DNA of 57,094 bases from an uncultured Acidobacteriota bacterium (GTDB taxonomy: Bacteria; Acidobacteriota; UBA890). Made by a program: the position numbers and the translations under genes. Location of the stretch: assembly GCA_964430745.1 (NCBI GenBank), contig CAYSHI010000063.1, positions 1-57,094 on the forward strand. The letters run 5' to 3'. Below are positions 1 through 57,094 of this stretch, piece after piece; positions within the stretch are counted from its first letter, which is position 1; each line of letters opens with the position of its first letter. Under the pieces are notes generated by a model. The model saw only the letters and a list, made by a program, of their open reading frames with translations. It ran no database searches and was not told the DNA's origin.

Positions 1-1
1 G

Positions 2-151
2 GCAGCCGGGGAGGTCGTGGCCGGATCCCCGCAGCTGGACGTATCGCTCTGGCGGCGAGCCATGGCCGCGGTGAAGGCGCTTCCGGACGTCTTACGTCGG
101 CTGCGCCGCCTGGAAGCGGCAATCCAAAAGAGCAAGAAGGAAACAGAGTGA
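2..151 (+). CDS. lpxD: 3' end of UDP-3-O-acylglucosamine N-acyltransferase (LpxD), truncated by the window edge
   Basis: The frame is open from the window edge to TGA 149-151. The tail ...SPQLDVSLWRRAMAAVKALPDVLRRLRRLEAAIQKSKKETE resembles the LpxD C-terminal helix. It sits in the canonical lpxD-fabZ-lpxA position, and its stop overlaps the fabZ GTG. Confidence 0.5.
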   Translation, partial: AAGEVVAGSPQLDVSLWRRAMAAVKALPDVLRRLRRLEAAIQKSKKETE

Positions 152-600
152 GCGTCGACATTCGCCGTATCCTGGAGATTTTGCCGCACCGGTATCCGTT
201 CCTCCTCGTCGACCGCATCGTCGAGATGGAGCCCCGCAAGAGTATCGTCGGGATCAAGAACGTCACCATGAACGAGCCCTTCTTTCAGGGGCATTTCCCG
301 GGGAATCCCGTGATGCCGGGCGTGCTGATCCTGGAGGCGATGGGGCAGGTTGCCGCAGTGCTCTTCCTTCATGACGAAGACGACATGAAAAACCGCTTCG
401 TCTACTTCGCCGGAGCGGATAAGGTTCGTTTCCGTCGGCCGGTAGTGCCGGGGGACCAGCTTCGCTGCGAGATCGAGGTGCTTCGCGTGCGCTCCAAGAG
501 CTGCCAGGTCCTGGCTCGCGCCACCGTCGACGGGGAGCTCGCCGCCGAGGCGACACTTTTCTCGGTACTGGTGGAGGTGCCGGAGATGGACAGCGAATGA
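148..600 (+). CDS. fabZ: 3-hydroxyacyl-ACP dehydratase FabZ
   Basis: ILPHRYPFLLVDRI...NEPFFQGHFPGNPVMPGVLILEAMGQ is the hallmark FabZ hotdog motif. The product is 150 aa. Confidence 0.95.
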   Translation: MSVDIRRILEILPHRYPFLLVDRIVEMEPRKSIVGIKNVTMNEPFFQGHFPGNPVMPGVLILEAMGQVAAVLFLHDEDDMKNRFVYFAGADKVRFRRPVVPGDQLRCEIEVLRVRSKSCQVLARATVDGELAAEATLFSVLVEVPEMDSE

Positions 601-622
601 GCGCGCAGGGACGATCCGCAAG

Positions 623-1438
623 GTGGCCCACCCCATGAGCCAGGTAGTAGCAGCGGAAGGAAGATGGGAGTGTCATCCGACCGCCGTCATCGAAGACGGG
701 GCGAAACTGGGTGACGGCGTGGTCATCGGTCCCTACGCCACCGTCGGGGCCCACGTCACCCTCGGCGCGGGTACCAAGATCGGCGCACACGCGGTGCTCG
801 AAGGGCACACGACACTGGGAGCCGAGTGCTGGGTCTTCCCCCACGCGTGTATCGGGACGATTCCCCAGGATCTCAAGTATCACGGCGAGGTCTCGTACCT
901 CGAGGCCGGCGACCACAACGTGTTTCGCGAGTTCGTGACCGCAAACACCGGCACGGAGGGCGGCGGCGGGGTCACGCGTATCGGCTCAGACAATCTCTTC
1001 ATGGCCTATACCCACATCGCCCACGACTGCGTGGTCGGAGACAACGTCATCTTCGGCAATGCGGCCACGCTCGCCGGTCACGTTGCCATCGAGGATTGGG
1101 TCAACGTCGGCGCGTTTTCCGGTGTGGAGCAATACCGCCGCGTTGGGCAACACGCCTTCGTGGCCGCGTACGCAGGCGTGACCAAGGACGTGGTGCCGTA
1201 CTGCACGGTCCAGGGGAACCACTGCCAGGTTTTCGGGCTCAACAACGTGGGACTCAAGCGCCGCGGATTCGACGCCGACACGTTGACGGAGCTCAAGCGG
1301 GCATTTCGACTGCTGTTCCGCAGCAGCCTCAACACCACCCAGGCCCTCGAGGCGATCGCGGAGGAGGATTTCGCATCCCCCGAGATCGGCACGCTGGTCG
1401 AGTTCGTGCGGAACAGTGAGCACGGCATCGTCAAGTGA
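623..1438 (+). CDS. lpxA: acyl-ACP--UDP-GlcNAc O-acyltransferase LpxA
   Basis: Left-handed beta-helix hexapeptide repeats (IHPTAVIEDGAKLGDGVVIGPYATVG...) are followed by an LpxA C-terminal helical domain. The gene follows fabZ. Confidence 0.93.
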   Translation: MAHPMSQVVAAEGRWECHPTAVIEDGAKLGDGVVIGPYATVGAHVTLGAGTKIGAHAVLEGHTTLGAECWVFPHACIGTIPQDLKYHGEVSYLEAGDHNVFREFVTANTGTEGGGGVTRIGSDNLFMAYTHIAHDCVVGDNVIFGNAATLAGHVAIEDWVNVGAFSGVEQYRRVGQHAFVAAYAGVTKDVVPYCTVQGNHCQVFGLNNVGLKRRGFDADTLTELKRAFRLLFRSSLNTTQALEAIAEEDFASPEIGTLVEFVRNSEHGIVK

Positions 1439-2249
1439 GCCGCTGGCGCTGATCGCCGGCAGCACGCAAATGCCGTGCGTGGTGGCCGAGGAGGCCCAGT
1501 CGATGGGCCGGAGCGTCATCGCCGTCGGCATTCGGGGGGTTACCGAGTCACGCCTCGAAGCACTTGTCGATCACGTTCACTGGCTGGAGTGGGGTGACGT
1601 CGGCGGTTTTCTCTCCCTGCTCAACAAGTTCCGGGACGACGGCATCAAGCAGGCCGTCATGGCCGGCAAGGTCGAGCAACAGAGTATCTACAAGGCCGGC
1701 GACAACGCGCAGATGAAGGGCCTGCTCTCGGCGGTTCCCGTCCGCCACACCGACTCCCTCATCCAGGCGGTCGTCAACATCATGGCCGGCGCGGGCATCG
1801 AGCTGATGAACTGCACCGACTTTCTTCAGCCGCACATCGTGCGCCGTGGCATCCTGACCTCGCGCGGCCCCGACGATCGCGAGAGAGACGACATCGCTCA
1901 TGGTTGGAAGGTGGCCAAGCAGCTCGGCGCGCTCGACATCGGACAGTCGGTCGTCGTCAAGGATCGCGCGGTGGTCGCCATCGAGGCTATGGAAGGTACC
2001 GACGCATGCCTGAAGCGGGCAGGGGACCTGGCCGGCGCCGGCACGGTCCTCGTGAAAGTCGGGAAACCGGAGCAGGACCTTCGTTTTGACGTGCCCGTGA
2101 TCGGCGCCGAAACGATCGCCACGATGGTCGAGGCCGGTGCGTCGGCGTTGTGCGTCGAGGCCGACCTGACGGTGCTGTTTGACGCCGCGGAGTTCTGCTC
2201 CCAGGCCGATGCGGCCGGAATTGCCGTCGTCGCGCGGCGGGAGGGTTGA
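1416..2249 (+). CDS. lpxI: UDP-2,3-diacylglucosamine hydrolase LpxI (DUF1009 family)
   Basis: LALIAGSTQMP...AVMAGKV...IGQSVVVKDRAVVAIEAMEGTD is typical of LpxI. The gene lies immediately after lpxA, with a GTG start overlapping the lpxA end. Confidence 0.85.
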   Translation: MSTASSSEPLALIAGSTQMPCVVAEEAQSMGRSVIAVGIRGVTESRLEALVDHVHWLEWGDVGGFLSLLNKFRDDGIKQAVMAGKVEQQSIYKAGDNAQMKGLLSAVPVRHTDSLIQAVVNIMAGAGIELMNCTDFLQPHIVRRGILTSRGPDDRERDDIAHGWKVAKQLGALDIGQSVVVKDRAVVAIEAMEGTDACLKRAGDLAGAGTVLVKVGKPEQDLRFDVPVIGAETIATMVEAGASALCVEADLTVLFDAAEFCSQADAAGIAVVARREG

Positions 2250-2250
2250 G

Positions 2251-3183
2251 TTGATCCGCGTGGGCGTCGTGGGCGTGGGTGCCATGGGAAGCCATCACAC
2301 CCGCGTGTTTTCCGAGTTGGAGGGCTGCGATCTCGTCGGCGTACACGATATCGATGCTGCCCGGGCGGCCCAGGTGGCGCGGAAGGCCGACGTGAGGGCC
2401 TTCGACGACCTTGCCGACTTGCTGGATGAGGTCGACGCGGTGGCGGTCGCGGTGCCGACCCCCGAGCACCTGAGCATCGGGCTGCGCTGCATCGAGCAGG
2501 GGTGCGACACGCTGATCGAGAAACCCCTGGCGCCCTCGCTCGAGGAGGCTGACGCTTTGATCGCGGCGGCGGAAGAGAAGGGGCGGATCCTCCAGGTCGG
2601 GCATATCGAGCGTTACAACCCGGCCGTAGCCGCCATGACGGAGCGGGTCGAGCGGCCGGGGTTCATCGAGGTCGATCGGCTGGGCTCCCTGGTGCCGCGC
2701 AGCCTGGAGACCGACGTGGTTCTCGACCTGATGATCCACGACATCGACATCATCCACTCTCTCGTGAACGACGAAGTGATCGAGATTCGCGCGGTGGGAG
2801 TACCGATCCTCACGGAAGCGATCGATTTTGCCAACGCCCGCCTGGAGTTCGCCGGCGGTTGCATCGCCAATCTGACGGCCAGTCGCGTGAGCGTGAATCG
2901 CATCCGCAAGGTCCGCCTGTTTCAACCGGAGGCCTACTTGTCGGTCGACTACACGGCGCAGACCGTCGATCACTACCGGCTTTTGCGAACGGACGGAAAG
3001 CCCAGCGGCATCGAGACCGATCGTATCGACGCGTCGGGAGAGGAGCCGCTCCTGAGACAATTGAGAGACTTCGTGGCGTGCTGCACCGATCGCCGGCAAC
3101 CGCTCGCCGACGCCCACTCCGCGCGCCAGGCGCTGGCGACCGCCTTTGACATTCTCGCCGCCATCGAGGCCCGGCTCGGATGA
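2251..3183 (+). CDS. Gfo/Idh/MocA family NAD(P)-dependent oxidoreductase
   Basis: The N-terminal Rossmann motif is IRVGVVGVGAMGSHH. The TTG start at 2251 lies 1 nt after the lpxI stop. The 5' part of ORF 2179.. overlaps lpxI and is unlikely to be coding. Confidence 0.85.
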   Translation: MIRVGVVGVGAMGSHHTRVFSELEGCDLVGVHDIDAARAAQVARKADVRAFDDLADLLDEVDAVAVAVPTPEHLSIGLRCIEQGCDTLIEKPLAPSLEEADALIAAAEEKGRILQVGHIERYNPAVAAMTERVERPGFIEVDRLGSLVPRSLETDVVLDLMIHDIDIIHSLVNDEVIEIRAVGVPILTEAIDFANARLEFAGGCIANLTASRVSVNRIRKVRLFQPEAYLSVDYTAQTVDHYRLLRTDGKPSGIETDRIDASGEEPLLRQLRDFVACCTDRRQPLADAHSARQALATAFDILAAIEARLG

Positions 3184-3302
3184 GCAGGGTGGCGGCGTCA
3201 GTGGCGGCACAGGTACCGGGGCCGGACGTGACGCGATTCGCGCGGTGACCCCGTCTCTTTGGTAGACTCGCGTGCTGTCTCTCCTACTTCTCGAGGCCCG
3301 CA

Positions 3303-4451
3303 ATGCCGATTGCTTTCGAACCCAGCCCGCGACCGACCCTCGGGATCGAGGAGGAGTACCAGATCTGCGATCCGAAGACCGGCAACCTGTTGCCGATGGT
3401 GGATTTCATCATGGATCACGCCGACCCCGAACTGCGGGAGCGACTGAGCTACGACCTTCTCCTGACCCTGATCGAAGCCAACACCGAGGTTTCCGAGACG
3501 GTAGGGGAGGCGATCGACAACCTGCTCGACAAACGACGAAAGGTTCAGGCGCTGGCCGAACAGGGTGGTTGCACGCTGGGCCTCACCGGCACCCATCCTT
3601 TTGCGGATCCGAAGGAGCAGCGATTCGTCGACACGCCGGATTACCAGTGGGTGCACGACCAGCTCGGTTACGTGGCGCAACGCAATATCACGTTCGGGCT
3701 GCATGTCCACGTCGGCGTTGACGACGGGGATCGCGCCGTCTATATCGCCAACCGGATGCGCAAGTGGATCGGGCCGCTGATCGGCCTGGCCGCCAACTCG
3801 CCGTTTCTCGACGGCGTAGACACCGGTTGGGACGCGGCTCGCGTCTACTCTTTCGGCGTGTTCCCCCGCGCAGGGATCCCCCCGCGTCTCGCCAGCTACG
3901 ACGAGTTCGCCGCGCAAATCGACGGCCTTATCGCCTCCGGAGCGATCACCAAACCGCGTCAAATTTGGTGGAATGTGCGTGTCCACCCGCAGTTCGGCAC
4001 GGTGGAGTTTCGCGCCTGCGACGTGCAGCTCTCCCTCGCCCACACGTCCGCCATCGTCGCCCTGATTCAGGCGCTCGTGGTTGCCTACGGGGATGCGCAC
4101 CGCGCGGGAGAACCGGAGCCGGAGTTGGCCTGGGCCTATCTCGAGGACGCTCGTTGGAAAGGCATGCGGTTCGGCCTCGACGCCGACGTGATCCACGCTG
4201 AAACCGGTGTCGTCATGCCGATGCCGGACTACGTCCGCGAGATGCGGCGCGTCGCGGCCCCGGCGGCCGAGAAGTTAGGAACCTCCGCGTATCTCGACGT
4301 CGTCGACGACATGCTGCGGATCGGCAACGAAGCGACCGCACAACGCGCGATGCTGAAGGAGTGCGACGGAGACCTTCGATGCCTCCACCTCCAGCTTCTG
4401 GAGATGGCTCTTGAAGAGGGCATCCGTAATCCGGTTTTGGTAGAAGGTTGA
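3303..4451 (+). CDS. ybdK: carboxylate-amine ligase, YbdK / glutamate-cysteine ligase family 2
   Basis: PTLGIEEEYQICDP...NITFGLHVHVG...EFRACDVQ are GCS2/YbdK signature blocks. The product is 382 aa. Confidence 0.85.
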   Translation: MPIAFEPSPRPTLGIEEEYQICDPKTGNLLPMVDFIMDHADPELRERLSYDLLLTLIEANTEVSETVGEAIDNLLDKRRKVQALAEQGGCTLGLTGTHPFADPKEQRFVDTPDYQWVHDQLGYVAQRNITFGLHVHVGVDDGDRAVYIANRMRKWIGPLIGLAANSPFLDGVDTGWDAARVYSFGVFPRAGIPPRLASYDEFAAQIDGLIASGAITKPRQIWWNVRVHPQFGTVEFRACDVQLSLAHTSAIVALIQALVVAYGDAHRAGEPEPELAWAYLEDARWKGMRFGLDADVIHAETGVVMPMPDYVREMRRVAAPAAEKLGTSAYLDVVDDMLRIGNEATAQRAMLKECDGDLRCLHLQLLEMALEEGIRNPVLVEG

Positions 4452-5281
4452 CCCCTCGAGGTCTGCTGCCCACCGCGGTCGGCAGTGGCGAGATTGTCGT
4501 CCATGTCCTCGGTTCCGGAAGCGGATGGCCCACGCCGCGGCGCGATACCAGTAGTCTGCTGATCGGCGTCGTCGACGGGTGGTCGTTGGTGGAGTGTCCC
4601 GGATCGATCGTGCACAAGCTCGCCGTGCTCGGGCTGCTGCCCGGCGACCTCCGACGCCTTATCCTCACGCACAATCACGTCGACCACATCTACGGTCTCG
4701 CCCACCTGCTGCAAGCGATGGCGATTGCCGGGGCGCCGGCTACGTTCGAGCTGCTCGCGCCACGCCAGACGATCGAGTCGGTGCACGGCGTGGTGGCAAC
4801 GCACGGACTCGACGACAAGCACCATCCACGGCTCGAGCTTGTCGAAGTCGAGCTTTCAGATGAGCCACAGGTAGTGCCTGTTGAGGGGCTGCGGCTGCGG
4901 GCCGCACGCACGGCCCATAGCCGCGACACCGCGGCGCTTCGTTTCGAGGCCGGAGACGTTGCCGTCTGCTACTCGTCCGACACACGTCCATGCGAGGCGG
5001 TGGCGCAACTCGCCCGCGACGCCGATATCCTGTGGCACGATTGCGGTGGCCCGCATCGTCAGCGAGCGGCTTTTTCACAGGGACATTCGAGTGCCCTGGA
5101 AGCAGGGCGGATCGCCTCGAAAGCGGGTGCTCGTCGGCTCGCGCTGATGCACCTGGGTTCGCGGGACGACCGGGAATTGCAGGAGTGTGTGCAGGAGGCA
5201 TCCGGTGCGTTCGAGGGGCCGGTCGCGCTGGCGGAAGACGGTGAAACGTGGACTCTGTCAGAGACGACGGAGGATCGATGA
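4448..5281 (+). CDS. MBL-fold metallo-hydrolase
   Basis: Contains the HxHxDH motif (LTHNHVDHIYG). The TTG start overlaps the ybdK stop (TTGA). Confidence 0.8.
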   Translation: MTPRGLLPTAVGSGEIVVHVLGSGSGWPTPRRDTSSLLIGVVDGWSLVECPGSIVHKLAVLGLLPGDLRRLILTHNHVDHIYGLAHLLQAMAIAGAPATFELLAPRQTIESVHGVVATHGLDDKHHPRLELVEVELSDEPQVVPVEGLRLRAARTAHSRDTAALRFEAGDVAVCYSSDTRPCEAVAQLARDADILWHDCGGPHRQRAAFSQGHSSALEAGRIASKAGARRLALMHLGSRDDRELQECVQEASGAFEGPVALAEDGETWTLSETTEDR

Positions 5282-5910
5282 GCACATTGGACACCGAGAC
5301 GGTACAGGCGGCGTACTCGCGCTGGTCGAAGGTCTACGACTGGACGTTCGGTCCGCTGCTGTCGGGGGCGCGCCGCAAGGCCGTGAAGATGCTGGAGCTG
5401 AAGGCGGGAGACCATGTGCTCGAGGTGGGCGTCGGCACCGGCTTATCGCTCCCCCTGATACCGTCGGGCTGCCACATGACGGGCGTGGATTTTTCCCGCC
5501 CCATGCTCGAGAAGGCGCTGCGGCGGGTGCGCGACGGCGCGCTCCTGTGTGACGCGAGCCTGGTCGAAGCGGACGGGACCCGCCTGCCGTTCGCCGATGC
5601 CACCTTTGACGCCGCCATCACGCCCTTCGTAGTCTCCGCCGCCCCCGACCCGGTGGCCCTGTTGAGAGATATGGTGCGAGTCTGCCGGCCGGAAGCTCGA
5701 ATCATCGTGCTCAACCATTTCTCGCCTCGTAGCCCGTTGCTGGCAAGCGTCGAGCGCGGCCTGTCGTCGGTTACGTCGACGCTGCTCGGATTCCGCGCGG
5801 ATTTCCCGCTCGAGCCGTTGTTCGACGAGGCCGGCATCGAGATCGACGATGTTCGCCGTGTCACTCCAGTGGGTGGCTGGTACGCGGTCACCTTGACACG
5901 GACGGGGTGA
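5278..5910 (+). CDS. class I SAM-dependent methyltransferase, resembling Rhodobacter-type phospholipid N-methyltransferase PmtA
   Basis: YSRWSKVYDWTFGPLL...VLEVGVGTGLSLPL...GVDFSRPMLEKA contains SAM motif I. The ATG at 5278 overlaps the upstream stop (ATGA). Confidence 0.75.
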   Translation: MSTLDTETVQAAYSRWSKVYDWTFGPLLSGARRKAVKMLELKAGDHVLEVGVGTGLSLPLIPSGCHMTGVDFSRPMLEKALRRVRDGALLCDASLVEADGTRLPFADATFDAAITPFVVSAAPDPVALLRDMVRVCRPEARIIVLNHFSPRSPLLASVERGLSSVTSTLLGFRADFPLEPLFDEAGIEIDDVRRVTPVGGWYAVTLTRTG

Positions 5911-6725
5911 TGGCCGGGTCTCGAGAAGTGCCCTGGGCCATCATTCCCACCGCCGGCAAAGGCACCCGCCTGCGCCCGGCTACCGACGTCATCCCCAAGG
6001 TGCTGCTTCCGGTCGGGCTTCGTCCGATGCTGGACTGGGCCCTGGACGAGGCTTTCGGCTCCGGGGTCGCGGCCGTAATCGTAGTGGTCTCGCCGGAACA
6101 AGAGGAAGTCAGACGGCATCTTCAGCGACGGGCCGATGACCTGAGCTGGCCGCGTGAGGTAGCCCTGCACCTCGTCGAGCAGCCGCAGCCGCGGGGCCTC
6201 GGCGACGCGCTCATTCGCTGCCGGTCGCTCACCGGGGGCGATTCGTTCGGCGTCGTGGTACCGGACAACTGGTTCGACACCGACGTCCCCGCGCTCGCGC
6301 AGGTAGCGGTGACCCACCGCAACACCGGCCTCGATAGTCTCGGACTCGTCCGCGTCGGGCCGCAGCAAGCCGCGTTGCTGGGGAATGTCGGCCGCGTGGA
6401 TCTGGAGCACTTGCAGGATCACGACTACCGCATCACGAAGCTCGGCGACAAGCGCGCGGGGGCCTTCGAGATCGATGGCGATGAGCCGGTGCTGCGCGGC
6501 TGTGCCCGCTACGTCCTGGGTCCGACGTTCTACGACGCCCTCGAAGAGACGGGCCCGCCGCCTGAGGGGGAATGGGACGACGTTCCTGCCTTCCAGCACC
6601 TGGCGGCTCACGGCGGGCTTGCCGGGCGACGACTCGCCGGTGTGCATTTCGACGTCGGGCAACCCGCCGGCTATCTGGGCGCGATGAGCTATCTGTTCGA
6701 GCGCCTCAGCGATAGCGCCGCATGA
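5907..6725 (+). CDS. sugar-phosphate nucleotidyltransferase (GalU/UTP-glucose-1-phosphate uridylyltransferase-like)
   Basis: AIIPTAGKGTRLRPATDVIPKVLLPV is the nucleotidyltransferase G-x-G-T-R-x-x-P loop. The GTG/ATG start at 5907/5910 overlaps the upstream stop. Confidence 0.8.
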   Translation: MMAGSREVPWAIIPTAGKGTRLRPATDVIPKVLLPVGLRPMLDWALDEAFGSGVAAVIVVVSPEQEEVRRHLQRRADDLSWPREVALHLVEQPQPRGLGDALIRCRSLTGGDSFGVVVPDNWFDTDVPALAQVAVTHRNTGLDSLGLVRVGPQQAALLGNVGRVDLEHLQDHDYRITKLGDKRAGAFEIDGDEPVLRGCARYVLGPTFYDALEETGPPPEGEWDDVPAFQHLAAHGGLAGRRLAGVHFDVGQPAGYLGAMSYLFERLSDSAA

Positions 6726-7308
6726 TGCCGATCACGACGCCTTGAATGCGGACGTTCTCCTCGTCGAGCACGAGGGCCTCAACGGCGGGATTGGCGGGCT
6801 GCAGGCGGATCTGCGCGCCGTGCCGGTAGAACTTCTTCAGCGTGACCTCCTCGCCGCGTAGCAAGGCGATGACGGTCTCGCCGTTCTCTGCGTTGGTACG
6901 ATCCTCGACGATGACGTAGTCGCCGTCGCGAATCTGCTCGTCGATCATCGAGCTGCCGCGCACCCGCAACACGTAGGTGGGCTTGCGGCCGACGAAGTCG
7001 GGCGGCAGGTTGATCGCCTCGGCTTCGGCTACGGCCTCGATCGGTCGCCCGGCGGCAACCTGGCCGAGAAGCGGCACTTCGACGGTGCGCACGGGTTCGG
7101 GGTCGACGAGCTGGATGCCGCGCCCTTGATGGGGAGCCTTACGCAGGTACCCCTTCTGCACGAGCTGCTCGACGTGCTTGTAGACCGTGGCGGGAGACGA
7201 CAGGCCGAAGTGTGCGCCGATCTCCTGCAGCGTCGGGGCATAGCCGTGGCGCCCCACGTGCTCACGGACGAAGTCGAGGATTTCTTTCTGTCTCTTGGTC
7301 AGGTACAT
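6706..7308 (-). CDS. lexA: SOS repressor LexA
   Basis: The N-terminal wHTH reads LTKRQKEILDFV...YAPTLQEIGAHFGLSSPATVYKHV. The C-terminal S24 peptidase domain reads VRGSSMID...GD. The product is 200 aa. Confidence 0.95.
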   Translation of the reverse strand: MYLTKRQKEILDFVREHVGRHGYAPTLQEIGAHFGLSSPATVYKHVEQLVQKGYLRKAPHQGRGIQLVDPEPVRTVEVPLLGQVAAGRPIEAVAEAEAINLPPDFVGRKPTYVLRVRGSSMIDEQIRDGDYVIVEDRTNAENGETVIALLRGEEVTLKKFYRHGAQIRLQPANPAVEALVLDEENVRIQGVVIGIMRRYR

Positions 7309-7373
7309 GGTCCCCAGGCCGGTGAAGATCTGCCAATAGAGGGCAAAACTAACACGAATTCCTGAGTCGAGGC

Positions 7374-7388
7374 GTTGTGTTAGCGTTC
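7374..7388. promoter_or_regulatory. candidate SOS box, a direct repeat GTTG-N7-GTTC, in the lexA/ruvX divergent region
   Basis: gttgtgttagcgttc matches the GTTC-N7-GTTC direct-repeat LexA box described for Alphaproteobacteria and Acidobacterium, with one mismatch. An inverted repeat CTAACAC(7349-7355)/GTGTTAG(7377-7383) is also present. Confidence 0.2.
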
Positions 7389-7392
7389 ACCG

Positions 7393-7839
7393 ATGATTTG
7401 GATGGGACTCGACCTCGGCAGCCGTCGCATCGGCGTGGCGATATCCGACCCCCTCGGCGTGATTGCGCAGCCGCTCACCACCCTCGAGGCTCGGGGACGG
7501 GGGACCGTGCCGCTCGGTGCGTTGCAGGAACTTGTCTCGGAACGTGACGTCGGCGGCATCGTGGTGGGATTGCCGCGCCGCCTGGACGGATCACACGGCC
7601 CGGAGGCCGAGGCCGCGGAGGCCGTAGCCGAACAGCTTCGAGTCGCCTTGAGGCTGCCCGTGGAGCTGTGGGACGAGCGCCTGACGAGCGCTCAGGCGGA
7701 GCGGGTCCTCATCGACGCGGGCGTCCGCCGCAAGCGCCGGAAGGGCGCCACCGACCGCATCGCGGCGGCGCTCATCCTGCAGGGATTCCTCGATCATCGA
7801 AGCCTGTCGCCGGCTGTTCCCGAAGCCGTCGAGCCGTGA
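7393..7839 (+). CDS. ruvX: Holliday-junction-resolvase-like nuclease RuvX (YqgF)
   Basis: GLDLGSRRIGVAISDPLGVIAQPL...DERLTSAQAE is the YqgF family signature. Confidence 0.9.
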   Translation: MIWMGLDLGSRRIGVAISDPLGVIAQPLTTLEARGRGTVPLGALQELVSERDVGGIVVGLPRRLDGSHGPEAEAAEAVAEQLRVALRLPVELWDERLTSAQAERVLIDAGVRRKRRKGATDRIAAALILQGFLDHRSLSPAVPEAVEP

Positions 7840-7844
7840 GCGCC

Positions 7845-8864
7845 ATGGCGACGGTCAGACGGATGTTGACGCCCCTTCTGATGCTCGTTGTCCTTCTGTA
7901 CCTGTCCGTCCGATTGGCTGTTGGAGTTGCCGTCGCGACGCTGGATACGCCGTTCGACGGCAATAACGGCGCCCCGGCCGTCGTCTCCGTTGCCGCGGGC
8001 GTGAGCGCCGCCCAGGTGGCCGAGTTGCTGGAGAACAGCGGCGTCATACGTCGGGCCCGGGATCTGCGCTGGTGGATGCGGCTGAACGACACGCACGGGG
8101 CCATCCATACGGGTCGATATCGTTTCGAAGGCCCGGCCACGCTGCGGCAGGTCGCCGAGGTGATCACGGAAGGTCGGGTGCTGCTCTCCTCCGTGACCGT
8201 GCTCGAGGGGGCGACGCGCTGGCAGGTCGCCGAGGCACTGGCGGCTGCCGACTTCGGAACCTACGCGGAAGCCTGGGAAGCGACCGGCAACGCCGGCTTG
8301 ATCGCCGACCTCGACCTTGAGGCCACGGACCTCGAAGGCTATCTGTTTCCGGATACCTACTTCGCCCCGCAGGACGCCGGAGCGGATGACATCGTCGCCA
8401 TGATGGTGGCGCAGTTTCACGAGATCTGGACCGCACAGCGCGCCCTCGAGGCGAGCCGGCAGGGGTTCAGCACCCGACAACTGGTAACCATCGCCTCGCT
8501 CATCGAGGCGGAGACCGGGCTTGCCGAGGAGCGCCCGCTGGTTTCCGGCGTGTACCACAATCGTCTGAATCGAAGAATGCGGCTGCAGTGTGATCCGACG
8601 CTGTTGTACGCCCTCTACCTCGACGGACGAACGGACCGCAACATACGCCGCTCGGACTTCGACAACCCGTCGCCGTACAACACGTACCGGGTCGGAGGTT
8701 TGCCGCCGGGGCCGATCGGCAACCCCGGGGCCGCCAGCATCGACGCCGCACTGGCGCCGGCGGAAACGGAGTTCATCTATTTCGTCGGGCGTAACGACGG
8801 TTCTCACGCCTTTGCGCGCACGCTCCGCGAGCACAACGCCAACGTGAATCGTTATCAACGCTGA
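7845..8864 (+). CDS. mltG: endolytic murein transglycosylase MltG (YceG)
   Basis: The N-terminal TM segment is followed by YHNRLNRRMRLQCDPTLLYA...YNTYRVGGLPPGPIGNPG, the YceG motif. The ATG at 7845 lies just after the ruvX stop; the longer ORF from 7668 overlaps ruvX. Confidence 0.9.
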   Translation: MATVRRMLTPLLMLVVLLYLSVRLAVGVAVATLDTPFDGNNGAPAVVSVAAGVSAAQVAELLENSGVIRRARDLRWWMRLNDTHGAIHTGRYRFEGPATLRQVAEVITEGRVLLSSVTVLEGATRWQVAEALAAADFGTYAEAWEATGNAGLIADLDLEATDLEGYLFPDTYFAPQDAGADDIVAMMVAQFHEIWTAQRALEASRQGFSTRQLVTIASLIEAETGLAEERPLVSGVYHNRLNRRMRLQCDPTLLYALYLDGRTDRNIRRSDFDNPSPYNTYRVGGLPPGPIGNPGAASIDAALAPAETEFIYFVGRNDGSHAFARTLREHNANVNRYQR

Positions 8865-8921
8865 GGCCTCCGCGGTTGTACACTGTGCCGTCTTGTCCTC
8901 TTTCGAACGACCGATCTCACC

Positions 8922-9437
8922 ATGAGCCGTTTACGTGAACACGCCGACCTGGAGCCGGATGCCGCGGCGGGTTTCCGTTTTGCGGTGGTCGTCAGCCGAT
9001 TCAACGGCGAGATCACCGGAGCTCTCCTCGAAGGGGCGCAGCAGACCTTGCGGCAGCACGGCGCTGCGAGCGACGCGGTGCAGGTATATGAGGTCCCCGG
9101 GGCGTTCGAGCTGCCGATGACCGCGGCCCGCCTCGCCGAAGGCGGCGTCGACGCGATCATCTGTCTGGGCGCGTTGATCAAGGGCGAGACGCCCCATTTC
9201 GACTACCTCGGAGCCTCCGTAGCACATGGTATCTGCGACGTTGCGGTACGTTCCGGTGTTCCGGTGATCTTCGGAGTCCTCACCTGCGAGCAACGCGAGC
9301 ACGCCGAGGCTCGTGCCGGGGGCGCGCGCGGTAACAAGGGAGCGGAGGCGGCGCTTGCAGCCATCGAGATGGCCGACCTCTTTGCTTCGATTTCTTCCGG
9401 AGGACCCGACGATGGGCGTCCGACATCGCGCTCGTGA
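8922..9437 (+). CDS. ribH: 6,7-dimethyl-8-ribityllumazine synthase
   Basis: [13 protein letters not shown]...[11 protein letters not shown]...[14 protein letters not shown] are RibH signatures. Confidence 0.95.
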
Positions 9438-12366
9438 GGCGGCGGTACAGTGCCTCTATCAGTGGGAGGTGACCGGTGCCGATCCGGAGAAGATCCTCGC
9501 CGGTTACTGGGAGAGCTACGGCTCCGACGATCTGGCGCTCAAGCGTTTCGCAGAGTTGCTGTTCCGTGGCACGGTGGCGCGGATTGTCGACATCGACGCT
9601 ATGATCTCCGGGCAGACCAAACACTGGCGTCTGGACCGATTGGGACTGGTCGAAAAGAGCATTCTGCGCCTCGGCGCCTACGAGCTCGCGTACGACCCGG
9701 AGACGCCGCCCGCCGTGGTCATCGATGAGGCGGTGGAGCTGTGCAAGAAATTCTGCGGTCCGGAAGCGGGGCCGTTCGTCAACGGTATCCTCGACGCCAT
9801 CAAGGGCCGCGTCGGGGAGCCCGGCGGAACCATTCGAACCGTGAAATACGACCCCTCGACGATCGAATCCAAGTGGCAGAAGCGCTGGGACGACGATGCC
9901 GTATACCGGGCCGGCGACAGCGACGAGGGCAAGAAGTACTACTGCCTCGAGATGCTCCCGTATCCGTCCGGGCGCTTGCACATGGGGCATGTTCGCAATT
10001 ACTCGCTGGGCGACGTGGTGGCGCGTTTTCGCCGCATGCGGGGCTTCAACGTCATGCACCCGATGGGATGGGACTCGTTCGGCATGCCGGCGGAAAACGC
10101 GGCCATCGAGCGCGGGACGCACCCGGCGATCTGGACGCGCGAGAACATCGCGGTGATGCGGGCACAGCTCAAGACGCTCGGCTTCGCCTACGACTGGGAT
10201 CGTGAGATCGCCAGCCATACACCGGAGTACTACCGCTGGAACCAGTGGCTGTTCCTGCGCTTCCTGGAGCGCGGCCTGGCGTATCGCAGGGAGGCCCTGC
10301 TCAACTGGTGCCCCTCGTGCGAGACGGTGCTTGCCAACGAACAGGTGGAAGACGGCGCGTGCTGGCGCTGCGGCTCGGCGGTGGAAGAGCGCCACCTGTC
10401 GCAGTGGTTCTTTCGCATTACCGAGTACGTGGAGGAGCTGCTCGAGGACGTCGACAAGCTCGAGGGTTGGCCGGAGCGCGTCCGCAATATGCAGCGCAAC
10501 TGGATCGGACGCAGCAACGGTGCTCAGGTCGCTTTTTCGGTAGAGGGCGAGGGGGAGTCGCTGGAGGTCTTCACCACGCGCATCGATACGATCTTCGGCG
10601 CCACCTTCATGGTTCTGGCTCCGGAGCACCCGCTCGCGCGCCGCTGGTATGACGGCGGACCCGGCGCGGACGCCGACCTCGATCGCGAGGCCTTCGCCGC
10701 CCGCGTCGACGAGCTGGAGAAGATGAATCGCCGGCAACGCCCCGGCGAAGAGGGCGAGAAGGAAGGGGTCTTCACCGGCCACTATGCCGTCAACCCCTTC
10801 AACGGCGAACGTCTGCCGATCTGGATCGCCAACTTCGTTCTCATGGACTACGGCACCGGCGCGATCATGGCGGTGCCGGCACACGACGAGCGAGACTTCG
10901 AATTCGCGCGCACGTACGACCTTCCCGTGCGTCCGGTGATCGCTCCCGCCGCGGGCGAGGCGGCCGACGGGATCGCCGACCCCGAAGCCATGACGGAGGC
11001 GGCGCCTATCTACGGTGCCTTGATGGATAACTGCGGCGCCTACGCCGGCATGAGCTCGGAGAGCGCGCAGGAGAAAATGGTCGCCGACGCGGAAGCCGGC
11101 GACTTCGGCGGCGCCGCGATCGACTACAGGATCAAGGACTGGGGCGTATCGCGCCAACGCTACTGGGGTACGCCGATTCCGGTGATCCATTGCGGCGCCT
11201 GCGGGGTGGTACCGGTTCCCGACGAGGATCTTCCGGTGGTGCTGCCGGAAGACGTGGAGCTTTCCGGAGAAGGAGGCTCCCCGCTGGGCAAGGTCGAGGC
11301 GTTCGTCAACGTCGATTGTCCGAGCTGCGGCTCCGCGGCACGGCGCGAGACCGACACCATGGACACGTTCGTCGACTCGTCTTGGTATTACCTGCGCTAC
11401 CTCTCGCCGCACGACACGGAAGCGCCGTTCGAGCGCGGGGCGGCTGATTACTGGCTGCCGGTGGACATCTACATCGGTGGCATCACCCACGCGGTGCTGC
11501 ACCTGCTGTACTTCCGTTTTTTCTGCAAGGCCATGGCGGACCTCGGATTGCTGCAGGTGCGGGAGCCTGTCACCCGGTTGCTCACGCAAGGCATGGTGCT
11601 GCTGGGAGGTTCGGCGATGTCGAAGTCGCGCGGCAACGTCGTCGATCCGGAGTCCATGGTGCAGCGCTATGGCGCCGACGCGACACGCCTCTTCGTCTTG
11701 TTTGCCGCGCCCCCGGAACGCGACTTCGAGTGGGACGAGGGGGGAATCGAGGGGTGTTCCCGTTTTCTCAGCCGGACCTGGACAATCGTCGAGCAGTCGC
11801 TCGCGTCGATCGCCGACGTCGGCACGTCCGGTAGCGCGACAGACTTGCCGGATGCGTTGATCAGACTACGGCGCAAAGCGCACGACACGACCCGACGGGT
11901 GACCGAAGAGATCGACCAACGATTGCACTTCAATACCGCCGTGGCGGTGCTGATGGAGCTGCTCAACGAGTGCTACGCCGCGACGGCGGAAGTACCGCCG
12001 GCCGAAGCGGGGGAGCACGCGTGGGTGTATCGGGACGCGTTCGAGCGCTTGATTGCGCTGCTGTCACCGTTCGCTCCGCACGTTACGCAGGAGCTCTGGG
12101 AGAAGCTCGGAAACGAGGGTTATCTCCTGGATAGCCCATGGCCGGCGTACGACCCGTCGGTGCTCGAACGCGAGACGGTGCGAATCGCGGTGCAGGTCGA
12201 TGGTAAGGTGCGCGGGACGGTCGAGGTTCCCGTTGATCTCACCGACAAGGATGCTCTCCTCGAGGAGGCTTCGAGGGAGGCCAACGTCGCGCGACATCTG
12301 GAGGGAAGGACCTTGGTGCGCAGTGTCGTGGTTCCCGGCAAGATCATCAGCCTGATCACATCATGA
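9412..12366 (+). CDS. single open frame encoding NusB (N-terminal ~135 aa) fused in frame to leucyl-tRNA synthetase
   Basis: The ATG at 9412 is preceded by GGAGGA. The NusB block reads [13 protein letters not shown]...[14 protein letters not shown] 9-aa linker GEPGGTIRT follows, then [16 protein letters not shown]...[16 protein letters not shown]...KMSKS-type (AMSKSRGN) LeuS. There is no stop codon anywhere between. Confidence 0.8.
9841..12366 (+). CDS. leuS: leucyl-tRNA synthetase module, with possible independent initiation at GTG 9841
   Basis: The canonical LeuS N-terminus (V/M)[12 protein letters not shown] begins at GTG 9841. HIGH-type (HMGH) and KMSKS-type motifs are present. Only a weak RBS precedes the GTG. 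Confidence 0.6.
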
Positions 12367-12902
12367 CGAAGGTCGGGACGGTGCGTCTGTGGGCCGCTTT
12401 GTTCCTGTTGCTGTTGGCTCTGCTTTCGGTGCAGAGCTGTGGTTATGCACTCGTCGGCACCGGGTCATTCCTGCCCGAGTACATTCGCACGGTTGCGATC
12501 CCGACCTTCGAGAACAATACGCCGCGCTTCGAGGTCGAGGTGCGTATCACCGACGCGGTGACGCGGGAGTTCATCTCCCGCGGCGACTTCAGCGTCACCG
12601 GTAATCCCGAGGGCGCCGACGCGGCACTGACCGGCACCATCACGGCGTTCAACGTCTCACCGATCGGCATCGGCTCGCAGGAGCAGGCGACCAACTACAT
12701 GGTGATCATCCAGGCGCGGGTCAACTTCCGCGATCTGGTGCAGAACCGCGTCCTGTACTCGAACAATGCTTTCCTCTTCAGGCAGCAGTTCGAGTTGGAG
12801 AGCGACCCGACGGCGTTTTTCGACGTCAGCAACGTCGCCGTCGACGAGATCGCCATCGAGTTCGCCCGCACGGTCGTCGCGAGTATTCTCGAGGGCTTCT
12901 GA
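12363..12902 (+). CDS. lptE: LPS-assembly lipoprotein LptE
   Basis: A signal peptide with lipobox (LSVQSC) is followed by GYALVG. The gene sits in the conserved leuS-lptE-holA position. Its ATG overlaps the leuS stop. Confidence 0.8.
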
Positions 12903-12903
12903 G

Positions 12904-13953
12904 GTGGCGCGTCGCAAGGCGTCGCGCAGCAGCGGCTCCAGCGTCGCGCAGTTGAACCGGGCTCTGGAGCGGGGAACCATCGCCCCGGTGTACCTGATCG
13001 TCGGTGAAGACGATTTCCTGCGTCGCAAGGCGGTGGCGGCGATTGTTGCCGCCGTGGCGGGGGACGATCAGGAGGAACCCGGCATGGTGCTCGTGCGGCT
13101 CGATGGAACGACCACAGCGCTGCCCGCGGTGATCGACGAGGCGCGGTCTCTACCGCTGTTCCTGATGGCCGAGGGGCGACCGGTAAGGGTGGTTTTGGTG
13201 AGCCCGTTCGAGGCCACCACGGACGACGCCGATTTGCTGGACGAGTATCTGAAGGACCCCGTCGAGGCGACCTGCGTGGTGTTCGAGGCACGTAAGCTGG
13301 ATGCTCGAAGGGCGACCGCCAAGCTGCTGAACACCCATGCCGCCAAGGTCCAATGTGATCCGCCGGACCGGGAGGCCGACGTGCGTCGATGGATCGAGAG
13401 CTCAGCGTCGGCGCGCGGTTTCGAGATCTCGCGCGAGGCGGTGACCTATCTGCTCGAAATGATCGGGCTCGACCTCCAACAGCTCAACCAGGAGCTCGAC
13501 AAGGTCGAGTTGTTCGCGGCGGGCGGCAGGCGACTGGAAGCGAGGGACGTGGAGCAGCTCCTGGGCCGCAGTCGTGAACACTCCGTGTTCGAGCTCACGG
13601 ACGCGCTCGTCGAGGGACGCTCGGAGGCCGCTCTCAGGGTTCTGAATCGATTGCTCGACGACGGCGAAGAGCCCGTTCGTGTGTTGGCGATGGTGAGCTG
13701 GGTGATCCGTCAGCTCATCACCGCCCGAGATCTCGCCGGCCGCGGGTGTCCCGAGCGGGAGTTGTTACAGCAACTCGGCGGACGATGGGATCAGCGTCGT
13801 CGCGTGCTGCAGAAGGCCGCTCCCGCGGACCTTACCGCGCTCGAGGCGCTCCTTGTCGCATGCTCACGCTCCGACAGCACCGTGAAGATGCAGCGGGGCG
13901 CCGGCAGTCGCGGGACGCTCGAGAGTCTCTGTCGGCGCGTCTGTGCGGCATGA
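12904..13953 (+). CDS. holA: DNA polymerase III delta subunit
   Basis: APVYLIVGEDDFL...LDLQQLNQELDKV...VFELTDAL is HolA-like. The GTG start lies 1 nt after the lptE stop. Confidence 0.85.
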   Translation: MARRKASRSSGSSVAQLNRALERGTIAPVYLIVGEDDFLRRKAVAAIVAAVAGDDQEEPGMVLVRLDGTTTALPAVIDEARSLPLFLMAEGRPVRVVLVSPFEATTDDADLLDEYLKDPVEATCVVFEARKLDARRATAKLLNTHAAKVQCDPPDREADVRRWIESSASARGFEISREAVTYLLEMIGLDLQQLNQELDKVELFAAGGRRLEARDVEQLLGRSREHSVFELTDALVEGRSEAALRVLNRLLDDGEEPVRVLAMVSWVIRQLITARDLAGRGCPERELLQQLGGRWDQRRRVLQKAAPADLTALEALLVACSRSDSTVKMQRGAGSRGTLESLCRRVCAA

Positions 13954-14006
13954 TGCCCGCGATCGCGCGCGGCGCGGCGGCAGGGCAGGGGGGAAGAGCC
14001 CCCAGG

Positions 14007-14276
14007 TCAGGCGGCAGCCGCCTGCTGGATGCGTCGGGCCAGGCGAGACTTCGTCCTGGCTGCGGCGTTACGGTGGATGATTCCGAGACGAGCAGTGCGA
14101 TCGATGAGTCCCTGGGTCTTGACCCACTGGACCTGTATGACGTCCTGGTCGCCCTCGGCAATGGCCTCTTGAAGCCGGCGAACCGAGGTGCGCAGCGTAG
14201 ACCGTCGCATGCGATTGCGTGCGTTGCGCACCTCGTTCTGGCGCATTCGTTTCTTGGCAGACTTGATAATCGGCAT
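14007..14276 (-). CDS. rpsT: 30S ribosomal protein S20
   Basis: MPIIKSAKKRMRQNEVRNARNRMRRS... The internal ATG at 14276 gives the canonical 89-aa S20. Confidence 0.95.
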   Translation of the reverse strand: MPIIKSAKKRMRQNEVRNARNRMRRSTLRTSVRRLQEAIAEGDQDVIQVQWVKTQGLIDRTARLGIIHRNAAARTKSRLARRIQQAAAA

Positions 14277-14293
14277 TTTTCTGAAAAGCTCCG

Positions 14294-15904
14294 TTGACGG
14301 CGAAAGAGAAGCATAAGACGGCACCCGAGTCCGGTCAATCCGCGGATGCAACCGCGGAGAGGGCCCGCGTCTTGCGGTCGGTGGGTACGGTCGCCTCCAT
14401 CACGCTGCTATCGCGTGTGGCGGGATACGGCCGGGACATCGTTTCGACCTATTTCTTCGGAACGGGTCTGTACGCCGATGCCTTCGTGGCCGCATTTCGA
14501 CTCCCCAATATTCTACGACGGCTGGTGGGCGAGGGAAACGTCTCCGCCGCATTCGTTCCCGTCTTCGAGCACGAGGCGACGGAACGGCGACCGGGGGAGC
14601 TCTGGAAGCTGGCGGACACGTTTCATCTGGCCATCGCCGGGTCCGCTTCGCTGCTGACGTTCCTCGGCATTCTCGCGGCGCCTTTGCTCGTCCGCTGGGT
14701 ACTGATTCCGGGCAATCCGGAGGCCTGGGAACTGACCACGCGCCTGGCCCGGCTCACGTTTCCGTTCCTCGTCTTCATTTCATCGGCGTCGGCGCTGATG
14801 GCGGTGTTGAACGCGCGCGATCGCTTTGCCGCCGCCGCGTTCACTCCCGTGCTCTACAACCTGACGCTGATATCGTCGGTGGTCGTCATGCTGCGGGTGG
14901 AGACGCCGATCTACATCTGGGCGCTGGCAGCGGTGGTCGGGGGATTCGTGCAGTGGCTCTCGCTCGTGCCGCACGCGTGGGCGCTCGGCATGAGGTTTCG
15001 CACCGGCCTGGCACTGTCGGATCCCGCGCTCCGGCGCATCGGGCGCCTCATGGTTCCGGGACTGTTCGGCGTCGGGATCACACAGATCAATGTCCTGGTG
15101 GGCCAGTCGCTCGCCAGCTTTCTCGGCCTCGGCAGCATCGCCAGCCTCTTCTATGCTCAGCGCATCACCGAGCTGCCGCTGGGCGTGTTCGCCATCGCCA
15201 TCGCCACCGTGGTGCTGCCGCTCATGTCGCGGCAGGCGGCGCGCGGTGACACCGTCGAGATGCTCGACACACTGAACTTCGCGCTCCGCCAGGTGGCCTT
15301 CATCATTGTTCCGGCGACCGTCGGGCTCGTGCTCATGCGGCACGAGATCGTTTCGGTTCTATTCGAACGCGGCGAGTTTGACGCGACTTCGACCCTCTCC
15401 ACGGCATCGGCTCTCGCAGCCTATTCCGTGGGCCTGCTCGCCTTCGCCGCCGTGCGTGTCGTGGCTCCGGGTTTCTACGCCTTACGCAACACGGTGACGC
15501 CGGTCGTCGTTGCCGCGGTGGCCATGGTGGTCAATCTGGTCGGCTGCCTGGTGCTGATCCCGTTCTTCGATCACGCGGGCATCGCCCTGGCCAATTCCGT
15601 CGCCGCCTATGTAAACGGAGGTCTGCTGCTGCTCCTCCTGCGTCGCCGCGTCGGTGCGCTCGGGGGGAGGGCCCTTCTCGCCTCAGGGACGCGTGTCGGG
15701 GCGGCCTCACTGGCGATGGGCTGGGTGGTGGGCGGCGCGCGCTCGTCGTTCTTTCCGCCGCTGGATGCCGGGTTTGTGGCGCGCGCCACCGCGCTTGCTG
15801 CGATCATCGGCGTCGGGCTCCTCACCTATCTTGCCGCCGTCGCGGTGATGCGAGCTCCGGAGCTCGGAGAGCTGCGGCAGATGCGGGCGCGGAGGTCTTC
15901 ATGA
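14294..15904 (+). CDS. murJ: lipid II flippase MurJ (MviN)
   Basis: LLSRVAGYGRDIVSTYFFGTGLYADAFVAAFRLPNILRRLVGEGNVSAAFVPVF is the MurJ N-terminal signature. The protein is polytopic and 536 aa, with a TTG start. Confidence 0.9.
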   Translation: MTAKEKHKTAPESGQSADATAERARVLRSVGTVASITLLSRVAGYGRDIVSTYFFGTGLYADAFVAAFRLPNILRRLVGEGNVSAAFVPVFEHEATERRPGELWKLADTFHLAIAGSASLLTFLGILAAPLLVRWVLIPGNPEAWELTTRLARLTFPFLVFISSASALMAVLNARDRFAAAAFTPVLYNLTLISSVVVMLRVETPIYIWALAAVVGGFVQWLSLVPHAWALGMRFRTGLALSDPALRRIGRLMVPGLFGVGITQINVLVGQSLASFLGLGSIASLFYAQRITELPLGVFAIAIATVVLPLMSRQAARGDTVEMLDTLNFALRQVAFIIVPATVGLVLMRHEIVSVLFERGEFDATSTLSTASALAAYSVGLLAFAAVRVVAPGFYALRNTVTPVVVAAVAMVVNLVGCLVLIPFFDHAGIALANSVAAYVNGGLLLLLLRRRVGALGGRALLASGTRVGAASLAMGWVVGGARSSFFPPLDAGFVARATALAAIIGVGLLTYLAAVAVMRAPELGELRQMRARRSS

Positions 15905-16389
15905 TCTGCGTGGTGCAGAGGGTGCGATCGGCTGCCGTCGAGGTGGAGGGCGTGACCGTCGGCGAGATCGGCGTGGGGCTGCTTGCGCTCGTGGCGGTCG
16001 TCGAGGGCGATGACGTCGGCGACGCCGCTCATGTTGCCGAGCGCTTGCGCCACCTGCGCATCTTCGCCGACGAGGAGGGCCGGATGAACCTTTCCGTGGA
16101 GGATGTCGCCGGCAGCGTGCTGCTTGTTTCACAGTTCACCCTCGCGGGCGATGTCCGCCGTGGCCGGCGACCGTCGTTCTCCGATGCCGCGGATCCCGAG
16201 CTTGCGCGTCGCTATCTCGAGCTCATGGCGAACGATATCGAAAGCAACGGGGTGCCCGTGCGCAGCGGGGAGTTCGGGGCCCACATGGCGGTCACGCTGG
16301 TCAACGACGGGCCGGTGACGCTGATCATCGACTCGGCGCGAAAGAGGCCGGTGGGCGGCGACGCGCAAATGAGTGAGCGGAAGCCATGA
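15901..16389 (+). CDS. dtd: D-aminoacyl-tRNA deacylase
   Basis: MICVVQRV...GLLALVAV...SQFTLAGD...GRRPSF...NDGPVT are Dtd motifs. The start forms an ATGA overlap with murJ. Confidence 0.9.
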   Translation: MICVVQRVRSAAVEVEGVTVGEIGVGLLALVAVVEGDDVGDAAHVAERLRHLRIFADEEGRMNLSVEDVAGSVLLVSQFTLAGDVRRGRRPSFSDAADPELARRYLELMANDIESNGVPVRSGEFGAHMAVTLVNDGPVTLIIDSARKRPVGGDAQMSERKP

Positions 16390-17294
16390 GCGCGCCCGAC
16401 CTCGGCTTCGGCGGCTGGCTGACCGACTACAGCGAGCACCTGAGAGCCGAAAGAGGCCTTTCGCTGCAAACGGTGACCGCCTACATGGGCGACCTCAAGG
16501 AGTTCGGACGCTTCATGAAGGAGCGACAACGCGCGCCCCTGGACGCGGACCCGCAGGACGTGCGCGATTTTCTCGTTTCCCGCCGGGCACGAGGCCTGAG
16601 CGAGCGATCCGTGGCCCGCGGCCTGTCGGCGCTCCGGGGGTTCTTCCGCTACTGTGTCGCGGCCGCGCGCATCGAGGAGGACCCCACGGAGCTGGTCAAG
16701 GCAAAGGAGCTGCCGCGGCGCCTCCCGAAGGCCCTCAACCGCGAGGAGGTCTTCGCCATTCTGGAGCAACCCGACGTCACCCGGCCCGCGGGGGTTCGCG
16801 ACAGGGCCATGCTCGAAGTCGCGTACGGAAGCGGCCTGCGGGTCTCGGAGCTCGTCAACCTGCGCCTCAATGACGTCGAGCTCGAGGAAGGTTTCATCCG
16901 CTGCCGTGGCAAGGGTGGAAAGGAGCGCCTGGTGCCGCTGGGCGGTGAAGCGCGGCGCTGGGTGGAGGCCTACCTCGGTCGGTCGCGGCCCCGATACTGC
17001 CGGCGAAACAACGAGCCGTACCTGTTTCTGAGTCAGCAGGGCGCGCCGATGACGCGGCAGTGGTTCGGCAAGACGCTCAAGCGTTACGCGCGCAGCGCCG
17101 GTGTGGCGGCGACCAAGGTGAGCCCGCATGTCCTGAGACACTCCTTCGCCACCCATCTGCTGGAGGGCGACGCCGATCTCCGCGCCGTGCAAGCGATGCT
17201 CGGGCATGCGCGGATCGCGACGACGGAGGTTTACACTCACGTCGACCGCACCCGACTGCGGCGCGTGTACGATCGCTACCACCCACGCGCGTGA
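16386..17294 (+). CDS. xerD: site-specific tyrosine recombinase XerD
   Basis: RDRAMLEVAYGSGLRVSELV...GKGGKERLVPLG...HVLRHSFATHLLEGDADLRAVQAMLGHARIATTEVYTHV...YHPRA. Confidence 0.85.
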   Translation: MSAPDLGFGGWLTDYSEHLRAERGLSLQTVTAYMGDLKEFGRFMKERQRAPLDADPQDVRDFLVSRRARGLSERSVARGLSALRGFFRYCVAAARIEEDPTELVKAKELPRRLPKALNREEVFAILEQPDVTRPAGVRDRAMLEVAYGSGLRVSELVNLRLNDVELEEGFIRCRGKGGKERLVPLGGEARRWVEAYLGRSRPRYCRRNNEPYLFLSQQGAPMTRQWFGKTLKRYARSAGVAATKVSPHVLRHSFATHLLEGDADLRAVQAMLGHARIATTEVYTHVDRTRLRRVYDRYHPRA

Positions 17295-17300
17295 ACGCCA

Positions 17301-18686
17301 TTGGTTGATGATCTGCTGGACAAGCTGGATGCCGAACAGCGTGAGCTGGTGCTCGCCTGCGGACGCTTTGCCGCCGAGCGCGGCGAACGTGCTTTTCTCG
17401 TCGGTGGCTCCGTGCGGGACCTTTTCCTGGACCGGGACCACGACGACCTCGACATCGTGGTCGAGGGCGACGGCCTGGCCGTGGCACAGGCGCTCTCGCG
17501 CTCCGTGGACGGCGAGCTCACCCGGCATCATGCGTTCCAAACGGCCACGGTGAGCACTCCCGGGGGCCTGAGGGTCGATGTCGCGACGGCGCGGAGCGAG
17601 CAGTACCCGCGTCCCGGGCAACTGCCTCAGGTGGTGCCCGGAAGCCTCGCCGAGGACCTGGAGCGGCGCGATTTCACCATTAATACAATGGCCATCGATC
17701 TCGGCCCGGGCGAGGTCGGCGCTCTCATCGACCCGCTGGGCGGGATCGCGGATCTTCGGGCCGACCTCATCCGGGTGATGCACTCCCGCTCTTTCGCCGA
17801 CGATCCGACGCGGGTGTTGCGGGCGATTCGCTTTGCCCTTCGTTTCGGCTCTGAGATCGAAACCGATACCCATGCCTGGCTACGGCGGGCGGTTACGGGT
17901 GGCTATCTCGCCGACGTCTCGGGCGACCGGGTCCGCAAAGAGATCCGCCTGAGCTTCGGAGAAGCCCCCATAGAGGGCCCACTCCGATTGCGCGACGAGG
18001 GTGTGTTGCGGGAGGTCCACCCTCTCCTCGGAGCGGACGAGACTGCGCTACAAGAGCTCGACCGGAACCTCCGACGTTACCGGTCGAGCGGCGGGGAGCG
18101 CGCCGGGAATCCTCCGGAATCATCGGATTGGACGCTGCGGCTTGCCTGTTGCGCATCAGGCATGCCGCCGCAAGCACGTTGGGAGCTGGTTCGGCGGCTG
18201 CGTCTGAGCCGCGATGAGCGCTCCGCCTTGATCGACGCCGGCGTCCCGTGGCGCAAGGCGTCAGCGGCGATATCGACACCGGGCAGTGTTCGCGACAGCG
18301 ACGTGGAGCGCGCTCTGCGCCCGCTCTCGTCCGGCGGGTTGTTGGTGGTCGCCGCGGAGGGCGCAGGCTCCTCCTCGACCGCGGCGTCGGCCGCCGTTGC
18401 CTCCTCCGAGGGCACTTCTTCGTCCCCCGACCCAGGCGATACCGGGATGGGGATGCTCCGCGCCGAGGAGACCCTTACGGATCTGTTGTGGCGCTACCTG
18501 GAGCACATGCAGGAGGTGCGGCCCGAGCTGAACGGCGCGGATTTGTTGGAACTGGGAGTTTCACAAGGGCCGGACGTAGGGCTCTTACTCGAGAAGTTAC
18601 GCAGCGCACGCCTCGATGGAGGGGCGCGCGACAGCGAAGACGAGCGCCGCCTGGTGCTCGGCTGGCTGGCTGAAAAGCCGCTCTGA
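17301..18686 (+). CDS. CCA-adding enzyme / poly(A) polymerase family nucleotidyltransferase with a C-terminal extension
   Basis: LVGGSVRDLFLDRDHDDLDIVV...RDFTINTMA is the PolyA_pol head domain. A Ser/Ala-rich low-complexity segment lies near residues 350-385. The start is TTG. Confidence 0.8.
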   Translation: MVDDLLDKLDAEQRELVLACGRFAAERGERAFLVGGSVRDLFLDRDHDDLDIVVEGDGLAVAQALSRSVDGELTRHHAFQTATVSTPGGLRVDVATARSEQYPRPGQLPQVVPGSLAEDLERRDFTINTMAIDLGPGEVGALIDPLGGIADLRADLIRVMHSRSFADDPTRVLRAIRFALRFGSEIETDTHAWLRRAVTGGYLADVSGDRVRKEIRLSFGEAPIEGPLRLRDEGVLREVHPLLGADETALQELDRNLRRYRSSGGERAGNPPESSDWTLRLACCASGMPPQARWELVRRLRLSRDERSALIDAGVPWRKASAAISTPGSVRDSDVERALRPLSSGGLLVVAAEGAGSSSTAASAAVASSEGTSSSPDPGDTGMGMLRAEETLTDLLWRYLEHMQEVRPELNGADLLELGVSQGPDVGLLLEKLRSARLDGGARDSEDERRLVLGWLAEKPL

Positions 18687-18744
18687 CAGCGGCTTTGCGC
18701 CGTTTCGCTCGATTGACGGGGGCGGAGGTGCGTGATACGTTCGC

Positions 18745-18799
18745 ACGGTCCTTTCTTCCGCGCGCCTATCTCTGCGCGCGCGCACCGTCTTTCATTTTT
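18745..18799 (+). terminator. intrinsic-terminator-like hairpin plus T-tract between the cca-like gene and metK
   Basis: ACGGT(18745-49)/ACCGT(18784-88) closes a GCGCGC-rich inner stem (18760-65 / 18778-83). It is followed by cTTTcaTTTTTc (18789-18800). Confidence 0.35.
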
Positions 18800-18813
18800 C
18801 GAGCGCTCAGACC

Positions 18814-20019
18814 ATGGCAAATCAAGGAACTCATCTTCTTACGTCCGAGTCGGTGACCGAGGGTCATCCCGACAAGATCGCCGACCAGATCTCCGACTCC
18901 GTCCTGGATGCCGTCATGGCCGTCGATCCGATGGGCCGTGTCGCCTGCGAGACGCTGGTCACCACCGGCCTGGCGATCGTTGCCGGCGAGATCACCACAG
19001 ACGCCATCCTGGACGTGCCGCGCATCGTGCGAAAGACGATCAGCGACATCGGCTACACGCGCGCCAAGTACGGCTTCGACAGCGAGACCTGCGCCGTGAT
19101 GACGACGCTCGACGAGCAGTCGCCCGACATCGCCCAGGGGGTTGACCCCGGTGGCGCCGGCGACCAGGGGCTCATGTATGGCTACGCGTGCACCGAGACG
19201 CCGGAGTTGATGCCGCTGCCGATCATGTTGGCGCATCGGCTCAGCCGCAATCTGGCCACGGTCCGCAAGGACGGCGTGGTCGACTACCTTCGGCCGGACG
19301 GCAAGTCGCAGGTCACCGTGGAATACGAAGGCCACACGCCGAAGGCGGTCAAGGCGGTGGTGATCTCCACCCAGCATGGCCCCGAGGTGGCGGCCGACGA
19401 TCTTCGGCGCGACATGATCGAGCAGGTCGTGGAGCCCATCATTCCCGAGGACCTTCGTGACGATGCAATCGTCTATCACATCAACCCGACGGGCCGCTTC
19501 GTTACCGGAGGCCCGCAGGGAGACGCAGGTTTGACAGGTCGCAAGATCATCGTCGACACCTACGGCGGGGTCGGTGGACACGGCGGTGGCGCTTTCTCCG
19601 GCAAGGACTGCACGAAGGTCGACCGCACCGCTTGCTACATGGCTCGCCACGTTGCGAAGAACCTGGTGGCGGCGGGAGCGGCCGAGCGCTTGACGTTGCA
19701 GGTCGCTTACGCCATCGGTGTAGCGGAGCCGGTGTCGATCATGGTGGACACGTTCGGCACCGGGCGCGTCAGCGACGAGCGCATCACCGAGGTGGTGCGC
19801 GACGTCTTCGACATGACGCCCAAGGGGATGATCGAACACCTCGATATGCGTCGGCCGATCTACCGACAGACCGCAGCGTACGGCCACTTCGGCCGCGAGG
19901 AGCCCGGTTTCACCTGGGAAGAGCTGGGCGCCGCCGACCGGCTGCGTTCCGACCTGGGTCTGAGCGAGGCGGATGTGCCCACGGCCGTACGCGACAGAGT
20001 ACTGACCCCCGCCGGCTGA
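18814..20019 (+). CDS. metK: S-adenosylmethionine synthase
   Basis: [21 protein letters not shown]...[12 protein letters not shown]...GGGAFSGKD are MetK signatures. Confidence 0.97.
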
Positions 20020-20064
20020 TTCCGCCGGACTCCCGGATTCGTTGGGAAACCGACCCGCGTCCCG

Positions 20065-22464
20065 TCAGGTCCGCAGGCCGACGGTGATGTAGCCTGCCAG
20101 CGCCAGAAAGAGCACGTGGGGCGCCCAGGCGGCGATTGCGGGCGGAAGGATCTCGGCGGCGCCGACGGCGCGGAAGAACACGAACGCCAGCCAGAAGAGC
20201 ACCGTCAGCATCAGCGCGAGGGCAACGCCCGAGAGCGTGCCCTGCCGACCCATTCGGAAACCGAAGGGGATGCCGACGAGCGCCAACACGAAGACGATCG
20301 CCGGAAAGGCGAACTTCTGCTGAAGGTCGATCTTGTACTTGCTGGCGTCGAAGCCTCTGACCTCGAGACTGTCGATGTGGGCCCTTAGCTCGGCGGCGCT
20401 CATCTGCTCGGGCAGTCTTCGCTCCGTGCCGAAATAGGCGGGCTGTTCCGTGATACCGAGCTCGACCAACTCATACCGCATGAGCTCGGGCGAGACGATC
20501 GTGCCGTCGTCTTCGTACACGTAGTGACGCCGCCAGCTGTCGGTGGCCAGCCATCGACCCTCTTCCCAATGAGCCTGCGCCGCATAGTCGACGCGCGCGA
20601 GGCGCCAGGCCTCGTCGTCCAGGTAGTACACACGCAGCCCCTGGAAGGTCATCTGATCGGGGTCGTAGTCGGCGTAGTTGAAAACGTAGTTGCCCGTGCC
20701 GCGCGCCCAGTGGCCGCCGGCCGGGCGCACGCTGAACGGTGTGCTGCCGAGGTTGAGCGAGTGCTTGACCTCCTCGGCGCGTTGATTCGTGTACGGCACG
20801 ATGTAGTCGGATACCCCGTACTGCAGAAGGGTCAAGGCGACCGCCGGAATGAGAATGGGCGCCGCCAGACGGAAGAGGCTGGTGCCGCCGGCGAGCACCG
20901 CGACCACCTCGTTGTGCTTGCTCATCAGGCTGAACACGATGAGCACGGTGAGGATGGTGGCGATCGGCAAGGTCATCACGAAGATGAACGGGAGCTGGAA
21001 TTTGAAGTACTCGATATAGATCCAACGGCTCGCGCCGACCTGGTAGACGTCGTCGGAGATCTCGAAATACTCGCCGATCATCCAGATCACCGTGAGGCCG
21101 CCGAGCGTGAGTGCGCCGATGCGAAGAAACTGGGTCAGCACATAGACGTCGAGGATACGGGGAAAGCCTCGCCCGTGATAAGAGCCGCCCACACGGGACT
21201 TGCGCTCGGTAGCGGCGATCTCGGACTCTCCACGCGCGGCGTGCCACGCGTCGATCACGTGCTCGCGGACGTAGTCAGAGATGCGCAGCGCGGTATCGAG
21301 AATGCCGAAGTCCTTCTCGCGGGCCTTGGCCCACAGCAGGATCAGAGCCGCGAGAGCGATGACGATGTCGGCTGCCCACACCCCGAGCCACGGAGCGATG
21401 GCGCCCTCCTCCGCAAACTTCTCCCCGCCGTCGATGAACATGTAGTAGACGGCGATAACGCCGATGGCCATGAGGTAGCCGGTGGCCTTGGTCTGTCGCG
21501 TTGTCGAAACCCCGAGGGGGAGGGCGATCAGAGCCATTACCAGCCCCGCCACGGGGATGGCGAACTTCTTGTGCACCTCGACGGCGAAGCGCTCCGTGGG
21601 TTGGCCGGCCGCCTCTCGGACGGCGATCTCGGCGCGCAGTTCCGCCACGTTCATGGTGCGCTCGTCCTTCGACACCGGCGCGACGGCACTCCCGGCCTGG
21701 CTGTCCAGAAGCTGGCGCTGCTCGGCGAACGACGTGACGCTGGACTCTTCGGCGGTGGCGCCGCCCTCGTAGATGTAGCCGTCCGTGAGCTCGATCCAGG
21801 CCTCGCGATTGGCGTTGCTGTAGGTCGCGAGGGCGCCCTCCGCCATGATGACCTGAGGCGGGTTGGAGTCGGTCCGCACGAGCATGAGCTGCTCCCAACG
21901 CTGGTCCGGTTGCGTGACCTCCTCGACGAAGAGCGTGAAATTGGGGAAGCGCGTCTCGAAGACGCGGGGGCGAACCTGGTTCGTGAGGGTGCGGGAGTTG
22001 ATGAGCCGCCACTGGAGCTGGCGGACCTCGTTGTTTCCCCACGGCAGGATGACCAGGCAGAGGTAGAGGTTGAGCAAGAAGGCCGCGAAGCCGACCAGCA
22101 GGATCGGCAACGCCAGCTGATAGAGGCTGATGCCGCTGCTGCGTAGGGCGATGATCTCGGCGTCGGCGGACAGCCGGCCGAAGCCGATCAGCCCTCCGAC
22201 CAGGACCGCCATCGGCACCGTTAGCACGATGATGTGCGGCACGGTGTACAGGAAGAGCAGCCCGACGTCGCCGGCGCTCAAGCGGTCGCGAATGATCCAC
22301 TCGGCGAACTGCAGCAGCGTGTTCATCAACATGAAAAACGTAAACAGACCGAAGCCCATCAGCGTGGGGGCCGTGAGCTCGCGCAGCACGTAGATGACCA
22401 GGGTGGGGGACGGCGGGCGAAACGACCGCATACGGCCCGCGGTGGCGGCTTCGGCGCCGTTCAT
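20065..22464 (-). CDS. fused LPS export permease LptF-LptG (two YjgP/YjgQ modules in one 799-aa ORF)
   Basis: The N-terminal half reads IYVLRELTAPTLMGFGLFTFFML...IIALRSSGISLYQL. A second module begins around residue 430 (ILDVYVLTQFLRIGALTLGGL...VAVLAGGTSLFRL). The ATG overlaps the upstream GT2 stop (ATGA). Confidence 0.85.
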   Translation of the reverse strand: MNGAEAATAGRMRSFRPPSPTLVIYVLRELTAPTLMGFGLFTFFMLMNTLLQFAEWIIRDRLSAGDVGLLFLYTVPHIIVLTVPMAVLVGGLIGFGRLSADAEIIALRSSGISLYQLALPILLVGFAAFLLNLYLCLVILPWGNNEVRQLQWRLINSRTLTNQVRPRVFETRFPNFTLFVEEVTQPDQRWEQLMLVRTDSNPPQVIMAEGALATYSNANREAWIELTDGYIYEGGATAEESSVTSFAEQRQLLDSQAGSAVAPVSKDERTMNVAELRAEIAVREAAGQPTERFAVEVHKKFAIPVAGLVMALIALPLGVSTTRQTKATGYLMAIGVIAVYYMFIDGGEKFAEEGAIAPWLGVWAADIVIALAALILLWAKAREKDFGILDTALRISDYVREHVIDAWHAARGESEIAATERKSRVGGSYHGRGFPRILDVYVLTQFLRIGALTLGGLTVIWMIGEYFEISDDVYQVGASRWIYIEYFKFQLPFIFVMTLPIATILTVLIVFSLMSKHNEVVAVLAGGTSLFRLAAPILIPAVALTLLQYGVSDYIVPYTNQRAEEVKHSLNLGSTPFSVRPAGGHWARGTGNYVFNYADYDPDQMTFQGLRVYYLDDEAWRLARVDYAAQAHWEEGRWLATDSWRRHYVYEDDGTIVSPELMRYELVELGITEQPAYFGTERRLPEQMSAAELRAHIDSLEVRGFDASKYKIDLQQKFAFPAIVFVLALVGIPFGFRMGRQGTLSGVALALMLTVLFWLAFVFFRAVGAAEILPPAIAAWAPHVLFLALAGYITVGLRT

Positions 22465-23132
22465 CGGGCAGTCTCGTAGTGGCGGGCCAGGAGCGCGGGA
22501 TCAACGCCGCAGTAGTAGAGGCTGCGCAGCAACCACATTCTGAGGATCGTGCGTACGGCCCCGCCTCGCTCCCATCGGCGTGGCGACGTGATCACCGCCG
22601 GCCGCAGCCTCGCCACCCGGCCTGCGCGCTTGAGACGGCGACTGAACTCGATGTCCTCGAACAGGGGGAGCGGCGCGAAGCCGCCGAGACGCTCGAACAC
22701 CTCGCGGCTGACGAACATTGCCTGGTCACCCGAAGACACGCCGGTGAGCCGGCTGCGCAACGAGATCAGGAAGCCCACGAGGCGCAACAGCATGCGATCG
22801 GAATCGAGCGCGACGTCGAAGTTGCCGCCGACCGCTCCGTCGCGGACGGCGCGGCGCACGGCGGTAAGCGCGCCGGACGGAAGGCGCGTGTCGGCGTGTA
22901 GAAACAGCAGGGTCGCCCCGCGAGCCACTTTCGCTCCCGCGTTCATTTGCGCCGCGCGTCCGCGTGACGCGGCGACATGGCGGTATCCTGAAGCGGTTAA
23001 CAGCCGCGTTGTCTCGTCGCTGCTGCCTCCATCCACAAAGACGATATCGGCGGCGAGCTTGTTGAGGTAGTGAAGCAGTTTCGGCAAGGTGGAGGCTTCA
23101 TTGAGCACGGGGATGATGATGCTGACGCACAC
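22461..23132 (-). CDS. family 2 glycosyltransferase (TIGR04283-like)
   Basis: VSIIIPVLNEASTLPKLL...IVFVDGGSSDET...FLHADTRLP is a GT-A fold with DxD-type motifs. Confidence 0.8.
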   Translation of the reverse strand: MCVSIIIPVLNEASTLPKLLHYLNKLAADIVFVDGGSSDETTRLLTASGYRHVAASRGRAAQMNAGAKVARGATLLFLHADTRLPSGALTAVRRAVRDGAVGGNFDVALDSDRMLLRLVGFLISLRSRLTGVSSGDQAMFVSREVFERLGGFAPLPLFEDIEFSRRLKRAGRVARLRPAVITSPRRWERGGAVRTILRMWLLRSLYYCGVDPALLARHYETAR

Positions 23133-23166
23133 GATAAGACCCTAACAGTAGTACCATCGCCGCGTC

Positions 23167-24069
23167 ATGTTTCATCTCACCGTGCTGGGGAGCGGCGCCT
23201 CACTCCCTACGCTTCAGCGCCAGACAACCGCGGTCGCGGTTCAACGTGAGGGCGACCTGTACCTGCTCGATTGCGGCGAGGGCACGCAGATCCAATGGCG
23301 GCGCGCCGGTCTTCGCTTCAGCAAGCTTCGGGCGATCTGTATCTCCCATCTGCACGGCGATCACGTCAACGGTCTGGTGGGGTTTCTGCAGACCCTTTCT
23401 CTCGGTGGCCGGGAGAACGCCCTCGAGGTGATCGGCCCTCCGGGGATCAAGGGGCTGCTCGACGCGGCCCGGCGCCACGTGGGCCTGCGACTCACGTATC
23501 CGTTCAGCGTGCAGGAGAGCGAGGGCGGCACGGTAATCGAGGGAGCGGGGCACACGGTACGCTGTGCCCTCCTGAATCACGGCATCGCCACGCTGGGTTT
23601 CGCCATCGACGAGGCGGCGAAGCCCGGTCGCTTCGACGTAGAAGAAGCACGGCGTCTGGGAGTTCCCGAGGGGCCGATGTTCGGCCGGTTGCAGCGGGGC
23701 GAAACCGTACGGCTCGAGGACGGCGCGGAGATCGAGCCGGCGCAGGTTCTCGGCGCGCCCCGGCCCGGACGTCGTGTTGCCTATTGCGTGGATACGCGGC
23801 CGTGCGGAGCCGCGGTGGAACTGGCGCGGGACGCGGATGTCTTCCTGTGCGACGGGACGTTCACCGAAGAGCTGACCCTCGAGGCGCGCAACCGGGGCCA
23901 CAGCACCGCGGGCCAGGCGGCGGAGATGGCCCTGCAGGCGGGGGCGCGGCGCCTCGTACTCATTCACGTCTCGGCGCGTTACCATGACCCGCGCCCCCTG
24001 CTCGACGAAGCAGCTCGGCTCTTCCCCGATGTCGTGGTCGCCTACGATTTGATGCAGATGAAGGTCTGA
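23167..24069 (+). CDS. rnz: ribonuclease Z
   Basis: LTVLGSGASLPT...LLDCGEGTQIQ...ICISHLHGDHVNGL...VIGPPGIKGLL is colinear with RNase Z. The product is 300 aa. Confidence 0.9.
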   Translation: MFHLTVLGSGASLPTLQRQTTAVAVQREGDLYLLDCGEGTQIQWRRAGLRFSKLRAICISHLHGDHVNGLVGFLQTLSLGGRENALEVIGPPGIKGLLDAARRHVGLRLTYPFSVQESEGGTVIEGAGHTVRCALLNHGIATLGFAIDEAAKPGRFDVEEARRLGVPEGPMFGRLQRGETVRLEDGAEIEPAQVLGAPRPGRRVAYCVDTRPCGAAVELARDADVFLCDGTFTEELTLEARNRGHSTAGQAAEMALQAGARRLVLIHVSARYHDPRPLLDEAARLFPDVVVAYDLMQMKV

Positions 24070-24072
24070 CGG

Positions 24073-24555
24073 ATGCCCGAGCCCGACAACCGGAGTCGCC
24101 CGATGCGCAGCTCGCTGATGCGGATGGCGGAGCTGGTGATGCCCAACGACACCAACCCGCACGGCACCCTCAGCGGCGGCCGCCTGATGCACTGGGTCGA
24201 TATCGCCGGGGCCATGTCGGCCATGCGCCACGCCCGTCGCCACGTGGTCACCGCGGCCATCGACGAGGTTGCTTTCCACGCCCCGCTTCCCGAGGGCTTC
24301 ATGGTTCTGCTGACCGCGATCGTCACCTGCGTCGGCAGCACGTCGATGGAAGTGCGCGTCGAAGTACACGGCGAGAACCCGGTTTCCGGGGATGTGGCGC
24401 ACGCGACCACCGCTCACCTCGTCTTCGTAGCGCTGGAGAACGGTGCGCCCGTCACGGTCCCCGGCCTGGTGCCGGAAACGGCGGAAGAGCACTCCCTTCA
24501 TGAGCGTGCCTTGCGCCGCCGTGAACGCCGGCTGAGCCTGCTCGGGACACGCTGA
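24073..24555 (+). CDS. acyl-CoA thioesterase (hotdog fold, YciA-like)
   Basis: ELVMPNDTNPHGTLSGGRLMHWVDIAG...TAAIDEVAFHAP. Confidence 0.85.
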   Translation: MPEPDNRSRPMRSSLMRMAELVMPNDTNPHGTLSGGRLMHWVDIAGAMSAMRHARRHVVTAAIDEVAFHAPLPEGFMVLLTAIVTCVGSTSMEVRVEVHGENPVSGDVAHATTAHLVFVALENGAPVTVPGLVPETAEEHSLHERALRRRERRLSLLGTR

Positions 24556-24681
24556 AGATCGGCCGCGTCGCCGCTCCTTGAACTCGTCACGGTCTCGTCG
24601 CCACAAAAGTAAAGACAATAGTGACGCGGCACACTAGACTGCATCGAGACCTTGTTTACAAGCAAATGCGGGAAGGTGTCT

Positions 24682-25446
24682 GTGCGCATAGCCGTTCTCA
24701 TGAAAGCCGTGGTGGAGCCGGAGTCGCGCATCGAGCTGGATGACGCCGGGCAGGTCAAGCGCGGTAACTTTCGCTACGAGCTCAACGAATACGATTTGTA
24801 TGCCGTCGAGGCTGCCATCCGGTTGGCCGAGGCGCACGAGGCGCAGGTCACGGTGCTGAGCCTGGGGCCGGAGGATGCCGTGCAAAGCCTCCGCAAGGGG
24901 CTGGCGATGGGGGCCGATGACGCGGTTTTCGTCGAGAGTGACGGCTTTCTCGCCGACGCGGCATCGAGCGCCGCGGTTCTGGCGGCCGCGCTCCGGCGCA
25001 TCGAGCCTGATCTGGTGCTGGCCGGCGTCGAGACCGACGATCTCGGTACCTCTCAGGTCGGTGTGCTGGTGGCCGAAGCCCTCGGGTTTTCCTGTGTCAC
25101 GATGACCATCGGCGTCGAGCTCGGGGACGGAAAGGTGGCCGTGCGGCGCGAGCTGGAGGCCGGCAATTTTCTCGATGTGGAGACCACTCTGCCGGCAGTA
25201 CTCACCATTCAGACGGGCTTGAACGCGCCTCGCTATCCGAGCCTCAAGGGCATCATGGCGGCGAAGCGCAAGGATCTGGTGCGGATCCCCCTCAGCGAGC
25301 TGGAAGAGGGCGCCCAGCAGCGTGTCGAGACCATCGAGCTGGCCTATCCGCCGCCGCGAGAGCTGGCACAGATGCTGGAAGGCGGCGGCGACGCGGTCGT
25401 CGGTGAGCTGATGACGATCCTGCGTGAAAAGGAGAGGGTGCTGTGA
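24682..25446 (+). CDS. etfB: electron transfer flavoprotein beta subunit
   Basis: (V)RIAVLMKAVV...NEYDLYAVEAAIRL...PRYPSLKGIMAAKRK. The GTG at 24682 is preceded by GGGAAGG. ORF-track start at 24652 (TTG) is the alternative. Confidence 0.88.
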   Translation: MRIAVLMKAVVEPESRIELDDAGQVKRGNFRYELNEYDLYAVEAAIRLAEAHEAQVTVLSLGPEDAVQSLRKGLAMGADDAVFVESDGFLADAASSAAVLAAALRRIEPDLVLAGVETDDLGTSQVGVLVAEALGFSCVTMTIGVELGDGKVAVRRELEAGNFLDVETTLPAVLTIQTGLNAPRYPSLKGIMAAKRKDLVRIPLSELEEGAQQRVETIELAYPPPRELAQMLEGGGDAVVGELMTILREKERVL

Positions 25447-26411
25447 GCCGCGACGTCTTTTGCATCGTCGAACATCGCGCCGGGCGCGTCGATCCCGATT
25501 CGCTGCAGCTAATCGCTGCAGCGCGCAAGCTGGACGCCGCCGCGGTCGCCGTCGTCTGTGCCGCCGCACCCGAAGCGGTGGTCGAGCAGGTTGCGGCGCA
25601 CGCCGACGGCGTGATCGCGGTGCAGCACGCCGCGCTCGAGAACTTCACCCCGGACGGCTACGCCCAGGCGCTCATTCCACTTCTCGAGGAGAGGCAGCCG
25701 GCCGCGGTGCTGACCCTCCACTCCCATTTTCTGGGTCGCGACCTGGCGCCGGTACTGGCCAGCCGGCTCGGGTCGGGACTGATCAGCGACTGCATCGATA
25801 TGGAGTGGCAGGACGGCATCGTTGCCCGACGACTCTTGTATCGCCGCAAGCTGGTTGCCGCGCAGCGATGCACGACGCCGGGCACGAACGTGCTGACCTG
25901 CCAGCGCGGAGCATTCGTGGCCGCCGAGGCGCCGGGGGCGGTGGCTGAGGTAGAGACCGTCGCGGCCCAGATCGACGCGGACTCCATCCGCTGGACCGTG
26001 GGCGCGTTCGACGCCGCCGAGGTCGTTGCCGGAGACATCACCGAAGCCGAGGTGGTGGTCGCCGCCGGCAGGGGAGTGGGTAGCGAGGAGAACCTCGAAG
26101 CGATCAAGACGCTGACATCGTTGCTCGGGGGCGCGCTCGCGGCGTCTCGTCCGATCGTCGACAACGGATGGCTCGACCGCGGCCTGCAGGTGGGCTCATC
26201 CGGCAAGACGGTTCGGCCCCGGCTGTACATTGCCCTGGGGATCTCCGGGGCCATCCAGCACGTCGTCGGGATGCGCGACAGCGATGTGATCGTCGCGGTC
26301 AACAAGGACGCGCGGGCTCCCATCTTCGAATATGCCGACTACGGCATCGTTGCGGACGTGATGGAGATCGTCGGCCCTCTGACCGAGGCGGTTCAGGAGT
26401 TGCGCGGATAG
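25443..26411 (+). CDS. etfA: electron transfer flavoprotein alpha subunit
   Basis: VVAAGRGVGSEENL...ASRPIVDNGW...QVGSSGKTVRPRLYIALGISGAIQHVVGM is the FAD-binding signature. The start overlaps the etfB stop. Confidence 0.92.
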   Translation: MSRDVFCIVEHRAGRVDPDSLQLIAAARKLDAAAVAVVCAAAPEAVVEQVAAHADGVIAVQHAALENFTPDGYAQALIPLLEERQPAAVLTLHSHFLGRDLAPVLASRLGSGLISDCIDMEWQDGIVARRLLYRRKLVAAQRCTTPGTNVLTCQRGAFVAAEAPGAVAEVETVAAQIDADSIRWTVGAFDAAEVVAGDITEAEVVVAAGRGVGSEENLEAIKTLTSLLGGALAASRPIVDNGWLDRGLQVGSSGKTVRPRLYIALGISGAIQHVVGMRDSDVIVAVNKDARAPIFEYADYGIVADVMEIVGPLTEAVQELRG

Positions 26412-26924
26412 CTATCGGGCCGGCGGCAGTGCGGCAAGCCAGGCTTCGACCTCGGCGGCCGTGGTCGCCTCGAATACCACGTCCGAGCGCTTGTCGTCGA
26501 TCGACCGACCGGCCAGAGACGCGGCCCAGCCCGGAGCCGTACCGAGGGCGCAGATGGGCTTGCCCGCCTGCCAGGCGTGGGCCATCTCGCTGAGCGTGCC
26601 GCTCTTGCCGCCGATGGCGACGACGGCGTCGGCGGCCAGCACGACCAACAAGTTGCGGGCGTACCCGAGTCCGGTCGGGATGACCACATCGGCGAAGGAA
26701 TTGGCGTCGCGCCGGTCGGAACCGGGGAGAATGGCCACGATCGGGGTGTTCGAGTCGGCCCTTGCCGCTCGGGCGCCGCTGCTGGCCGCCTCCATCACGC
26801 CGCCGAGGCCGCCGCACACCAGCCCGTAGCCGGCGCGGACGATAGCGGCGCCGACCTGTTCGGCGAGGCGATCACGCTCGGCATCCGCATCGCCGTTGCC
26901 GATCACGGCGACCAACGGCGTCAT
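26412..26924 (-). CDS. TIGR00725-type LOG/SLOG-fold protein
   Basis: VAVIGNG...GYGLVCGGLGGVMEAA...AIGGKSGTLSEMA. The stop abuts the etfA stop (TAGCTA). Confidence 0.75.
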   Translation of the reverse strand: MTPLVAVIGNGDADAERDRLAEQVGAAIVRAGYGLVCGGLGGVMEAASSGARAARADSNTPIVAILPGSDRRDANSFADVVIPTGLGYARNLLVVLAADAVVAIGGKSGTLSEMAHAWQAGKPICALGTAPGWAASLAGRSIDDKRSDVVFEATTAAEVEAWLAALPPAR

Positions 26925-26933
26925 CGGCGCATC

Positions 26934-27773
26934 TCAGTCGTTGAGCAGAGCTTCTCGCGTGGTCTGCAGCAGATCGGCGAGTTGCTCGCGGGGTACATCA
27001 TTGACGAACGGTGCGACCAGCCAGCGCAGCATGAACGGGATCGTTCGAGTCAGCGAGATGGATTCGCACTCGATGTACGTTCCGCCGTCACGCTCGAGGA
27101 ATCGCCAGTAGGAGTTGATGCGCCACAGAAACCCGCTTCCTTCTCCGTCCGGGAGCGCGCGTTCTTGCGGGGTCCCCGGTTCCTGGACCTCTCGGACCGA
27201 CGACGTACGCGAGATGGAGTAGGTGCGCCCGACGGAGGGCGTGACGTACGCGACGTCGTGAACCGTGTCCATGACGACGGTGATGACCTTCTTCTTGCGG
27301 AAGCGCATGAAGACCTCGAAGAGGTCGCCGTCTCGGCGGATGATGCGGGCGTCCGCCACTTCCGGTGAGTAGATCTCACTGTGTCGATCGTAGTCCTGAA
27401 TGAGCTCGAGCGTCTCGTCGAGGCCGACATCGGGTATGAAGACGGCGCCGAGCCAGTGATGTATCAATCCGTCGTCGATCTCGATCTCCTTGCCGCCGGC
27501 GTCCACGGTCTCCAGAGGCTCCATGTACATCTGTCCGCGGCGCAGATCGGCGAGGACCTGGACGCGCTCGCCCTCGGGATAGGAGTCGAGGTAGAGGAAG
27601 CTCCCGGTCGGGCCGGCCTGGGCGAGGACGCGCTCCTCGGTGAGCGTGGCATAGCGCTGGAATGCCCGAAGCGTATGCGCCTCCAGGTCGCCGGCGTACG
27701 GCGAAACGACCGGCGCGACAGTGGGCGCCACGCAAAGTAAGCTGATGCAGGCCGTGAAGATCTTCAGATACAT
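26934..27773 (-). CDS. hypothetical secreted protein (possible START/SRPBCC-like fold)
   Basis: The N-terminal signal peptide is MYLKIFTACISLLCVAPT. The coding composition is coherent and no motif was recognised. Confidence 0.55.
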   Translation of the reverse strand: MYLKIFTACISLLCVAPTVAPVVSPYAGDLEAHTLRAFQRYATLTEERVLAQAGPTGSFLYLDSYPEGERVQVLADLRRGQMYMEPLETVDAGGKEIEIDDGLIHHWLGAVFIPDVGLDETLELIQDYDRHSEIYSPEVADARIIRRDGDLFEVFMRFRKKKVITVVMDTVHDVAYVTPSVGRTYSISRTSSVREVQEPGTPQERALPDGEGSGFLWRINSYWRFLERDGGTYIECESISLTRTIPFMLRWLVAPFVNDVPREQLADLLQTTREALLND

Positions 27774-27776
27774 GGA

Positions 27777-28775
27777 ATGGACTTGATGGAGAGACTACGG
27801 GCGCGTTGGACACCCGTCGATTGGATTGTCGCCGCATACACGGCGTGGATGGGGCTGCTGATCGCGTGGTTCGCGGCCGAGGTTCCGGAGTGGCCACGGC
27901 TGGTGGCAATTCACGCGGGAATTCTCATCGCCATGGTCATATTACCTCCCCGCGGCGCCCCTTGGGAGGCACGCTCCTGGCCGGCTCTGTGGCAACGCAT
28001 CATCCACCAGTTCGCGCGGTTCGTGCGTTACGCCTATCCTCTGGCGCTTGCCCTTTTCTTTTTCGAGGAGGGGCAGTTCACCGTCAACATGATATTTCCC
28101 GCCACGCCGTACTGGTTCGAGCCCTACCTCTATGCGGCCGACCGGGCCGTCTTCGGCGAGTTGCCGGCGATCATCATGGATCCGTGGGTGACCCCGCTGC
28201 TCACGGAGATGATGCACTTCTTCTACTGGTCCTACTACATCATCCTGATCGGCGGTGTTGCCGTCGCCTATGTCGGATGGGACCGCAGCAAACCGATCGA
28301 GGCGCCCGCCGAAGGCTTCGCCGAGACCGTCACGAGCTTGGCGACGGCATTTATCCTGGCGTTCGTCTTCTATCCATGGCTGGCGGCCCGAGGGCCCTGG
28401 GAAAGCCCCGAGTTGATGGCGCGAATGCAATCGCCGCTGGATGGATGGGTCTTTACGTGGATGATGGACCGAATCATCGAACACGGCGCCGTCTCGGGGA
28501 ACTGCTTTCCGAGCGGGCACGTGGCCGGTGCGTGGGCAATCGTCTTCGGCCTGGCGTGGACGCCCGGCCATCGCCGCACCGTGTACATCTTCGCCTTCCT
28601 GTCCATCGGCATGACCATCGCCTGCGTCTACACCCGTTACCACCATGCCATGGACATGCCCGCCGGTTTCGCCGCCGGGCTGTTGGGCGCGCTCGTCGGT
28701 GGCAGTTTGGTGCGTCGACACCGGGCCCGTCGTGCTGCCGCCGCCTCGCACGCCGCGGATTCGGCGGCGGCGTGA
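27777..28775 (+). CDS. PAP2-superfamily membrane phosphatase
   Basis: The protein is polytopic. PAP2 motifs are CFPSGH and TRYHHAMDMPAG (SRxxxxxHxxxD-type). Confidence 0.75.
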   Translation: MDLMERLRARWTPVDWIVAAYTAWMGLLIAWFAAEVPEWPRLVAIHAGILIAMVILPPRGAPWEARSWPALWQRIIHQFARFVRYAYPLALALFFFEEGQFTVNMIFPATPYWFEPYLYAADRAVFGELPAIIMDPWVTPLLTEMMHFFYWSYYIILIGGVAVAYVGWDRSKPIEAPAEGFAETVTSLATAFILAFVFYPWLAARGPWESPELMARMQSPLDGWVFTWMMDRIIEHGAVSGNCFPSGHVAGAWAIVFGLAWTPGHRRTVYIFAFLSIGMTIACVYTRYHHAMDMPAGFAAGLLGALVGGSLVRRHRARRAAAASHAADSAAA

Positions 28776-28864
28776 TGAACTAGCGGGCGACCCAGGGGCT
28801 GGTGACGGCCCCGATGTGACGGCCTGCGTGCGGGACGGCTTTTCCCGTCGCGGCCCGGGCGAAG

Positions 28865-30499
28865 CTACGACGATTGCGACTTGGCGAGGCGCCGCCTCTG
28901 TTCCTTGAAGAGCTTCTCGACGCGCTGCAGCGTATCGACATCATCGAGTCCGAGGTCGTGGCGGCGTCGGACGATACGGGGAAATCGCAGCGCGAAACCG
29001 CCGGCGTGGCGCAGACTGCGCTGAATTCCGTCGAAGGCAACCTCGAGGACGACCTCGGGCTGAACCTCCATTACTTCGCCGGAGCGCCGGGTGATGGTTG
29101 CCTTGAGGCGCTCGGTGAGGCCACGGATCTCCTCGTCCGTGAGGCCGCTGTAGGCCTTGCCTACGTCCAACAGGGCGCCGTCGTCCCCGCGCACGGCGAA
29201 CGTGAGATCCGAGAGCCATCCCGCGCGCTTGCCGCTGCCGTATTGGGCCGCCGTGATCACGACGTCGAGTGTGCCGAACGGACGCTTGACCTTGAGCCAC
29301 GCGCGCCCCCGCGTTCCGGGTTGGTAAGCGCTTCCCGGCGCTTTGAAAACGACTCCTTCGTGCCCCGCAGCCAGCGCGTCGTCGAGGTAACGCGTCACGT
29401 CGGCCGCGGCGTGCAACGTCTGGTGGTCGATCCGGCGCACCACGCCCTCGTTGCTCAAACGGCTCAGGATCTCCTTCCGTTCCCTGGCCGGCCGGTCGAT
29501 GAGGTCCTCACCGTCGGCACGCAGGACGTCGAACGCAACGTAGATCACCGGCACATCGAGCAGCATCGTGAGCGGCACCTGGCGCCGGCCCATGCGCTGC
29601 TGAAGTTGTGCGAAGGGCAGGGGGCCGTTTTCCCAGCCGACGATCTCGCCGTCCAGGATCCAGTCGTCGTCGAGCTCCCCGACGCCGTCCCCGAGCTCGG
29701 GAAACCAGTGCGTGATGTCGTCGAGGCCGCGCGAATAGATCCGGTGCTGTTTCCCGAGGCGGTGGAGTTGGGCGCGAATGCCGTCGAACTTGGGCTCGGC
29801 GAAGATGGGCGGCGGCAGATGATCGAGCACCTCGTCGGCGTCGGCCGCGGTGTGGGCAAGCATGCAGCGCACCGGGCGGAACGGCCGCAACCGGGTCCGC
29901 TCGAGCTCACCCGAACGGGCGCGCTCGGCCGCCAGGCCGATCTCGCCGAGCAGCATGTGGGCACGGCGCACGTCCTCGAGCGGGCGTCGATACGCCAGGG
30001 CGATGGCCTCTTCGACGCGGCCGGTCTGCATCCCCGTTCGCATCGAGCCGACCAGGAGCTTGGTCAGATACTTGGCCTCGAGGGGATCGGCCTGCTCGAA
30101 TAACCGGCGGAGCTCTCGTGTGCGCGCCGTGGCGGAAAGCGAGCCGAACCGGCCGAGAGCGGCGGCGACATCGATAACCGTCAGCCCGACGGAGTCGAGG
30201 CCGGTGCGGGCCTCGAGGAGAGAGGCGACGGCCGTGCCGAGGTCCCCGGTGGCGACGGCGCGGCGTCGAACGGCCTGCTCGGGCACGCCGCATTGCTCGG
30301 CCACGACGGTGGCGATGGCGGCGTTGCCGACGTTCGGGGCCAAGGAATCGGGGGGTAGGGGGGCGCCCGCGAGGAAGCGGGCGGCCACGGCGACCTCATC
30401 GCGGGGGCGCGAGGTCAGGTAAGCGGCGGCGCACTGCACCTTTCCCTCGACGCTGTCGAGGTGCGCCAGGGCTTCACAAGTGAGTGCGAAGGCGCGCAT
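28865..30499 (-). CDS. ATP-dependent DNA ligase (three-domain Lig I-like)
   Basis: The adenylation motif I is EPKFDGIRAQLH. Downstream motifs (LDGEIV, VAFDVL, EGVVFK, WLKVK) are colinear. The product is 544 aa. Confidence 0.9.
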   Translation of the reverse strand: MRAFALTCEALAHLDSVEGKVQCAAAYLTSRPRDEVAVAARFLAGAPLPPDSLAPNVGNAAIATVVAEQCGVPEQAVRRRAVATGDLGTAVASLLEARTGLDSVGLTVIDVAAALGRFGSLSATARTRELRRLFEQADPLEAKYLTKLLVGSMRTGMQTGRVEEAIALAYRRPLEDVRRAHMLLGEIGLAAERARSGELERTRLRPFRPVRCMLAHTAADADEVLDHLPPPIFAEPKFDGIRAQLHRLGKQHRIYSRGLDDITHWFPELGDGVGELDDDWILDGEIVGWENGPLPFAQLQQRMGRRQVPLTMLLDVPVIYVAFDVLRADGEDLIDRPARERKEILSRLSNEGVVRRIDHQTLHAAADVTRYLDDALAAGHEGVVFKAPGSAYQPGTRGRAWLKVKRPFGTLDVVITAAQYGSGKRAGWLSDLTFAVRGDDGALLDVGKAYSGLTDEEIRGLTERLKATITRRSGEVMEVQPEVVLEVAFDGIQRSLRHAGGFALRFPRIVRRRHDLGLDDVDTLQRVEKLFKEQRRRLAKSQSS

Positions 30500-30597
30500 C
30501 CCGGCAGTCTATCGCTAATGGCGACCGCGATCACGGGATCGGGGGGAAGGTCGAGGCGGTTGCGGTTCGCAGATGCCCCACTCGCTGCGAAGTCGCC

Positions 30598-31926
30598 TTA
30601 CTCGCCGCTTCCGGCCGGTACCGCGGGGCGGGCCGTCTGGCCCTGGCGCAACAGAGACATCCAACGATCGCGTTGCGAGCCGAACACCGACATGTGCTCC
30701 ACGGGAAGGGGGGCCGCCGCGGGGAAGTCGATCTTCAGCGGGTCGACGAACTCGCCCGCACGCTCGAGGCGATAGTCGAGGTGGGTGCTGGTGACGAGCC
30801 CGGTGCTACCGACGTAACCGATCACCTGTCCTTGCTCGACCTTGTCGCCGACGCTCAATCCTGCGGCGAATCCCCGCAGGTGCAGGTACCAGCTCGTGTA
30901 CGAGCCGCCGTGCCGGATCTTGACGTGGTTGCCGGCCTGCGAGTTGCGGCTGGCGTAGGTCACGGTGCCGGATGCCGTGGCGTGCACCGGGGTCCCCGCC
31001 GGTGCCACGTAGTCGACGCCGTAGTGTGGGCGTACGACGTTCAGGACAGGATGCATGCGCCGGTACGAAAACCTCGAAGAGATCCGCGAGTAGTTGACCG
31101 GTGAGCGGAGGAAGGCGCGCTGCAGCGATTCTCCCCGTGGCGTGAAATAGGTCACGGAGCCACCGGGGCGAGCGTAGCGGACTGCCTGATAGGCGCGACC
31201 GCCGACGCGGAGCTCGGCGGCGAGCACGTCGCCGAAACCGACGAACTCGCCCTCGAGGAACCGTTGCTCGACCATTACGTCGAGACTGTCGTTGACGCGA
31301 AGGTCGGCGGCGAAGTCGATGTCCCAGGCGAAGATGTCGGCCAGCTTGCGGGCAAGATCGATGGCGTCGCGTTGCTTGAGCCAGGTGCTGGACAACGCGC
31401 CCTCGAGACTGCCGCGGATATTCGCGTGCAGGAAGCGTGGGCGGATATCGAACGGTACGACGATATCCTTCGCAACCCAGCCTTCGCCGCTTCGGGCGAC
31501 CACGACCGCCCTTTGCTTCTCGGGCTGATAGCGAAACATGAGCAGCTCGTCGGCGTCATCGAAGTAGACCTTGTAGGGGCGGCCCGCGCGTATGCGGCGA
31601 ACGTCGAAATCCTCGGCGATGGCGCGCCCGACCTCGTGGACGAGCCCGGACGGCACGCCGGCTTGGCCGAGAACGCGAGCGAATGTCGTGCCGGGGCGAA
31701 ACTCACCTTCGACCGTGCGGTCGGCGTGGGCCGCGAGCGACAGGGGCCACTCCGGTGGCAGATCGGGGACGACGTGAGCTACCGTCGAACCAACCTGTGG
31801 CGCCACGGTGCCCCGGGCGGTTTCCGAAGGAAGGAGGTTCGAAAGCGGAACCGTCGCCAGGGCAACGGCCGCGAAAAAAGAAGCCGCAACCGCGGGGCGG
31901 CGTTTGACGAAAAGCGTGAAGCGCAT
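30598..31926 (-). CDS. M23 family metallopeptidase
   Basis: HYGVDYVAPAGTPVHATASG...GNHVKIRHGGSYTSWYLHL...GYVGSTGLVTSTHLDY contains HxxxD and HxH. A signal/TM segment lies at the N-terminus. Confidence 0.9.
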   Translation of the reverse strand: MRFTLFVKRRPAVAASFFAAVALATVPLSNLLPSETARGTVAPQVGSTVAHVVPDLPPEWPLSLAAHADRTVEGEFRPGTTFARVLGQAGVPSGLVHEVGRAIAEDFDVRRIRAGRPYKVYFDDADELLMFRYQPEKQRAVVVARSGEGWVAKDIVVPFDIRPRFLHANIRGSLEGALSSTWLKQRDAIDLARKLADIFAWDIDFAADLRVNDSLDVMVEQRFLEGEFVGFGDVLAAELRVGGRAYQAVRYARPGGSVTYFTPRGESLQRAFLRSPVNYSRISSRFSYRRMHPVLNVVRPHYGVDYVAPAGTPVHATASGTVTYASRNSQAGNHVKIRHGGSYTSWYLHLRGFAAGLSVGDKVEQGQVIGYVGSTGLVTSTHLDYRLERAGEFVDPLKIDFPAAAPLPVEHMSVFGSQRDRWMSLLRQGQTARPAVPAGSGE

Positions 31927-32071
31927 CGAGACGGAAGATGCCTTTGGTAATGGGGCCTGGGCGGGATAGCAGATGGGGAGCCCCGCGGTCGCCGAACTTT
32001 AAAACGATGCGGACATGCACGCAAGCTCGAACTGAGGCGTGTGAGCCCACGCACACCTCGTCATAAGGCGC

Positions 32072-32101
32072 TTGCAACAGGTTCTCGTGGATTGCTATAA
32101 A
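32072..32101 (+). promoter_or_regulatory. sigma70-like promoter candidate for the SLT/LysM gene
   Basis: TTGCAA (32072-77), an 18-nt spacer, then TATAAA (32096-32101). The site is about 35 nt upstream of the ATG at 32136. Confidence 0.3.
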
Positions 32102-32135
32102 CGTCGTATTGGCAAGTACTTGGGGTGGAGAGGGG

Positions 32136-33488
32136 ATGAGGCACGGTCGGGTAGGGGTGAGGCTGATCGGCGTGGCGGTCATCGCCATGGCGATGGGGGC
32201 GGGAACCGGCTCGTTCGCGGTCACCTCCGCGACCATCACCGCCGCCTCCGCGACCATCGCCGTCAACTCCGCGACCACTGCCCCGCCGAAGGTACTGCCG
32301 GCGTCGACGATGCAACAGGGCGGCCAGACGCCGTCCACCGTGCCTGCCGCCGTCATCGATCCGGCATCGTTCGAGCTCACGGATCTTTCGCCGGGGTTTC
32401 TCGGCCTTTACCGCAAGGTGATGGAGATCGAGGACCGTATCCGCCGGCACGCGGACGCCTACGGTCTGGACTATGACCTCGCCCGCGCCGTGTGTCTGTA
32501 CGAGTCGGGTGGAAACGCCCGTCTGACATCGTGGGCAGGAGCCGAGGGTTACTTTCAGGTCATGCCCGCCACGCAGCGGCTGCTCGCGGTCGACGACAAC
32601 ATCGAGGCCGGCATCAAGTACCTGGCCCAGCTCGTCGATCGTTTCGAGCGCGAGGATTACGCGCTGGCCGGGTACAACGGCGGGCCCGCCACGGTCGGCC
32701 GAAACCGCCCCATGCGACTCGAGTCGCTGCAATACGTCATCGGGGTCGGCCACTACCGCATGATGCTCAAGCTCTACGAGGAACCCATTCGCCGGCACGC
32801 GGCGCGCCTGCAACTCGAGGTCGCACGCGAGGGCGACACATGGTGGTCGGTCGCCCAACGCCTGCGGATTCCACTGTTGCAACTTCGGCTGTACAACCCC
32901 TACATCGGGATCCGTGAGCTGCAGCCGGGGTTCCTGATCGCGCATCCGGGAGAGGTGCGCTCCGATCTCTATGATGTCCGCGACGACGCCATCTACTATC
33001 GCACCCGAATCGGCGACAACTACTTCGGTGTTGCCTTCGCCTTCGACGTTCCGCTCGACGCGGTGCGCGACGAAAACCAGCTCTGGCACCTGCAGACGCT
33101 GCCGCCGGGAATGGACCTGAGACTTCCGCTCTCGTGGGAGCCTGACGAGGGAGAAGACGACGAGGAAGAGCCCGAGATTGTGGCGCATGTCATCGCGACA
33201 GGGGACAGCATCGACACGGTTGCGTCGCAGTTCGAGACCTCGCCTTGGCGGGTGATCCGCGACAACCACTTGTGGTCGCAGCAGCTGCCGCCCGCGGGAA
33301 CGAGCATCAACATCACCATCGAGCCGGTCGAGCCCGAGTTCACGGCGCACACGGTGCGCCGGGGCGAGAACCTCACGATCATCGCCAACCGCTACGGCAC
33401 CTCGGTGCGGGCGATCCAGGATGCCAACAACATGGGTAGCCGCACCGTGATTCGCATCGGCCAGCAACTGCTGGTGCCGGCGCGCTGA
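32136..33488 (+). CDS. lytic transglycosylase (SLT domain) with four LysM repeats
   Basis: The SLT catalytic block reads CLYESGGNARLTSWAGAEGYFQVMP. Four LysM-like repeats follow (e.g. HTVRRGENLTIIANRYGTSVRAIQDANNM). The ATG at 32136 is preceded by GGAGAGG. Confidence 0.85.
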   Translation: MRHGRVGVRLIGVAVIAMAMGAGTGSFAVTSATITAASATIAVNSATTAPPKVLPASTMQQGGQTPSTVPAAVIDPASFELTDLSPGFLGLYRKVMEIEDRIRRHADAYGLDYDLARAVCLYESGGNARLTSWAGAEGYFQVMPATQRLLAVDDNIEAGIKYLAQLVDRFEREDYALAGYNGGPATVGRNRPMRLESLQYVIGVGHYRMMLKLYEEPIRRHAARLQLEVAREGDTWWSVAQRLRIPLLQLRLYNPYIGIRELQPGFLIAHPGEVRSDLYDVRDDAIYYRTRIGDNYFGVAFAFDVPLDAVRDENQLWHLQTLPPGMDLRLPLSWEPDEGEDDEEEPEIVAHVIATGDSIDTVASQFETSPWRVIRDNHLWSQQLPPAGTSINITIEPVEPEFTAHTVRRGENLTIIANRYGTSVRAIQDANNMGSRTVIRIGQQLLVPAR

Positions 33489-33666
33489 GCCCGACGCTTA
33501 CCCGTAGCCGGGGCCGTCGAGCCGCAACCTTTCACGGCGAGCCTGGCGGGGTGTGCGAGACTCAGGTGTCTTCCGGCCGTTTCGAGATAATGATTCTTAT
33601 GGAAACTTTTAGATATGGGCGCCGAACCGGCTTTCGGGCGCGGATCGCGGCCTTCCTGCCCCCTTC

Positions 33667-35109
33667 ATGAGTGCTCGCGGGCGTTCGGCCCTCTGGGCGC
33701 TGCTGCTGGCCTCCTGGGTGCCCGCCTGCGGCCCCGCTTCACCTGACGTGCCGCCGATGTCCGGAGGAATCCAGGTGAACGAGCCGGATCACGACGTCTG
33801 GTCGGCAGCGCTCGCCGCCCGCGGCCTCGACGCCGTTCAGGTGACGCTCTACGCCCGGCAGATGGCCTGGGATTCGGCGGAGATGATCATTCCCGACGAA
33901 GCTCCATCCGTGATCAGTGAGATCCGAGCCGCGCAGCGCGCCGGACTGCGGGTCACGCTCGTGCTTCGAGTCGCCCTCGAGCAAGGTCTGGAAAGCAACC
34001 GGCATTTCTGGCACGGCATGATCTGGCCGGACGAGACGGAGGTCGACGACTGGTTCGCGCATTATCGTGAATTCGCGCTCTGGGGGGCGCGCCTCGCCCG
34101 CGAGGAAGGCGTCGATATGCTGGCGGTCGGCAGCGAGCTGAACTCGATGACCTCCACGGCCGCGGTAGCCGCCCTACCCGATCTCTACGGCTATTTTCTG
34201 GATCCCGAACGGACGGCAACGGTACGCGACCGGTTGGTCGAGTGCGCGGCCGACGTTCCCCCGGAGCTGCTCGCACCCGAGCTGCGGTTCACGGATGGCG
34301 GCGAATACGAGACGCTACAGTCCTATTTAATGGCCCAGGAGGAGGCCGATCGCCGCTGGACCCGTCACATCACCGGTGCGGAGCGCGCGGAGGAGGTCGA
34401 CCTGGCCGTCCTCAACCGCCGGCGGCGACGCTACGATGATAACTGGCGCGCCCTTATCGCGGAGGTGCGCGGCATCTACGGCGGCCCTCTCAGCTACGCG
34501 GCTAACTTCGACCAGGTCGCGGAGGTCGGGTTCTGGGATGCTCTCGATGCCATCGGCGTCAACGCTTACTTTCCCCTCAGCCGTTGGGGCCTTGCGGGCG
34601 ACCGCCTCGAGAGCGAGCTGAACGGCAGTTGGTTGCGGATCGCGGGCGAGCTGAATGGGCTCGCAGATGCATACGGCGGGCCGGCACGGGTTCTGCCGGT
34701 GATCCTGTTCGAGCTGGGATGGACGCGGAAGGCCGGGAGCACGGTGCGACCGTTCTCGTATCAGCGCGTGGAGGCGCTCGAAACGGTCGACGAGCTCGGC
34801 GCGCCGTCCGCGTTGACCTGCGTGCACTGGGCGAGTCAACCGGAAGATCCGCTCGAACGCGTGGCCGCGCTCGCTGCGCTCGACGCCGTCGTGGAGCAGG
34901 GGGGCTTCCCTACCCTACGTGGGTTCACCCTGTGGAAACTTTCAACGAATCCCACGCATCGTCCGATCGAGCCCTTCGTTGTCGTCCTTCCGCGGGCGGC
35001 GGAAATCGTCGATGCCGAAAACGTCGCTGACCGGGCCGATCGCGCCTATCTCGACATAGCCGCCCGGCTTGCCGCCCGCCTGCGTGCCTCGGCAGTCGCC
35101 GACCGGTGA
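33667..35109 (+). CDS. putative lipoprotein, possibly a TIM-barrel glycoside-hydrolase-like protein
   Basis: The signal peptide carries a lipobox (SWVPAC). An AVGSELN block is reminiscent of clan GH-A catalytic Asn-Glu. The family was not firmly recognised. Confidence 0.5.
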   Translation: MSARGRSALWALLLASWVPACGPASPDVPPMSGGIQVNEPDHDVWSAALAARGLDAVQVTLYARQMAWDSAEMIIPDEAPSVISEIRAAQRAGLRVTLVLRVALEQGLESNRHFWHGMIWPDETEVDDWFAHYREFALWGARLAREEGVDMLAVGSELNSMTSTAAVAALPDLYGYFLDPERTATVRDRLVECAADVPPELLAPELRFTDGGEYETLQSYLMAQEEADRRWTRHITGAERAEEVDLAVLNRRRRRYDDNWRALIAEVRGIYGGPLSYAANFDQVAEVGFWDALDAIGVNAYFPLSRWGLAGDRLESELNGSWLRIAGELNGLADAYGGPARVLPVILFELGWTRKAGSTVRPFSYQRVEALETVDELGAPSALTCVHWASQPEDPLERVAALAALDAVVEQGGFPTLRGFTLWKLSTNPTHRPIEPFVVVLPRAAEIVDAENVADRADRAYLDIAARLAARLRASAVADR

Positions 35110-35118
35110 GCGTATAAT
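35089..35118 (+). promoter_or_regulatory. sigma70-like promoter candidate for the cytochrome c gene
   Basis: TCGGCA (35089-94), an 18-nt spacer, then a perfect TATAAT (35113-18). Confidence 0.3.
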
Positions 35119-35217
35119 CGGCGCCGCGTCCCGGAGCGCACCGATGCACGATCCCCGAGGTCGTATCGCGCGACCCATCCGAGAGTCGTCTAAATCGAGA
35201 GACGGAGAGATCAGTCG

Positions 35218-35637
35218 ATGTTTCAGCGAGCCGCCGTTGTGACACGAGTCGTTAGCGTCCTTACCGTGGTTGCCGCATGTACGGCTTTCGCGTTCGTTGG
35301 GGCTGCCGACCAGCCCGCCGCGCAGGAACCGGATCCGCAGGTCATCGAGCAAGGCAAGAACGTGTACGTCGATCAGTGCCAGTCGTGCCACGGCGCGGAG
35401 GGCAAAGGTGACGGGCCCGCCGCTCGATTCCTCGATCCTCCGCCTCGCGATCTCGCGATGGGTGATTGGCAGCACGCGGCCGACGGCACCGTGGTAGCGG
35501 TGGCCGAGGTGATCACGAAGGGCGTCGACGACACCGGTATGACGCCGTTCGAGGGCACACTTTCGGACGAGGAGATCGCCGCGGTAGCCAGTTACGTCGT
35601 TCACGTCCTGGTCACGGGAGGCGCCGAGCGGCGCTGA
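35218..35637 (+). CDS. class I c-type cytochrome
   Basis: A signal peptide is followed by the haem-binding motif CQSCH and a distal Met (GMTPF). Confidence 0.85.
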   Translation: MFQRAAVVTRVVSVLTVVAACTAFAFVGAADQPAAQEPDPQVIEQGKNVYVDQCQSCHGAEGKGDGPAARFLDPPPRDLAMGDWQHAADGTVVAVAEVITKGVDDTGMTPFEGTLSDEEIAAVASYVVHVLVTGGAERR

Positions 35638-35836
35638 TCCTGCGTCGAAGGTGATCCGGCGCTCGACACCGATCCGCACCAAGGGTCTTGACAGGCGCCG
35701 CGGCGCCTGGACACAATAACGAAGTTGCGCGCGTCCTTAACTCTTGCGCGCGGCGGACCCCTCACCTTTCGAGTTCGCGGTCCGCCAACCCTTGTGTTCC
35801 TATGCACTCCATTTCCCTCACACAGGTCTGTGTCCC

Positions 35837-37249
35837 ATGAACGAGCGCAGGCGCCGTCCGCGTCGTCGTCGCGGTCGCCGCGGTAACCGCACCCAGCAGC
35901 CAACAAACAAACAACCACAGCAGGGCAAGCAGCCCGGACCGGAGATGATGGTCGACGAGGAGCCGGATGCCGTCCTCGAAGGCCTGCATTCGGTCTCCGA
36001 TCTGATCGACATGCGTCCCGCCGAGCTTTTGGAGGTCGCCCAGGAGGTAGGCTGCGCCGACAAAGCGGCGGAGCTGACCCAGACCAACCTGGTCTTCGAG
36101 ATCCTCAAGGTACAGGCCACCGACAACGGCTTCCTGTATAGCGAAGGTGTCCTCGAGGTTCTGCCGGATGGTTACGGCTTCCTGCGAGCTCCCGATTTCT
36201 CCTACCTGCCCGGGACCGACGATGTCTACGTTTCCCCGTCGCAGATCCGCAAGTTCGCCCTGCGGACCGGAGACACGCTGTCGGGTACGATCCGCAAGCC
36301 GAAGCCCGGCGAGAAGTACTTCGCCCTGGTTCGCGTCGACGCCATCAACTTCGATCCGCCGGGCATGGCCCAGCAGCGCAAGCGCTTCAAGAACCTCACG
36401 CCGTTGCATCCGGAGGATCGCATCCGGCTCGAGCTCGGCAAGGACGAGATCGCGTCGCGGGTGCTTGACCTGCTGACGCCGCTCGGCTTCGGCCAGCGCG
36501 CCATCATCGTGTCGCCCCCGCGCGCGGGGAAGACGTTGCTGCTCCAGACCATTGCCCGTTCGCTGGAAGCCAATCATCCGGATGCATACGTGATCGTCTT
36601 GTTGATCGACGAGCGCCCGGAAGAGGTGACGGACATGCAGCGCACGGTCGCCGGCGAGGTCGTCGCCTCTACCTTCGATGAGCCGTCGACGCGCCACGTG
36701 GCCGTCGGTGAGATCGTCATGGAGAAAGCGCGACGTCTCGTCGAGCATGGCATCGACGTGGTGATCTTGCTCGACTCGCTCACGCGCCTGGCGCGCGCAC
36801 ACAACACGGTGACGCCGGCTTCCGGTCGTGTGCTCACCGGTGGTGTGGATGCCAACGCCCTGGAGAAGCCGAAGAAGTTCTTCGGTTCCGCCCGTAACAT
36901 CGAAGAGGGCGGCAGCCTGACGATCATCGCCACCGCGCTGGTCGAGACCGGGTCGCGCATGGACGAGGTGATCTTCGAGGAGTTCAAGGGTACCGGTAAC
37001 TCCGAAGTCGTCCTCGACCGCAGGCTGGCGGACAAGCGCATCTTCCCTGCCATCGATATCAATCGATCGGGCACCCGCAAGGAAGAGCTGCTGCTGGAGC
37101 CGGATGAGCTGCAGCGCGTGTGGATGCTGCGTAAGGCGCTCGCGGCCGTACAATCCGATGAGGCCATGGAGCTTCTCATCAAGCGCCTCGGCCAGACGAA
37201 GAACAACGAGGAGTTCCTCACCACGCTGAGCGAGACGGGAGTTTCCTGA
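35837..37249 (+). CDS. rho: transcription termination factor Rho with an Arg/Gln-rich N-terminal extension
   Basis: [14 protein letters not shown]..., Walker A SPPRAGKT, and colinear Q/R loops. The ATG at 35837 gives [16 protein letters not shown]... Confidence 0.95.
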
Positions 37250-37277
37250 CCTCGCCGGCAGCGGAGCGCGTCGCCTG

Positions 37278-37832
37278 ATGGCCTGGATCCGCGAAATCAT
37301 GCCGCCGGACGCCGACGAGCGGTTGGCGTCCATCTACGATCGCGTCGGCGAGCCCGACGGCAGCGTCGATCACATCCTGCGGATTCACGGCCTGCATCCA
37401 CGTTGCCTGGAGGAGCACTACGACCTCTACATCACGACGATGAAGAGGAGCTCTCCCCTGTCGCGCACGCGCCGCGAGATGGTCGCCGTCGTGGTCTCGG
37501 CTCTCAACGAGTGCCACTACTGACTGACCCACCACGCGGAGGGTCTCCGGCGACTGTGCAAGGACGACGCGCTGGTGGCCGGGCTATCGCGAGACTTTCG
37601 CGATGTGCAGTTGGAGCCCGCTGACCGCGCCATGCTGGAGTTCGTCGCCAAGTTGACGCTCGAGCCGCAACGAATGGAACGGGATGACGTCGAGAGGCTT
37701 CGCGCCGAAGAGTTCGACGATCGTTCGATTCATGACATCGTCCTCGTGGCGGCCTACTACGCGTTCGTGAATCGGATCGCCGACGGGCTCGGTGTCGATC
37801 TCGAGCCCGGATGGACGGGGGACGTCTCGTGA
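37278..37832 (+). CDS. AhpD/carboxymuconolactone-decarboxylase-fold peroxidase-related protein with an in-frame TGA (37521-37523); probable selenocysteine
   Basis: Two same-frame ORFs (37278..37523 and 37575..37832) are separated only by one TGA. The read-through motif is SALNECHY-U-LTHH, compared with the family consensus N-x-C-x-Y-C-x-x-H-H. Confidence 0.7.
37535..37552 (+). promoter_or_regulatory. candidate bacterial SECIS hairpin
   Basis: cgcggag-ggu-cuccg(g)cg forms 7 bp with one bulged G and a GGU apical loop. The loop lies about 20 nt 3' of the UGA. Confidence 0.4.
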
Positions 37833-38392
37833 TCCCAGCGGCGGCGGTACTGATCGCGGTGGGAGCCTGGGTGATCTGGCTCTACAACCGATTCGTCGGG
37901 CTGCAGCAGCGGTCCGAGCAGGCGTTTTCGGACATCGATGCACAGTTGAAGCGACGCCACGACCTCGTCCCGGCACTGGTGGAGACCGTCAAGGGGTATG
38001 CCGGGCACGAGAAGAACACGCTCGAAGAGGTCGTTCGGCGGCGCGGAGAAGCCACTTCGATGGAGGGCGGCACCGCTCCCAGCGGCGGACAGGTGCGCGC
38101 CGAGAATTTCCTCGCTCAGGCTTTGCGCGGCGTTTTTGCGCTGGCCGAGGCCTACCCCGACCTGAAGGCCAGCGAGCGATTCGCCGGTCTGCAATCCGAG
38201 CTGGCGGTGATCGAGGACGACCTGCAGAACGCGCGGCGCTACTACAACGCCGTCGTGCGCGATCTGAATACCACGATCGCGGCCTTTCCCAACCTTCTCG
38301 TGGCGCGGGTCTTCGGCTTCGATCGACGCGACTTCTTCGAGCTCGACAGCCCGCTGGAGCGCGACGCGGCCAAGGTGGACCTCGGTGTATAG
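37829..38392 (+). CDS. lemA: LemA family membrane protein
   Basis: An N-terminal TM segment is followed by YNRFVGLQQRSEQAFSDIDAQLKRRHDLVPALVETVKGYAGHE. The GTG at 37829 overlaps the upstream stop (GTGA). An ATG at 37811 is the alternative. Confidence 0.9.
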   Translation: MIPAAAVLIAVGAWVIWLYNRFVGLQQRSEQAFSDIDAQLKRRHDLVPALVETVKGYAGHEKNTLEEVVRRRGEATSMEGGTAPSGGQVRAENFLAQALRGVFALAEAYPDLKASERFAGLQSELAVIEDDLQNARRYYNAVVRDLNTTIAAFPNLLVARVFGFDRRDFFELDSPLERDAAKVDLGV

Positions 38393-38450
38393 ACAAGCGG
38401 ATGTAGGCGGCATTTCGGTGGGTGACGTCACGCCCTCGTCGCGGTCATCG

Positions 38451-40193
38451 ATGGGCACCAGGGGCCGGGGCCGCGTGGGGTCCGCGTCGCTCGCGGTGCT
38501 GTTGGCACTCCTCGTATCCCTGGCCGCGTCGTCGACGGGCCTTGCCGCACAGGGCGGTCGCTCGTTCTGGATCGAGGACTTCGACGCCACCATCCTCGTC
38601 GACGGTGACGGGGGCATCGACGTCACGGAGGTCATCCGGTTCTATTTCGACGGTTCGTTTAACGGAATCTTCCGGGACATCCCCGTACGCTACAGCGACA
38701 ACCTGGGCTTCAACTACAAGCTGCGACTGACGGTCGTATCGGTCACCGATTCGGAGGGCGAACCCCTTCGCTATGAGCTCGGCAACGCCGGCGGCGGCCG
38801 TCGCCGCATCACCGCCTGGGTGCCGGGGGCGCAGGATGCGGCGCGCACGGTGAGAATCAGCTACCGCGTCAGGCGCGCCTTGCGTTTTTTCCCGGAACAC
38901 GACGAGCTCTACTGGAACGTCACCGGCACGGAATGGGGCGTTCCGATCAAGCGGGTCTCCGCGAACATCGTCTTGCCGGCGACCTTGGAGGTGACCCCGC
39001 GGGTGACGGCCTTCGTGGGCCGCTATGGGACCCGATCCGACGACTGGAGATCCACCTCCCGGTCTCCGCGCGAGGTCAGCATCGAAACCACACGCGAGCT
39101 CGACTTCGGTGAGGGGCTCTCCGTCGTCGTCGGCTGGCAGAAAGGCATCGTGCCGGAACCGGGAATGATGCAGCGCGCGGGCTGGCTGCTGAGTGATAAC
39201 TGGGGCCTCCTCATTCCGTTCGGCGTCTTCGGGCTCATGTTCCTCCTCTGGCGCCGCTACGGGCGCGACCCCGAGATCGGTCGCTCGATCATGCCCGTCT
39301 ACCATCCACCGAAGAGCCTGTCGCCGGCGGAAGTAGGTACGCTGGTTGACGAGCGGGTCGATCAGCGCGACGTCGTGGCCACGGTCGTGGACCTCGCCGT
39401 GCGCGGCTATCTCCGCATCGAGGAAAGCGTCGAGGACGGTTGGTTCACCGACACGACGATCACCACGTTCCGCAAGCTCAAGCAGCCGGGAGGTGAGCTC
39501 AAGGCTCACGAGCGGGAAGTCTTCGACGGGATTTTCGAGAAAGGTGACACCGTCACACTCGAGGACCTGGAGAACGAGTTCTACGAGCGGTTGGGAACGA
39601 TTCAGGGGCAGGTCTACAGCAGTCTGGTGGAGGCCGGCTACTTCAATTTCTCGCCGCAAACGGTGCGCCGCGTCTGGGTGGGTGTCGGCGTTGCGGTGAT
39701 CGTGCTCGGCGTTCTTCTCGCCGTCGTCCTGGAAAGCGTCGGCAGCGCCGTCGCCGGCGCGGCTTCGGGCCTGATCGTCGTGGTGTTTGCCTGGTTCATG
39801 CCGGCGCGAACACGCGCGGGGCGCCACGAATGGGTCGCGATCAAAGGGTTCGAGGAATTCCTCGGCCGGACAGAGGGAGAGCGTTTGCGCGAGATGGCGG
39901 TCGACCCCGGCAAGTTCGAGGTCTTTCTTCCCTTCGCCATGGCGTTGGGTGTCGCGGAGCAGTGGGGGCGCGCTTTCGAGGGCATGCTCAAACAGGCGCC
40001 GCACTGGTATGTCGGACCGCACGTCGGGCACTTCTCCCCCTCCGGCTTCACGCAACGGATGAACAGCGTGCAGAATTCCATGGGCACCGCAATGACCACC
40101 GCGCCGCGTAGCTCCAGCGGCAGCAGCGGCTTCTCCGGTGGCAGCGGGTTTTCCGGCGGTGGCTTCGGCGGCGGCGGCGGCGGCGCCTTCTGA
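38451..40193 (+). CDS. DUF2207-domain membrane protein (usual LemA partner)
   Basis: A signal peptide is followed by FWIEDFDATILVDGDGGIDVTEVIRFYFDGSFNGIFRDIP, central TM helices and a Gly-rich tail GGSGFSGGGFGGGGGGAF. The ATG at 38451 is the likely start; the ORF is open from GTG 38385. Confidence 0.85.
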   Translation: MGTRGRGRVGSASLAVLLALLVSLAASSTGLAAQGGRSFWIEDFDATILVDGDGGIDVTEVIRFYFDGSFNGIFRDIPVRYSDNLGFNYKLRLTVVSVTDSEGEPLRYELGNAGGGRRRITAWVPGAQDAARTVRISYRVRRALRFFPEHDELYWNVTGTEWGVPIKRVSANIVLPATLEVTPRVTAFVGRYGTRSDDWRSTSRSPREVSIETTRELDFGEGLSVVVGWQKGIVPEPGMMQRAGWLLSDNWGLLIPFGVFGLMFLLWRRYGRDPEIGRSIMPVYHPPKSLSPAEVGTLVDERVDQRDVVATVVDLAVRGYLRIEESVEDGWFTDTTITTFRKLKQPGGELKAHEREVFDGIFEKGDTVTLEDLENEFYERLGTIQGQVYSSLVEAGYFNFSPQTVRRVWVGVGVAVIVLGVLLAVVLESVGSAVAGAASGLIVVVFAWFMPARTRAGRHEWVAIKGFEEFLGRTEGERLREMAVDPGKFEVFLPFAMALGVAEQWGRAFEGMLKQAPHWYVGPHVGHFSPSGFTQRMNSVQNSMGTAMTTAPRSSSGSSGFSGGSGFSGGGFGGGGGGAF

Positions 40194-40195
40194 CC

Positions 40196-41389
40196 TCAGC
40201 CGGCCCGCGGTGGCAGCGCCCAGGCGAGCACCGCGCCGACGAGCGGCAACGCGCCCACGAACGCGAGCGAAGGCCCGAGGCCGTAGATGTCGGCCATCCG
40301 TCCGAACACCGGTCCCAGCAACCCGCCGATACCCCACGCGAAGCCCATCAGGAGCGACGAGACGGCGCTCCGATACTGCGGTACCCACGACTGGGCCAGC
40401 ACGACCGTGAGGGGGTTGGAAAGAAGCAGGACGAAGAACGCCGCGCTCAGAACGGCGACGCGAGGAACGATCTGCGGGATCATGAACGCCCCCAGGAACA
40501 AGGGAAGCGAGCCGATCATCGAAAGTCGGATAATGGCTCGCTCGCCGAAGCGATCTCCCAATATGCCTCCGGTCAGGCTGCCCATCGAGCCCACCGCCAG
40601 AAAGGCGCTCAACGCGGTCCCGGCCTCCGCGACGCCCAATCCGGCGTCGAGCAGGTGCAGCGGCAGAAAGCCCACGAAGGTCAGCTGCACGGTGCCGCGC
40701 ACGACAACGAAGACGTACATCAGCAACAGGGGCTTCCACTGGGCGAGGAGGGCGCGCTGCACGCCGCCCCGAAGCCGCTCGGGCACGTGCACCCGGGCGG
40801 GAGCCATCGGTATCAAGAAGATGGTGGTAATCAGCCCGGGGATCGCGACGCGCCACAATCCCTCCCAACCCCAGATCGCGTAGGCCCCCGCCAGCAACGC
40901 CGGTCCGATGGCGAATCCCATGTTGCCGGCGCCGATGAACAGCGCCATGGCCAGGCTCGGCCGCCGCGGAAGCGTGTCGGCCGCCTGCGCGGCCCCCTGC
41001 GGGTGGTACGCGGCGACGCCCATGCCTGCGACGAAGAGGCAGGCCAGCATGGCGGGATATGAGCCGACGAGCGGCACCGCTCCCAGCCCGAGCGCCGCGA
41101 GTCCGGGGGCCAGGATGATGACGATCGACGACCTCAGCCTGTCGGACAGGAAGCCGTAGACCGGCTGCATGACGGAGGCGGAGAACGCGAACATGGCGGC
41201 GCCGCCCCCGACCTGCATGAAGCTGAGACCGAAGCGCTCCCGCAGGATGGCGAGGATCGGAGCATACGCGCTCGAGTATGCGTCGATGACGATGTGGCCG
41301 GCCGACAGCACGACAAGGGCCCCGAAGCCGCCGGCGGCGATACGAAGTGGAAACGCCCGCTGCCGAGCGCCTGCGTCAGGATGGTTCAT
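40196..41389 (-). CDS. MFS transporter
   Basis: The product is 397 aa with about 12 hydrophobic helices and an MFS-type loop (GFLSDRLR). Confidence 0.85.
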   Translation of the reverse strand: MNHPDAGARQRAFPLRIAAGGFGALVVLSAGHIVIDAYSSAYAPILAILRERFGLSFMQVGGGAAMFAFSASVMQPVYGFLSDRLRSSIVIILAPGLAALGLGAVPLVGSYPAMLACLFVAGMGVAAYHPQGAAQAADTLPRRPSLAMALFIGAGNMGFAIGPALLAGAYAIWGWEGLWRVAIPGLITTIFLIPMAPARVHVPERLRGGVQRALLAQWKPLLLMYVFVVVRGTVQLTFVGFLPLHLLDAGLGVAEAGTALSAFLAVGSMGSLTGGILGDRFGERAIIRLSMIGSLPLFLGAFMIPQIVPRVAVLSAAFFVLLLSNPLTVVLAQSWVPQYRSAVSSLLMGFAWGIGGLLGPVFGRMADIYGLGPSLAFVGALPLVGAVLAWALPPRAG

Positions 41390-41574
41390 AGCTCACGGAA
41401 GGATGTCCGCTGCCGGCGTTGCAGGACTCGATCGCCGGGCGCCGCCCCTGCGCACCGACTTGAGGATACGGGTGCCACCTCTATAATCCGGCAGCATACA
41501 CGCACGGCCGTCGCCTCGCGTGTGCCCGCGGGCGCGTCGCAGCGGGGGCTGGCCCCCGGGGCACAACGGGTACC

Positions 41575-42477
41575 ATGGGGCGCAGCGAGACGGCGGCCGG
41601 CTCGGCGCGGAGACTGATCGTGAGAATCGGGCCCTACACGGTGGAGAGCATTGTCGACGGAACATTCGGCCTCGACGGCGGCGCCATGTTCGGCATTGTG
41701 CCGCGCCCGCTGTGGCAACGAACCAACCCTGCGGACGAACGCAACCGCATCGCCCTCGCGGCCCGTTGCCTGCTGATCCGCGGTAACGGCCTTTGCGTCG
41801 TGGTGGAAACCGGTATCGGCGACAAGTTCGACGACAAGCGTGCCGATATCTTCGATGTCCGACATCCTCGCGGATTGCTGCGGGCGCAGCTTGCTGAGCG
41901 CGGCCTAGCCGCGGAGGACGTAACGGACGTGGTACTCACGCACCTGCACTTCGATCATTGCGGCGGTACCACGAGGCGAAGCGGAGATCGGCTCGAGCTA
42001 TCGTTTCCCCGCGCCACGCACCATGTGCAGCGACGCCAGTGGGAATGGGCGCTGGCGCCGAGCGGCAAGGACGCGGGTTCGTACCGGAGCGACGATTTCG
42101 GCATTCTCGCCGACGATGATCGCCTTCACTTGCTCGACGACGACGGCGAGCTGTTCGACGGCATCAGCGTCCATACGGCCGAAGGACACACTCCCGGGAT
42201 GCAGCTCCTGCGCGTACGAGCCGCCGGCGCGGGACTGCTGTTCTGCGCCGATCTCGTGCCTACGCGCACCCATCTTCGCTGGCCGTACATCATGGCGTAC
42301 GACAACCTGCCGCTCGTGACCCTCGCCGAAAAGCGCCGCTGGCTGCCGCTCTCCGCCGACAACGGTGACGTCGTCGTCTTCGGACACGATCCGGTCTGCG
42401 ACGCCGCCGTGCTGCGGCGTGACCAAGACAACGTCGTGGTTGAGCAGGAGGTCGACCTCGGCGGGGCGCGGACGTAG
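41575..42477 (+). CDS. MBL-fold metallo-hydrolase
   Basis: Contains THLHFDHCGG (HxHxDH). The exact start is uncertain. Confidence 0.8.
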   Translation: MGRSETAAGSARRLIVRIGPYTVESIVDGTFGLDGGAMFGIVPRPLWQRTNPADERNRIALAARCLLIRGNGLCVVVETGIGDKFDDKRADIFDVRHPRGLLRAQLAERGLAAEDVTDVVLTHLHFDHCGGTTRRSGDRLELSFPRATHHVQRRQWEWALAPSGKDAGSYRSDDFGILADDDRLHLLDDDGELFDGISVHTAEGHTPGMQLLRVRAAGAGLLFCADLVPTRTHLRWPYIMAYDNLPLVTLAEKRRWLPLSADNGDVVVFGHDPVCDAAVLRRDQDNVVVEQEVDLGGART

Positions 42478-42552
42478 CTCATCAGTGCGAGACCTCGATG
42501 CGCCGGCGAAACCTGGTGTCGCTCGGCCGGGGCGCGGCACGACCGGCAATCG

Positions 42553-43650
42553 TCAGTGCTGGGTCCCGGACTCGACCGTGAACGGAAGCCGCTCCGCGAT
42601 GACCGCCTGGGCGCTGGGGCGCGCCGCGCTCGGGTAGTGAAAGAGATCGAGATAGAGCTGCAGGTCGGACACCACGCGCAATCCCTCGGCCCGGTGCATT
42701 CCGAAGAACGCGGCGTGCGTATAGGTGGGGGCGACGAGGAAACAGTTGGCGTCGTACCCGGCCGGGCGCAGTTGCAGCGCATTCGACCACAGGTCCAGAG
42801 CGGCGTCCTTGTCGCGCGCGAGGTCCGGAAGGTAGACGTGCAGCTGTGTGGGCTCGCGGTCACCGTTGAGCGCCGCGACAGCCGCTTCGAGTGTCAGCGC
42901 GTAGCGCTCGAACAACGGTGGTTGCAGCGTGCGCAGGAGCTGCAGGGTGTCCGACACGTGGTCCTCGCGCATGCGGAAGGGGAAAACCGCATTGTGCTCG
43001 AAGGCATACTGCCGCAGCCACTCTCCGACGAGTCGAGGCGGGTCGATGACGCGGGTACCTCCCCCTCGCCGTCGTTCGACATGTCCCTCGGCGTGCAGCT
43101 GCTGCAGGATCTGGGAGACCCAGCCGAGACTCAGCCCTCCCCGCTCGGCGATATTGCGTGTGGTCATCAGCTCGCCGGGATTCTCCAGCAGGACGCGCAG
43201 CGGAATCGTCGCCTTGTCGTTGAACAGCGTTCGCGGCCGCTTCGGCGACGTGAACTTGTTGCGGTTGCCCGAGATCTGCACCACGACCTGGTTGAACCGC
43301 AGGTAGCTGTTGCCGCAGCAATCGATGAAACCGACGCCCGCCTCCCGGCAGACCTTGAGGCCGCTGGCGCCCATATGAGGGACCACCAACCCCGCCCAGG
43401 TGTTCCGCTTTCGCGAGAGCTCGCGCAGCCGCGGCAGCAGTCCGCGTACCAAACGCGGTTCGCCGGAAGCCAGGGGCAAGAGCACAAGCCGGGTCACCGG
43501 GTCTCCGTCGTGGACGTCGATCTGCACCAGGCTGTCGTCCTCGGCGCTGAGGCCGACGCGGGTGTGCGCGACCAGCAGCTCCGGAACGAGCTGCTTCCAG
43601 TTCTTCAGGACGAACGATCGAACGTCCGCCGCTGTTCGCAGGGAAGTCAC
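42553..43650 (-). CDS. hypothetical protein with a central winged-helix domain and an AbiEi-antitoxin-like C-terminal region
   Basis: The wHTH-like block reads MTTRNIAERGGLSLGWVSQILQQLHAEGHVERRR. The C-terminus RVVSDLQLYLDLFHYP resembles AbiEi-family tails. The GTG start overlaps the aminoacylase stop (GTGA). Confidence 0.5.
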   Translation of the reverse strand: MTSLRTAADVRSFVLKNWKQLVPELLVAHTRVGLSAEDDSLVQIDVHDGDPVTRLVLLPLASGEPRLVRGLLPRLRELSRKRNTWAGLVVPHMGASGLKVCREAGVGFIDCCGNSYLRFNQVVVQISGNRNKFTSPKRPRTLFNDKATIPLRVLLENPGELMTTRNIAERGGLSLGWVSQILQQLHAEGHVERRRGGGTRVIDPPRLVGEWLRQYAFEHNAVFPFRMREDHVSDTLQLLRTLQPPLFERYALTLEAAVAALNGDREPTQLHVYLPDLARDKDAALDLWSNALQLRPAGYDANCFLVAPTYTHAAFFGMHRAEGLRVVSDLQLYLDLFHYPSAARPSAQAVIAERLPFTVESGTQH

Positions 43651-45473
43651 GGGGATGAGACCTTCAGCGGTTCGGGAAAGCCGGTACGACGACGGACGAG
43701 CTCGTCACCCTGCAGGACGCGACCATGGAGCTTTCCGGTAGGTCGTCCGTCCCGCAGCGCGAACTCGCCGTTGATCAACACCAGTTCCACCCCCGTGCTG
43801 AAGCGGTGCGGGTCCATGGCGGTGGCATGGTCGCCGACGTCTCGCGCATCGATAACGACAACGTCGGCGGCGAAGCCCTCGCGTAGCTGGCCCCGCCGCG
43901 AAAGGCCGGCGATTTGCGCGGGCAACGACGTTGAGGAGCGTATCGCCTTGGCCAGCGTGATGACGCCACCGTCGAGAGCGTAGCGGCGCAGCTTGCGAGG
44001 GTACGTTCCATAGAACCGGGGGTGCGGAAAACCCTGGCCCAGCAGAGCGATACCGGCATCCGTCGAGGTGGCGGTAAATTCCTGAGCCATGTAGTGCTCG
44101 ACGTCGCGCTCGTCGAGTGAGAAACCGCGGATGCGGGCGCCGCCCGGTCGATCCAGCCCCTCCGACTGCAGCATGATGGCTATGTCGATGACGCTCTCTC
44201 CCTGAAGGTCGGCGACGTCCGACAGGTTGAGGCCGACGAACTCGGGGTTGTGCGACTCCAGGATCAACAGCTTCTCGGCACCGCCGCGCCGCCGAATCTC
44301 GTGGGCAATGTCGTTGCGGATACGTTGCGTCGCCTCGGGCTCCTGGAGGCGCTGAAGAAACGCCTGCCGCCGGGGCTCAAACTCCGCTGTGCGGCGTCCG
44401 CCCGCGGCGGCCGGAAGATCTTCCGGGTCGAGGGCCCAGGCTGGGATCAGCACGGTGTTTCCGTCTGTCCCGGTGGTGGTGTACGGGTACTGGTCGGCAT
44501 AGGCCTGCACGCCGCGGGAGCGGGCCTCCGCAATCAATCGGGTAACCGTCGGGGCCGTGCCCCAGTAGTCGGCTCCCTTGACCTTGATGTGGCTCGCGAC
44601 AACGGGCATCCCCGTCGCCTCGCCGATGCGGATCGTCTCGAGCACGGCATCCAGCAGGTCGGGAGGCCGGCCGCCCATGCTCGGCAGCCACCACATCGGC
44701 GTGCGCCCCTCGCTGCGTTCGTGGCTGATGTAGAAACCGCCGTACTCTGCGGCTACCTTGGCCAGCTCGACGACCTCGTCGGTGACGCTGAACCGGCCCG
44801 GGTTGTACTCCAATCCCGACGACAGGCCGGCGGCGCCCTCCTCCATGGCCTGACGCACGAGCGCGGCCATCTGCTCGATCTCTTCGGTCGTGGCCTCACG
44901 TTGCTCGCGTCCCATGACCTGCTGACGGATGGTGCCGTGGCCGACGAGTTGAACGACGTTGAGACCGATCCCCTGCGCGCGGTAAAGCTCGGCGCGTTCG
45001 CCCACGGGGCACTGGCAGCGCCCGTCCTGCCCCACGACCACGGTGGTGATCCCTTGCGTGACGAGATTCGGCGCCGCGGCGGCGTCCGGGTTGGCCAGGC
45101 TGATGCGGCCCTCGTCCGCGTGGCTGTGAATGTCGATGAAACCCGGAACGACGAGGCGGCCGGACGCGTCGATCACGGTCGGGGCGCGCGCCGCGGAAAG
45201 GTCGCCGACGGCGGCGATGACGTCGCCGCGGATGCCGATATCGGCAACGAACCACGGGTTGCCGGTGCCGTCGAATACGCGGCCGCCGACGACGAGCACG
45301 TCGAAAGACGGTGCAGCCTGGCTGTCACCTGCGGGCGTATCGATGGTCGAAGGCAGTGCAGCCCCGTTTGCGGCCGAGCCGCAGATCAACAGCACGAGAA
45401 GGGGCCACGCGGGTGCAAGCTTACGGACCGCCGGGCGCACGTCGGCGGTGAGCCGCGTCGAACAACGTCGCAT
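43647..45473 (-). CDS. N-acyl-D-amino-acid deacylase (D-aminoacylase, amidohydrolase superfamily)
   Basis: VVGGRVFDGTGNPWFVADIGIRGDVIAAVGDL...VVPGFIDIHSHAD, with a signal-like N-terminus. The ATG at 45473 overlaps the upstream stop (TGATG). Confidence 0.85.
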   Translation of the reverse strand: MRRCSTRLTADVRPAVRKLAPAWPLLVLLICGSAANGAALPSTIDTPAGDSQAAPSFDVLVVGGRVFDGTGNPWFVADIGIRGDVIAAVGDLSAARAPTVIDASGRLVVPGFIDIHSHADEGRISLANPDAAAAPNLVTQGITTVVVGQDGRCQCPVGERAELYRAQGIGLNVVQLVGHGTIRQQVMGREQREATTEEIEQMAALVRQAMEEGAAGLSSGLEYNPGRFSVTDEVVELAKVAAEYGGFYISHERSEGRTPMWWLPSMGGRPPDLLDAVLETIRIGEATGMPVVASHIKVKGADYWGTAPTVTRLIAEARSRGVQAYADQYPYTTTGTDGNTVLIPAWALDPEDLPAAAGGRRTAEFEPRRQAFLQRLQEPEATQRIRNDIAHEIRRRGGAEKLLILESHNPEFVGLNLSDVADLQGESVIDIAIMLQSEGLDRPGGARIRGFSLDERDVEHYMAQEFTATSTDAGIALLGQGFPHPRFYGTYPRKLRRYALDGGVITLAKAIRSSTSLPAQIAGLSRRGQLREGFAADVVVIDARDVGDHATAMDPHRFSTGVELVLINGEFALRDGRPTGKLHGRVLQGDELVRRRTGFPEPLKVSSP

Positions 45474-45886
45474 CAATACGGCTCCGAGATGATTTCCCAC
45501 CGGTAGCTGAAGGTGACCACTTCGGCCGCGACGTCGTAGTTGATCGAACCCTGCTGGCTGATCGGCATGGTCTGCCCCGGCTCGACGGTGACGATGACGA
45601 AGTCGAGGGGGTTCCCCTGGGGGTCGCGATTCTTCGCATTGTCGTCGTCATCCAGGAGATCGAGGATGATGCGAAGGCGAAGCGGGCGGACGTCGTCGTT
45701 GCGGACATCCAAGGTCCACTCGAAGGTGGCGAACTCTTCGACGACATCGAGCCACACGAAGTCCTCGTGATCGAGACGAACCGGGGCTCCCGTCCCCTGG
45801 GCGAACGCACCTCCGGGCCACATGACGGCCAGCATCAGCGCGCAGCTCATCAACACGATGCGGGCGACGGATCTCGGGGAGCGCAC
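45473..45886 (-). CDS. small secreted hypothetical protein
   Basis: The signal peptide ends AFAQG. The product is 137 aa, acidic, and carries no recognised domain. It is translationally coupled to the aminoacylase. Confidence 0.55.
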   Translation of the reverse strand: MRSPRSVARIVLMSCALMLAVMWPGGAFAQGTGAPVRLDHEDFVWLDVVEEFATFEWTLDVRNDDVRPLRLRIILDLLDDDDNAKNRDPQGNPLDFVIVTVEPGQTMPISQQGSINYDVAAEVVTFSYRWEIISEPY

Positions 45887-46036
45887 GTCGGTCCTCCTGT
45901 GGCCGGCTTCGGGGAAACGGAAGATGGTGTCCTCGTGGCTCGTTATGCTAGCAACTCGGCGAGAGGGCGGTCAAAGCGAAGCGAGCGGCGGGCCTCCGGT
46001 TCGTATTGCCAGGCCGGGCGCCTCGCGTCAAGCCGC

Positions 46037-48184
46037 TCAATCGTCGACCCACGGCTCGCCGACAGGTTCGTCATCGTCCCAAACCGGGTCGATATTGGGG
46101 TCGAAGTCCCCCTGCCCTGCCCGGCGACCGGCCTTCGATCGGGACGCAACGGAATCGATGCCCTCCACCGGCTCTTCCTCGAGTTGCCACGTTTCGTAGA
46201 GATGTTCGGGCAATTCCTGGAGGAATCGCGATGGCTGCTGCACGACCGACGCCCCATACCCGCCGGGGCGAATGATCGGATAGCTCAGGTACAGCTCGTC
46301 GCGGGCACGGGTCATGGCGACGTAGAAGATGCGACGCTCCTCCTCTTCCCCGCCGGCTTCGTCGAGCGCGCGCGGACTGGGGAAGAAGCCCTCGAGCAGG
46401 TGCAGGATGAACACCGTGTGCCACTCGAGGCCCTTGGCCTGGTGCACCGTCGAGAGGACCACGGATGAGTCGTCATCGTCGGACCCGCCGCCGTCGACGT
46501 CCTGACCGTAAAGCTCGCCGAGCAACAGAAGCTCCTCGAGCAGCGCGTGAAGAGAGTCGTATTGCCCGGCGAAGATGGCGAGCTGCTGCAGGTCTTCGAT
46601 GCGCGACTCGGCGTTGTCGAACTTCGCCAAGGCGTAGTCCTCGTAGCATGACTCCAGTACGGCGCGAATCGCGGTCTCCGGATCGGCCTCCGCTTCGAGA
46701 GCCTCCCTTAGCGTTCCCACGAAGCTCTCCCACCCGGGCCGGGCTTTTGCGGACAGCAAGCCGAGCACGTCCCCGCCGCCGAGCGCTGCCACCAGCTCGC
46801 CGGCGTCAGCCGCGTCTCCCTTGACGACTCGCCAGACCCGCTCCGCGGTGACGTTGCCGATGCCGGGCTGCAGCAGAAGGACGCGCCGGAAGGCGACCTC
46901 GTCGCGAGGGTTCTCCAGTACTCGAAGGTGAGCGACGACGTCCTTGATATGGGCCTGCTCGAAAAACCGCAGCCCCCCCCGCACCTCGTACGGAATGTCG
47001 TATCGCAGCAACGTCGTCTCCACCGAGAGGCGGTGAGCATGGGCGCGGTACAAGACAGCGATGTCGGCGAGATCGACACCTTCATCGCGAAGCTGGAGGA
47101 TCCGCTCGGCGACGAAAGCAGCTTCTTGGTCCGGGTAGCTGCAGGGAATCACCGCCGGCAGCATGCCCTCGCCCCGCCGGGCCCGCAGCGTCTTTTCGTA
47201 CTGCTCTTCGTTGCAACGGATACTGGCGTTGGCGAGACTGAGGATTTGCGGCGTGCTGCGGTAGTTGGTTTCGAGACGAAATATCCGGGTGCCGGGATTG
47301 CGCTCCGGGAACCGCAGGATGTTGTCGTAGTTGGCGCCGCGAAAGGCGTAAATGCTCTGAGAGTCGTCGCCGACGACCATCAGGTTACCGCTCTTGCCGC
47401 TGCCCTCGTCGGGGCCGGCGAGAGCTTCGACGATCTCGGCCTGGACCACGTTGGTGTCCTGGTACTCGTCGACGAGAACATGCGAAAACGCCTCGCGGTA
47501 ACGGGCGCGAAGATCTTCATGTTCCTGCAAGAGCTGCAGCCACCGATTGAGCAGGTCGTCGTAGTCCATGGCGTTGGCCGCCCGCTTTCGGGCGCGGTAG
47601 CGCTCCGCCACCTCATGGATGGTCTCGGACCAGTCCTGAAAGCGCGCGTAGCGCTCGGCAATGAGGTCTTCGAGAGGTTGGCGGGTGTTGGCCTGCAGCG
47701 AGAACAACCCGGCGAGCACCCGCGGAGACGGAAACCGCTTCTGTTCGACCGGCACGGACAAATCCGTCGTGCACAGTCGCAACAGGTCGCGTTGATCCGC
47801 CTCGTCGAGAATGGAGAAGTTCTCGTTGTATCCCAATGCCGCCGCGTGCCGCCTGAGGAGGCGGGCGCCAACGGAATGAAACGTCCCTCCCCACAGGCGA
47901 TGAGGCTCGAGTCGGGTGATCTCGGCGACGCGAGACAACATCTCGCGCGCCGCCTTGTTGGTGAAGGTCACCAGGAGGATGCTGTCCGGTCGTGCGCCCT
48001 GGTCCAGCAGGTACGCCACCCTGTAGGTGAGCGTGCGCGTCTTCCCCGAACCGGCTCCGGCAATGACCAGCTTCGGGCCTTCGCCGCTGCTGACAACGGC
48101 GAATTGCTGGCTGTTGAGATCGCGCTCGAAGTCGATCTCGACGCCGGCGTGCGCTCTCTGCGGCAGGACGAATCGTCGGCTCAT
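46037..48184 (-). CDS. ATP-dependent DNA helicase, UvrD/PcrA/Rep family
   Basis: Walker A reads AGAGSGKTRTLTYRVAYL. Also present are DEYQDTN and VHQAKGLEW...YVAMTRA. The product is 715 aa. Confidence 0.92.
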   Translation of the reverse strand: MSRRFVLPQRAHAGVEIDFERDLNSQQFAVVSSGEGPKLVIAGAGSGKTRTLTYRVAYLLDQGARPDSILLVTFTNKAAREMLSRVAEITRLEPHRLWGGTFHSVGARLLRRHAAALGYNENFSILDEADQRDLLRLCTTDLSVPVEQKRFPSPRVLAGLFSLQANTRQPLEDLIAERYARFQDWSETIHEVAERYRARKRAANAMDYDDLLNRWLQLLQEHEDLRARYREAFSHVLVDEYQDTNVVQAEIVEALAGPDEGSGKSGNLMVVGDDSQSIYAFRGANYDNILRFPERNPGTRIFRLETNYRSTPQILSLANASIRCNEEQYEKTLRARRGEGMLPAVIPCSYPDQEAAFVAERILQLRDEGVDLADIAVLYRAHAHRLSVETTLLRYDIPYEVRGGLRFFEQAHIKDVVAHLRVLENPRDEVAFRRVLLLQPGIGNVTAERVWRVVKGDAADAGELVAALGGGDVLGLLSAKARPGWESFVGTLREALEAEADPETAIRAVLESCYEDYALAKFDNAESRIEDLQQLAIFAGQYDSLHALLEELLLLGELYGQDVDGGGSDDDDSSVVLSTVHQAKGLEWHTVFILHLLEGFFPSPRALDEAGGEEEERRIFYVAMTRARDELYLSYPIIRPGGYGASVVQQPSRFLQELPEHLYETWQLEEEPVEGIDSVASRSKAGRRAGQGDFDPNIDPVWDDDEPVGEPWVDD

Positions 48185-48227
48185 TGGGCGAGCGTCTCGC
48201 TGGCGAGAAACCGACCCATCGCGCCCG

Positions 48228-49988
48228 CTACGGCCGGCTGGGGGTGGGCAGCGCGGCGTCCATCAAGGTCCACACCGGCCCGGCGGCGCGTATCTGTTGA
48301 AACTGACGCCACGCGTCCGCTGCCGTCGAAGGGACGAACGAAGTCCACGCCTGCACCGCGACGCGAGCCGAGGCGACTGTGGTAAACAACCGGGAGAACT
48401 CCTGGAAGAGCGTTCTTGGCGCCGGATACACACGGATCGTCGTGCCGCTGGACGGGCCGATCCCCGCCTCGGCGCGCGCCGCGGCAAGTGCCTCCCGGAG
48501 GCCTCCGATGTCGTCGACGAGGCCGTGCTCGAGCGCCTGCGCGCCCGTCCAGACCCGCCCCTGGGCCACCGCGTGGACATCTTCGGCGCTCATGTCGCGG
48601 CCGGCGGCGACGACTTCGAGAAACTCCGCATAAGTGTCGGCCACGCTGCGCTCGAGAACCTCTGCCTGCTCCGGTCGCAAGTTGGTCGTGCTGGTGAGCA
48701 GGTCGGCGTTCGTCCCCCGTGTTACCAGCCCGTGGGAGACCCCGAGCAGGTCGTACGTTTCGCGCAGGCTCAGGCGGCCCATGACGACGCCGATCGAGCC
48801 GGTATAGGTGGCGCGATTGGCGAATACACGCGTTGCTTTGCTGGCGATCCAGTAACCTCCCGACGCGGCGACGTCCGACATGCTCACGACCACGGGCTTT
48901 CGCTGAGCCGCCAGCTCGATCTCGCGACCCATCACGTCGGCTGCGGTGACCGCGCCGCCGCCGCTGTCGATTCGCACGACGATGGCCTTGACGGACGAAT
49001 CCTCTCGCGCCTCGCGAATGTATCGAGCGATGGTGTTGCCGGCGGCGACCTCGGCGCCGAACAGGCCGCCCTCGAGATCGCCCGGCACCATGAGCCCGCC
49101 GACATGCACGAGCGCGATGACGTTGTCGGACCCGAGGATCGCCTGAAACCCGCCCGGCGCGGTGGCGCGGAGGTACTCGCGCACGTTCAAACGACGTGGC
49201 GAACGACCGGCGATCTCGGTGAGCGCGCTGTCCACCTGGTCGCGATACCCGAGCTCGTCGATCAAACCGAGATCGCGAGCCCGGGTCGCCGAAACCAGGC
49301 CTTCGTCGAAGGCGGCGCGGACCTCATCGCCCGACAAGCCGCGGTCGGAGGCGACGTCCGTCACCCACTGCTTGTAGAGACTCTCGAGGAGGCTTTCGTC
49401 CATCTCTCGCTGGGCCTCGCCGAGCTCTCTCTCGGTCAAGGCGTTGAAGGCGGACTTGTACGGCCCGCTGGCGAAGACGTCGAAGCGCACGCCGAGCTTG
49501 TCGAAGAGGTCTCGGTAGAAGGGCTCCTCGACCAGCATTCCCAGGATCAGTTGTCCGGAGGGCACTTGATAGATGGTTTCCGCCGCCGACGCCATGTAGA
49601 GATCGAGATTGGATCCGAGCTCGATCAGAGCCACCACCGGCTTGCCGGTGTCGCGAAATCGCTGCACCGCGGCCCGTACTTCCTGCGTCTTGCCGTACCC
49701 TCCGGTCAGGGGGCCCACTTCGAGGAAGACACCCTCGACCCGGTTGTCGTCGGCAGCCCGTCGGAGCGCTTCATCGATCTCCCGCACTGTCAACGGCCCC
49801 AGAAAGGGCCCGGACTGCGCCACTTCCCCCAGCGCTCCCTGAAGGCGGATGGTCAGCACCATGCTTCCGCCGACGGCCGGCGTGCCCCCCACGAGAAGAC
49901 GGTTCAGAGCCCACACGAAAAGCGTGAAGCCGAGAAAGAACACGAGCAGCGTGCTCAGAATCCAGATACCGATTCGTCGAGTAGCCAT
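48228..49988 (-). CDS. sppA: signal peptide peptidase SppA, 67K (two-domain) type
   Basis: An N-terminal TM segment precedes duplicated ClpP/crotonase-like domains, with the catalytic block SDVAASGGYWIA. Confidence 0.9.
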   Translation of the reverse strand: MATRRIGIWILSTLLVFFLGFTLFVWALNRLLVGGTPAVGGSMVLTIRLQGALGEVAQSGPFLGPLTVREIDEALRRAADDNRVEGVFLEVGPLTGGYGKTQEVRAAVQRFRDTGKPVVALIELGSNLDLYMASAAETIYQVPSGQLILGMLVEEPFYRDLFDKLGVRFDVFASGPYKSAFNALTERELGEAQREMDESLLESLYKQWVTDVASDRGLSGDEVRAAFDEGLVSATRARDLGLIDELGYRDQVDSALTEIAGRSPRRLNVREYLRATAPGGFQAILGSDNVIALVHVGGLMVPGDLEGGLFGAEVAAGNTIARYIREAREDSSVKAIVVRIDSGGGAVTAADVMGREIELAAQRKPVVVSMSDVAASGGYWIASKATRVFANRATYTGSIGVVMGRLSLRETYDLLGVSHGLVTRGTNADLLTSTTNLRPEQAEVLERSVADTYAEFLEVVAAGRDMSAEDVHAVAQGRVWTGAQALEHGLVDDIGGLREALAAARAEAGIGPSSGTTIRVYPAPRTLFQEFSRLFTTVASARVAVQAWTSFVPSTAADAWRQFQQIRAAGPVWTLMDAALPTPSRP

Positions 49989-50037
49989 TGCGTGATGCTA
50001 CCACCGCCGCTTCGAGGGCCTCACGCGCGGCGAGCCT

Positions 50038-51819
50038 TCAGTGCCGGCTCCAGCCCGTAACCGTGATCTTGTAGATCTGCGGCGTGCGCGGGGGGAGCTT
50101 GGCGAGGTCGAGGAAGTCGGTCTCGAAGCTCCAGTTGCGGATGGGCGCGCCGTAGACGTCGGTCTGAACGTACGGGCCGGTGGCGTGCTCCGACTCCCAG
50201 AGAGCGACCAGGCTCCCGAGAAGGGTCAACTGTACGCCGGACCACTGCTCCAACAGCCGTGGGAGGTTCTCGAGACCGCCGTTGAAACTGGCGCCCATAT
50301 CGACGTTTCCCGTCATGATGGCCGCATTCACCGTCGTCGACGTCGCGGGACGGCCGCTGAGGTTCAACAGGCTGTAGTCGAGGTCGCTGTCGAAAACCCC
50401 GTCCCCGTCCACGTCGCCCCAATTGTTGCTCAAGATCGTCAGCGCGTCGGACATGAGGGCGGCGGGCTGTTTGTTGAACGTGTTGAAACTGCCGTGGATG
50501 TACAGAGGGTTGTCCGTCACGAGCGTCAGCGGCCCCGGAATCTGTGTGGTGCTCCGGGTCTTGAAGGCGAACTCGGTGAGGGCGCTGTTCCACGGCGTTG
50601 TGTACCCGCTCCATTCCGAGGGACCGACCCCGACCGCGACGCCCGGCCACGCAGGCATATCAGAGTCGGGCTGGAACGCACCCAGATAGACCACTCCGTT
50701 GAGCGGATAACCGGGCGAACGCCCGAGCTTGTCGACGTCGAGCTCGACGGTAAGCATGTGCGCGTTTTCTCGCTTGTCCCAGAGCGTCGTGTAGCTGACG
50801 GCGTCCAATCCCGTGACCGGGTCCACAAGCGATACGAGGTTACCGGCGTTGTCGTAGCCGCGCCCGTTGACGATACGCAGGCCGGCGGCGTACCAGAGCT
50901 TCGCCGCCTGATCGGGAAGCGAGTCGCCGGCACGCCCCGGCTCGATGATCAGGCGCGGATCGGTAGGATCCTCGATGACCAGATCGACACGATCGCCGCC
51001 GATCTCACCGGAGCGTACCCGTCCGTCCCAGCGGCTGATCGCATCAGAGGTCCACGTCGCGCTCTCGGAGTCGAGGCCGGCCATGTCTTGGAAAATTCCC
51101 GCCGAGTCCTTGATTCGAACCGCTCCGCCGTTTGCCCAGCCGGCCTCGCGCCGGTTGTAGATATTGCCGAAGGCGGTGACCGTGGAGTCGAAAGCGACCT
51201 GCACGGTGGGGTCTACATAGATGTCCGAGTTGCTGTGGACCCTCCCACCGATCGTCATCACCGGCGCGGGGTGTATATCCAGGTCGCCTTCGTAAAGGAC
51301 GCCGAATTGAAAGACGGGAATCGCGGCGAACTCGCCCTGTATCTCGACCGTAGCCTCGCTCTCGGGTGGGCCCGCCCCTTCGGTCTTGGCAAGCGCGCGA
51401 AACCGCTGGATCTCGGCGGAGAGGCCGACGTACAGGCCGTCGGCCAGCGTCGTCTGACGCATCGGCCCGTCGGCGAAAGCGTCGAACTGTGTGAGGGTGA
51501 CGCCGCTGAAAGCGGGCGCGGAGATCGCGTCCAGCTCGATGTCGGAGGGAAAGCGGCCAAGCGTTCGCGTCATACTGATGAGGTCGCGCAGAAGCAGGCG
51601 CGACGCTCCGTCGGCAGGGAGAAACGTCTGCTGCGCGGCCGTCAGGTTGGCCGATATGGCGATCTCGGTTGTCGCCACCTGAGCCACGACCATCGCCATC
51701 AACCCGATGGCGAACAGCGACATCAGGATCATCAGGAGAACCGTGCCTTGATCGGAGGCAAGGCCGGGCGCCTGCCTGGGATCTCGGCGCCGGAACGTCT
51801 TGTCGAGTGGGCGTAGCAT
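50038..51819 (-). CDS. large PilX-N-domain (GspK/PilX-like) pseudopilin-associated protein, copy 1
   Basis: The N-terminal hydrophobic segment QGTVLLMILMSLFAIGLMAMVVAQVATTEIAISAN lacks Glu5. The product is 593 aa and is a full-length paralogue of 53667..55475. A DVDGDGVFD loop is present. Confidence 0.7.
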   Translation of the reverse strand: MLRPLDKTFRRRDPRQAPGLASDQGTVLLMILMSLFAIGLMAMVVAQVATTEIAISANLTAAQQTFLPADGASRLLLRDLISMTRTLGRFPSDIELDAISAPAFSGVTLTQFDAFADGPMRQTTLADGLYVGLSAEIQRFRALAKTEGAGPPESEATVEIQGEFAAIPVFQFGVLYEGDLDIHPAPVMTIGGRVHSNSDIYVDPTVQVAFDSTVTAFGNIYNRREAGWANGGAVRIKDSAGIFQDMAGLDSESATWTSDAISRWDGRVRSGEIGGDRVDLVIEDPTDPRLIIEPGRAGDSLPDQAAKLWYAAGLRIVNGRGYDNAGNLVSLVDPVTGLDAVSYTTLWDKRENAHMLTVELDVDKLGRSPGYPLNGVVYLGAFQPDSDMPAWPGVAVGVGPSEWSGYTTPWNSALTEFAFKTRSTTQIPGPLTLVTDNPLYIHGSFNTFNKQPAALMSDALTILSNNWGDVDGDGVFDSDLDYSLLNLSGRPATSTTVNAAIMTGNVDMGASFNGGLENLPRLLEQWSGVQLTLLGSLVALWESEHATGPYVQTDVYGAPIRNWSFETDFLDLAKLPPRTPQIYKITVTGWSRH

Positions 51820-51972
51820 GCGTGGGTTCCCTACCGCGAGGGATTCTGACCTCTACGAGGGTAACCAACGCCGGGACCGTGGAACAACTCCGGAATGGGT
51901 TGTTTGAATCGAGTGCGGCAGGGCGTCAAAGATCAATAATGACTTTTGCTATGATACGACAATCCTCGATGA

Positions 51973-52260
51973 CTAAAAGCGCGTTTCAAAGGCTTCGAAC
52001 GTCCCGGCGGCTTCACCCCAGGACGTCTCGATGTGCTCCACCCGAGCGGCTGGAGGCCCGACTCGGCAATACTCCAACAGAGAATCGCAGGCGGGGCGAG
52101 GTCCTTCGGCGACGAGCTCCACGGCTCCGTCGCTTCTGTTTCGAACCCAACCTGTCAAGCGAAGCGCGCGCGCCGTGCGCTCGGTGCCGGCCCGGTAGAA
52201 GACGCCTTGCACCCGCCCGCTGATCCGCGCCTCCAGGCGCACAGCGGAATCCGCGTTCAT
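51973..52260 (-). CDS. acyP: acylphosphatase
   Basis: [41 protein letters not shown] is the acylphosphatase signature. The start lies 1 nt after the PilW-like stop. Confidence 0.9.
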
Positions 52261-52261
52261 C

Positions 52262-53086
52262 TCAGGATGTCAGCATCGCGGAGCGCGGGGCGATGCGCGT
52301 GCGGAGCGTCACGGTACGCTCCTGCGTGGTGTTGAGGCGGACGTCTTCGGTCTCGACCACGAGCGTGACCTCGATCACCTTCACACGCAGCTGATCGGCA
52401 ATCGTCGCCGGGGTGAAGGCCTGAGGAGGGTTGGCGTCGTCGAAGTAGGTGATCGTCATCGAACGCACGTTGATCGCGACCGGCTGCGGGGTGGCCCCGT
52501 CCTCCTGGCGCTGCAGCCAGAATGCGCCGCCGGCGGCCTGCAGATTGTAACTGGTCGTTTGAACACGCTTGACGGCGGTGCCGTCCGCGACGCGGTAGGC
52601 CTTCGAGAGGCCTCCGCTCTGTGTCAACACGCCGCTGGACACAGCGGTCAACGTCGTGAGGTCGAAGCCTCCGGTCCCGTCGTACACGACGACCACCATG
52701 CCGGCGTCGAATCCGGTGGAATCATCGACCTGCAGGCTCCCGGAGCCGCCGCCCATATCGGCGGTGAGCCGCGCCGTGAGGTTGTCGCTGTTGTAGCGGA
52801 CGTCGATGCCGCCGTCCAAACGCGGCTCGATGACCGGCACGGGCGAGAGCATTCCGAGCAGGCCGATGCCGGCCAGCTCGATGTCGCGCTGCATCTGTGC
52901 GATCGCGAGGCGGGCGGTCATCTGGGCGTCGATGAGCTGCTGCTGATCCCTTTGAACGTCGCGCAACCCGCTGAGCATGAGCAGCATGCCCCCCACGACA
53001 AGCACGGACATGAGGCTGGCAACGAGCAGTTCCAGCAGGCTGAATCCGTGCTGGTCCGCGGGCCCAAGGCGCTGAATCGAAGACAC
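52262..53086 (-). CDS. PilW/GspJ-like minor pseudopilin, copy 1
   Basis: The prepilin site is G|FSLLELLVA (Glu5). The GTG at 53086 gives a 14-aa leader ([14 protein letters not shown]), matching copy 2. The ORF is open to 53275 but that part overlaps the PilV-like gene. Confidence 0.72.
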
Positions 53087-53144
53087 CGTGCCGTCGGCCC
53101 CCGCTCCCGGCCCCGCGACACCGGTGCTCCGGGGGACCGGCGGC

Positions 53145-53633
53145 CTACTGGATGTCGGTGCGAAAGGTGTCCAGCAGGATCTCGCGTGGAGGTCCCCAGA
53201 TGGACGCACGCTCACCGACGACAAGCTGAATGCGCTTGCGGCCGGGGTTCTCATCGGTGACCTGCCAGCGGACATAGCGATCGGGGTCGCCCAGGTACGG
53301 ATCCAGCGAGTAGCCGCCGGAGGAAGCTACGATCGAGCCGCCGGCGACAAGCTGCGCGTCGGTAAACGGCAGCCCTCGAATAATCTCCATCTGCTGCGAC
53401 CCGGCGGCCGTGAGCTCGGTGATCTCCTGGGCGGCGGCTGATGTCTGTAATGCCATGAGCATCATCGGCGCGACAGCCAGAGCGATCAGCCCCACCAGGA
53501 AGCCGGAAACGAGCACCTCCAGGAGTGTGAAGCCCTGCTGACCACGGCGACACTCGGATTCTCGCCTCCCGGTTATCGGTTCCAGACAACCATGCCACGT
53601 CCGCAGTGTCCTCGGAAATACCTCGTTGTTCAT
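53145..53633 (-). CDS. PilV/GspI-like minor pseudopilin, copy 1
   Basis: The prepilin site is QQG|FTLLEVLVSG. The nearest canonical in-frame start with an RBS (GGCGGAG) is the ATG at 53633, which gives a 34-aa leader. Confidence 0.72.
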   Translation of the reverse strand: MNNEVFPRTLRTWHGCLEPITGRRESECRRGQQGFTLLEVLVSGFLVGLIALAVAPMMLMALQTSAAAQEITELTAAGSQQMEIIRGLPFTDAQLVAGGSIVASSGGYSLDPYLGDPDRYVRWQVTDENPGRKRIQLVVGERASIWGPPREILLDTFRTDIQ

Positions 53634-53666
53634 TGTCGCTCCGCCGCTGAGCATCACAATCCCTCT

Positions 53667-55475
53667 TCAGTGCTGCCGCTCCCAGCCGAGCACGCGAATC
53701 GTATACACGCTCGGCGTGCCCGGTGGGAGATTCGCGGGATCGAGGAAATCGGTATCGAACGACCAGTTTCGGTTTGGCGCGGTGTAGATCGGGTTGCCGT
53801 AGATCCAGTTGCCGGTGGCGTTGCGGGCGTTCCAGAGGTCGATGATGCTCCCCAGATAGGTGAACGTGTCGCCGCTCCAGCGCTCCAGAAAGCGCATGAC
53901 GTTCTCGACGCCGCCGTTGTATTGGGCATTGGGCACGGTATCCGTGTTGCCCATCATGATGGCGGCGTTGACCGTCGTGCTCCAGGCGTTGCGGCTGTTG
54001 AGCGCCTGCTGGCTGTAGTTGAGATCGCCGTCGCCGGCATCGGTCGTGTCACCGTCGCCGTTCACGTCACCCCAGCGGTTGCTGAGGATGGTGACCGCGT
54101 CCGCGATGACCGCCGCGCCAACCTTGTTGACGTTGTTGTAGTTCCCCTGCACGTAGGTCGGATTGTCGGAAACCACCGTGGTCGGGGTGGCGAGCTGCGA
54201 TCCGTTGGTCAGCTTGACGGCGAATTCCGTGGTTCCACCACCGCCCCACGGTGTCGCGTAGCCGGCCCATGCGGCCGGTCCGACGCCGCCGGCGCCGCCC
54301 ACCCAGTTCGGGTAGACACCGCCGTCGGGCTGATAGCCGCCGACGTAGAGGATGAGGTCGTTCGGCGGGTGGTCGACCAGGTTGCCGAGCTTCTGCATGT
54401 CGATCTCGGTGGTCAACATGTGCTTGTTGTCCCGCGCGTCCCAGATGATCGTTTCCGTGATCGCCGGCGTACCGCTGACCGGGTCGATCAGCGGGATCGG
54501 ATTGCCGCCGTTGTCGAAGCCCTGCCCGTTGATGATGCGGATGTCGGCGTCGTACCACATCTTGGCGGCCTGGTCCGCCGGCGTATCCGCCGCGCCCCAA
54601 GGCTCGATGATCTTGTACGGATTCGTCGGATCCTCGATGGTCAGGTTGAGCCTCTCGACCGCGTGGTCCTTCGAGCGCACGTTGCCGTCCCAGCGGGTGA
54701 TCGCGTCCGTGACCCAGTTCGGAGAGGATGAATCGAGGCCGGCCATGGCAGGAAAGTTGCCCACCGAGTCGCGGATGACCACGTTACCGCCCATCGCGGC
54801 GGCCGCGTCCTTGCGGCGGTTGTAGATGTCGCCCGCGGAGGTCATCAGGGAGTCGACCGTCAGCGTGTTGTGCGTGCCGATGTAGATGTCCATGTTGCTG
54901 TGCACGCGGCCGTTGATCCACATGTTGGGGCCGGGAAGGATCTCCAGATCCTCCTCGTAGAAGATCGCGAACTGAAAGATCGGGATGATGTCGAAGTCCG
55001 CGGTCATCGCGACCGTCGATGTGCCGAACGGAGGCAGCGCGGTCTCGGCGGTCGTGGTTACCGTGAACGGTTGGGTGGCGGCGACCAGTCCCTGGAAGAA
55101 CCCGGTCGTCAGCGGTCCTAGGGTTTGAGGGCCCGACGCCGCGATGTCGAACGTCGAGTACGTGATGTCCGTGAGCACCGGAGGCACGATTGCGGCCATC
55201 TCGCCGGCCGTGGGAAAACGCCCACGCGCGCGGCCGACGTTGAGTAGCTCGTCAAGACCGTACTCAGAGCCCCCGTCCGCCGCGTAAAAGGCGCGATTGA
55301 CGCTGCGGTAGTTACCCGTCACTTCCATCTCGGTTTGCGCGACGCGCGAGATGGCAACGCCCGTCAGGGCGACGATGAACAGCGCCAACATGGTGATGAG
55401 CAACGTCATGCCTTCTTCGCCGGAAAACAAGCGTGGCATCGGCGTCGCGTTGCGCTTCGCGTTCTCGTTGATCAT
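53667..55475 (-). CDS. large PilX-N-domain (GspK/PilX-like) pseudopilin-associated protein, copy 2
   Basis: The N-terminal segment EGMTLLITMLALFIVALTGVAISRVAQTEMEVTGN lacks Glu5. The product is 602 aa. DVNGDGDTTDAGDGD loops are present. Confidence 0.7.
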   Translation of the reverse strand: MINENAKRNATPMPRLFSGEEGMTLLITMLALFIVALTGVAISRVAQTEMEVTGNYRSVNRAFYAADGGSEYGLDELLNVGRARGRFPTAGEMAAIVPPVLTDITYSTFDIAASGPQTLGPLTTGFFQGLVAATQPFTVTTTAETALPPFGTSTVAMTADFDIIPIFQFAIFYEEDLEILPGPNMWINGRVHSNMDIYIGTHNTLTVDSLMTSAGDIYNRRKDAAAAMGGNVVIRDSVGNFPAMAGLDSSSPNWVTDAITRWDGNVRSKDHAVERLNLTIEDPTNPYKIIEPWGAADTPADQAAKMWYDADIRIINGQGFDNGGNPIPLIDPVSGTPAITETIIWDARDNKHMLTTEIDMQKLGNLVDHPPNDLILYVGGYQPDGGVYPNWVGGAGGVGPAAWAGYATPWGGGGTTEFAVKLTNGSQLATPTTVVSDNPTYVQGNYNNVNKVGAAVIADAVTILSNRWGDVNGDGDTTDAGDGDLNYSQQALNSRNAWSTTVNAAIMMGNTDTVPNAQYNGGVENVMRFLERWSGDTFTYLGSIIDLWNARNATGNWIYGNPIYTAPNRNWSFDTDFLDPANLPPGTPSVYTIRVLGWERQH

Positions 55476-55508
55476 GGCTTCATCCCCCGGAGGAGAGGGG
55501 TCATCCCA

Positions 55509-56324
55509 TTACGAGAGAATGATCGCTCTCGGTGTCACCTGCGTCGTAAGTGTTCTCTGTCGTTCGTTCACGGCGTTGAGCTGCGGGTCTTCGGTCTCGA
55601 CGGTCAGCGCGACCTGGATTGTCTGGATCAGCAGCTGCTGGGCAACGGTCGCCGGATTGAAGACCGCGGAAGGAGTGCTGTTGTTCCAGTAGGTGACGTT
55701 GAACGCCGCTACATTGCCGGCGAGCGGTTCCGGCGCCTCGGCGTTGACCTGGCGGAGGAGGCGATCCTGTCCGTCGACGGAGTAGGTGATCGTCTCGATA
55801 CGGGCGACCGCCGTCCCGTCGGCCACCGTGAAAATCTTGGTGGTGCCATCATGCGAGATGCGGTCGGCGCCGAGATTGACGCCGGTGACGGTGACGAAGC
55901 TCAGCGCGCCGGCATTGTCGTAGACGGCGATGCCCATTCCGGGTGCGAAACCGGCTGCGTCGTCGACCCGGAGATCAGCGCCCGTCCCGCCCATGTCCAC
56001 GACGAGGCTTGCCCTCACCCCGCTCTGGTTGTGGCGCACGGTGAAGCCGCCACCCACTTCCGGTACCACCAGAGGCATCGGCGCAACCAGCCAGGCAATC
56101 CCGACTCCCGCCATCTGCAAGTCACGTTGCACTTGATCGAGCGAAATCCGGGCCGCCTGCTGGGAGTCGATCATCTGCTGGCTATCGCGCTGGATCTCTT
56201 CGATCGAGACGAGCATCGACAAGACGGCACCGACGACAAGCGTCGAAACGAGCATCGCCACCATCAGCTCGATCAGGCTGTATCCGGCGTTCTCGAACCA
56301 CCGGTGTTGCTTGGTCGTCGTCAT
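55509..56324 (-). CDS. PilW/GspJ-like minor pseudopilin, copy 2
   Basis: The ATG at 56324 is preceded by AGAGG. The leader is MTTTKQHRWFENAG|YSLIELMVAM (Glu5). The protein is colinear with copy 1. Confidence 0.8.
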   Translation of the reverse strand: MTTTKQHRWFENAGYSLIELMVAMLVSTLVVGAVLSMLVSIEEIQRDSQQMIDSQQAARISLDQVQRDLQMAGVGIAWLVAPMPLVVPEVGGGFTVRHNQSGVRASLVVDMGGTGADLRVDDAAGFAPGMGIAVYDNAGALSFVTVTGVNLGADRISHDGTTKIFTVADGTAVARIETITYSVDGQDRLLRQVNAEAPEPLAGNVAAFNVTYWNNSTPSAVFNPATVAQQLLIQTIQVALTVETEDPQLNAVNERQRTLTTQVTPRAIILS

Positions 56325-56346
56325 CGTCGTTGCCTCTCGGTCCCGG

Positions 56347-56892
56347 CTATTGAAGGTCTGTTCGGTACGTCTCGAGAGCGACCTCGCGAGGTGGCCCCCA
56401 GACCGACGTGCGGATTCCGGCCACAAGCTCGATGTGCTTGCGCGAGGGACTGACGCTGGTGATGCGCCAGCGGAGATATCGGTTGGCGTCGCCATTGAAG
56501 GGGTCGAGCGAGTACCCGGCGTCCGAAGACGTGAGCGACCCGCCGGCCGCGAGGTCCGCGTGGTTGAACGGAAGTGCTCGCAGGATCTCGATTCTCTCCG
56601 CCCCGTCGGAGGTCAGCTCGGTTGCCTGCTGCGCCACGGCCGAGGTCTGCACCGCCATCAGCATCAGAGGCGCGACGGCGAGGGCCACAAGGCCGACGAG
56701 GCCGGTCGCCACGAGAACCTCCAAAAGGGTGAACCCCGCCTGGTGCGGACTTCTCGCTCCGGCGGTCGGCCACCCATCGATTGTGAGTCTTGTCTGCGCC
56801 GTGCACTTCTCTACCCGTGTTGTCGTGTCCGCGAATATCGTCCTGCAGCACGTCTTGATTAGTATCAAGTTGTAACAATTAATACAAGGCAT
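56347..56892 (-). CDS. PilV/GspI-like minor pseudopilin, copy 2 (start uncertain)
   Basis: The prepilin site is QAG|FTLLEVLVATG. About 60% of residues look identical to copy 1 by eye. The only canonical in-frame starts are GTG 56901, ATG 56892 and TTG 56868, and all lie in AT-rich palindromic DNA. Confidence 0.7.
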   Translation of the reverse strand: MPCINCYNLILIKTCCRTIFADTTTRVEKCTAQTRLTIDGWPTAGARSPHQAGFTLLEVLVATGLVGLVALAVAPLMLMAVQTSAVAQQATELTSDGAERIEILRALPFNHADLAAGGSLTSSDAGYSLDPFNGDANRYLRWRITSVSPSRKHIELVAGIRTSVWGPPREVALETYRTDLQ

Positions 56893-56919
56893 GAAGCACA
56901 CTATTCTAGCCGCTATAAG

Positions 56920-56949
56920 TATATATATGGTAACTTAAGACAGCGCCAA
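56920..56949 (-). promoter_or_regulatory. sigma70-like promoter candidate for the pseudopilin operon
   Basis: On the minus strand: TTGGCG (56949-44), a 17/18-nt spacer, then ATATAT/TATATA (56926-20). It lies inside the only strongly AT-rich stretch of the window. Confidence 0.25.
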
Positions 56950-57094
56950 ATAGATATAGCTAAGCACGAACACTATTGCTCACTTTATCTTTCCGACAAC
57001 CCGCGAAGGGTTCTCCTACTATCAGGTAATGAAACACACACCGGACGTCGGAATCCACAACCAATCACCTACCCCCCCCCGGGTTGGCCAGAAG

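Follow-up and report, generated by a model that had tools for sequence, protein, structure and literature searches.

A pair of open reading frames (ORFs) separated by a single UGA, found in a genome fragment of an uncultured Acidobacteriota bacterium, is probably one gene for an AhpD-like thiol/selenol oxidoreductase of the carboxymuconolactone decarboxylase (CMD) fold, in which the UGA is decoded as selenocysteine (Sec); from the comparisons of sequence described below, the probability of this reading is put at about 0.9. The predicted selenoprotein gene, of the TIGR01926/COG2128 type, occupies positions 37278..37832 on the forward strand of the window (the whole stretch of DNA that was analysed, 57,094 nucleotides) and consists of 184 codons and a stop, with the predicted Sec, U82, encoded by the in-frame TGA at 37521..37523, where most relatives have TGA at the homologous codon. 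A preliminary description of the window, made from its letters and ORFs alone, had proposed a probable AhpD-like selenoprotein split in two, and this proposal is supported by conservation of the TGA, by alternation of Sec and Cys at the site, by selection on both sides of it, and by a hairpin specific to the TGA forms.

The upstream ORF (37278-37523) begins with ATG and encodes 81 aa, and the downstream ORF (37575-37832) begins with GTG and encodes 85 aa. As previously noted, sequence and translation place both in one frame of the forward strand, 37278-37832, with TGA 37521-37523 as the sole internal stop. The stretch between them, 37524-37574, comprises 17 codons and reads LTHHAEGLRRLCKDDAL; the string given for it earlier was correct in having no further stop, but its final V belongs to the GTG at 37575. 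The readthrough product of 184 aa contains ...SALNECHY-[TGA]-LTHHAEGLRRL... and ends at the terminal stop 37830-37832, and its N-terminus, MAWIREI, agrees with the family consensus MAWIR.I. The "second ORF" (37575..37832, forward strand) of the ORF list and of public gene calls would be an artefact of gene callers, namely the C-terminal half of the same protein. Three separate public assemblies (ENA ERZ27295567, JGI 3300025895 and Logan SRR5279028) contain an identical gene of 555 nt, TGA included, from which it follows that the stop is genuine and no sequencing error. All three call it as fragments of 81 and 85 aa, just as standard gene callers had been expected to do. A reassigned genetic code (4 or 25) was considered and ruled out, since TGA is the ordinary stop for the large majority of the other ORFs of the window.

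Profile searches of the 184-aa product, conducted with Cys substituted at the stop, assign it to the NCBIfam family TIGR01926, "peroxidase-related enzyme" (124.3 bits against a cutoff of 81.8), with residues 11-174 matching profile positions 10-174 of 178. The AhpD core-domain profile TIGR00778 (ahpD_dom; 38.5 bits, cutoff 27.8) and the Pfam CMD domain PF02627 (41.7, cutoff 23) also match, so that the initial identification of a CMD/AhpD-fold peroxidase-related enzyme, colinear with its family, holds nearly from end to end. Scores fall below the cutoff for the canonical AhpD of the M. tuberculosis type (TIGR00777; 16.3 bits, cutoff 191.95) and for NF041238, the "AhpD_rel_CFYUT" (CFYUT seleno)protein family (57 bits, cutoff 175). 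NF041238, the "distant AhpD homolog" family NF041047 and a CMD-like PF02627 selenoprotein share the superfamily and the CxxU logic with the product of the window gene, but are different families.

The redox block C79-H-Y-U82-L-T-H85-H86 (37512..37535, forward strand) was recognized by direct reading and by the match to TIGR00778. Together with C79, U82 and H86, E67 (codon 37476-37478) completes the AhpD core signature E-x11-C-x2-C/U-x3-H, and Y81 sits between the two redox residues. The UGA aligns with the second Cys of the motif C-x-Y-C-x-x-H-H in Cys homologues (two database proteins, eight related loci, the structures 3C1L and 2PFX, and others), which agrees with its earlier placement at a catalytic Cys position. 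The closest solved structures, 3C1L (Mlr4105, a putative antioxidant defence protein; E=6e-28), 2PFX, 2OYO and 2PRR (uncharacterized peroxidase-related proteins) and 6K40 (AhpD), can be aligned end to end with the product, and 3C1L, 2PFX and 6K40 over its residues 17-177; they differ from it in being Cys forms, all with C-x-Y-C at the site of the UGA, and none has a defined physiological substrate. By these sequence matches to solved Cys-form structures, the fold is already fixed.

Relatives of the gene were collected by a scan of one genome per species, from which the best 80 of 433 confirmed matches were taken (44-80% protein identity). Among these best 80 of 433, the homologous codon is TGA in 79 loci and TGC in one, from WOR-3. 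The TGA loci are spread over about ten phyla: Acidobacteriota, Gemmatimonadota, Chloroflexota, Planctomycetota, Marinimicrobia, Actinomycetota, Bacillota, Calditrichaceae, Zixibacteria and Bacteroidetes. A second set, of 70 loci, came from a metagenome scan that started from Cys forms and has TGA in 48, TGC or TGT in 19, GGT in two and CGT in one; across the two sets of relatives, Sec codons thus alternate mainly with codons for Cys. The preliminary description had reasoned that close relatives with TGC or TGT and no conserved hairpin would make the gene a simple nonsense pseudogene, and the outcome was the opposite, the closest relatives all having both the TGA and the hairpin. In a protein-database search, full-length Cys forms are about 40-50% identical to the product, and dozens of entries of 101-116 aa are more similar (55-72%). 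These short entries start exactly one residue past the stop (xTHH..., xHHG...), and stubs that begin right after the TGA are the trace that this break has left in numerous genomes.

Other residues occur at the site as well. Genuine codons for Gly (GGT at two loci, with the motif C-A-Y-G) or Arg (CGT at one locus) take the place of the Sec or Cys codon, and eight database proteins likewise have Gly or Arg there; these members of the family are therefore without the second redox residue. Trp is found at the Sec position of 23 database entries (CHYW or CRYW), which match Marinimicrobia-type loci that have TGA, and these entries are probably the result of translation of TGA with genetic code 4 by the depositing pipelines.

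The GC-rich hairpin with a GGU apical loop that had been noticed about 20 nt 3' of the UGA, and likened in its geometry to bacterial SECIS elements, is present as described. This predicted bacterial SECIS (37535..37552, forward strand; stem 37535-37541 / 37545-37552, apical loop 37542-37544) has 7 bp counted from C37535-G37552, one bulged G (37549 or 37550) and the loop G37542-G37543-U37544; its stem starts 11 nt and its loop 18 nt after the UGA. The 18-nt core has a calculated energy of -6.8 kcal/mol, and 37530-37559 one of -8.9 kcal/mol. With its GGU loop, 7 bp, 18-nt spacing and -8.9 kcal/mol, it fits every constraint of a published model of bacterial SECIS elements (loop of 3-9 nt, stem of 4-16 bp, G in the first two loop positions, spacing of 16-37 nt and MFE <= -7.5 kcal/mol; PMC13188914). 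Compared with dinucleotide shuffles of this sequence of 66% G+C, the 18-nt core has a z of -0.84 and the 30-nt segment a z of +0.20, and unconstrained folding of 37515-37585 favours a competing hairpin at 37526-37545. The hairpin of the window, taken alone, is not statistically unusual, and its significance comes from comparative data only. Searches of Rfam returned nothing at the gathering threshold in the window, and the matches around the UGA site were at chance level (E ~2), with no general bacterial SECIS family among them. The archetypal bacterial SECIS is that of E. coli fdhF. It and the hairpin of the window have in common an in-ORF position 11 nt after the UGA, a small loop with G followed by G or U, and a distance of 16-37 nt from UGA to loop, the consensus model being that of PMC13188914; they differ in that the stem in the window is shorter, there is no sequence similarity, the register varies among AhpD-like lineages, and the SECIS of the window is a predicted one.

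An alignment of 54 nt across 80 TGA sites is free of gaps, with an invariant G at +19 and a G at +20 in more than 90% of the sites. The register of the stem varies by lineage (for example GGAGCC-GGGCUG-CUCC, CGGCGC-GGUCU-GCGCCG and GAGAA-GGUC-UUCUC), and the apex is always on the GGU codon. Covariation of the hairpin among orthologues, which the preliminary description had named as a test, was found in part: a hairpin specific to TGA forms is present, and a compensatory change from G-C to C-G occurs at alignment columns 20:30, the register shifting while the GGU apex stays fixed, but covariation in the classical sense is weak (for a fixed 6-bp structure, pairing is kept in 81% of cells and a double change occurs in just 6) and RNAalifold yields no single consensus structure for the 80 aligned TGA sites. 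Both of these latter results are attributed to the shifts in stem register between lineages.

Folding energies were also compared with those of synonymous recodings. The MFE of the whole region is weakly significant by this measure (mean z -0.70). In a restricted test, the hairpin loop was required to contain +19..+21 and each sequence was set against 200-300 synonymous recodings drawn from the codon usage of its own locus. The TGA forms (n=127) then average -8.3 kcal/mol versus -4.3 kcal/mol for their recodings, with a mean z of -1.75; p <= 0.05 for 44% of them, and 98% equal or exceed half of their own recodings in stability. The Cys forms (n=20) average -2.0 versus -1.4 kcal/mol (z -0.33). 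GG is found at +19/+20 in 119 of 127 Sec forms versus one of 20 Cys forms, and certain synonymous codons are in excess in the stem and loop (observed versus expected: GGT 50 versus 17, CTC 55 versus 20, CGT 40 versus 8). The hairpin encodes the protein motif G-(A/E)-G-L-R-R-L, which Sec forms retain and Cys forms have lost. By all of these comparisons, the predicted GGU-centred hairpin is a feature of the TGA forms that the Cys forms lack.

Two readings dispense with decoding of the UGA altogether. If the TGA were a recent inactivating change of a Cys codon, the gene would be a nonsense pseudogene from which only the 81-residue N-terminal fragment is made; such a change from TGC or TGT takes one base, the gene calls do consist of two fragments, and no Sec machinery was detected in the 57-kb window. 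However, the TGA is common to 79 of 80 relatives (the best 80 of 433) from about ten phyla, the half downstream of it has no frameshifts, and the hairpin specific to TGA forms is in place. In six of eight relatives, dN/dS ranges over 0.16-0.37 upstream of the TGA (N-terminal half) and over 0.12-0.30 downstream of it (C-terminal half; in the remaining two relatives, one ratio is not computable owing to saturated pS and one is 0.374); low values on either side of the TGA imply that both halves are translated in frame, and, judged by these ratios, both are under purifying selection. The comparative data effectively refute the pseudogene, leaving it practically no chance of being correct. A split gene is another conceivable arrangement, in which the 81-aa N-terminal polypeptide and a re-initiated C-terminal polypeptide would join in a single AhpD-like fold that has just one Cys; possible starts are GTG 37575 and the ATG or GTG that some relatives have right after the TGA. 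Yet the codon directly 3' of the TGA is ATC, ATT, ATA, CTG or CTA in most genome loci, which means that no conserved restart is available, and a canonical start, ATG or GTG, stands there in just 18 of the best 80 of 433 loci. The segment LTHHAEGLRRL, with its invariant HH, which lies between the TGA and the GTG of the window, is conserved in frame, and the stop aligns exactly with a catalytic Cys and is accompanied by the hairpin with the GG loop. Assembly from two polypeptides is extremely unlikely on these grounds.

Harder to distinguish from DNA is the insertion of another amino acid at the UGA, since the inserted residue cannot be read from the sequence: Cys might be delivered by a tRNACys of the selC* type, an allo-tRNA might act as suppressor, or Trp might be incorporated through near-cognate readthrough. 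There are precedents in SelC* tRNACys opal suppressors and acidobacterial allo-tRNAs, but the taxa with reported selC* genes are Firmicutes, Thermodesulfobacteria, Nitrospirae and Proteobacteria, and do not include Acidobacteria (PMC5389517). No such tRNA was found in the window, the site has every hallmark of a catalogued family of CxxU selenoproteins, and plain leaky readthrough needs no conserved hairpin with a GG loop, so that recoding to a residue other than Sec is very unlikely. There is an equally slim chance that the hairpin serves as a recoding signal for a UGA at which a non-canonical tRNA inserts Cys or acts as suppressor, or that the UGA acts as a selenium-dependent switch between the 81-residue and the full-length product; the data favour neither.

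If the UGA is decoded as Sec, the mRNA hairpin at 37535-37552 would recruit SelB-GTP-Sec-tRNASec to it, Sec would be inserted at position 82, and translation would proceed through LTHH... to the stop at 37830-37832. U82 and C79 would then make up a CxxU redox pair, with E67, Y81 and H86, the proton-relay residues of AhpD, flanking it. The Sec would occupy the position of Cys133 of M. tuberculosis AhpD, which we take to be the attacking nucleophile, C79 would resolve the selenenylsulfide formed at the Sec, and the protein may cycle between the selenol/thiol and selenenylsulfide states, reducing a partner of the peroxiredoxin type or a peroxide. Decoding by SelB and tRNASec in the source organism, the physiological substrate and the redox partner are what we infer. 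To our knowledge, incorporation of selenium into a member of the AhpD-like CxxU family has never been shown experimentally.

By analogy, the protein probably works like M. tuberculosis AhpD (Rv2429, the adaptor and reductant of AhpC), that is, by dithiol/disulfide exchange. The two share the CMD/AhpD helical core, in which Glu118, Cys130, Cys133 and His137 correspond to E67, C79, U82 and H86; the protein encoded in the window differs in being outside the TIGR00777 subfamily, in having no ahpC neighbour, and in the predicted Sec in place of the second Cys. Whereas M. tuberculosis AhpD has His between the redox residues, the protein of the window has Tyr, like PA0269 (the proton-relay residues are Glu118/Cys130/His132/Cys133/His137 in the former and Glu36/Cys48/Tyr50/Cys51/His55 in PA0269; PMC3141380).

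The ahpD-like gene starts 28 nt past the stop of rho, and its end overlaps the start of lemA by 22 nt, an overlap that suggests co-transcription; a gene for a DUF2207-like membrane protein comes next. The order rho, ahpD-like (Sec), lemA, DUF2207-like (35744-40193 of the window) is kept in the three closest Acidobacteriota loci, where Rho is 83-88% identical, and outside loci of this type the ahpD-like gene is found in other contexts. One of the three, with an ahpD-like gene 80% identical to that of the window, lies on OZ244217.1, the nearest complete chromosome. There is no ahpC among the neighbours (rho, lemA and the DUF2207-like gene). The window as a whole is housekeeping DNA, with lpxA, leuS, murJ, xerD, metK, lptFG, rho, uvrD/pcrA and sppA. 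Neither selA, selB and selD nor tRNA-Sec was detected in its 57 kb (by NCBIfam on 40 ORFs, ARAGORN and Rfam), and ARAGORN detected no tRNA-Sec in the window and 60 related loci; lack of the Sec machinery in 57 kb carries no information on the remainder of the genome.

A motif- and GC3-aware scan of the window for a second selenoprotein candidate returned the AhpD-like site only. Two further same-frame ORF pairs, one at TGA 24067-24069 (RNase Z, then a thioesterase) and one at TGA 26934-26936 on the minus strand (a protein of no known identity, then a TIGR00725 protein), were rejected as ordinary adjacent genes. Several other features of the window were observed in passing. On the plus strand, 9268-12366 encodes a NusB domain (TIGR01951) and then a complete bacterial LeuRS (TIGR00396) in one frame with no stop between them, and either this is a NusB-LeuRS fusion or leuS is translated from an internal GTG and nusB is without a stop of its own. 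On the minus strand, a single ORF of 811 aa (20068-22500) has matches to LptF at aa 37-390 and to LptG at aa 449-804, as expected of an LPS-export permease of the fused LptFG type, which these matches indicate. Also on the minus strand, 22464-23141 matches TIGR04283, "arsenosugar biosynthesis glycosyltransferase" (254 bits, cutoff 182), and on the plus strand, 5245-5907 encodes a PmtA-like methyltransferase with weak similarity to selenoprotein fusions of the ArsM type; neither has an in-frame TGA.

The gene of the window belongs to an already known selenoprotein family, catalogued since 2005, and is not new in this respect. The first report, from 2005, drew on the Sargasso Sea metagenome and described an "AhpD-like protein" (COG2128, CxxU) with 27 sequences and a SECIS prediction (PMC1088965); a 2006 survey of sequenced genomes, in which selenoproteins of Acidobacteria are listed too, found AhpD-like selenoproteins (PMC1794560); and "AhpD-like 1" was counted 299 times in the GOS selenoproteome (PMC2398784). 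The family is included in BSepDB (PMC13326102) and is entered in a 2026 review as "AhpD-like protein, TIGR01926, CxxU" (PMC13188914). The preliminary description had said only that AhpD-like selenoproteins were predicted in bacterial surveys, and the exact family is indeed among those catalogued (PMC1088965, PMC2398784, PMC13188914). The copy in the window resembles this family in scoring above the TIGR01926 cutoff, in its length (about 180-185 aa), in the position of its predicted Sec, at the second Cys of CxxC, and in the predicted in-ORF SECIS with G in a small apical loop. It differs in nothing substantive, being a copy from an uncultured Acidobacteriota-like lineage that lies between rho and lemA and is split in gene calls.

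The main consequence is a correction of annotation. In at least three public assemblies, the gene is represented by two meaningless fragments (81 and 85 aa), and dozens of its homologues are stored either cut down to C-terminal stubs (about 100 aa) or with Trp wrongly given for the Sec; recognition as a selenoprotein restores one intact redox protein. The in-ORF SECIS, constraining both codon choice and protein sequence, is a clean illustration of a principle that is already known. The source organism, represented by an Acidobacteriota-like MAG, is likely to be a user of selenocysteine.

Follow-up and report, generated by a model that had tools for sequence, protein, structure and literature searches.

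Several described systems contain minor-pilin sets that resemble the genes reported here. In Thermus, the pilA1-pilA2-pilA3-comZ genes encode a small GspI-like pilin, then a GspJ-like one, then a pilin of ~550 aa without Glu5 (ComZ), and the minor pilins of this pilus structurally resemble T2SS pseudopilins (PMC6561018). Cyanobacterial PilX/HpsA is a pilin-like cap with a large beta head and has PilV- and PilW-like partner genes (HpsB-D; PilX-EPS/PilV-EPS; NF038301, NF038303, NF038304). Several such sets per genome prime different cyanobacterial pili, and the head has been proposed as a replacement of PilY1 (preprint 10.64898/2026.02.12.705559). The T2SS possesses GspI-J-K (XcpV-W-X), and Pseudomonas FimU-PilV-PilW-PilX-PilY1, a priming/tip complex of core minor pilins. 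More than one minor-pilin set may feed a single machine, as described for Synechocystis (preprint 10.64898/2026.02.12.705559) and for Myxococcus xanthus, whose three minor-pilin/PilY1 sets serve one T4aP machine (PMC7541494).

The window analysed here, a 57 kb stretch corresponding to a whole contig of an uncultured Acidobacteriota bacterium, carries two diverged tandem V-W-X gene sets on the minus strand. V is a PilV/GspI-like and W a PilW/GspJ-like minor pilin; X is a capping pilin of ~600 residues with a large beta-rich head. Seven minus-strand ORFs, all found at the positions given in an initial annotation of this DNA, form the sets V2-W2-X2 and V1-W1-AcyP-X1 (Table 1). The feature is real, and its kind is already described in Thermus (ComZ) and in cyanobacteria (PilX/HpsA). 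With Thermus it shares the succession of a small GspI-like pilin, a GspJ-like pilin and a large one without Glu5, with the T2SS three consecutive genes in I-J-K order, a cap without Glu5 and a predicted XcpW-like fold of W, with Pseudomonas the core minor pilins and with M. xanthus the presence of several paralogous sets. There are also differences. Unlike in Thermus, neither a PilA1/FimU-like gene nor a major pilin gene lies beside the cassette. The FimT-type fourth pilin of the cyanobacterial sets is absent from the sets in the window, there are no hps glycosyltransferase genes, and the phylum is another one. In contrast to Pseudomonas and Myxococcus, PilY1 and a FimU-like adaptor are lacking and the cap pilin itself bears the bulky head. 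We consider it likely that the locus encodes two paralogous "core" minor-pilin sets of a type IV filament, which act as alternative priming/tip sets for a machine encoded elsewhere.

Table 1. Coordinates of the two minor-pilin sets and of adjoining features in the window
Feature	Position	Strand	Evidence
V2, PilV/GspI-like minor pilin	56347..56901	-	ORF; Pfam N_methyl 29.3 bits; NCBIfam top match PilV
W2, PilW/GspJ-like minor pilin, 271 aa	55509..56324 (longest ORF to 56495)	-	N_methyl 23.6 bits; AF2; Foldseek
X2, 602-aa capping pilin	53667..55475	-	PilX_N 31.1 bits; HpsA E = 7e-18; AF2
V1, PilV/GspI-like minor pilin, second set	53145..53657	-	N_methyl 24.7 bits; alignment to V2
W1, PilW/GspJ-like minor pilin, second set	52262..53086 (longest ORF to 53275)	-	N_methyl 17.6 bits
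Acylphosphatase (AcyP), between W1 and X1	51973..52260	-	PF00708 85.7 bits
X1, 593-aa X2 paralogue; resident clade adjoining SppA-UvrD	50038..51819	-	HpsA E = 6e-20; X tree
SppA signal-peptide peptidase, downstream neighbour	48228..49988	-	TIGR00705 324.7 bits
AT-rich stretch upstream of V2	56860..57030	-	sequence read; contig 65 % G+C

The small pilins V and W and their genomic surroundings

We defined a class III signal peptide by Gly at −1, an aromatic or hydrophobic residue at +1, Glu at +5 and a hydrophobic helix of ~20 residues. V and W keep the Gly, the aromatic residue and the Glu at these positions, as had been read from the sequence, with the motifs G/FTLLE in V2 and V1, G/YSLIE in W2 (NAG/YSLIE) and G/FSLLE in W1 (the slash marks the cleavage site). 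V2, V1 and W2 exceed the Pfam N_methyl cut-off (PF07963, 21.2 bits; Table 1) and are type IV pilin-like; W1 scores below it, yet has the motif. For V and W, translation probably starts downstream of the first codon of the longest ORF. The probable start of W2 (MTTTKQ...) is also that of database gene call P0121, and with its probable GTG start at 53086, W1 would have a leader of 14 aa. The mature part of V2 begins with F (56733), preceded by G at 56734-56736; no in-frame ATG, GTG or TTG gives this protein a short leader, and its start codon is uncertain.

Profile and model comparisons support the family assignments of the initial annotation, more tentatively for W than for V. For V, PilV is among the top profile matches in 46 and GspI in 38 of the 48 family members; PilV ranks above GspI, with a best E of 2e-13. 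V2 itself stays under both curated cut-offs, with 26-27 bits for PilV (TIGR02523, 52.2 bits) and 16.6-17.8 bits for GspI (TIGR01707, 44.35 bits), and the profile matches to GspK, HpsA/B/C and PilW reported below are likewise all under theirs. The AF2 model of W2 (pLDDT 76) contains a small inserted beta-barrel. Its best Foldseek matches are the Thermus PilA3 homologue TTHA1219 (PDB 5G23; E = 1.3e-3, probability 0.98) and chains of XcpW, which is GspJ (probability 0.95-1.0, E = 2.6e-3 to 3e-2, the best with E = 2.6e-3 at probability 1.0; TM-scores of 0.3-0.5 for this pLDDT-76 model). Pfam PilW (PF16074) matches 6 of the 53 W family members.

A six-frame regex scan of the whole window detected just four prepilin motifs, those of V2, W2, V1 and W1, and Pfam scans of the 30 other large ORFs gave only housekeeping families. 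The claim that no other pilus genes are in view was therefore correct: the window contains no gene for an ATPase, platform, secretin, alignment protein, major pilin or prepilin peptidase. No pilus or T2SS machinery was found within 10 kb in loci L001, L003, L004, L005 and L085, no GspH/FimU-like adaptor in the contig or within 10 kb in Acidobacteriota relatives, and no PilY1 in the window or any neighbourhood examined. A sister contig has the same V-W-X-V-W-AcyP-X-SppA-UvrD layout and no pilus genes upstream. In the syntenic contig L004, Wzy_C, HD, TrkA and GreA genes lie upstream of the cassettes, and no conventional pilus or T2SS operon continues there. The initial annotation had named membership of X in a characterised family as a point against its proposal, and this applies in part, as X is related to HpsA/PilX and its model fits a ComZ-type domain order (see below); this lowers the novelty of the locus, not the correctness of its description.

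In other phyla the cassette is linked to machine genes. An operon of Ca. Brocadia pituitae reads T2SSE-T2SSE-T2SSF-GspH-124 aa-N_methyl-X, which corresponds to PilB-PilB-PilC-GspH-V-W-X, and the cluster at L039 reads V-W-X-TPR-T2SSE(364 aa)-...-PilM/PilN, with a short, PilT-like ATPase. In Brocadia, X takes the K slot of an E-E-F-H-I-J-K order, a feature shared with the T2SS. One could take the cassettes for T2SS pseudopilus tips, equivalent to GspI-J-K, with X as a periplasmic piston head contacting substrates. The fold of W, matching XcpW of the P. aeruginosa T2SS, the GspI matches of V, NCBIfam GspK matches in 9 of 60 X relatives and the Pfam GspH protein in the Brocadia operon are in line with this. 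We nevertheless consider it unlikely, since PilV ranks above GspI for V, the ATPase and PilM/PilN protein of L039 are type IVa pilus parts, and the nearest characterised X relatives (ComZ, HpsA/PilX) serve type IV pili (PMC6561018; preprint 10.64898/2026.02.12.705559). Furthermore, none of the loci examined has a gene for GspC, D, L or M nearby, and neither Gsp machinery nor GspH is adjacent in the window. Given the resemblance of Thermus pilus minor pilins to T2SS pseudopilins, the fold alone cannot tell T4P from T2SS.

The capping pilin X and its head

As proposed previously, X has a hydrophobic N-terminal segment after Gly and no Glu5 (EEG/MTLLI in X2, DQG/TVLLM in X1); Gly22 is kept in at least 90 % of 60 X relatives. 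X2 exceeds the PilX_N cut-off (PF14341, 25.5 bits), and no Pfam family reaches threshold in X1. In the window, as at most of 84 loci, the X gene comes directly after a GspI-like and a GspJ-like gene. These observations, together with the weak GspK matches among the relatives (best 4.7e-6) and the last slot in the Brocadia operon, identify X as PilX/GspK-like. An assignment to T2SS GspK proper (NF037980) was rejected: X1 and X2 gave no match at E ≤ 0.1, and whereas GspK has ~325 aa and an alpha-helical insertion, the modelled insertion of X spans ~400 residues and is beta-rich.

The AF2 model of X2 (pLDDT 91.8, pTM 0.87) begins with a helix (residues 20-84), which is followed by four strands (104-165) and a beta-rich block (171-572), and closes with one more strand (589-601); the head is an insertion in the pilin-like part. 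This order of secondary structure fits that of ComZ (PDB 6QVI), a tip pilin that binds its GspI-like neighbour PilA2 as well as DNA. X has, however, no significant sequence or Foldseek match to ComZ: Foldseek searches against PDB and viral structures gave nothing significant, 6QVI being absent among the 50 matches listed, and a profile-versus-PDB comparison reached ComZ with E = 1.4, spanning the N-terminal helix only. A beta-solenoid like that of ComZ would be suggested by the predicted strand order and the link to HpsA, not by superposition.

The sequence tie of X is to HpsA. The HpsA profile (NF038301) matches X2 with 63.7 and X1 with 70.5 bits, as well as all 60 relatives (best 1e-28), and aligns X ~151-233 with profile positions 274-357 and X ~491-552 with 1333-1398. 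This homology is real and partial. X was rejected as an HpsA equivalog, for which the cut-off is 400 bits: just two short stretches of the 1503-position profile are matched, and X has ~600 aa where HpsA has ~1500.

For two alternative sets of a type IV filament, our preferred reading, we propose the following mechanism. V and W would be class-III signal-peptide proteins, cleaved after Gly-1 and carrying Glu5. As an analogy to GspI-J-K, PilV-W-X and PilA2-PilA3-ComZ suggests, their helices and that of X may form a bundle in the inner membrane. X, whose hydrophobic N-terminal helix lacks Glu5, would be the terminal subunit, since no subunit could be added above it. Major-pilin polymerisation would be primed by this bundle, which would finish at the distal tip, where the ~400-residue head of X could cap or plug the fibre and offer a contact surface, standing in for PilY1 as the initial annotation had suggested. 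ATPase, platform, secretin, major pilin and prepilin peptidase would be encoded elsewhere in the genome, and the two sets, products of an old duplication, would most likely serve this one machine as primers of two alternative fibres or tips.

A more specialised function has to be weighed in view of the HpsA matches. X could be an HpsA orthologue of reduced length, accompanied by V and W as HpsB/C-like pseudopilins with a role in exopolysaccharide export or binding and not in generic adhesion. W2 matches NCBIfam HpsC (2e-8) and V2 HpsB (8e-4), L003 and L004 have a divergent Wzy_C-family gene upstream of the cassette, and hormogonium polysaccharide secretion needs hpsA-D (PMC6495340). The HpsA scores far below the equivalog cut-off and the lack of adjacent glycosyltransferase or hpsE-K-like genes make such a role rather improbable. 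Moreover, HpsA itself has been reinterpreted as a PilX-type tip pilin (2026 preprint 10.64898/2026.02.12.705559), which turns this reading into a sub-case of the main explanation more than an alternative to it.

The fit of the X2 model to the ComZ domain order, the match of W to PilA3, which is encoded next to comZ (PMC6561018), and the dedication of one of two cyanobacterial minor-pilin sets to competence (preprint 10.64898/2026.02.12.705559) would be compatible with a role of X as DNA receptor in the manner of ComZ, one or both cassettes priming a competence pilus for DNA uptake. This is very unlikely, given that X lacks significant similarity to ComZ and is tied to the HpsA ("EPS") branch, not to the competence branch, that Pfam scans of the window ORFs revealed no com genes nearby and that the lysines with which ComZ binds DNA could not be mapped onto X.

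Distribution of the triad and retention of both sets

The V-W-X triad is present in more than 500 species-level genomes from many phyla, and the V-W-X order is kept in most of the 84 loci, which also come from many phyla. The X family is very large and almost wholly unannotated: it comprises 2,326 clusters at 50 % identity (E ≤ 1e-30), with at least 560 matches in species-representative genomes, and occurs in Acidobacteriota, Zixibacteria, Ignavibacteria, anammox Planctomycetota, Omnitrophota, Methylomirabilota and Syntrophales. This would carry the concept of a cap pilin that brings its own bulky head in place of PilY1 beyond Thermus and cyanobacteria. The system is not of a new kind. Published work already contains the concept and what it mainly predicts, and alternative sets, too, were proposed earlier, for ComZ, for cyanobacterial PilX and for the minor pilins of Myxococcus.

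The duplication in the window is old. Each pair can be aligned end to end, with 47 % identity for X2/X1, 39-42 % for W2/W1 and 59-63 % for V2/V1. BLASTP gave 47 % over 595 columns and 532 bits for X, 39 % and E = 1e-78 for W, and 59 % and E = 1e-62 for V, with scores far above chance and a divergence far too large for an assembly artefact, in agreement with the initial annotation. Several genomes contain members of the X1 clade, and several contain members of the X2 clade. In the W tree, which is congruent with that of X, W1 clusters with the W genes from cassettes of the X1 type; such a cassette is also carried by OZ244217.1, from the same lineage. The window, L004 and L010 have intact copies of both paralogues, and either one has orthologues elsewhere that are 64-78 % identical. 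Intact ORFs, orthologues and the same two-clade split in both trees indicate that the two copies were kept through speciation. One could argue from the adjacency of the sets on one strand, where no separate regulatory region can be seen, and from the similarity of the X heads that the second cassette has no distinct role and is a duplicate that is redundant or decaying. This is highly improbable in view of this retention, of the six intact V, W and X ORFs, of an independent tandem duplication in L005 and of W/X multiplication in other phyla (e.g. V-W-W-X-X and V-W-X-X-X). The two anciently duplicated, co-diverged sets are a clean natural example that may be used for tests of tip-complex orthogonality.

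The heads of X1 and X2 are 54-55 % identical, their pilin-like stalks 29-37 %. Heads more alike than stalks introduce a nuance against the "different distal ends" invoked by the initial annotation; judged from these identities, insulated assembly would fit better than different adhesive specificities. One may go further and regard the V-W(long)-X of Acidobacteriota, Zixibacteria and Ignavibacteria as a distinct three-pilin tip, in which an enlarged W (~260 aa, with an extra tailspike-like beta-barrel) replaces the GspH/FimU adaptor and the X head PilY1, in which recurrent linkage to SppA and, in the lineage of the window, to an embedded acylphosphatase reflects dedicated maturation, and in which the difference between stalk and head conservation reflects two assembly-insulated sets giving two filaments from one machine. 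We regard this extended proposal as doubtful.

As to transcription, the AT-rich stretch upstream of V2 would likely be the promoter/5' region of the seven-gene string; a sigma-70 consensus scan found no match there. The acylphosphatase gene begins after a 1-nt spacer past the W1 stop codon and is probably co-transcribed with the cassette genes; it occupies the same position in L004, L009, L010 and L011. SppA belongs to the context of the cassette as a conserved downstream neighbour, and adjoins X in 14 of the 84 loci, other phyla included.

Two minor-pilin cassettes on one contig

The gene order claimed in the initial annotation, V2, W2, X2, V1, W1, acylphosphatase and X1 on the minus strand from 56901 to 50038 (V, PilV/GspI-like; W, PilW/GspJ-like; X, PilX/GspK-like), was recovered in full; SppA and then a UvrD-type helicase lay downstream of X1. 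The paralogues indeed aligned over their full length, X2 and X1 with 47 % identity and 532 bits in BLASTP, W2 and W1 with 39-42 % (E = 1e-78) and V2 and V1 with 59-63 % (E = 1e-62). V and W carried the expected prepilin signature G/F(Y)xLxE, three of the four passing the Pfam N_methyl cut-off. X2 and X1 had, after a Gly, the proposed hydrophobic segment without the Glu, position +5 being Ile or Met. The claim that no other pilus genes are in view also held for the 57 kb: a six-frame scan returned no further prepilin motifs, and Pfam scans of 30 other large ORFs gave housekeeping genes only (LpxA/LpxI, LexA, RuvX, LeuRS, LptE, MurJ, XerC/D-type recombinase, MetK, LptFG, ETF, ATP-dependent ligase, M23 and SLT-LysM enzymes, Rho, DUF2207, MFS and MBL proteins).

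Starts taken from the longest ORFs probably lie too far upstream for V and W. W2 most likely starts at 56324, as in the database gene call, and W1 at a GTG at 53086. For V2, the nearest in-frame ATG, GTG or TTG was at least 44 codons from the cleavage site, leaving no canonical start with a short leader; its leader is therefore unusually long or its start codon non-canonical. About 170 nt of AT-rich sequence precede V2 in this contig of 65 % G+C and resemble a 5' region for the gene string. A sigma-70 and terminator scan of the cassette region gave nothing informative.

Locations of the features discussed (nucleotides, or residues where stated)
Feature	Position	Strand
Window, V2 ORF	56347-56901	-
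Window, W2	55509-56324	-
W2, beta-barrel insert	residues ~100-170
Window, X2 (602 aa)	53667-55475	-
X2 model, 65-residue helix	residues 20-84
X2 model, four strands	residues 104-165
X2 model, ~400-residue block of short strands	residues 171-572
X2 model, last strand	residues 589-601
Window, acylphosphatase	51973-52260	-
Window, X1 (593 aa)	50038-51819	-
Window, SppA	48228-49988	-
Window, AT-rich stretch	56860-57030
Window, NusB and LeuRS ORF (1017 aa)	9313-12366	+
Window, LptF_LptG ORF (811 aa)	20068-22500	-
L003, Wzy_C-family gene	7131-8432	-
L004, Wzy_C-family gene	3330-4283	-
L039, Big_1/invasin-repeat protein (1988 aa)	19-5985
L039, outer-membrane beta-barrel protein	5997-6746
L069, X2-type gene	7938-9776
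L085, region of the V-W-X cassette	766-8575

Profiles and predicted structures

The PilV/GspI-like character of V was supported by profiles: among 48 V-family members from related loci, 46 matched NCBIfam PilV (best 2e-13) and 38 GspI, every score lying under the equivalog cut-off. Pfam PilW was matched by 6 of 53 W-family members. The AlphaFold2 model of W2 (pLDDT 76) had TTHA1219 (E = 1.3e-3, probability 0.98) and XcpW (E = 2.6e-3, probability 1.0) as its best Foldseek matches. The former is the PilA3-type pilin whose gene neighbours comZ in Thermus, the latter the GspJ of P. aeruginosa. The W profile matched the TTHA1219 sequence weakly (E = 0.06), and against PDB sequences the V, W and X profiles gave matches to the N-terminal helix only. 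W was about 75 aa longer in lineages without a GspH-like gene. Inserted in W is a small beta-barrel with the conserved motif 'DD.sGF..G....YD' (W-family alignment A3), resembling the domain with which phage tailspikes and depolymerases begin at their N-terminus (4RU5, 4Y9V, 9K4A).

X2 passed the Pfam PilX_N cut-off. NCBIfam HpsA matched X2 (E = 7e-18) and X1 (E = 6e-20), in two short stretches and far under its cut-off; it matched all 60 X relatives tested, GspK 9 of the 60. The AlphaFold2 model of X2 was confident (pLDDT 91.8, pTM 0.87). Its domain order fits ComZ and that reported for cyanobacterial PilX/HpsA, compared by order and not by superposition (bioRxiv 10.64898/2026.02.12.705559). 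The polar residues H192, N194, D459, N525, E531 and R569 of X2 were invariant in the X alignment. An Hps-like polysaccharide role of the cassettes is an unlikely alternative to the main reading, with the constancy of the HpsA matches on one side and their short span and low scores on the other. A role of X as a ComZ-like DNA receptor is less likely still; the W2 match to TTHA1219 would fit, whereas the profile match between ComZ and X reached E = 1.4, in the N-terminal helix only. Foldseek searches of PDB and BFVD with the X2 model gave no significant match, and long but weak alignments to beta-helix proteins (tapirin, hemolysin A, ice-binding protein, tailspikes) were set aside.

Surroundings and age of the duplication

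The window spans a whole metagenomic contig, the database copy of X2 lying on one of exactly 57,094 bp, and its flanks were therefore judged from a syntenic contig. An exact-sequence look-up found X2 on no second contig; its closest relatives, up to 78 % identical, came from Acidobacteriota MAGs. The JGI contig L004 (X 78 % identical) had the same layout, V-W-X-V-W-AcyP-X-SppA-UvrD-...-aminoacylase-MarR, AcyP being the acylphosphatase. Upstream of its first V, L004 carried a Wzy_C-family gene in divergent orientation, followed by genes for an HD-domain protein, TrkA and GreA. Pilus machinery was not among them, so that the conventional T4P/T2SS operon for which the initial annotation had left room just past the window did not appear there. 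The more distant MAG L003 (GCA_012103255.1) carried only one cassette, V-W-X-AcyP-SppA-UvrD, within the same chromosomal surroundings. From these two layouts, the cassettes are not the tail of a conventional operon severed at the window edge. L003 shared with L004 the divergent Wzy_C-family gene ahead of the first V, and its window counterpart would lie just past the contig end. This family takes in O-antigen ligases and PilO/PglL pilin O-glycosyltransferases.

The acylphosphatase gene follows the W1 stop with a 1-nt spacer inside the X1-type cassette. It lay between W and X in the window, L004, L009, L010 and L011, after X in L003, and was absent from L012; there is no obvious link to the pilins. 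SppA, an S49 signal-peptide peptidase, directly followed X in 14 of 84 loci (including L003, L004, L009-L012, L069, L028, L033, L035, L044 and L054). It was on the same strand as X in Acidobacteriota, and convergent, about 70-120 nt after X, in Ignavibacteriales, Zixibacteria and L044, labelled only 'bacterium'.

A neighbour-joining tree of X from Acidobacteriota loci gave two clades. In one, the window X1 grouped with the second copies of L004 and L010 and with the only X of L009, L011 (complete chromosome OZ244217.1) and L012 (64-70 % identical to X1). In the other, the window X2 grouped with the first copies of L004 and L010 and with X from L001, L006, L007 and L031 (59-78 % identical to X2). 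W sequences separated along the same line; the V tree was short and shallow and resolved neither the split nor the origin of the duplication. X1-type cassettes are the residents beside SppA-UvrD. Since both X and W clades recur across several genomes, the duplication is older than their divergence. An assembly artefact was ruled out, the copies being only 47 % identical as proteins and the layout recurring in the independent assemblies L004 and L010. With a mobile or horizontal origin of the extra cassette in mind, we found no composition anomaly and, in Pfam scans, no integrase or transposase beside the cassettes.

That one set is a redundant duplicate is unlikely, both copies being retained intact. 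X1 and X2 were 29 % identical in the helix, 37 % in the sheet and 54-55 % in the beta-rich head, suggesting that the two sets have diverged mainly at assembly interfaces. A further tandem expansion, V-W-X-V-W-X, occurred in L005, and V-W-W-X-X, V-W-X-X-X and V-W-W-W-X in other phyla. In Zixibacteria and Ignavibacteria, V stayed single while W and X multiplied (L022, L029, L033, L043, L046, L054, L072). In L069, a long-read Acidobacteriota MAG, the X2-type gene was broken across several frames, through either frameshift errors or pseudogene formation; V-AcyP-SppA-UvrD followed, and no X1-type W or X was detected in that locus.

Distribution, pilus machines and proposed role

A locus scan of one genome per species, with a 27-sequence X alignment as query, gave at least 560 confirmed X relatives in Acidobacteriota, Zixibacteria, Ignavibacteria, Planctomycetota (including Ca. 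Brocadia), Omnitrophota, Methylomirabilota, Syntrophales, KSB1, Calditrichota and others. A full HMM search gave 2,326 matches at E <= 1e-30 among 1.84 billion cluster representatives. In 84 loci, a small prepilin (mature 109-130 aa) and a larger one nearly always preceded X on the same strand. Two sub-architectures were seen. Acidobacteriota, Zixibacteria and Ignavibacteria had V, a W of about 260 aa and X, with no fourth pilin; Planctomycetota, Omnitrophota and one MAG labelled Verrucomicrobiota had a pilin of about 145-150 aa, a small protein (annotated only in L015), a W of about 170-190 aa and X.

Linkage to machine genes was seen in other phyla. In Ca. Brocadia pituitae, the string T2SSE, T2SSE, T2SSF, GspH (PF12019), 124-aa protein, N_methyl protein, X has X in the K slot of the canonical E-F-H-I-J-K order. 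In L039, V-W-X was followed by a TPR protein, a 364-aa, PilT-sized T2SSE ATPase and, further on, a PilM/PilN protein. Both linkages connect V-W-X with machines of type IV filaments. A T2SS pseudopilus tip, with which the GspI and XcpW matches would agree, is disfavoured, as these linkages favour a type IVa pilus. Directly upstream of V-W-X in the L039 cluster lay a Big_1/invasin-repeat gene and an outer-membrane beta-barrel gene.

In the best-supported reading, each set would assemble as a priming complex of the GspIJK/PilVWX type and come to lie at the tip of the fibre. There X would form the cap, its bulky head serving as a plug and contact surface and taking the place of PilY1. The machine would be encoded elsewhere, and the two sets would prime filaments from it that are alternatives to each other. 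The data themselves show which genes these are, the order of domains, the synteny, the presence of machine genes beside the triad in other phyla and the upkeep of both paralogues. We infer trimer formation, tip location, ligand and machine by analogy with ComZ-PilA2 (PMC6561018), the cyanobacterial EPS and Com minor-pilin sets (preprint 10.64898/2026.02.12.705559), the M. xanthus minor-pilin/PilY1 sets (PMC7541494) and the hpsA-D genes (PMC6495340). The central ideas of the initial annotation, that a giant PilX-like cap stands in for PilY1 and that one machine carries alternative tips, had already been proposed, for ComZ in 2019 (PMC6561018) and, backed by genetics, for cyanobacterial PilX/HpsA in 2026 (preprint 10.64898/2026.02.12.705559); several minor-pilin sets are established in Myxococcus (PMC7541494). 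New are the Acidobacteriota lineage and the breadth of the unannotated X family, the cassette of three genes that lacks a GspH/FimU-type pilin, and the conserved neighbours, acylphosphatase embedded and SppA adjacent.

Some further observations concerned single loci. On the 5.76-Mb Acidobacteriota contig ERZ26167216 (L085), where X has 681 aa, the V-W-X cassette came after genes for a hybrid histidine kinase, a response regulator and a PAS-GGDEF-EAL protein, all in the same orientation as the cassette, which hints at c-di-GMP control. In the window, a single ORF joined a NusB domain to a full-length leucyl-tRNA synthetase with no intervening stop codon, either an apparent fusion or a sequencing error. 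Another matched LptF_LptG twice, which suggests that LptF and LptG are fused into one permease.
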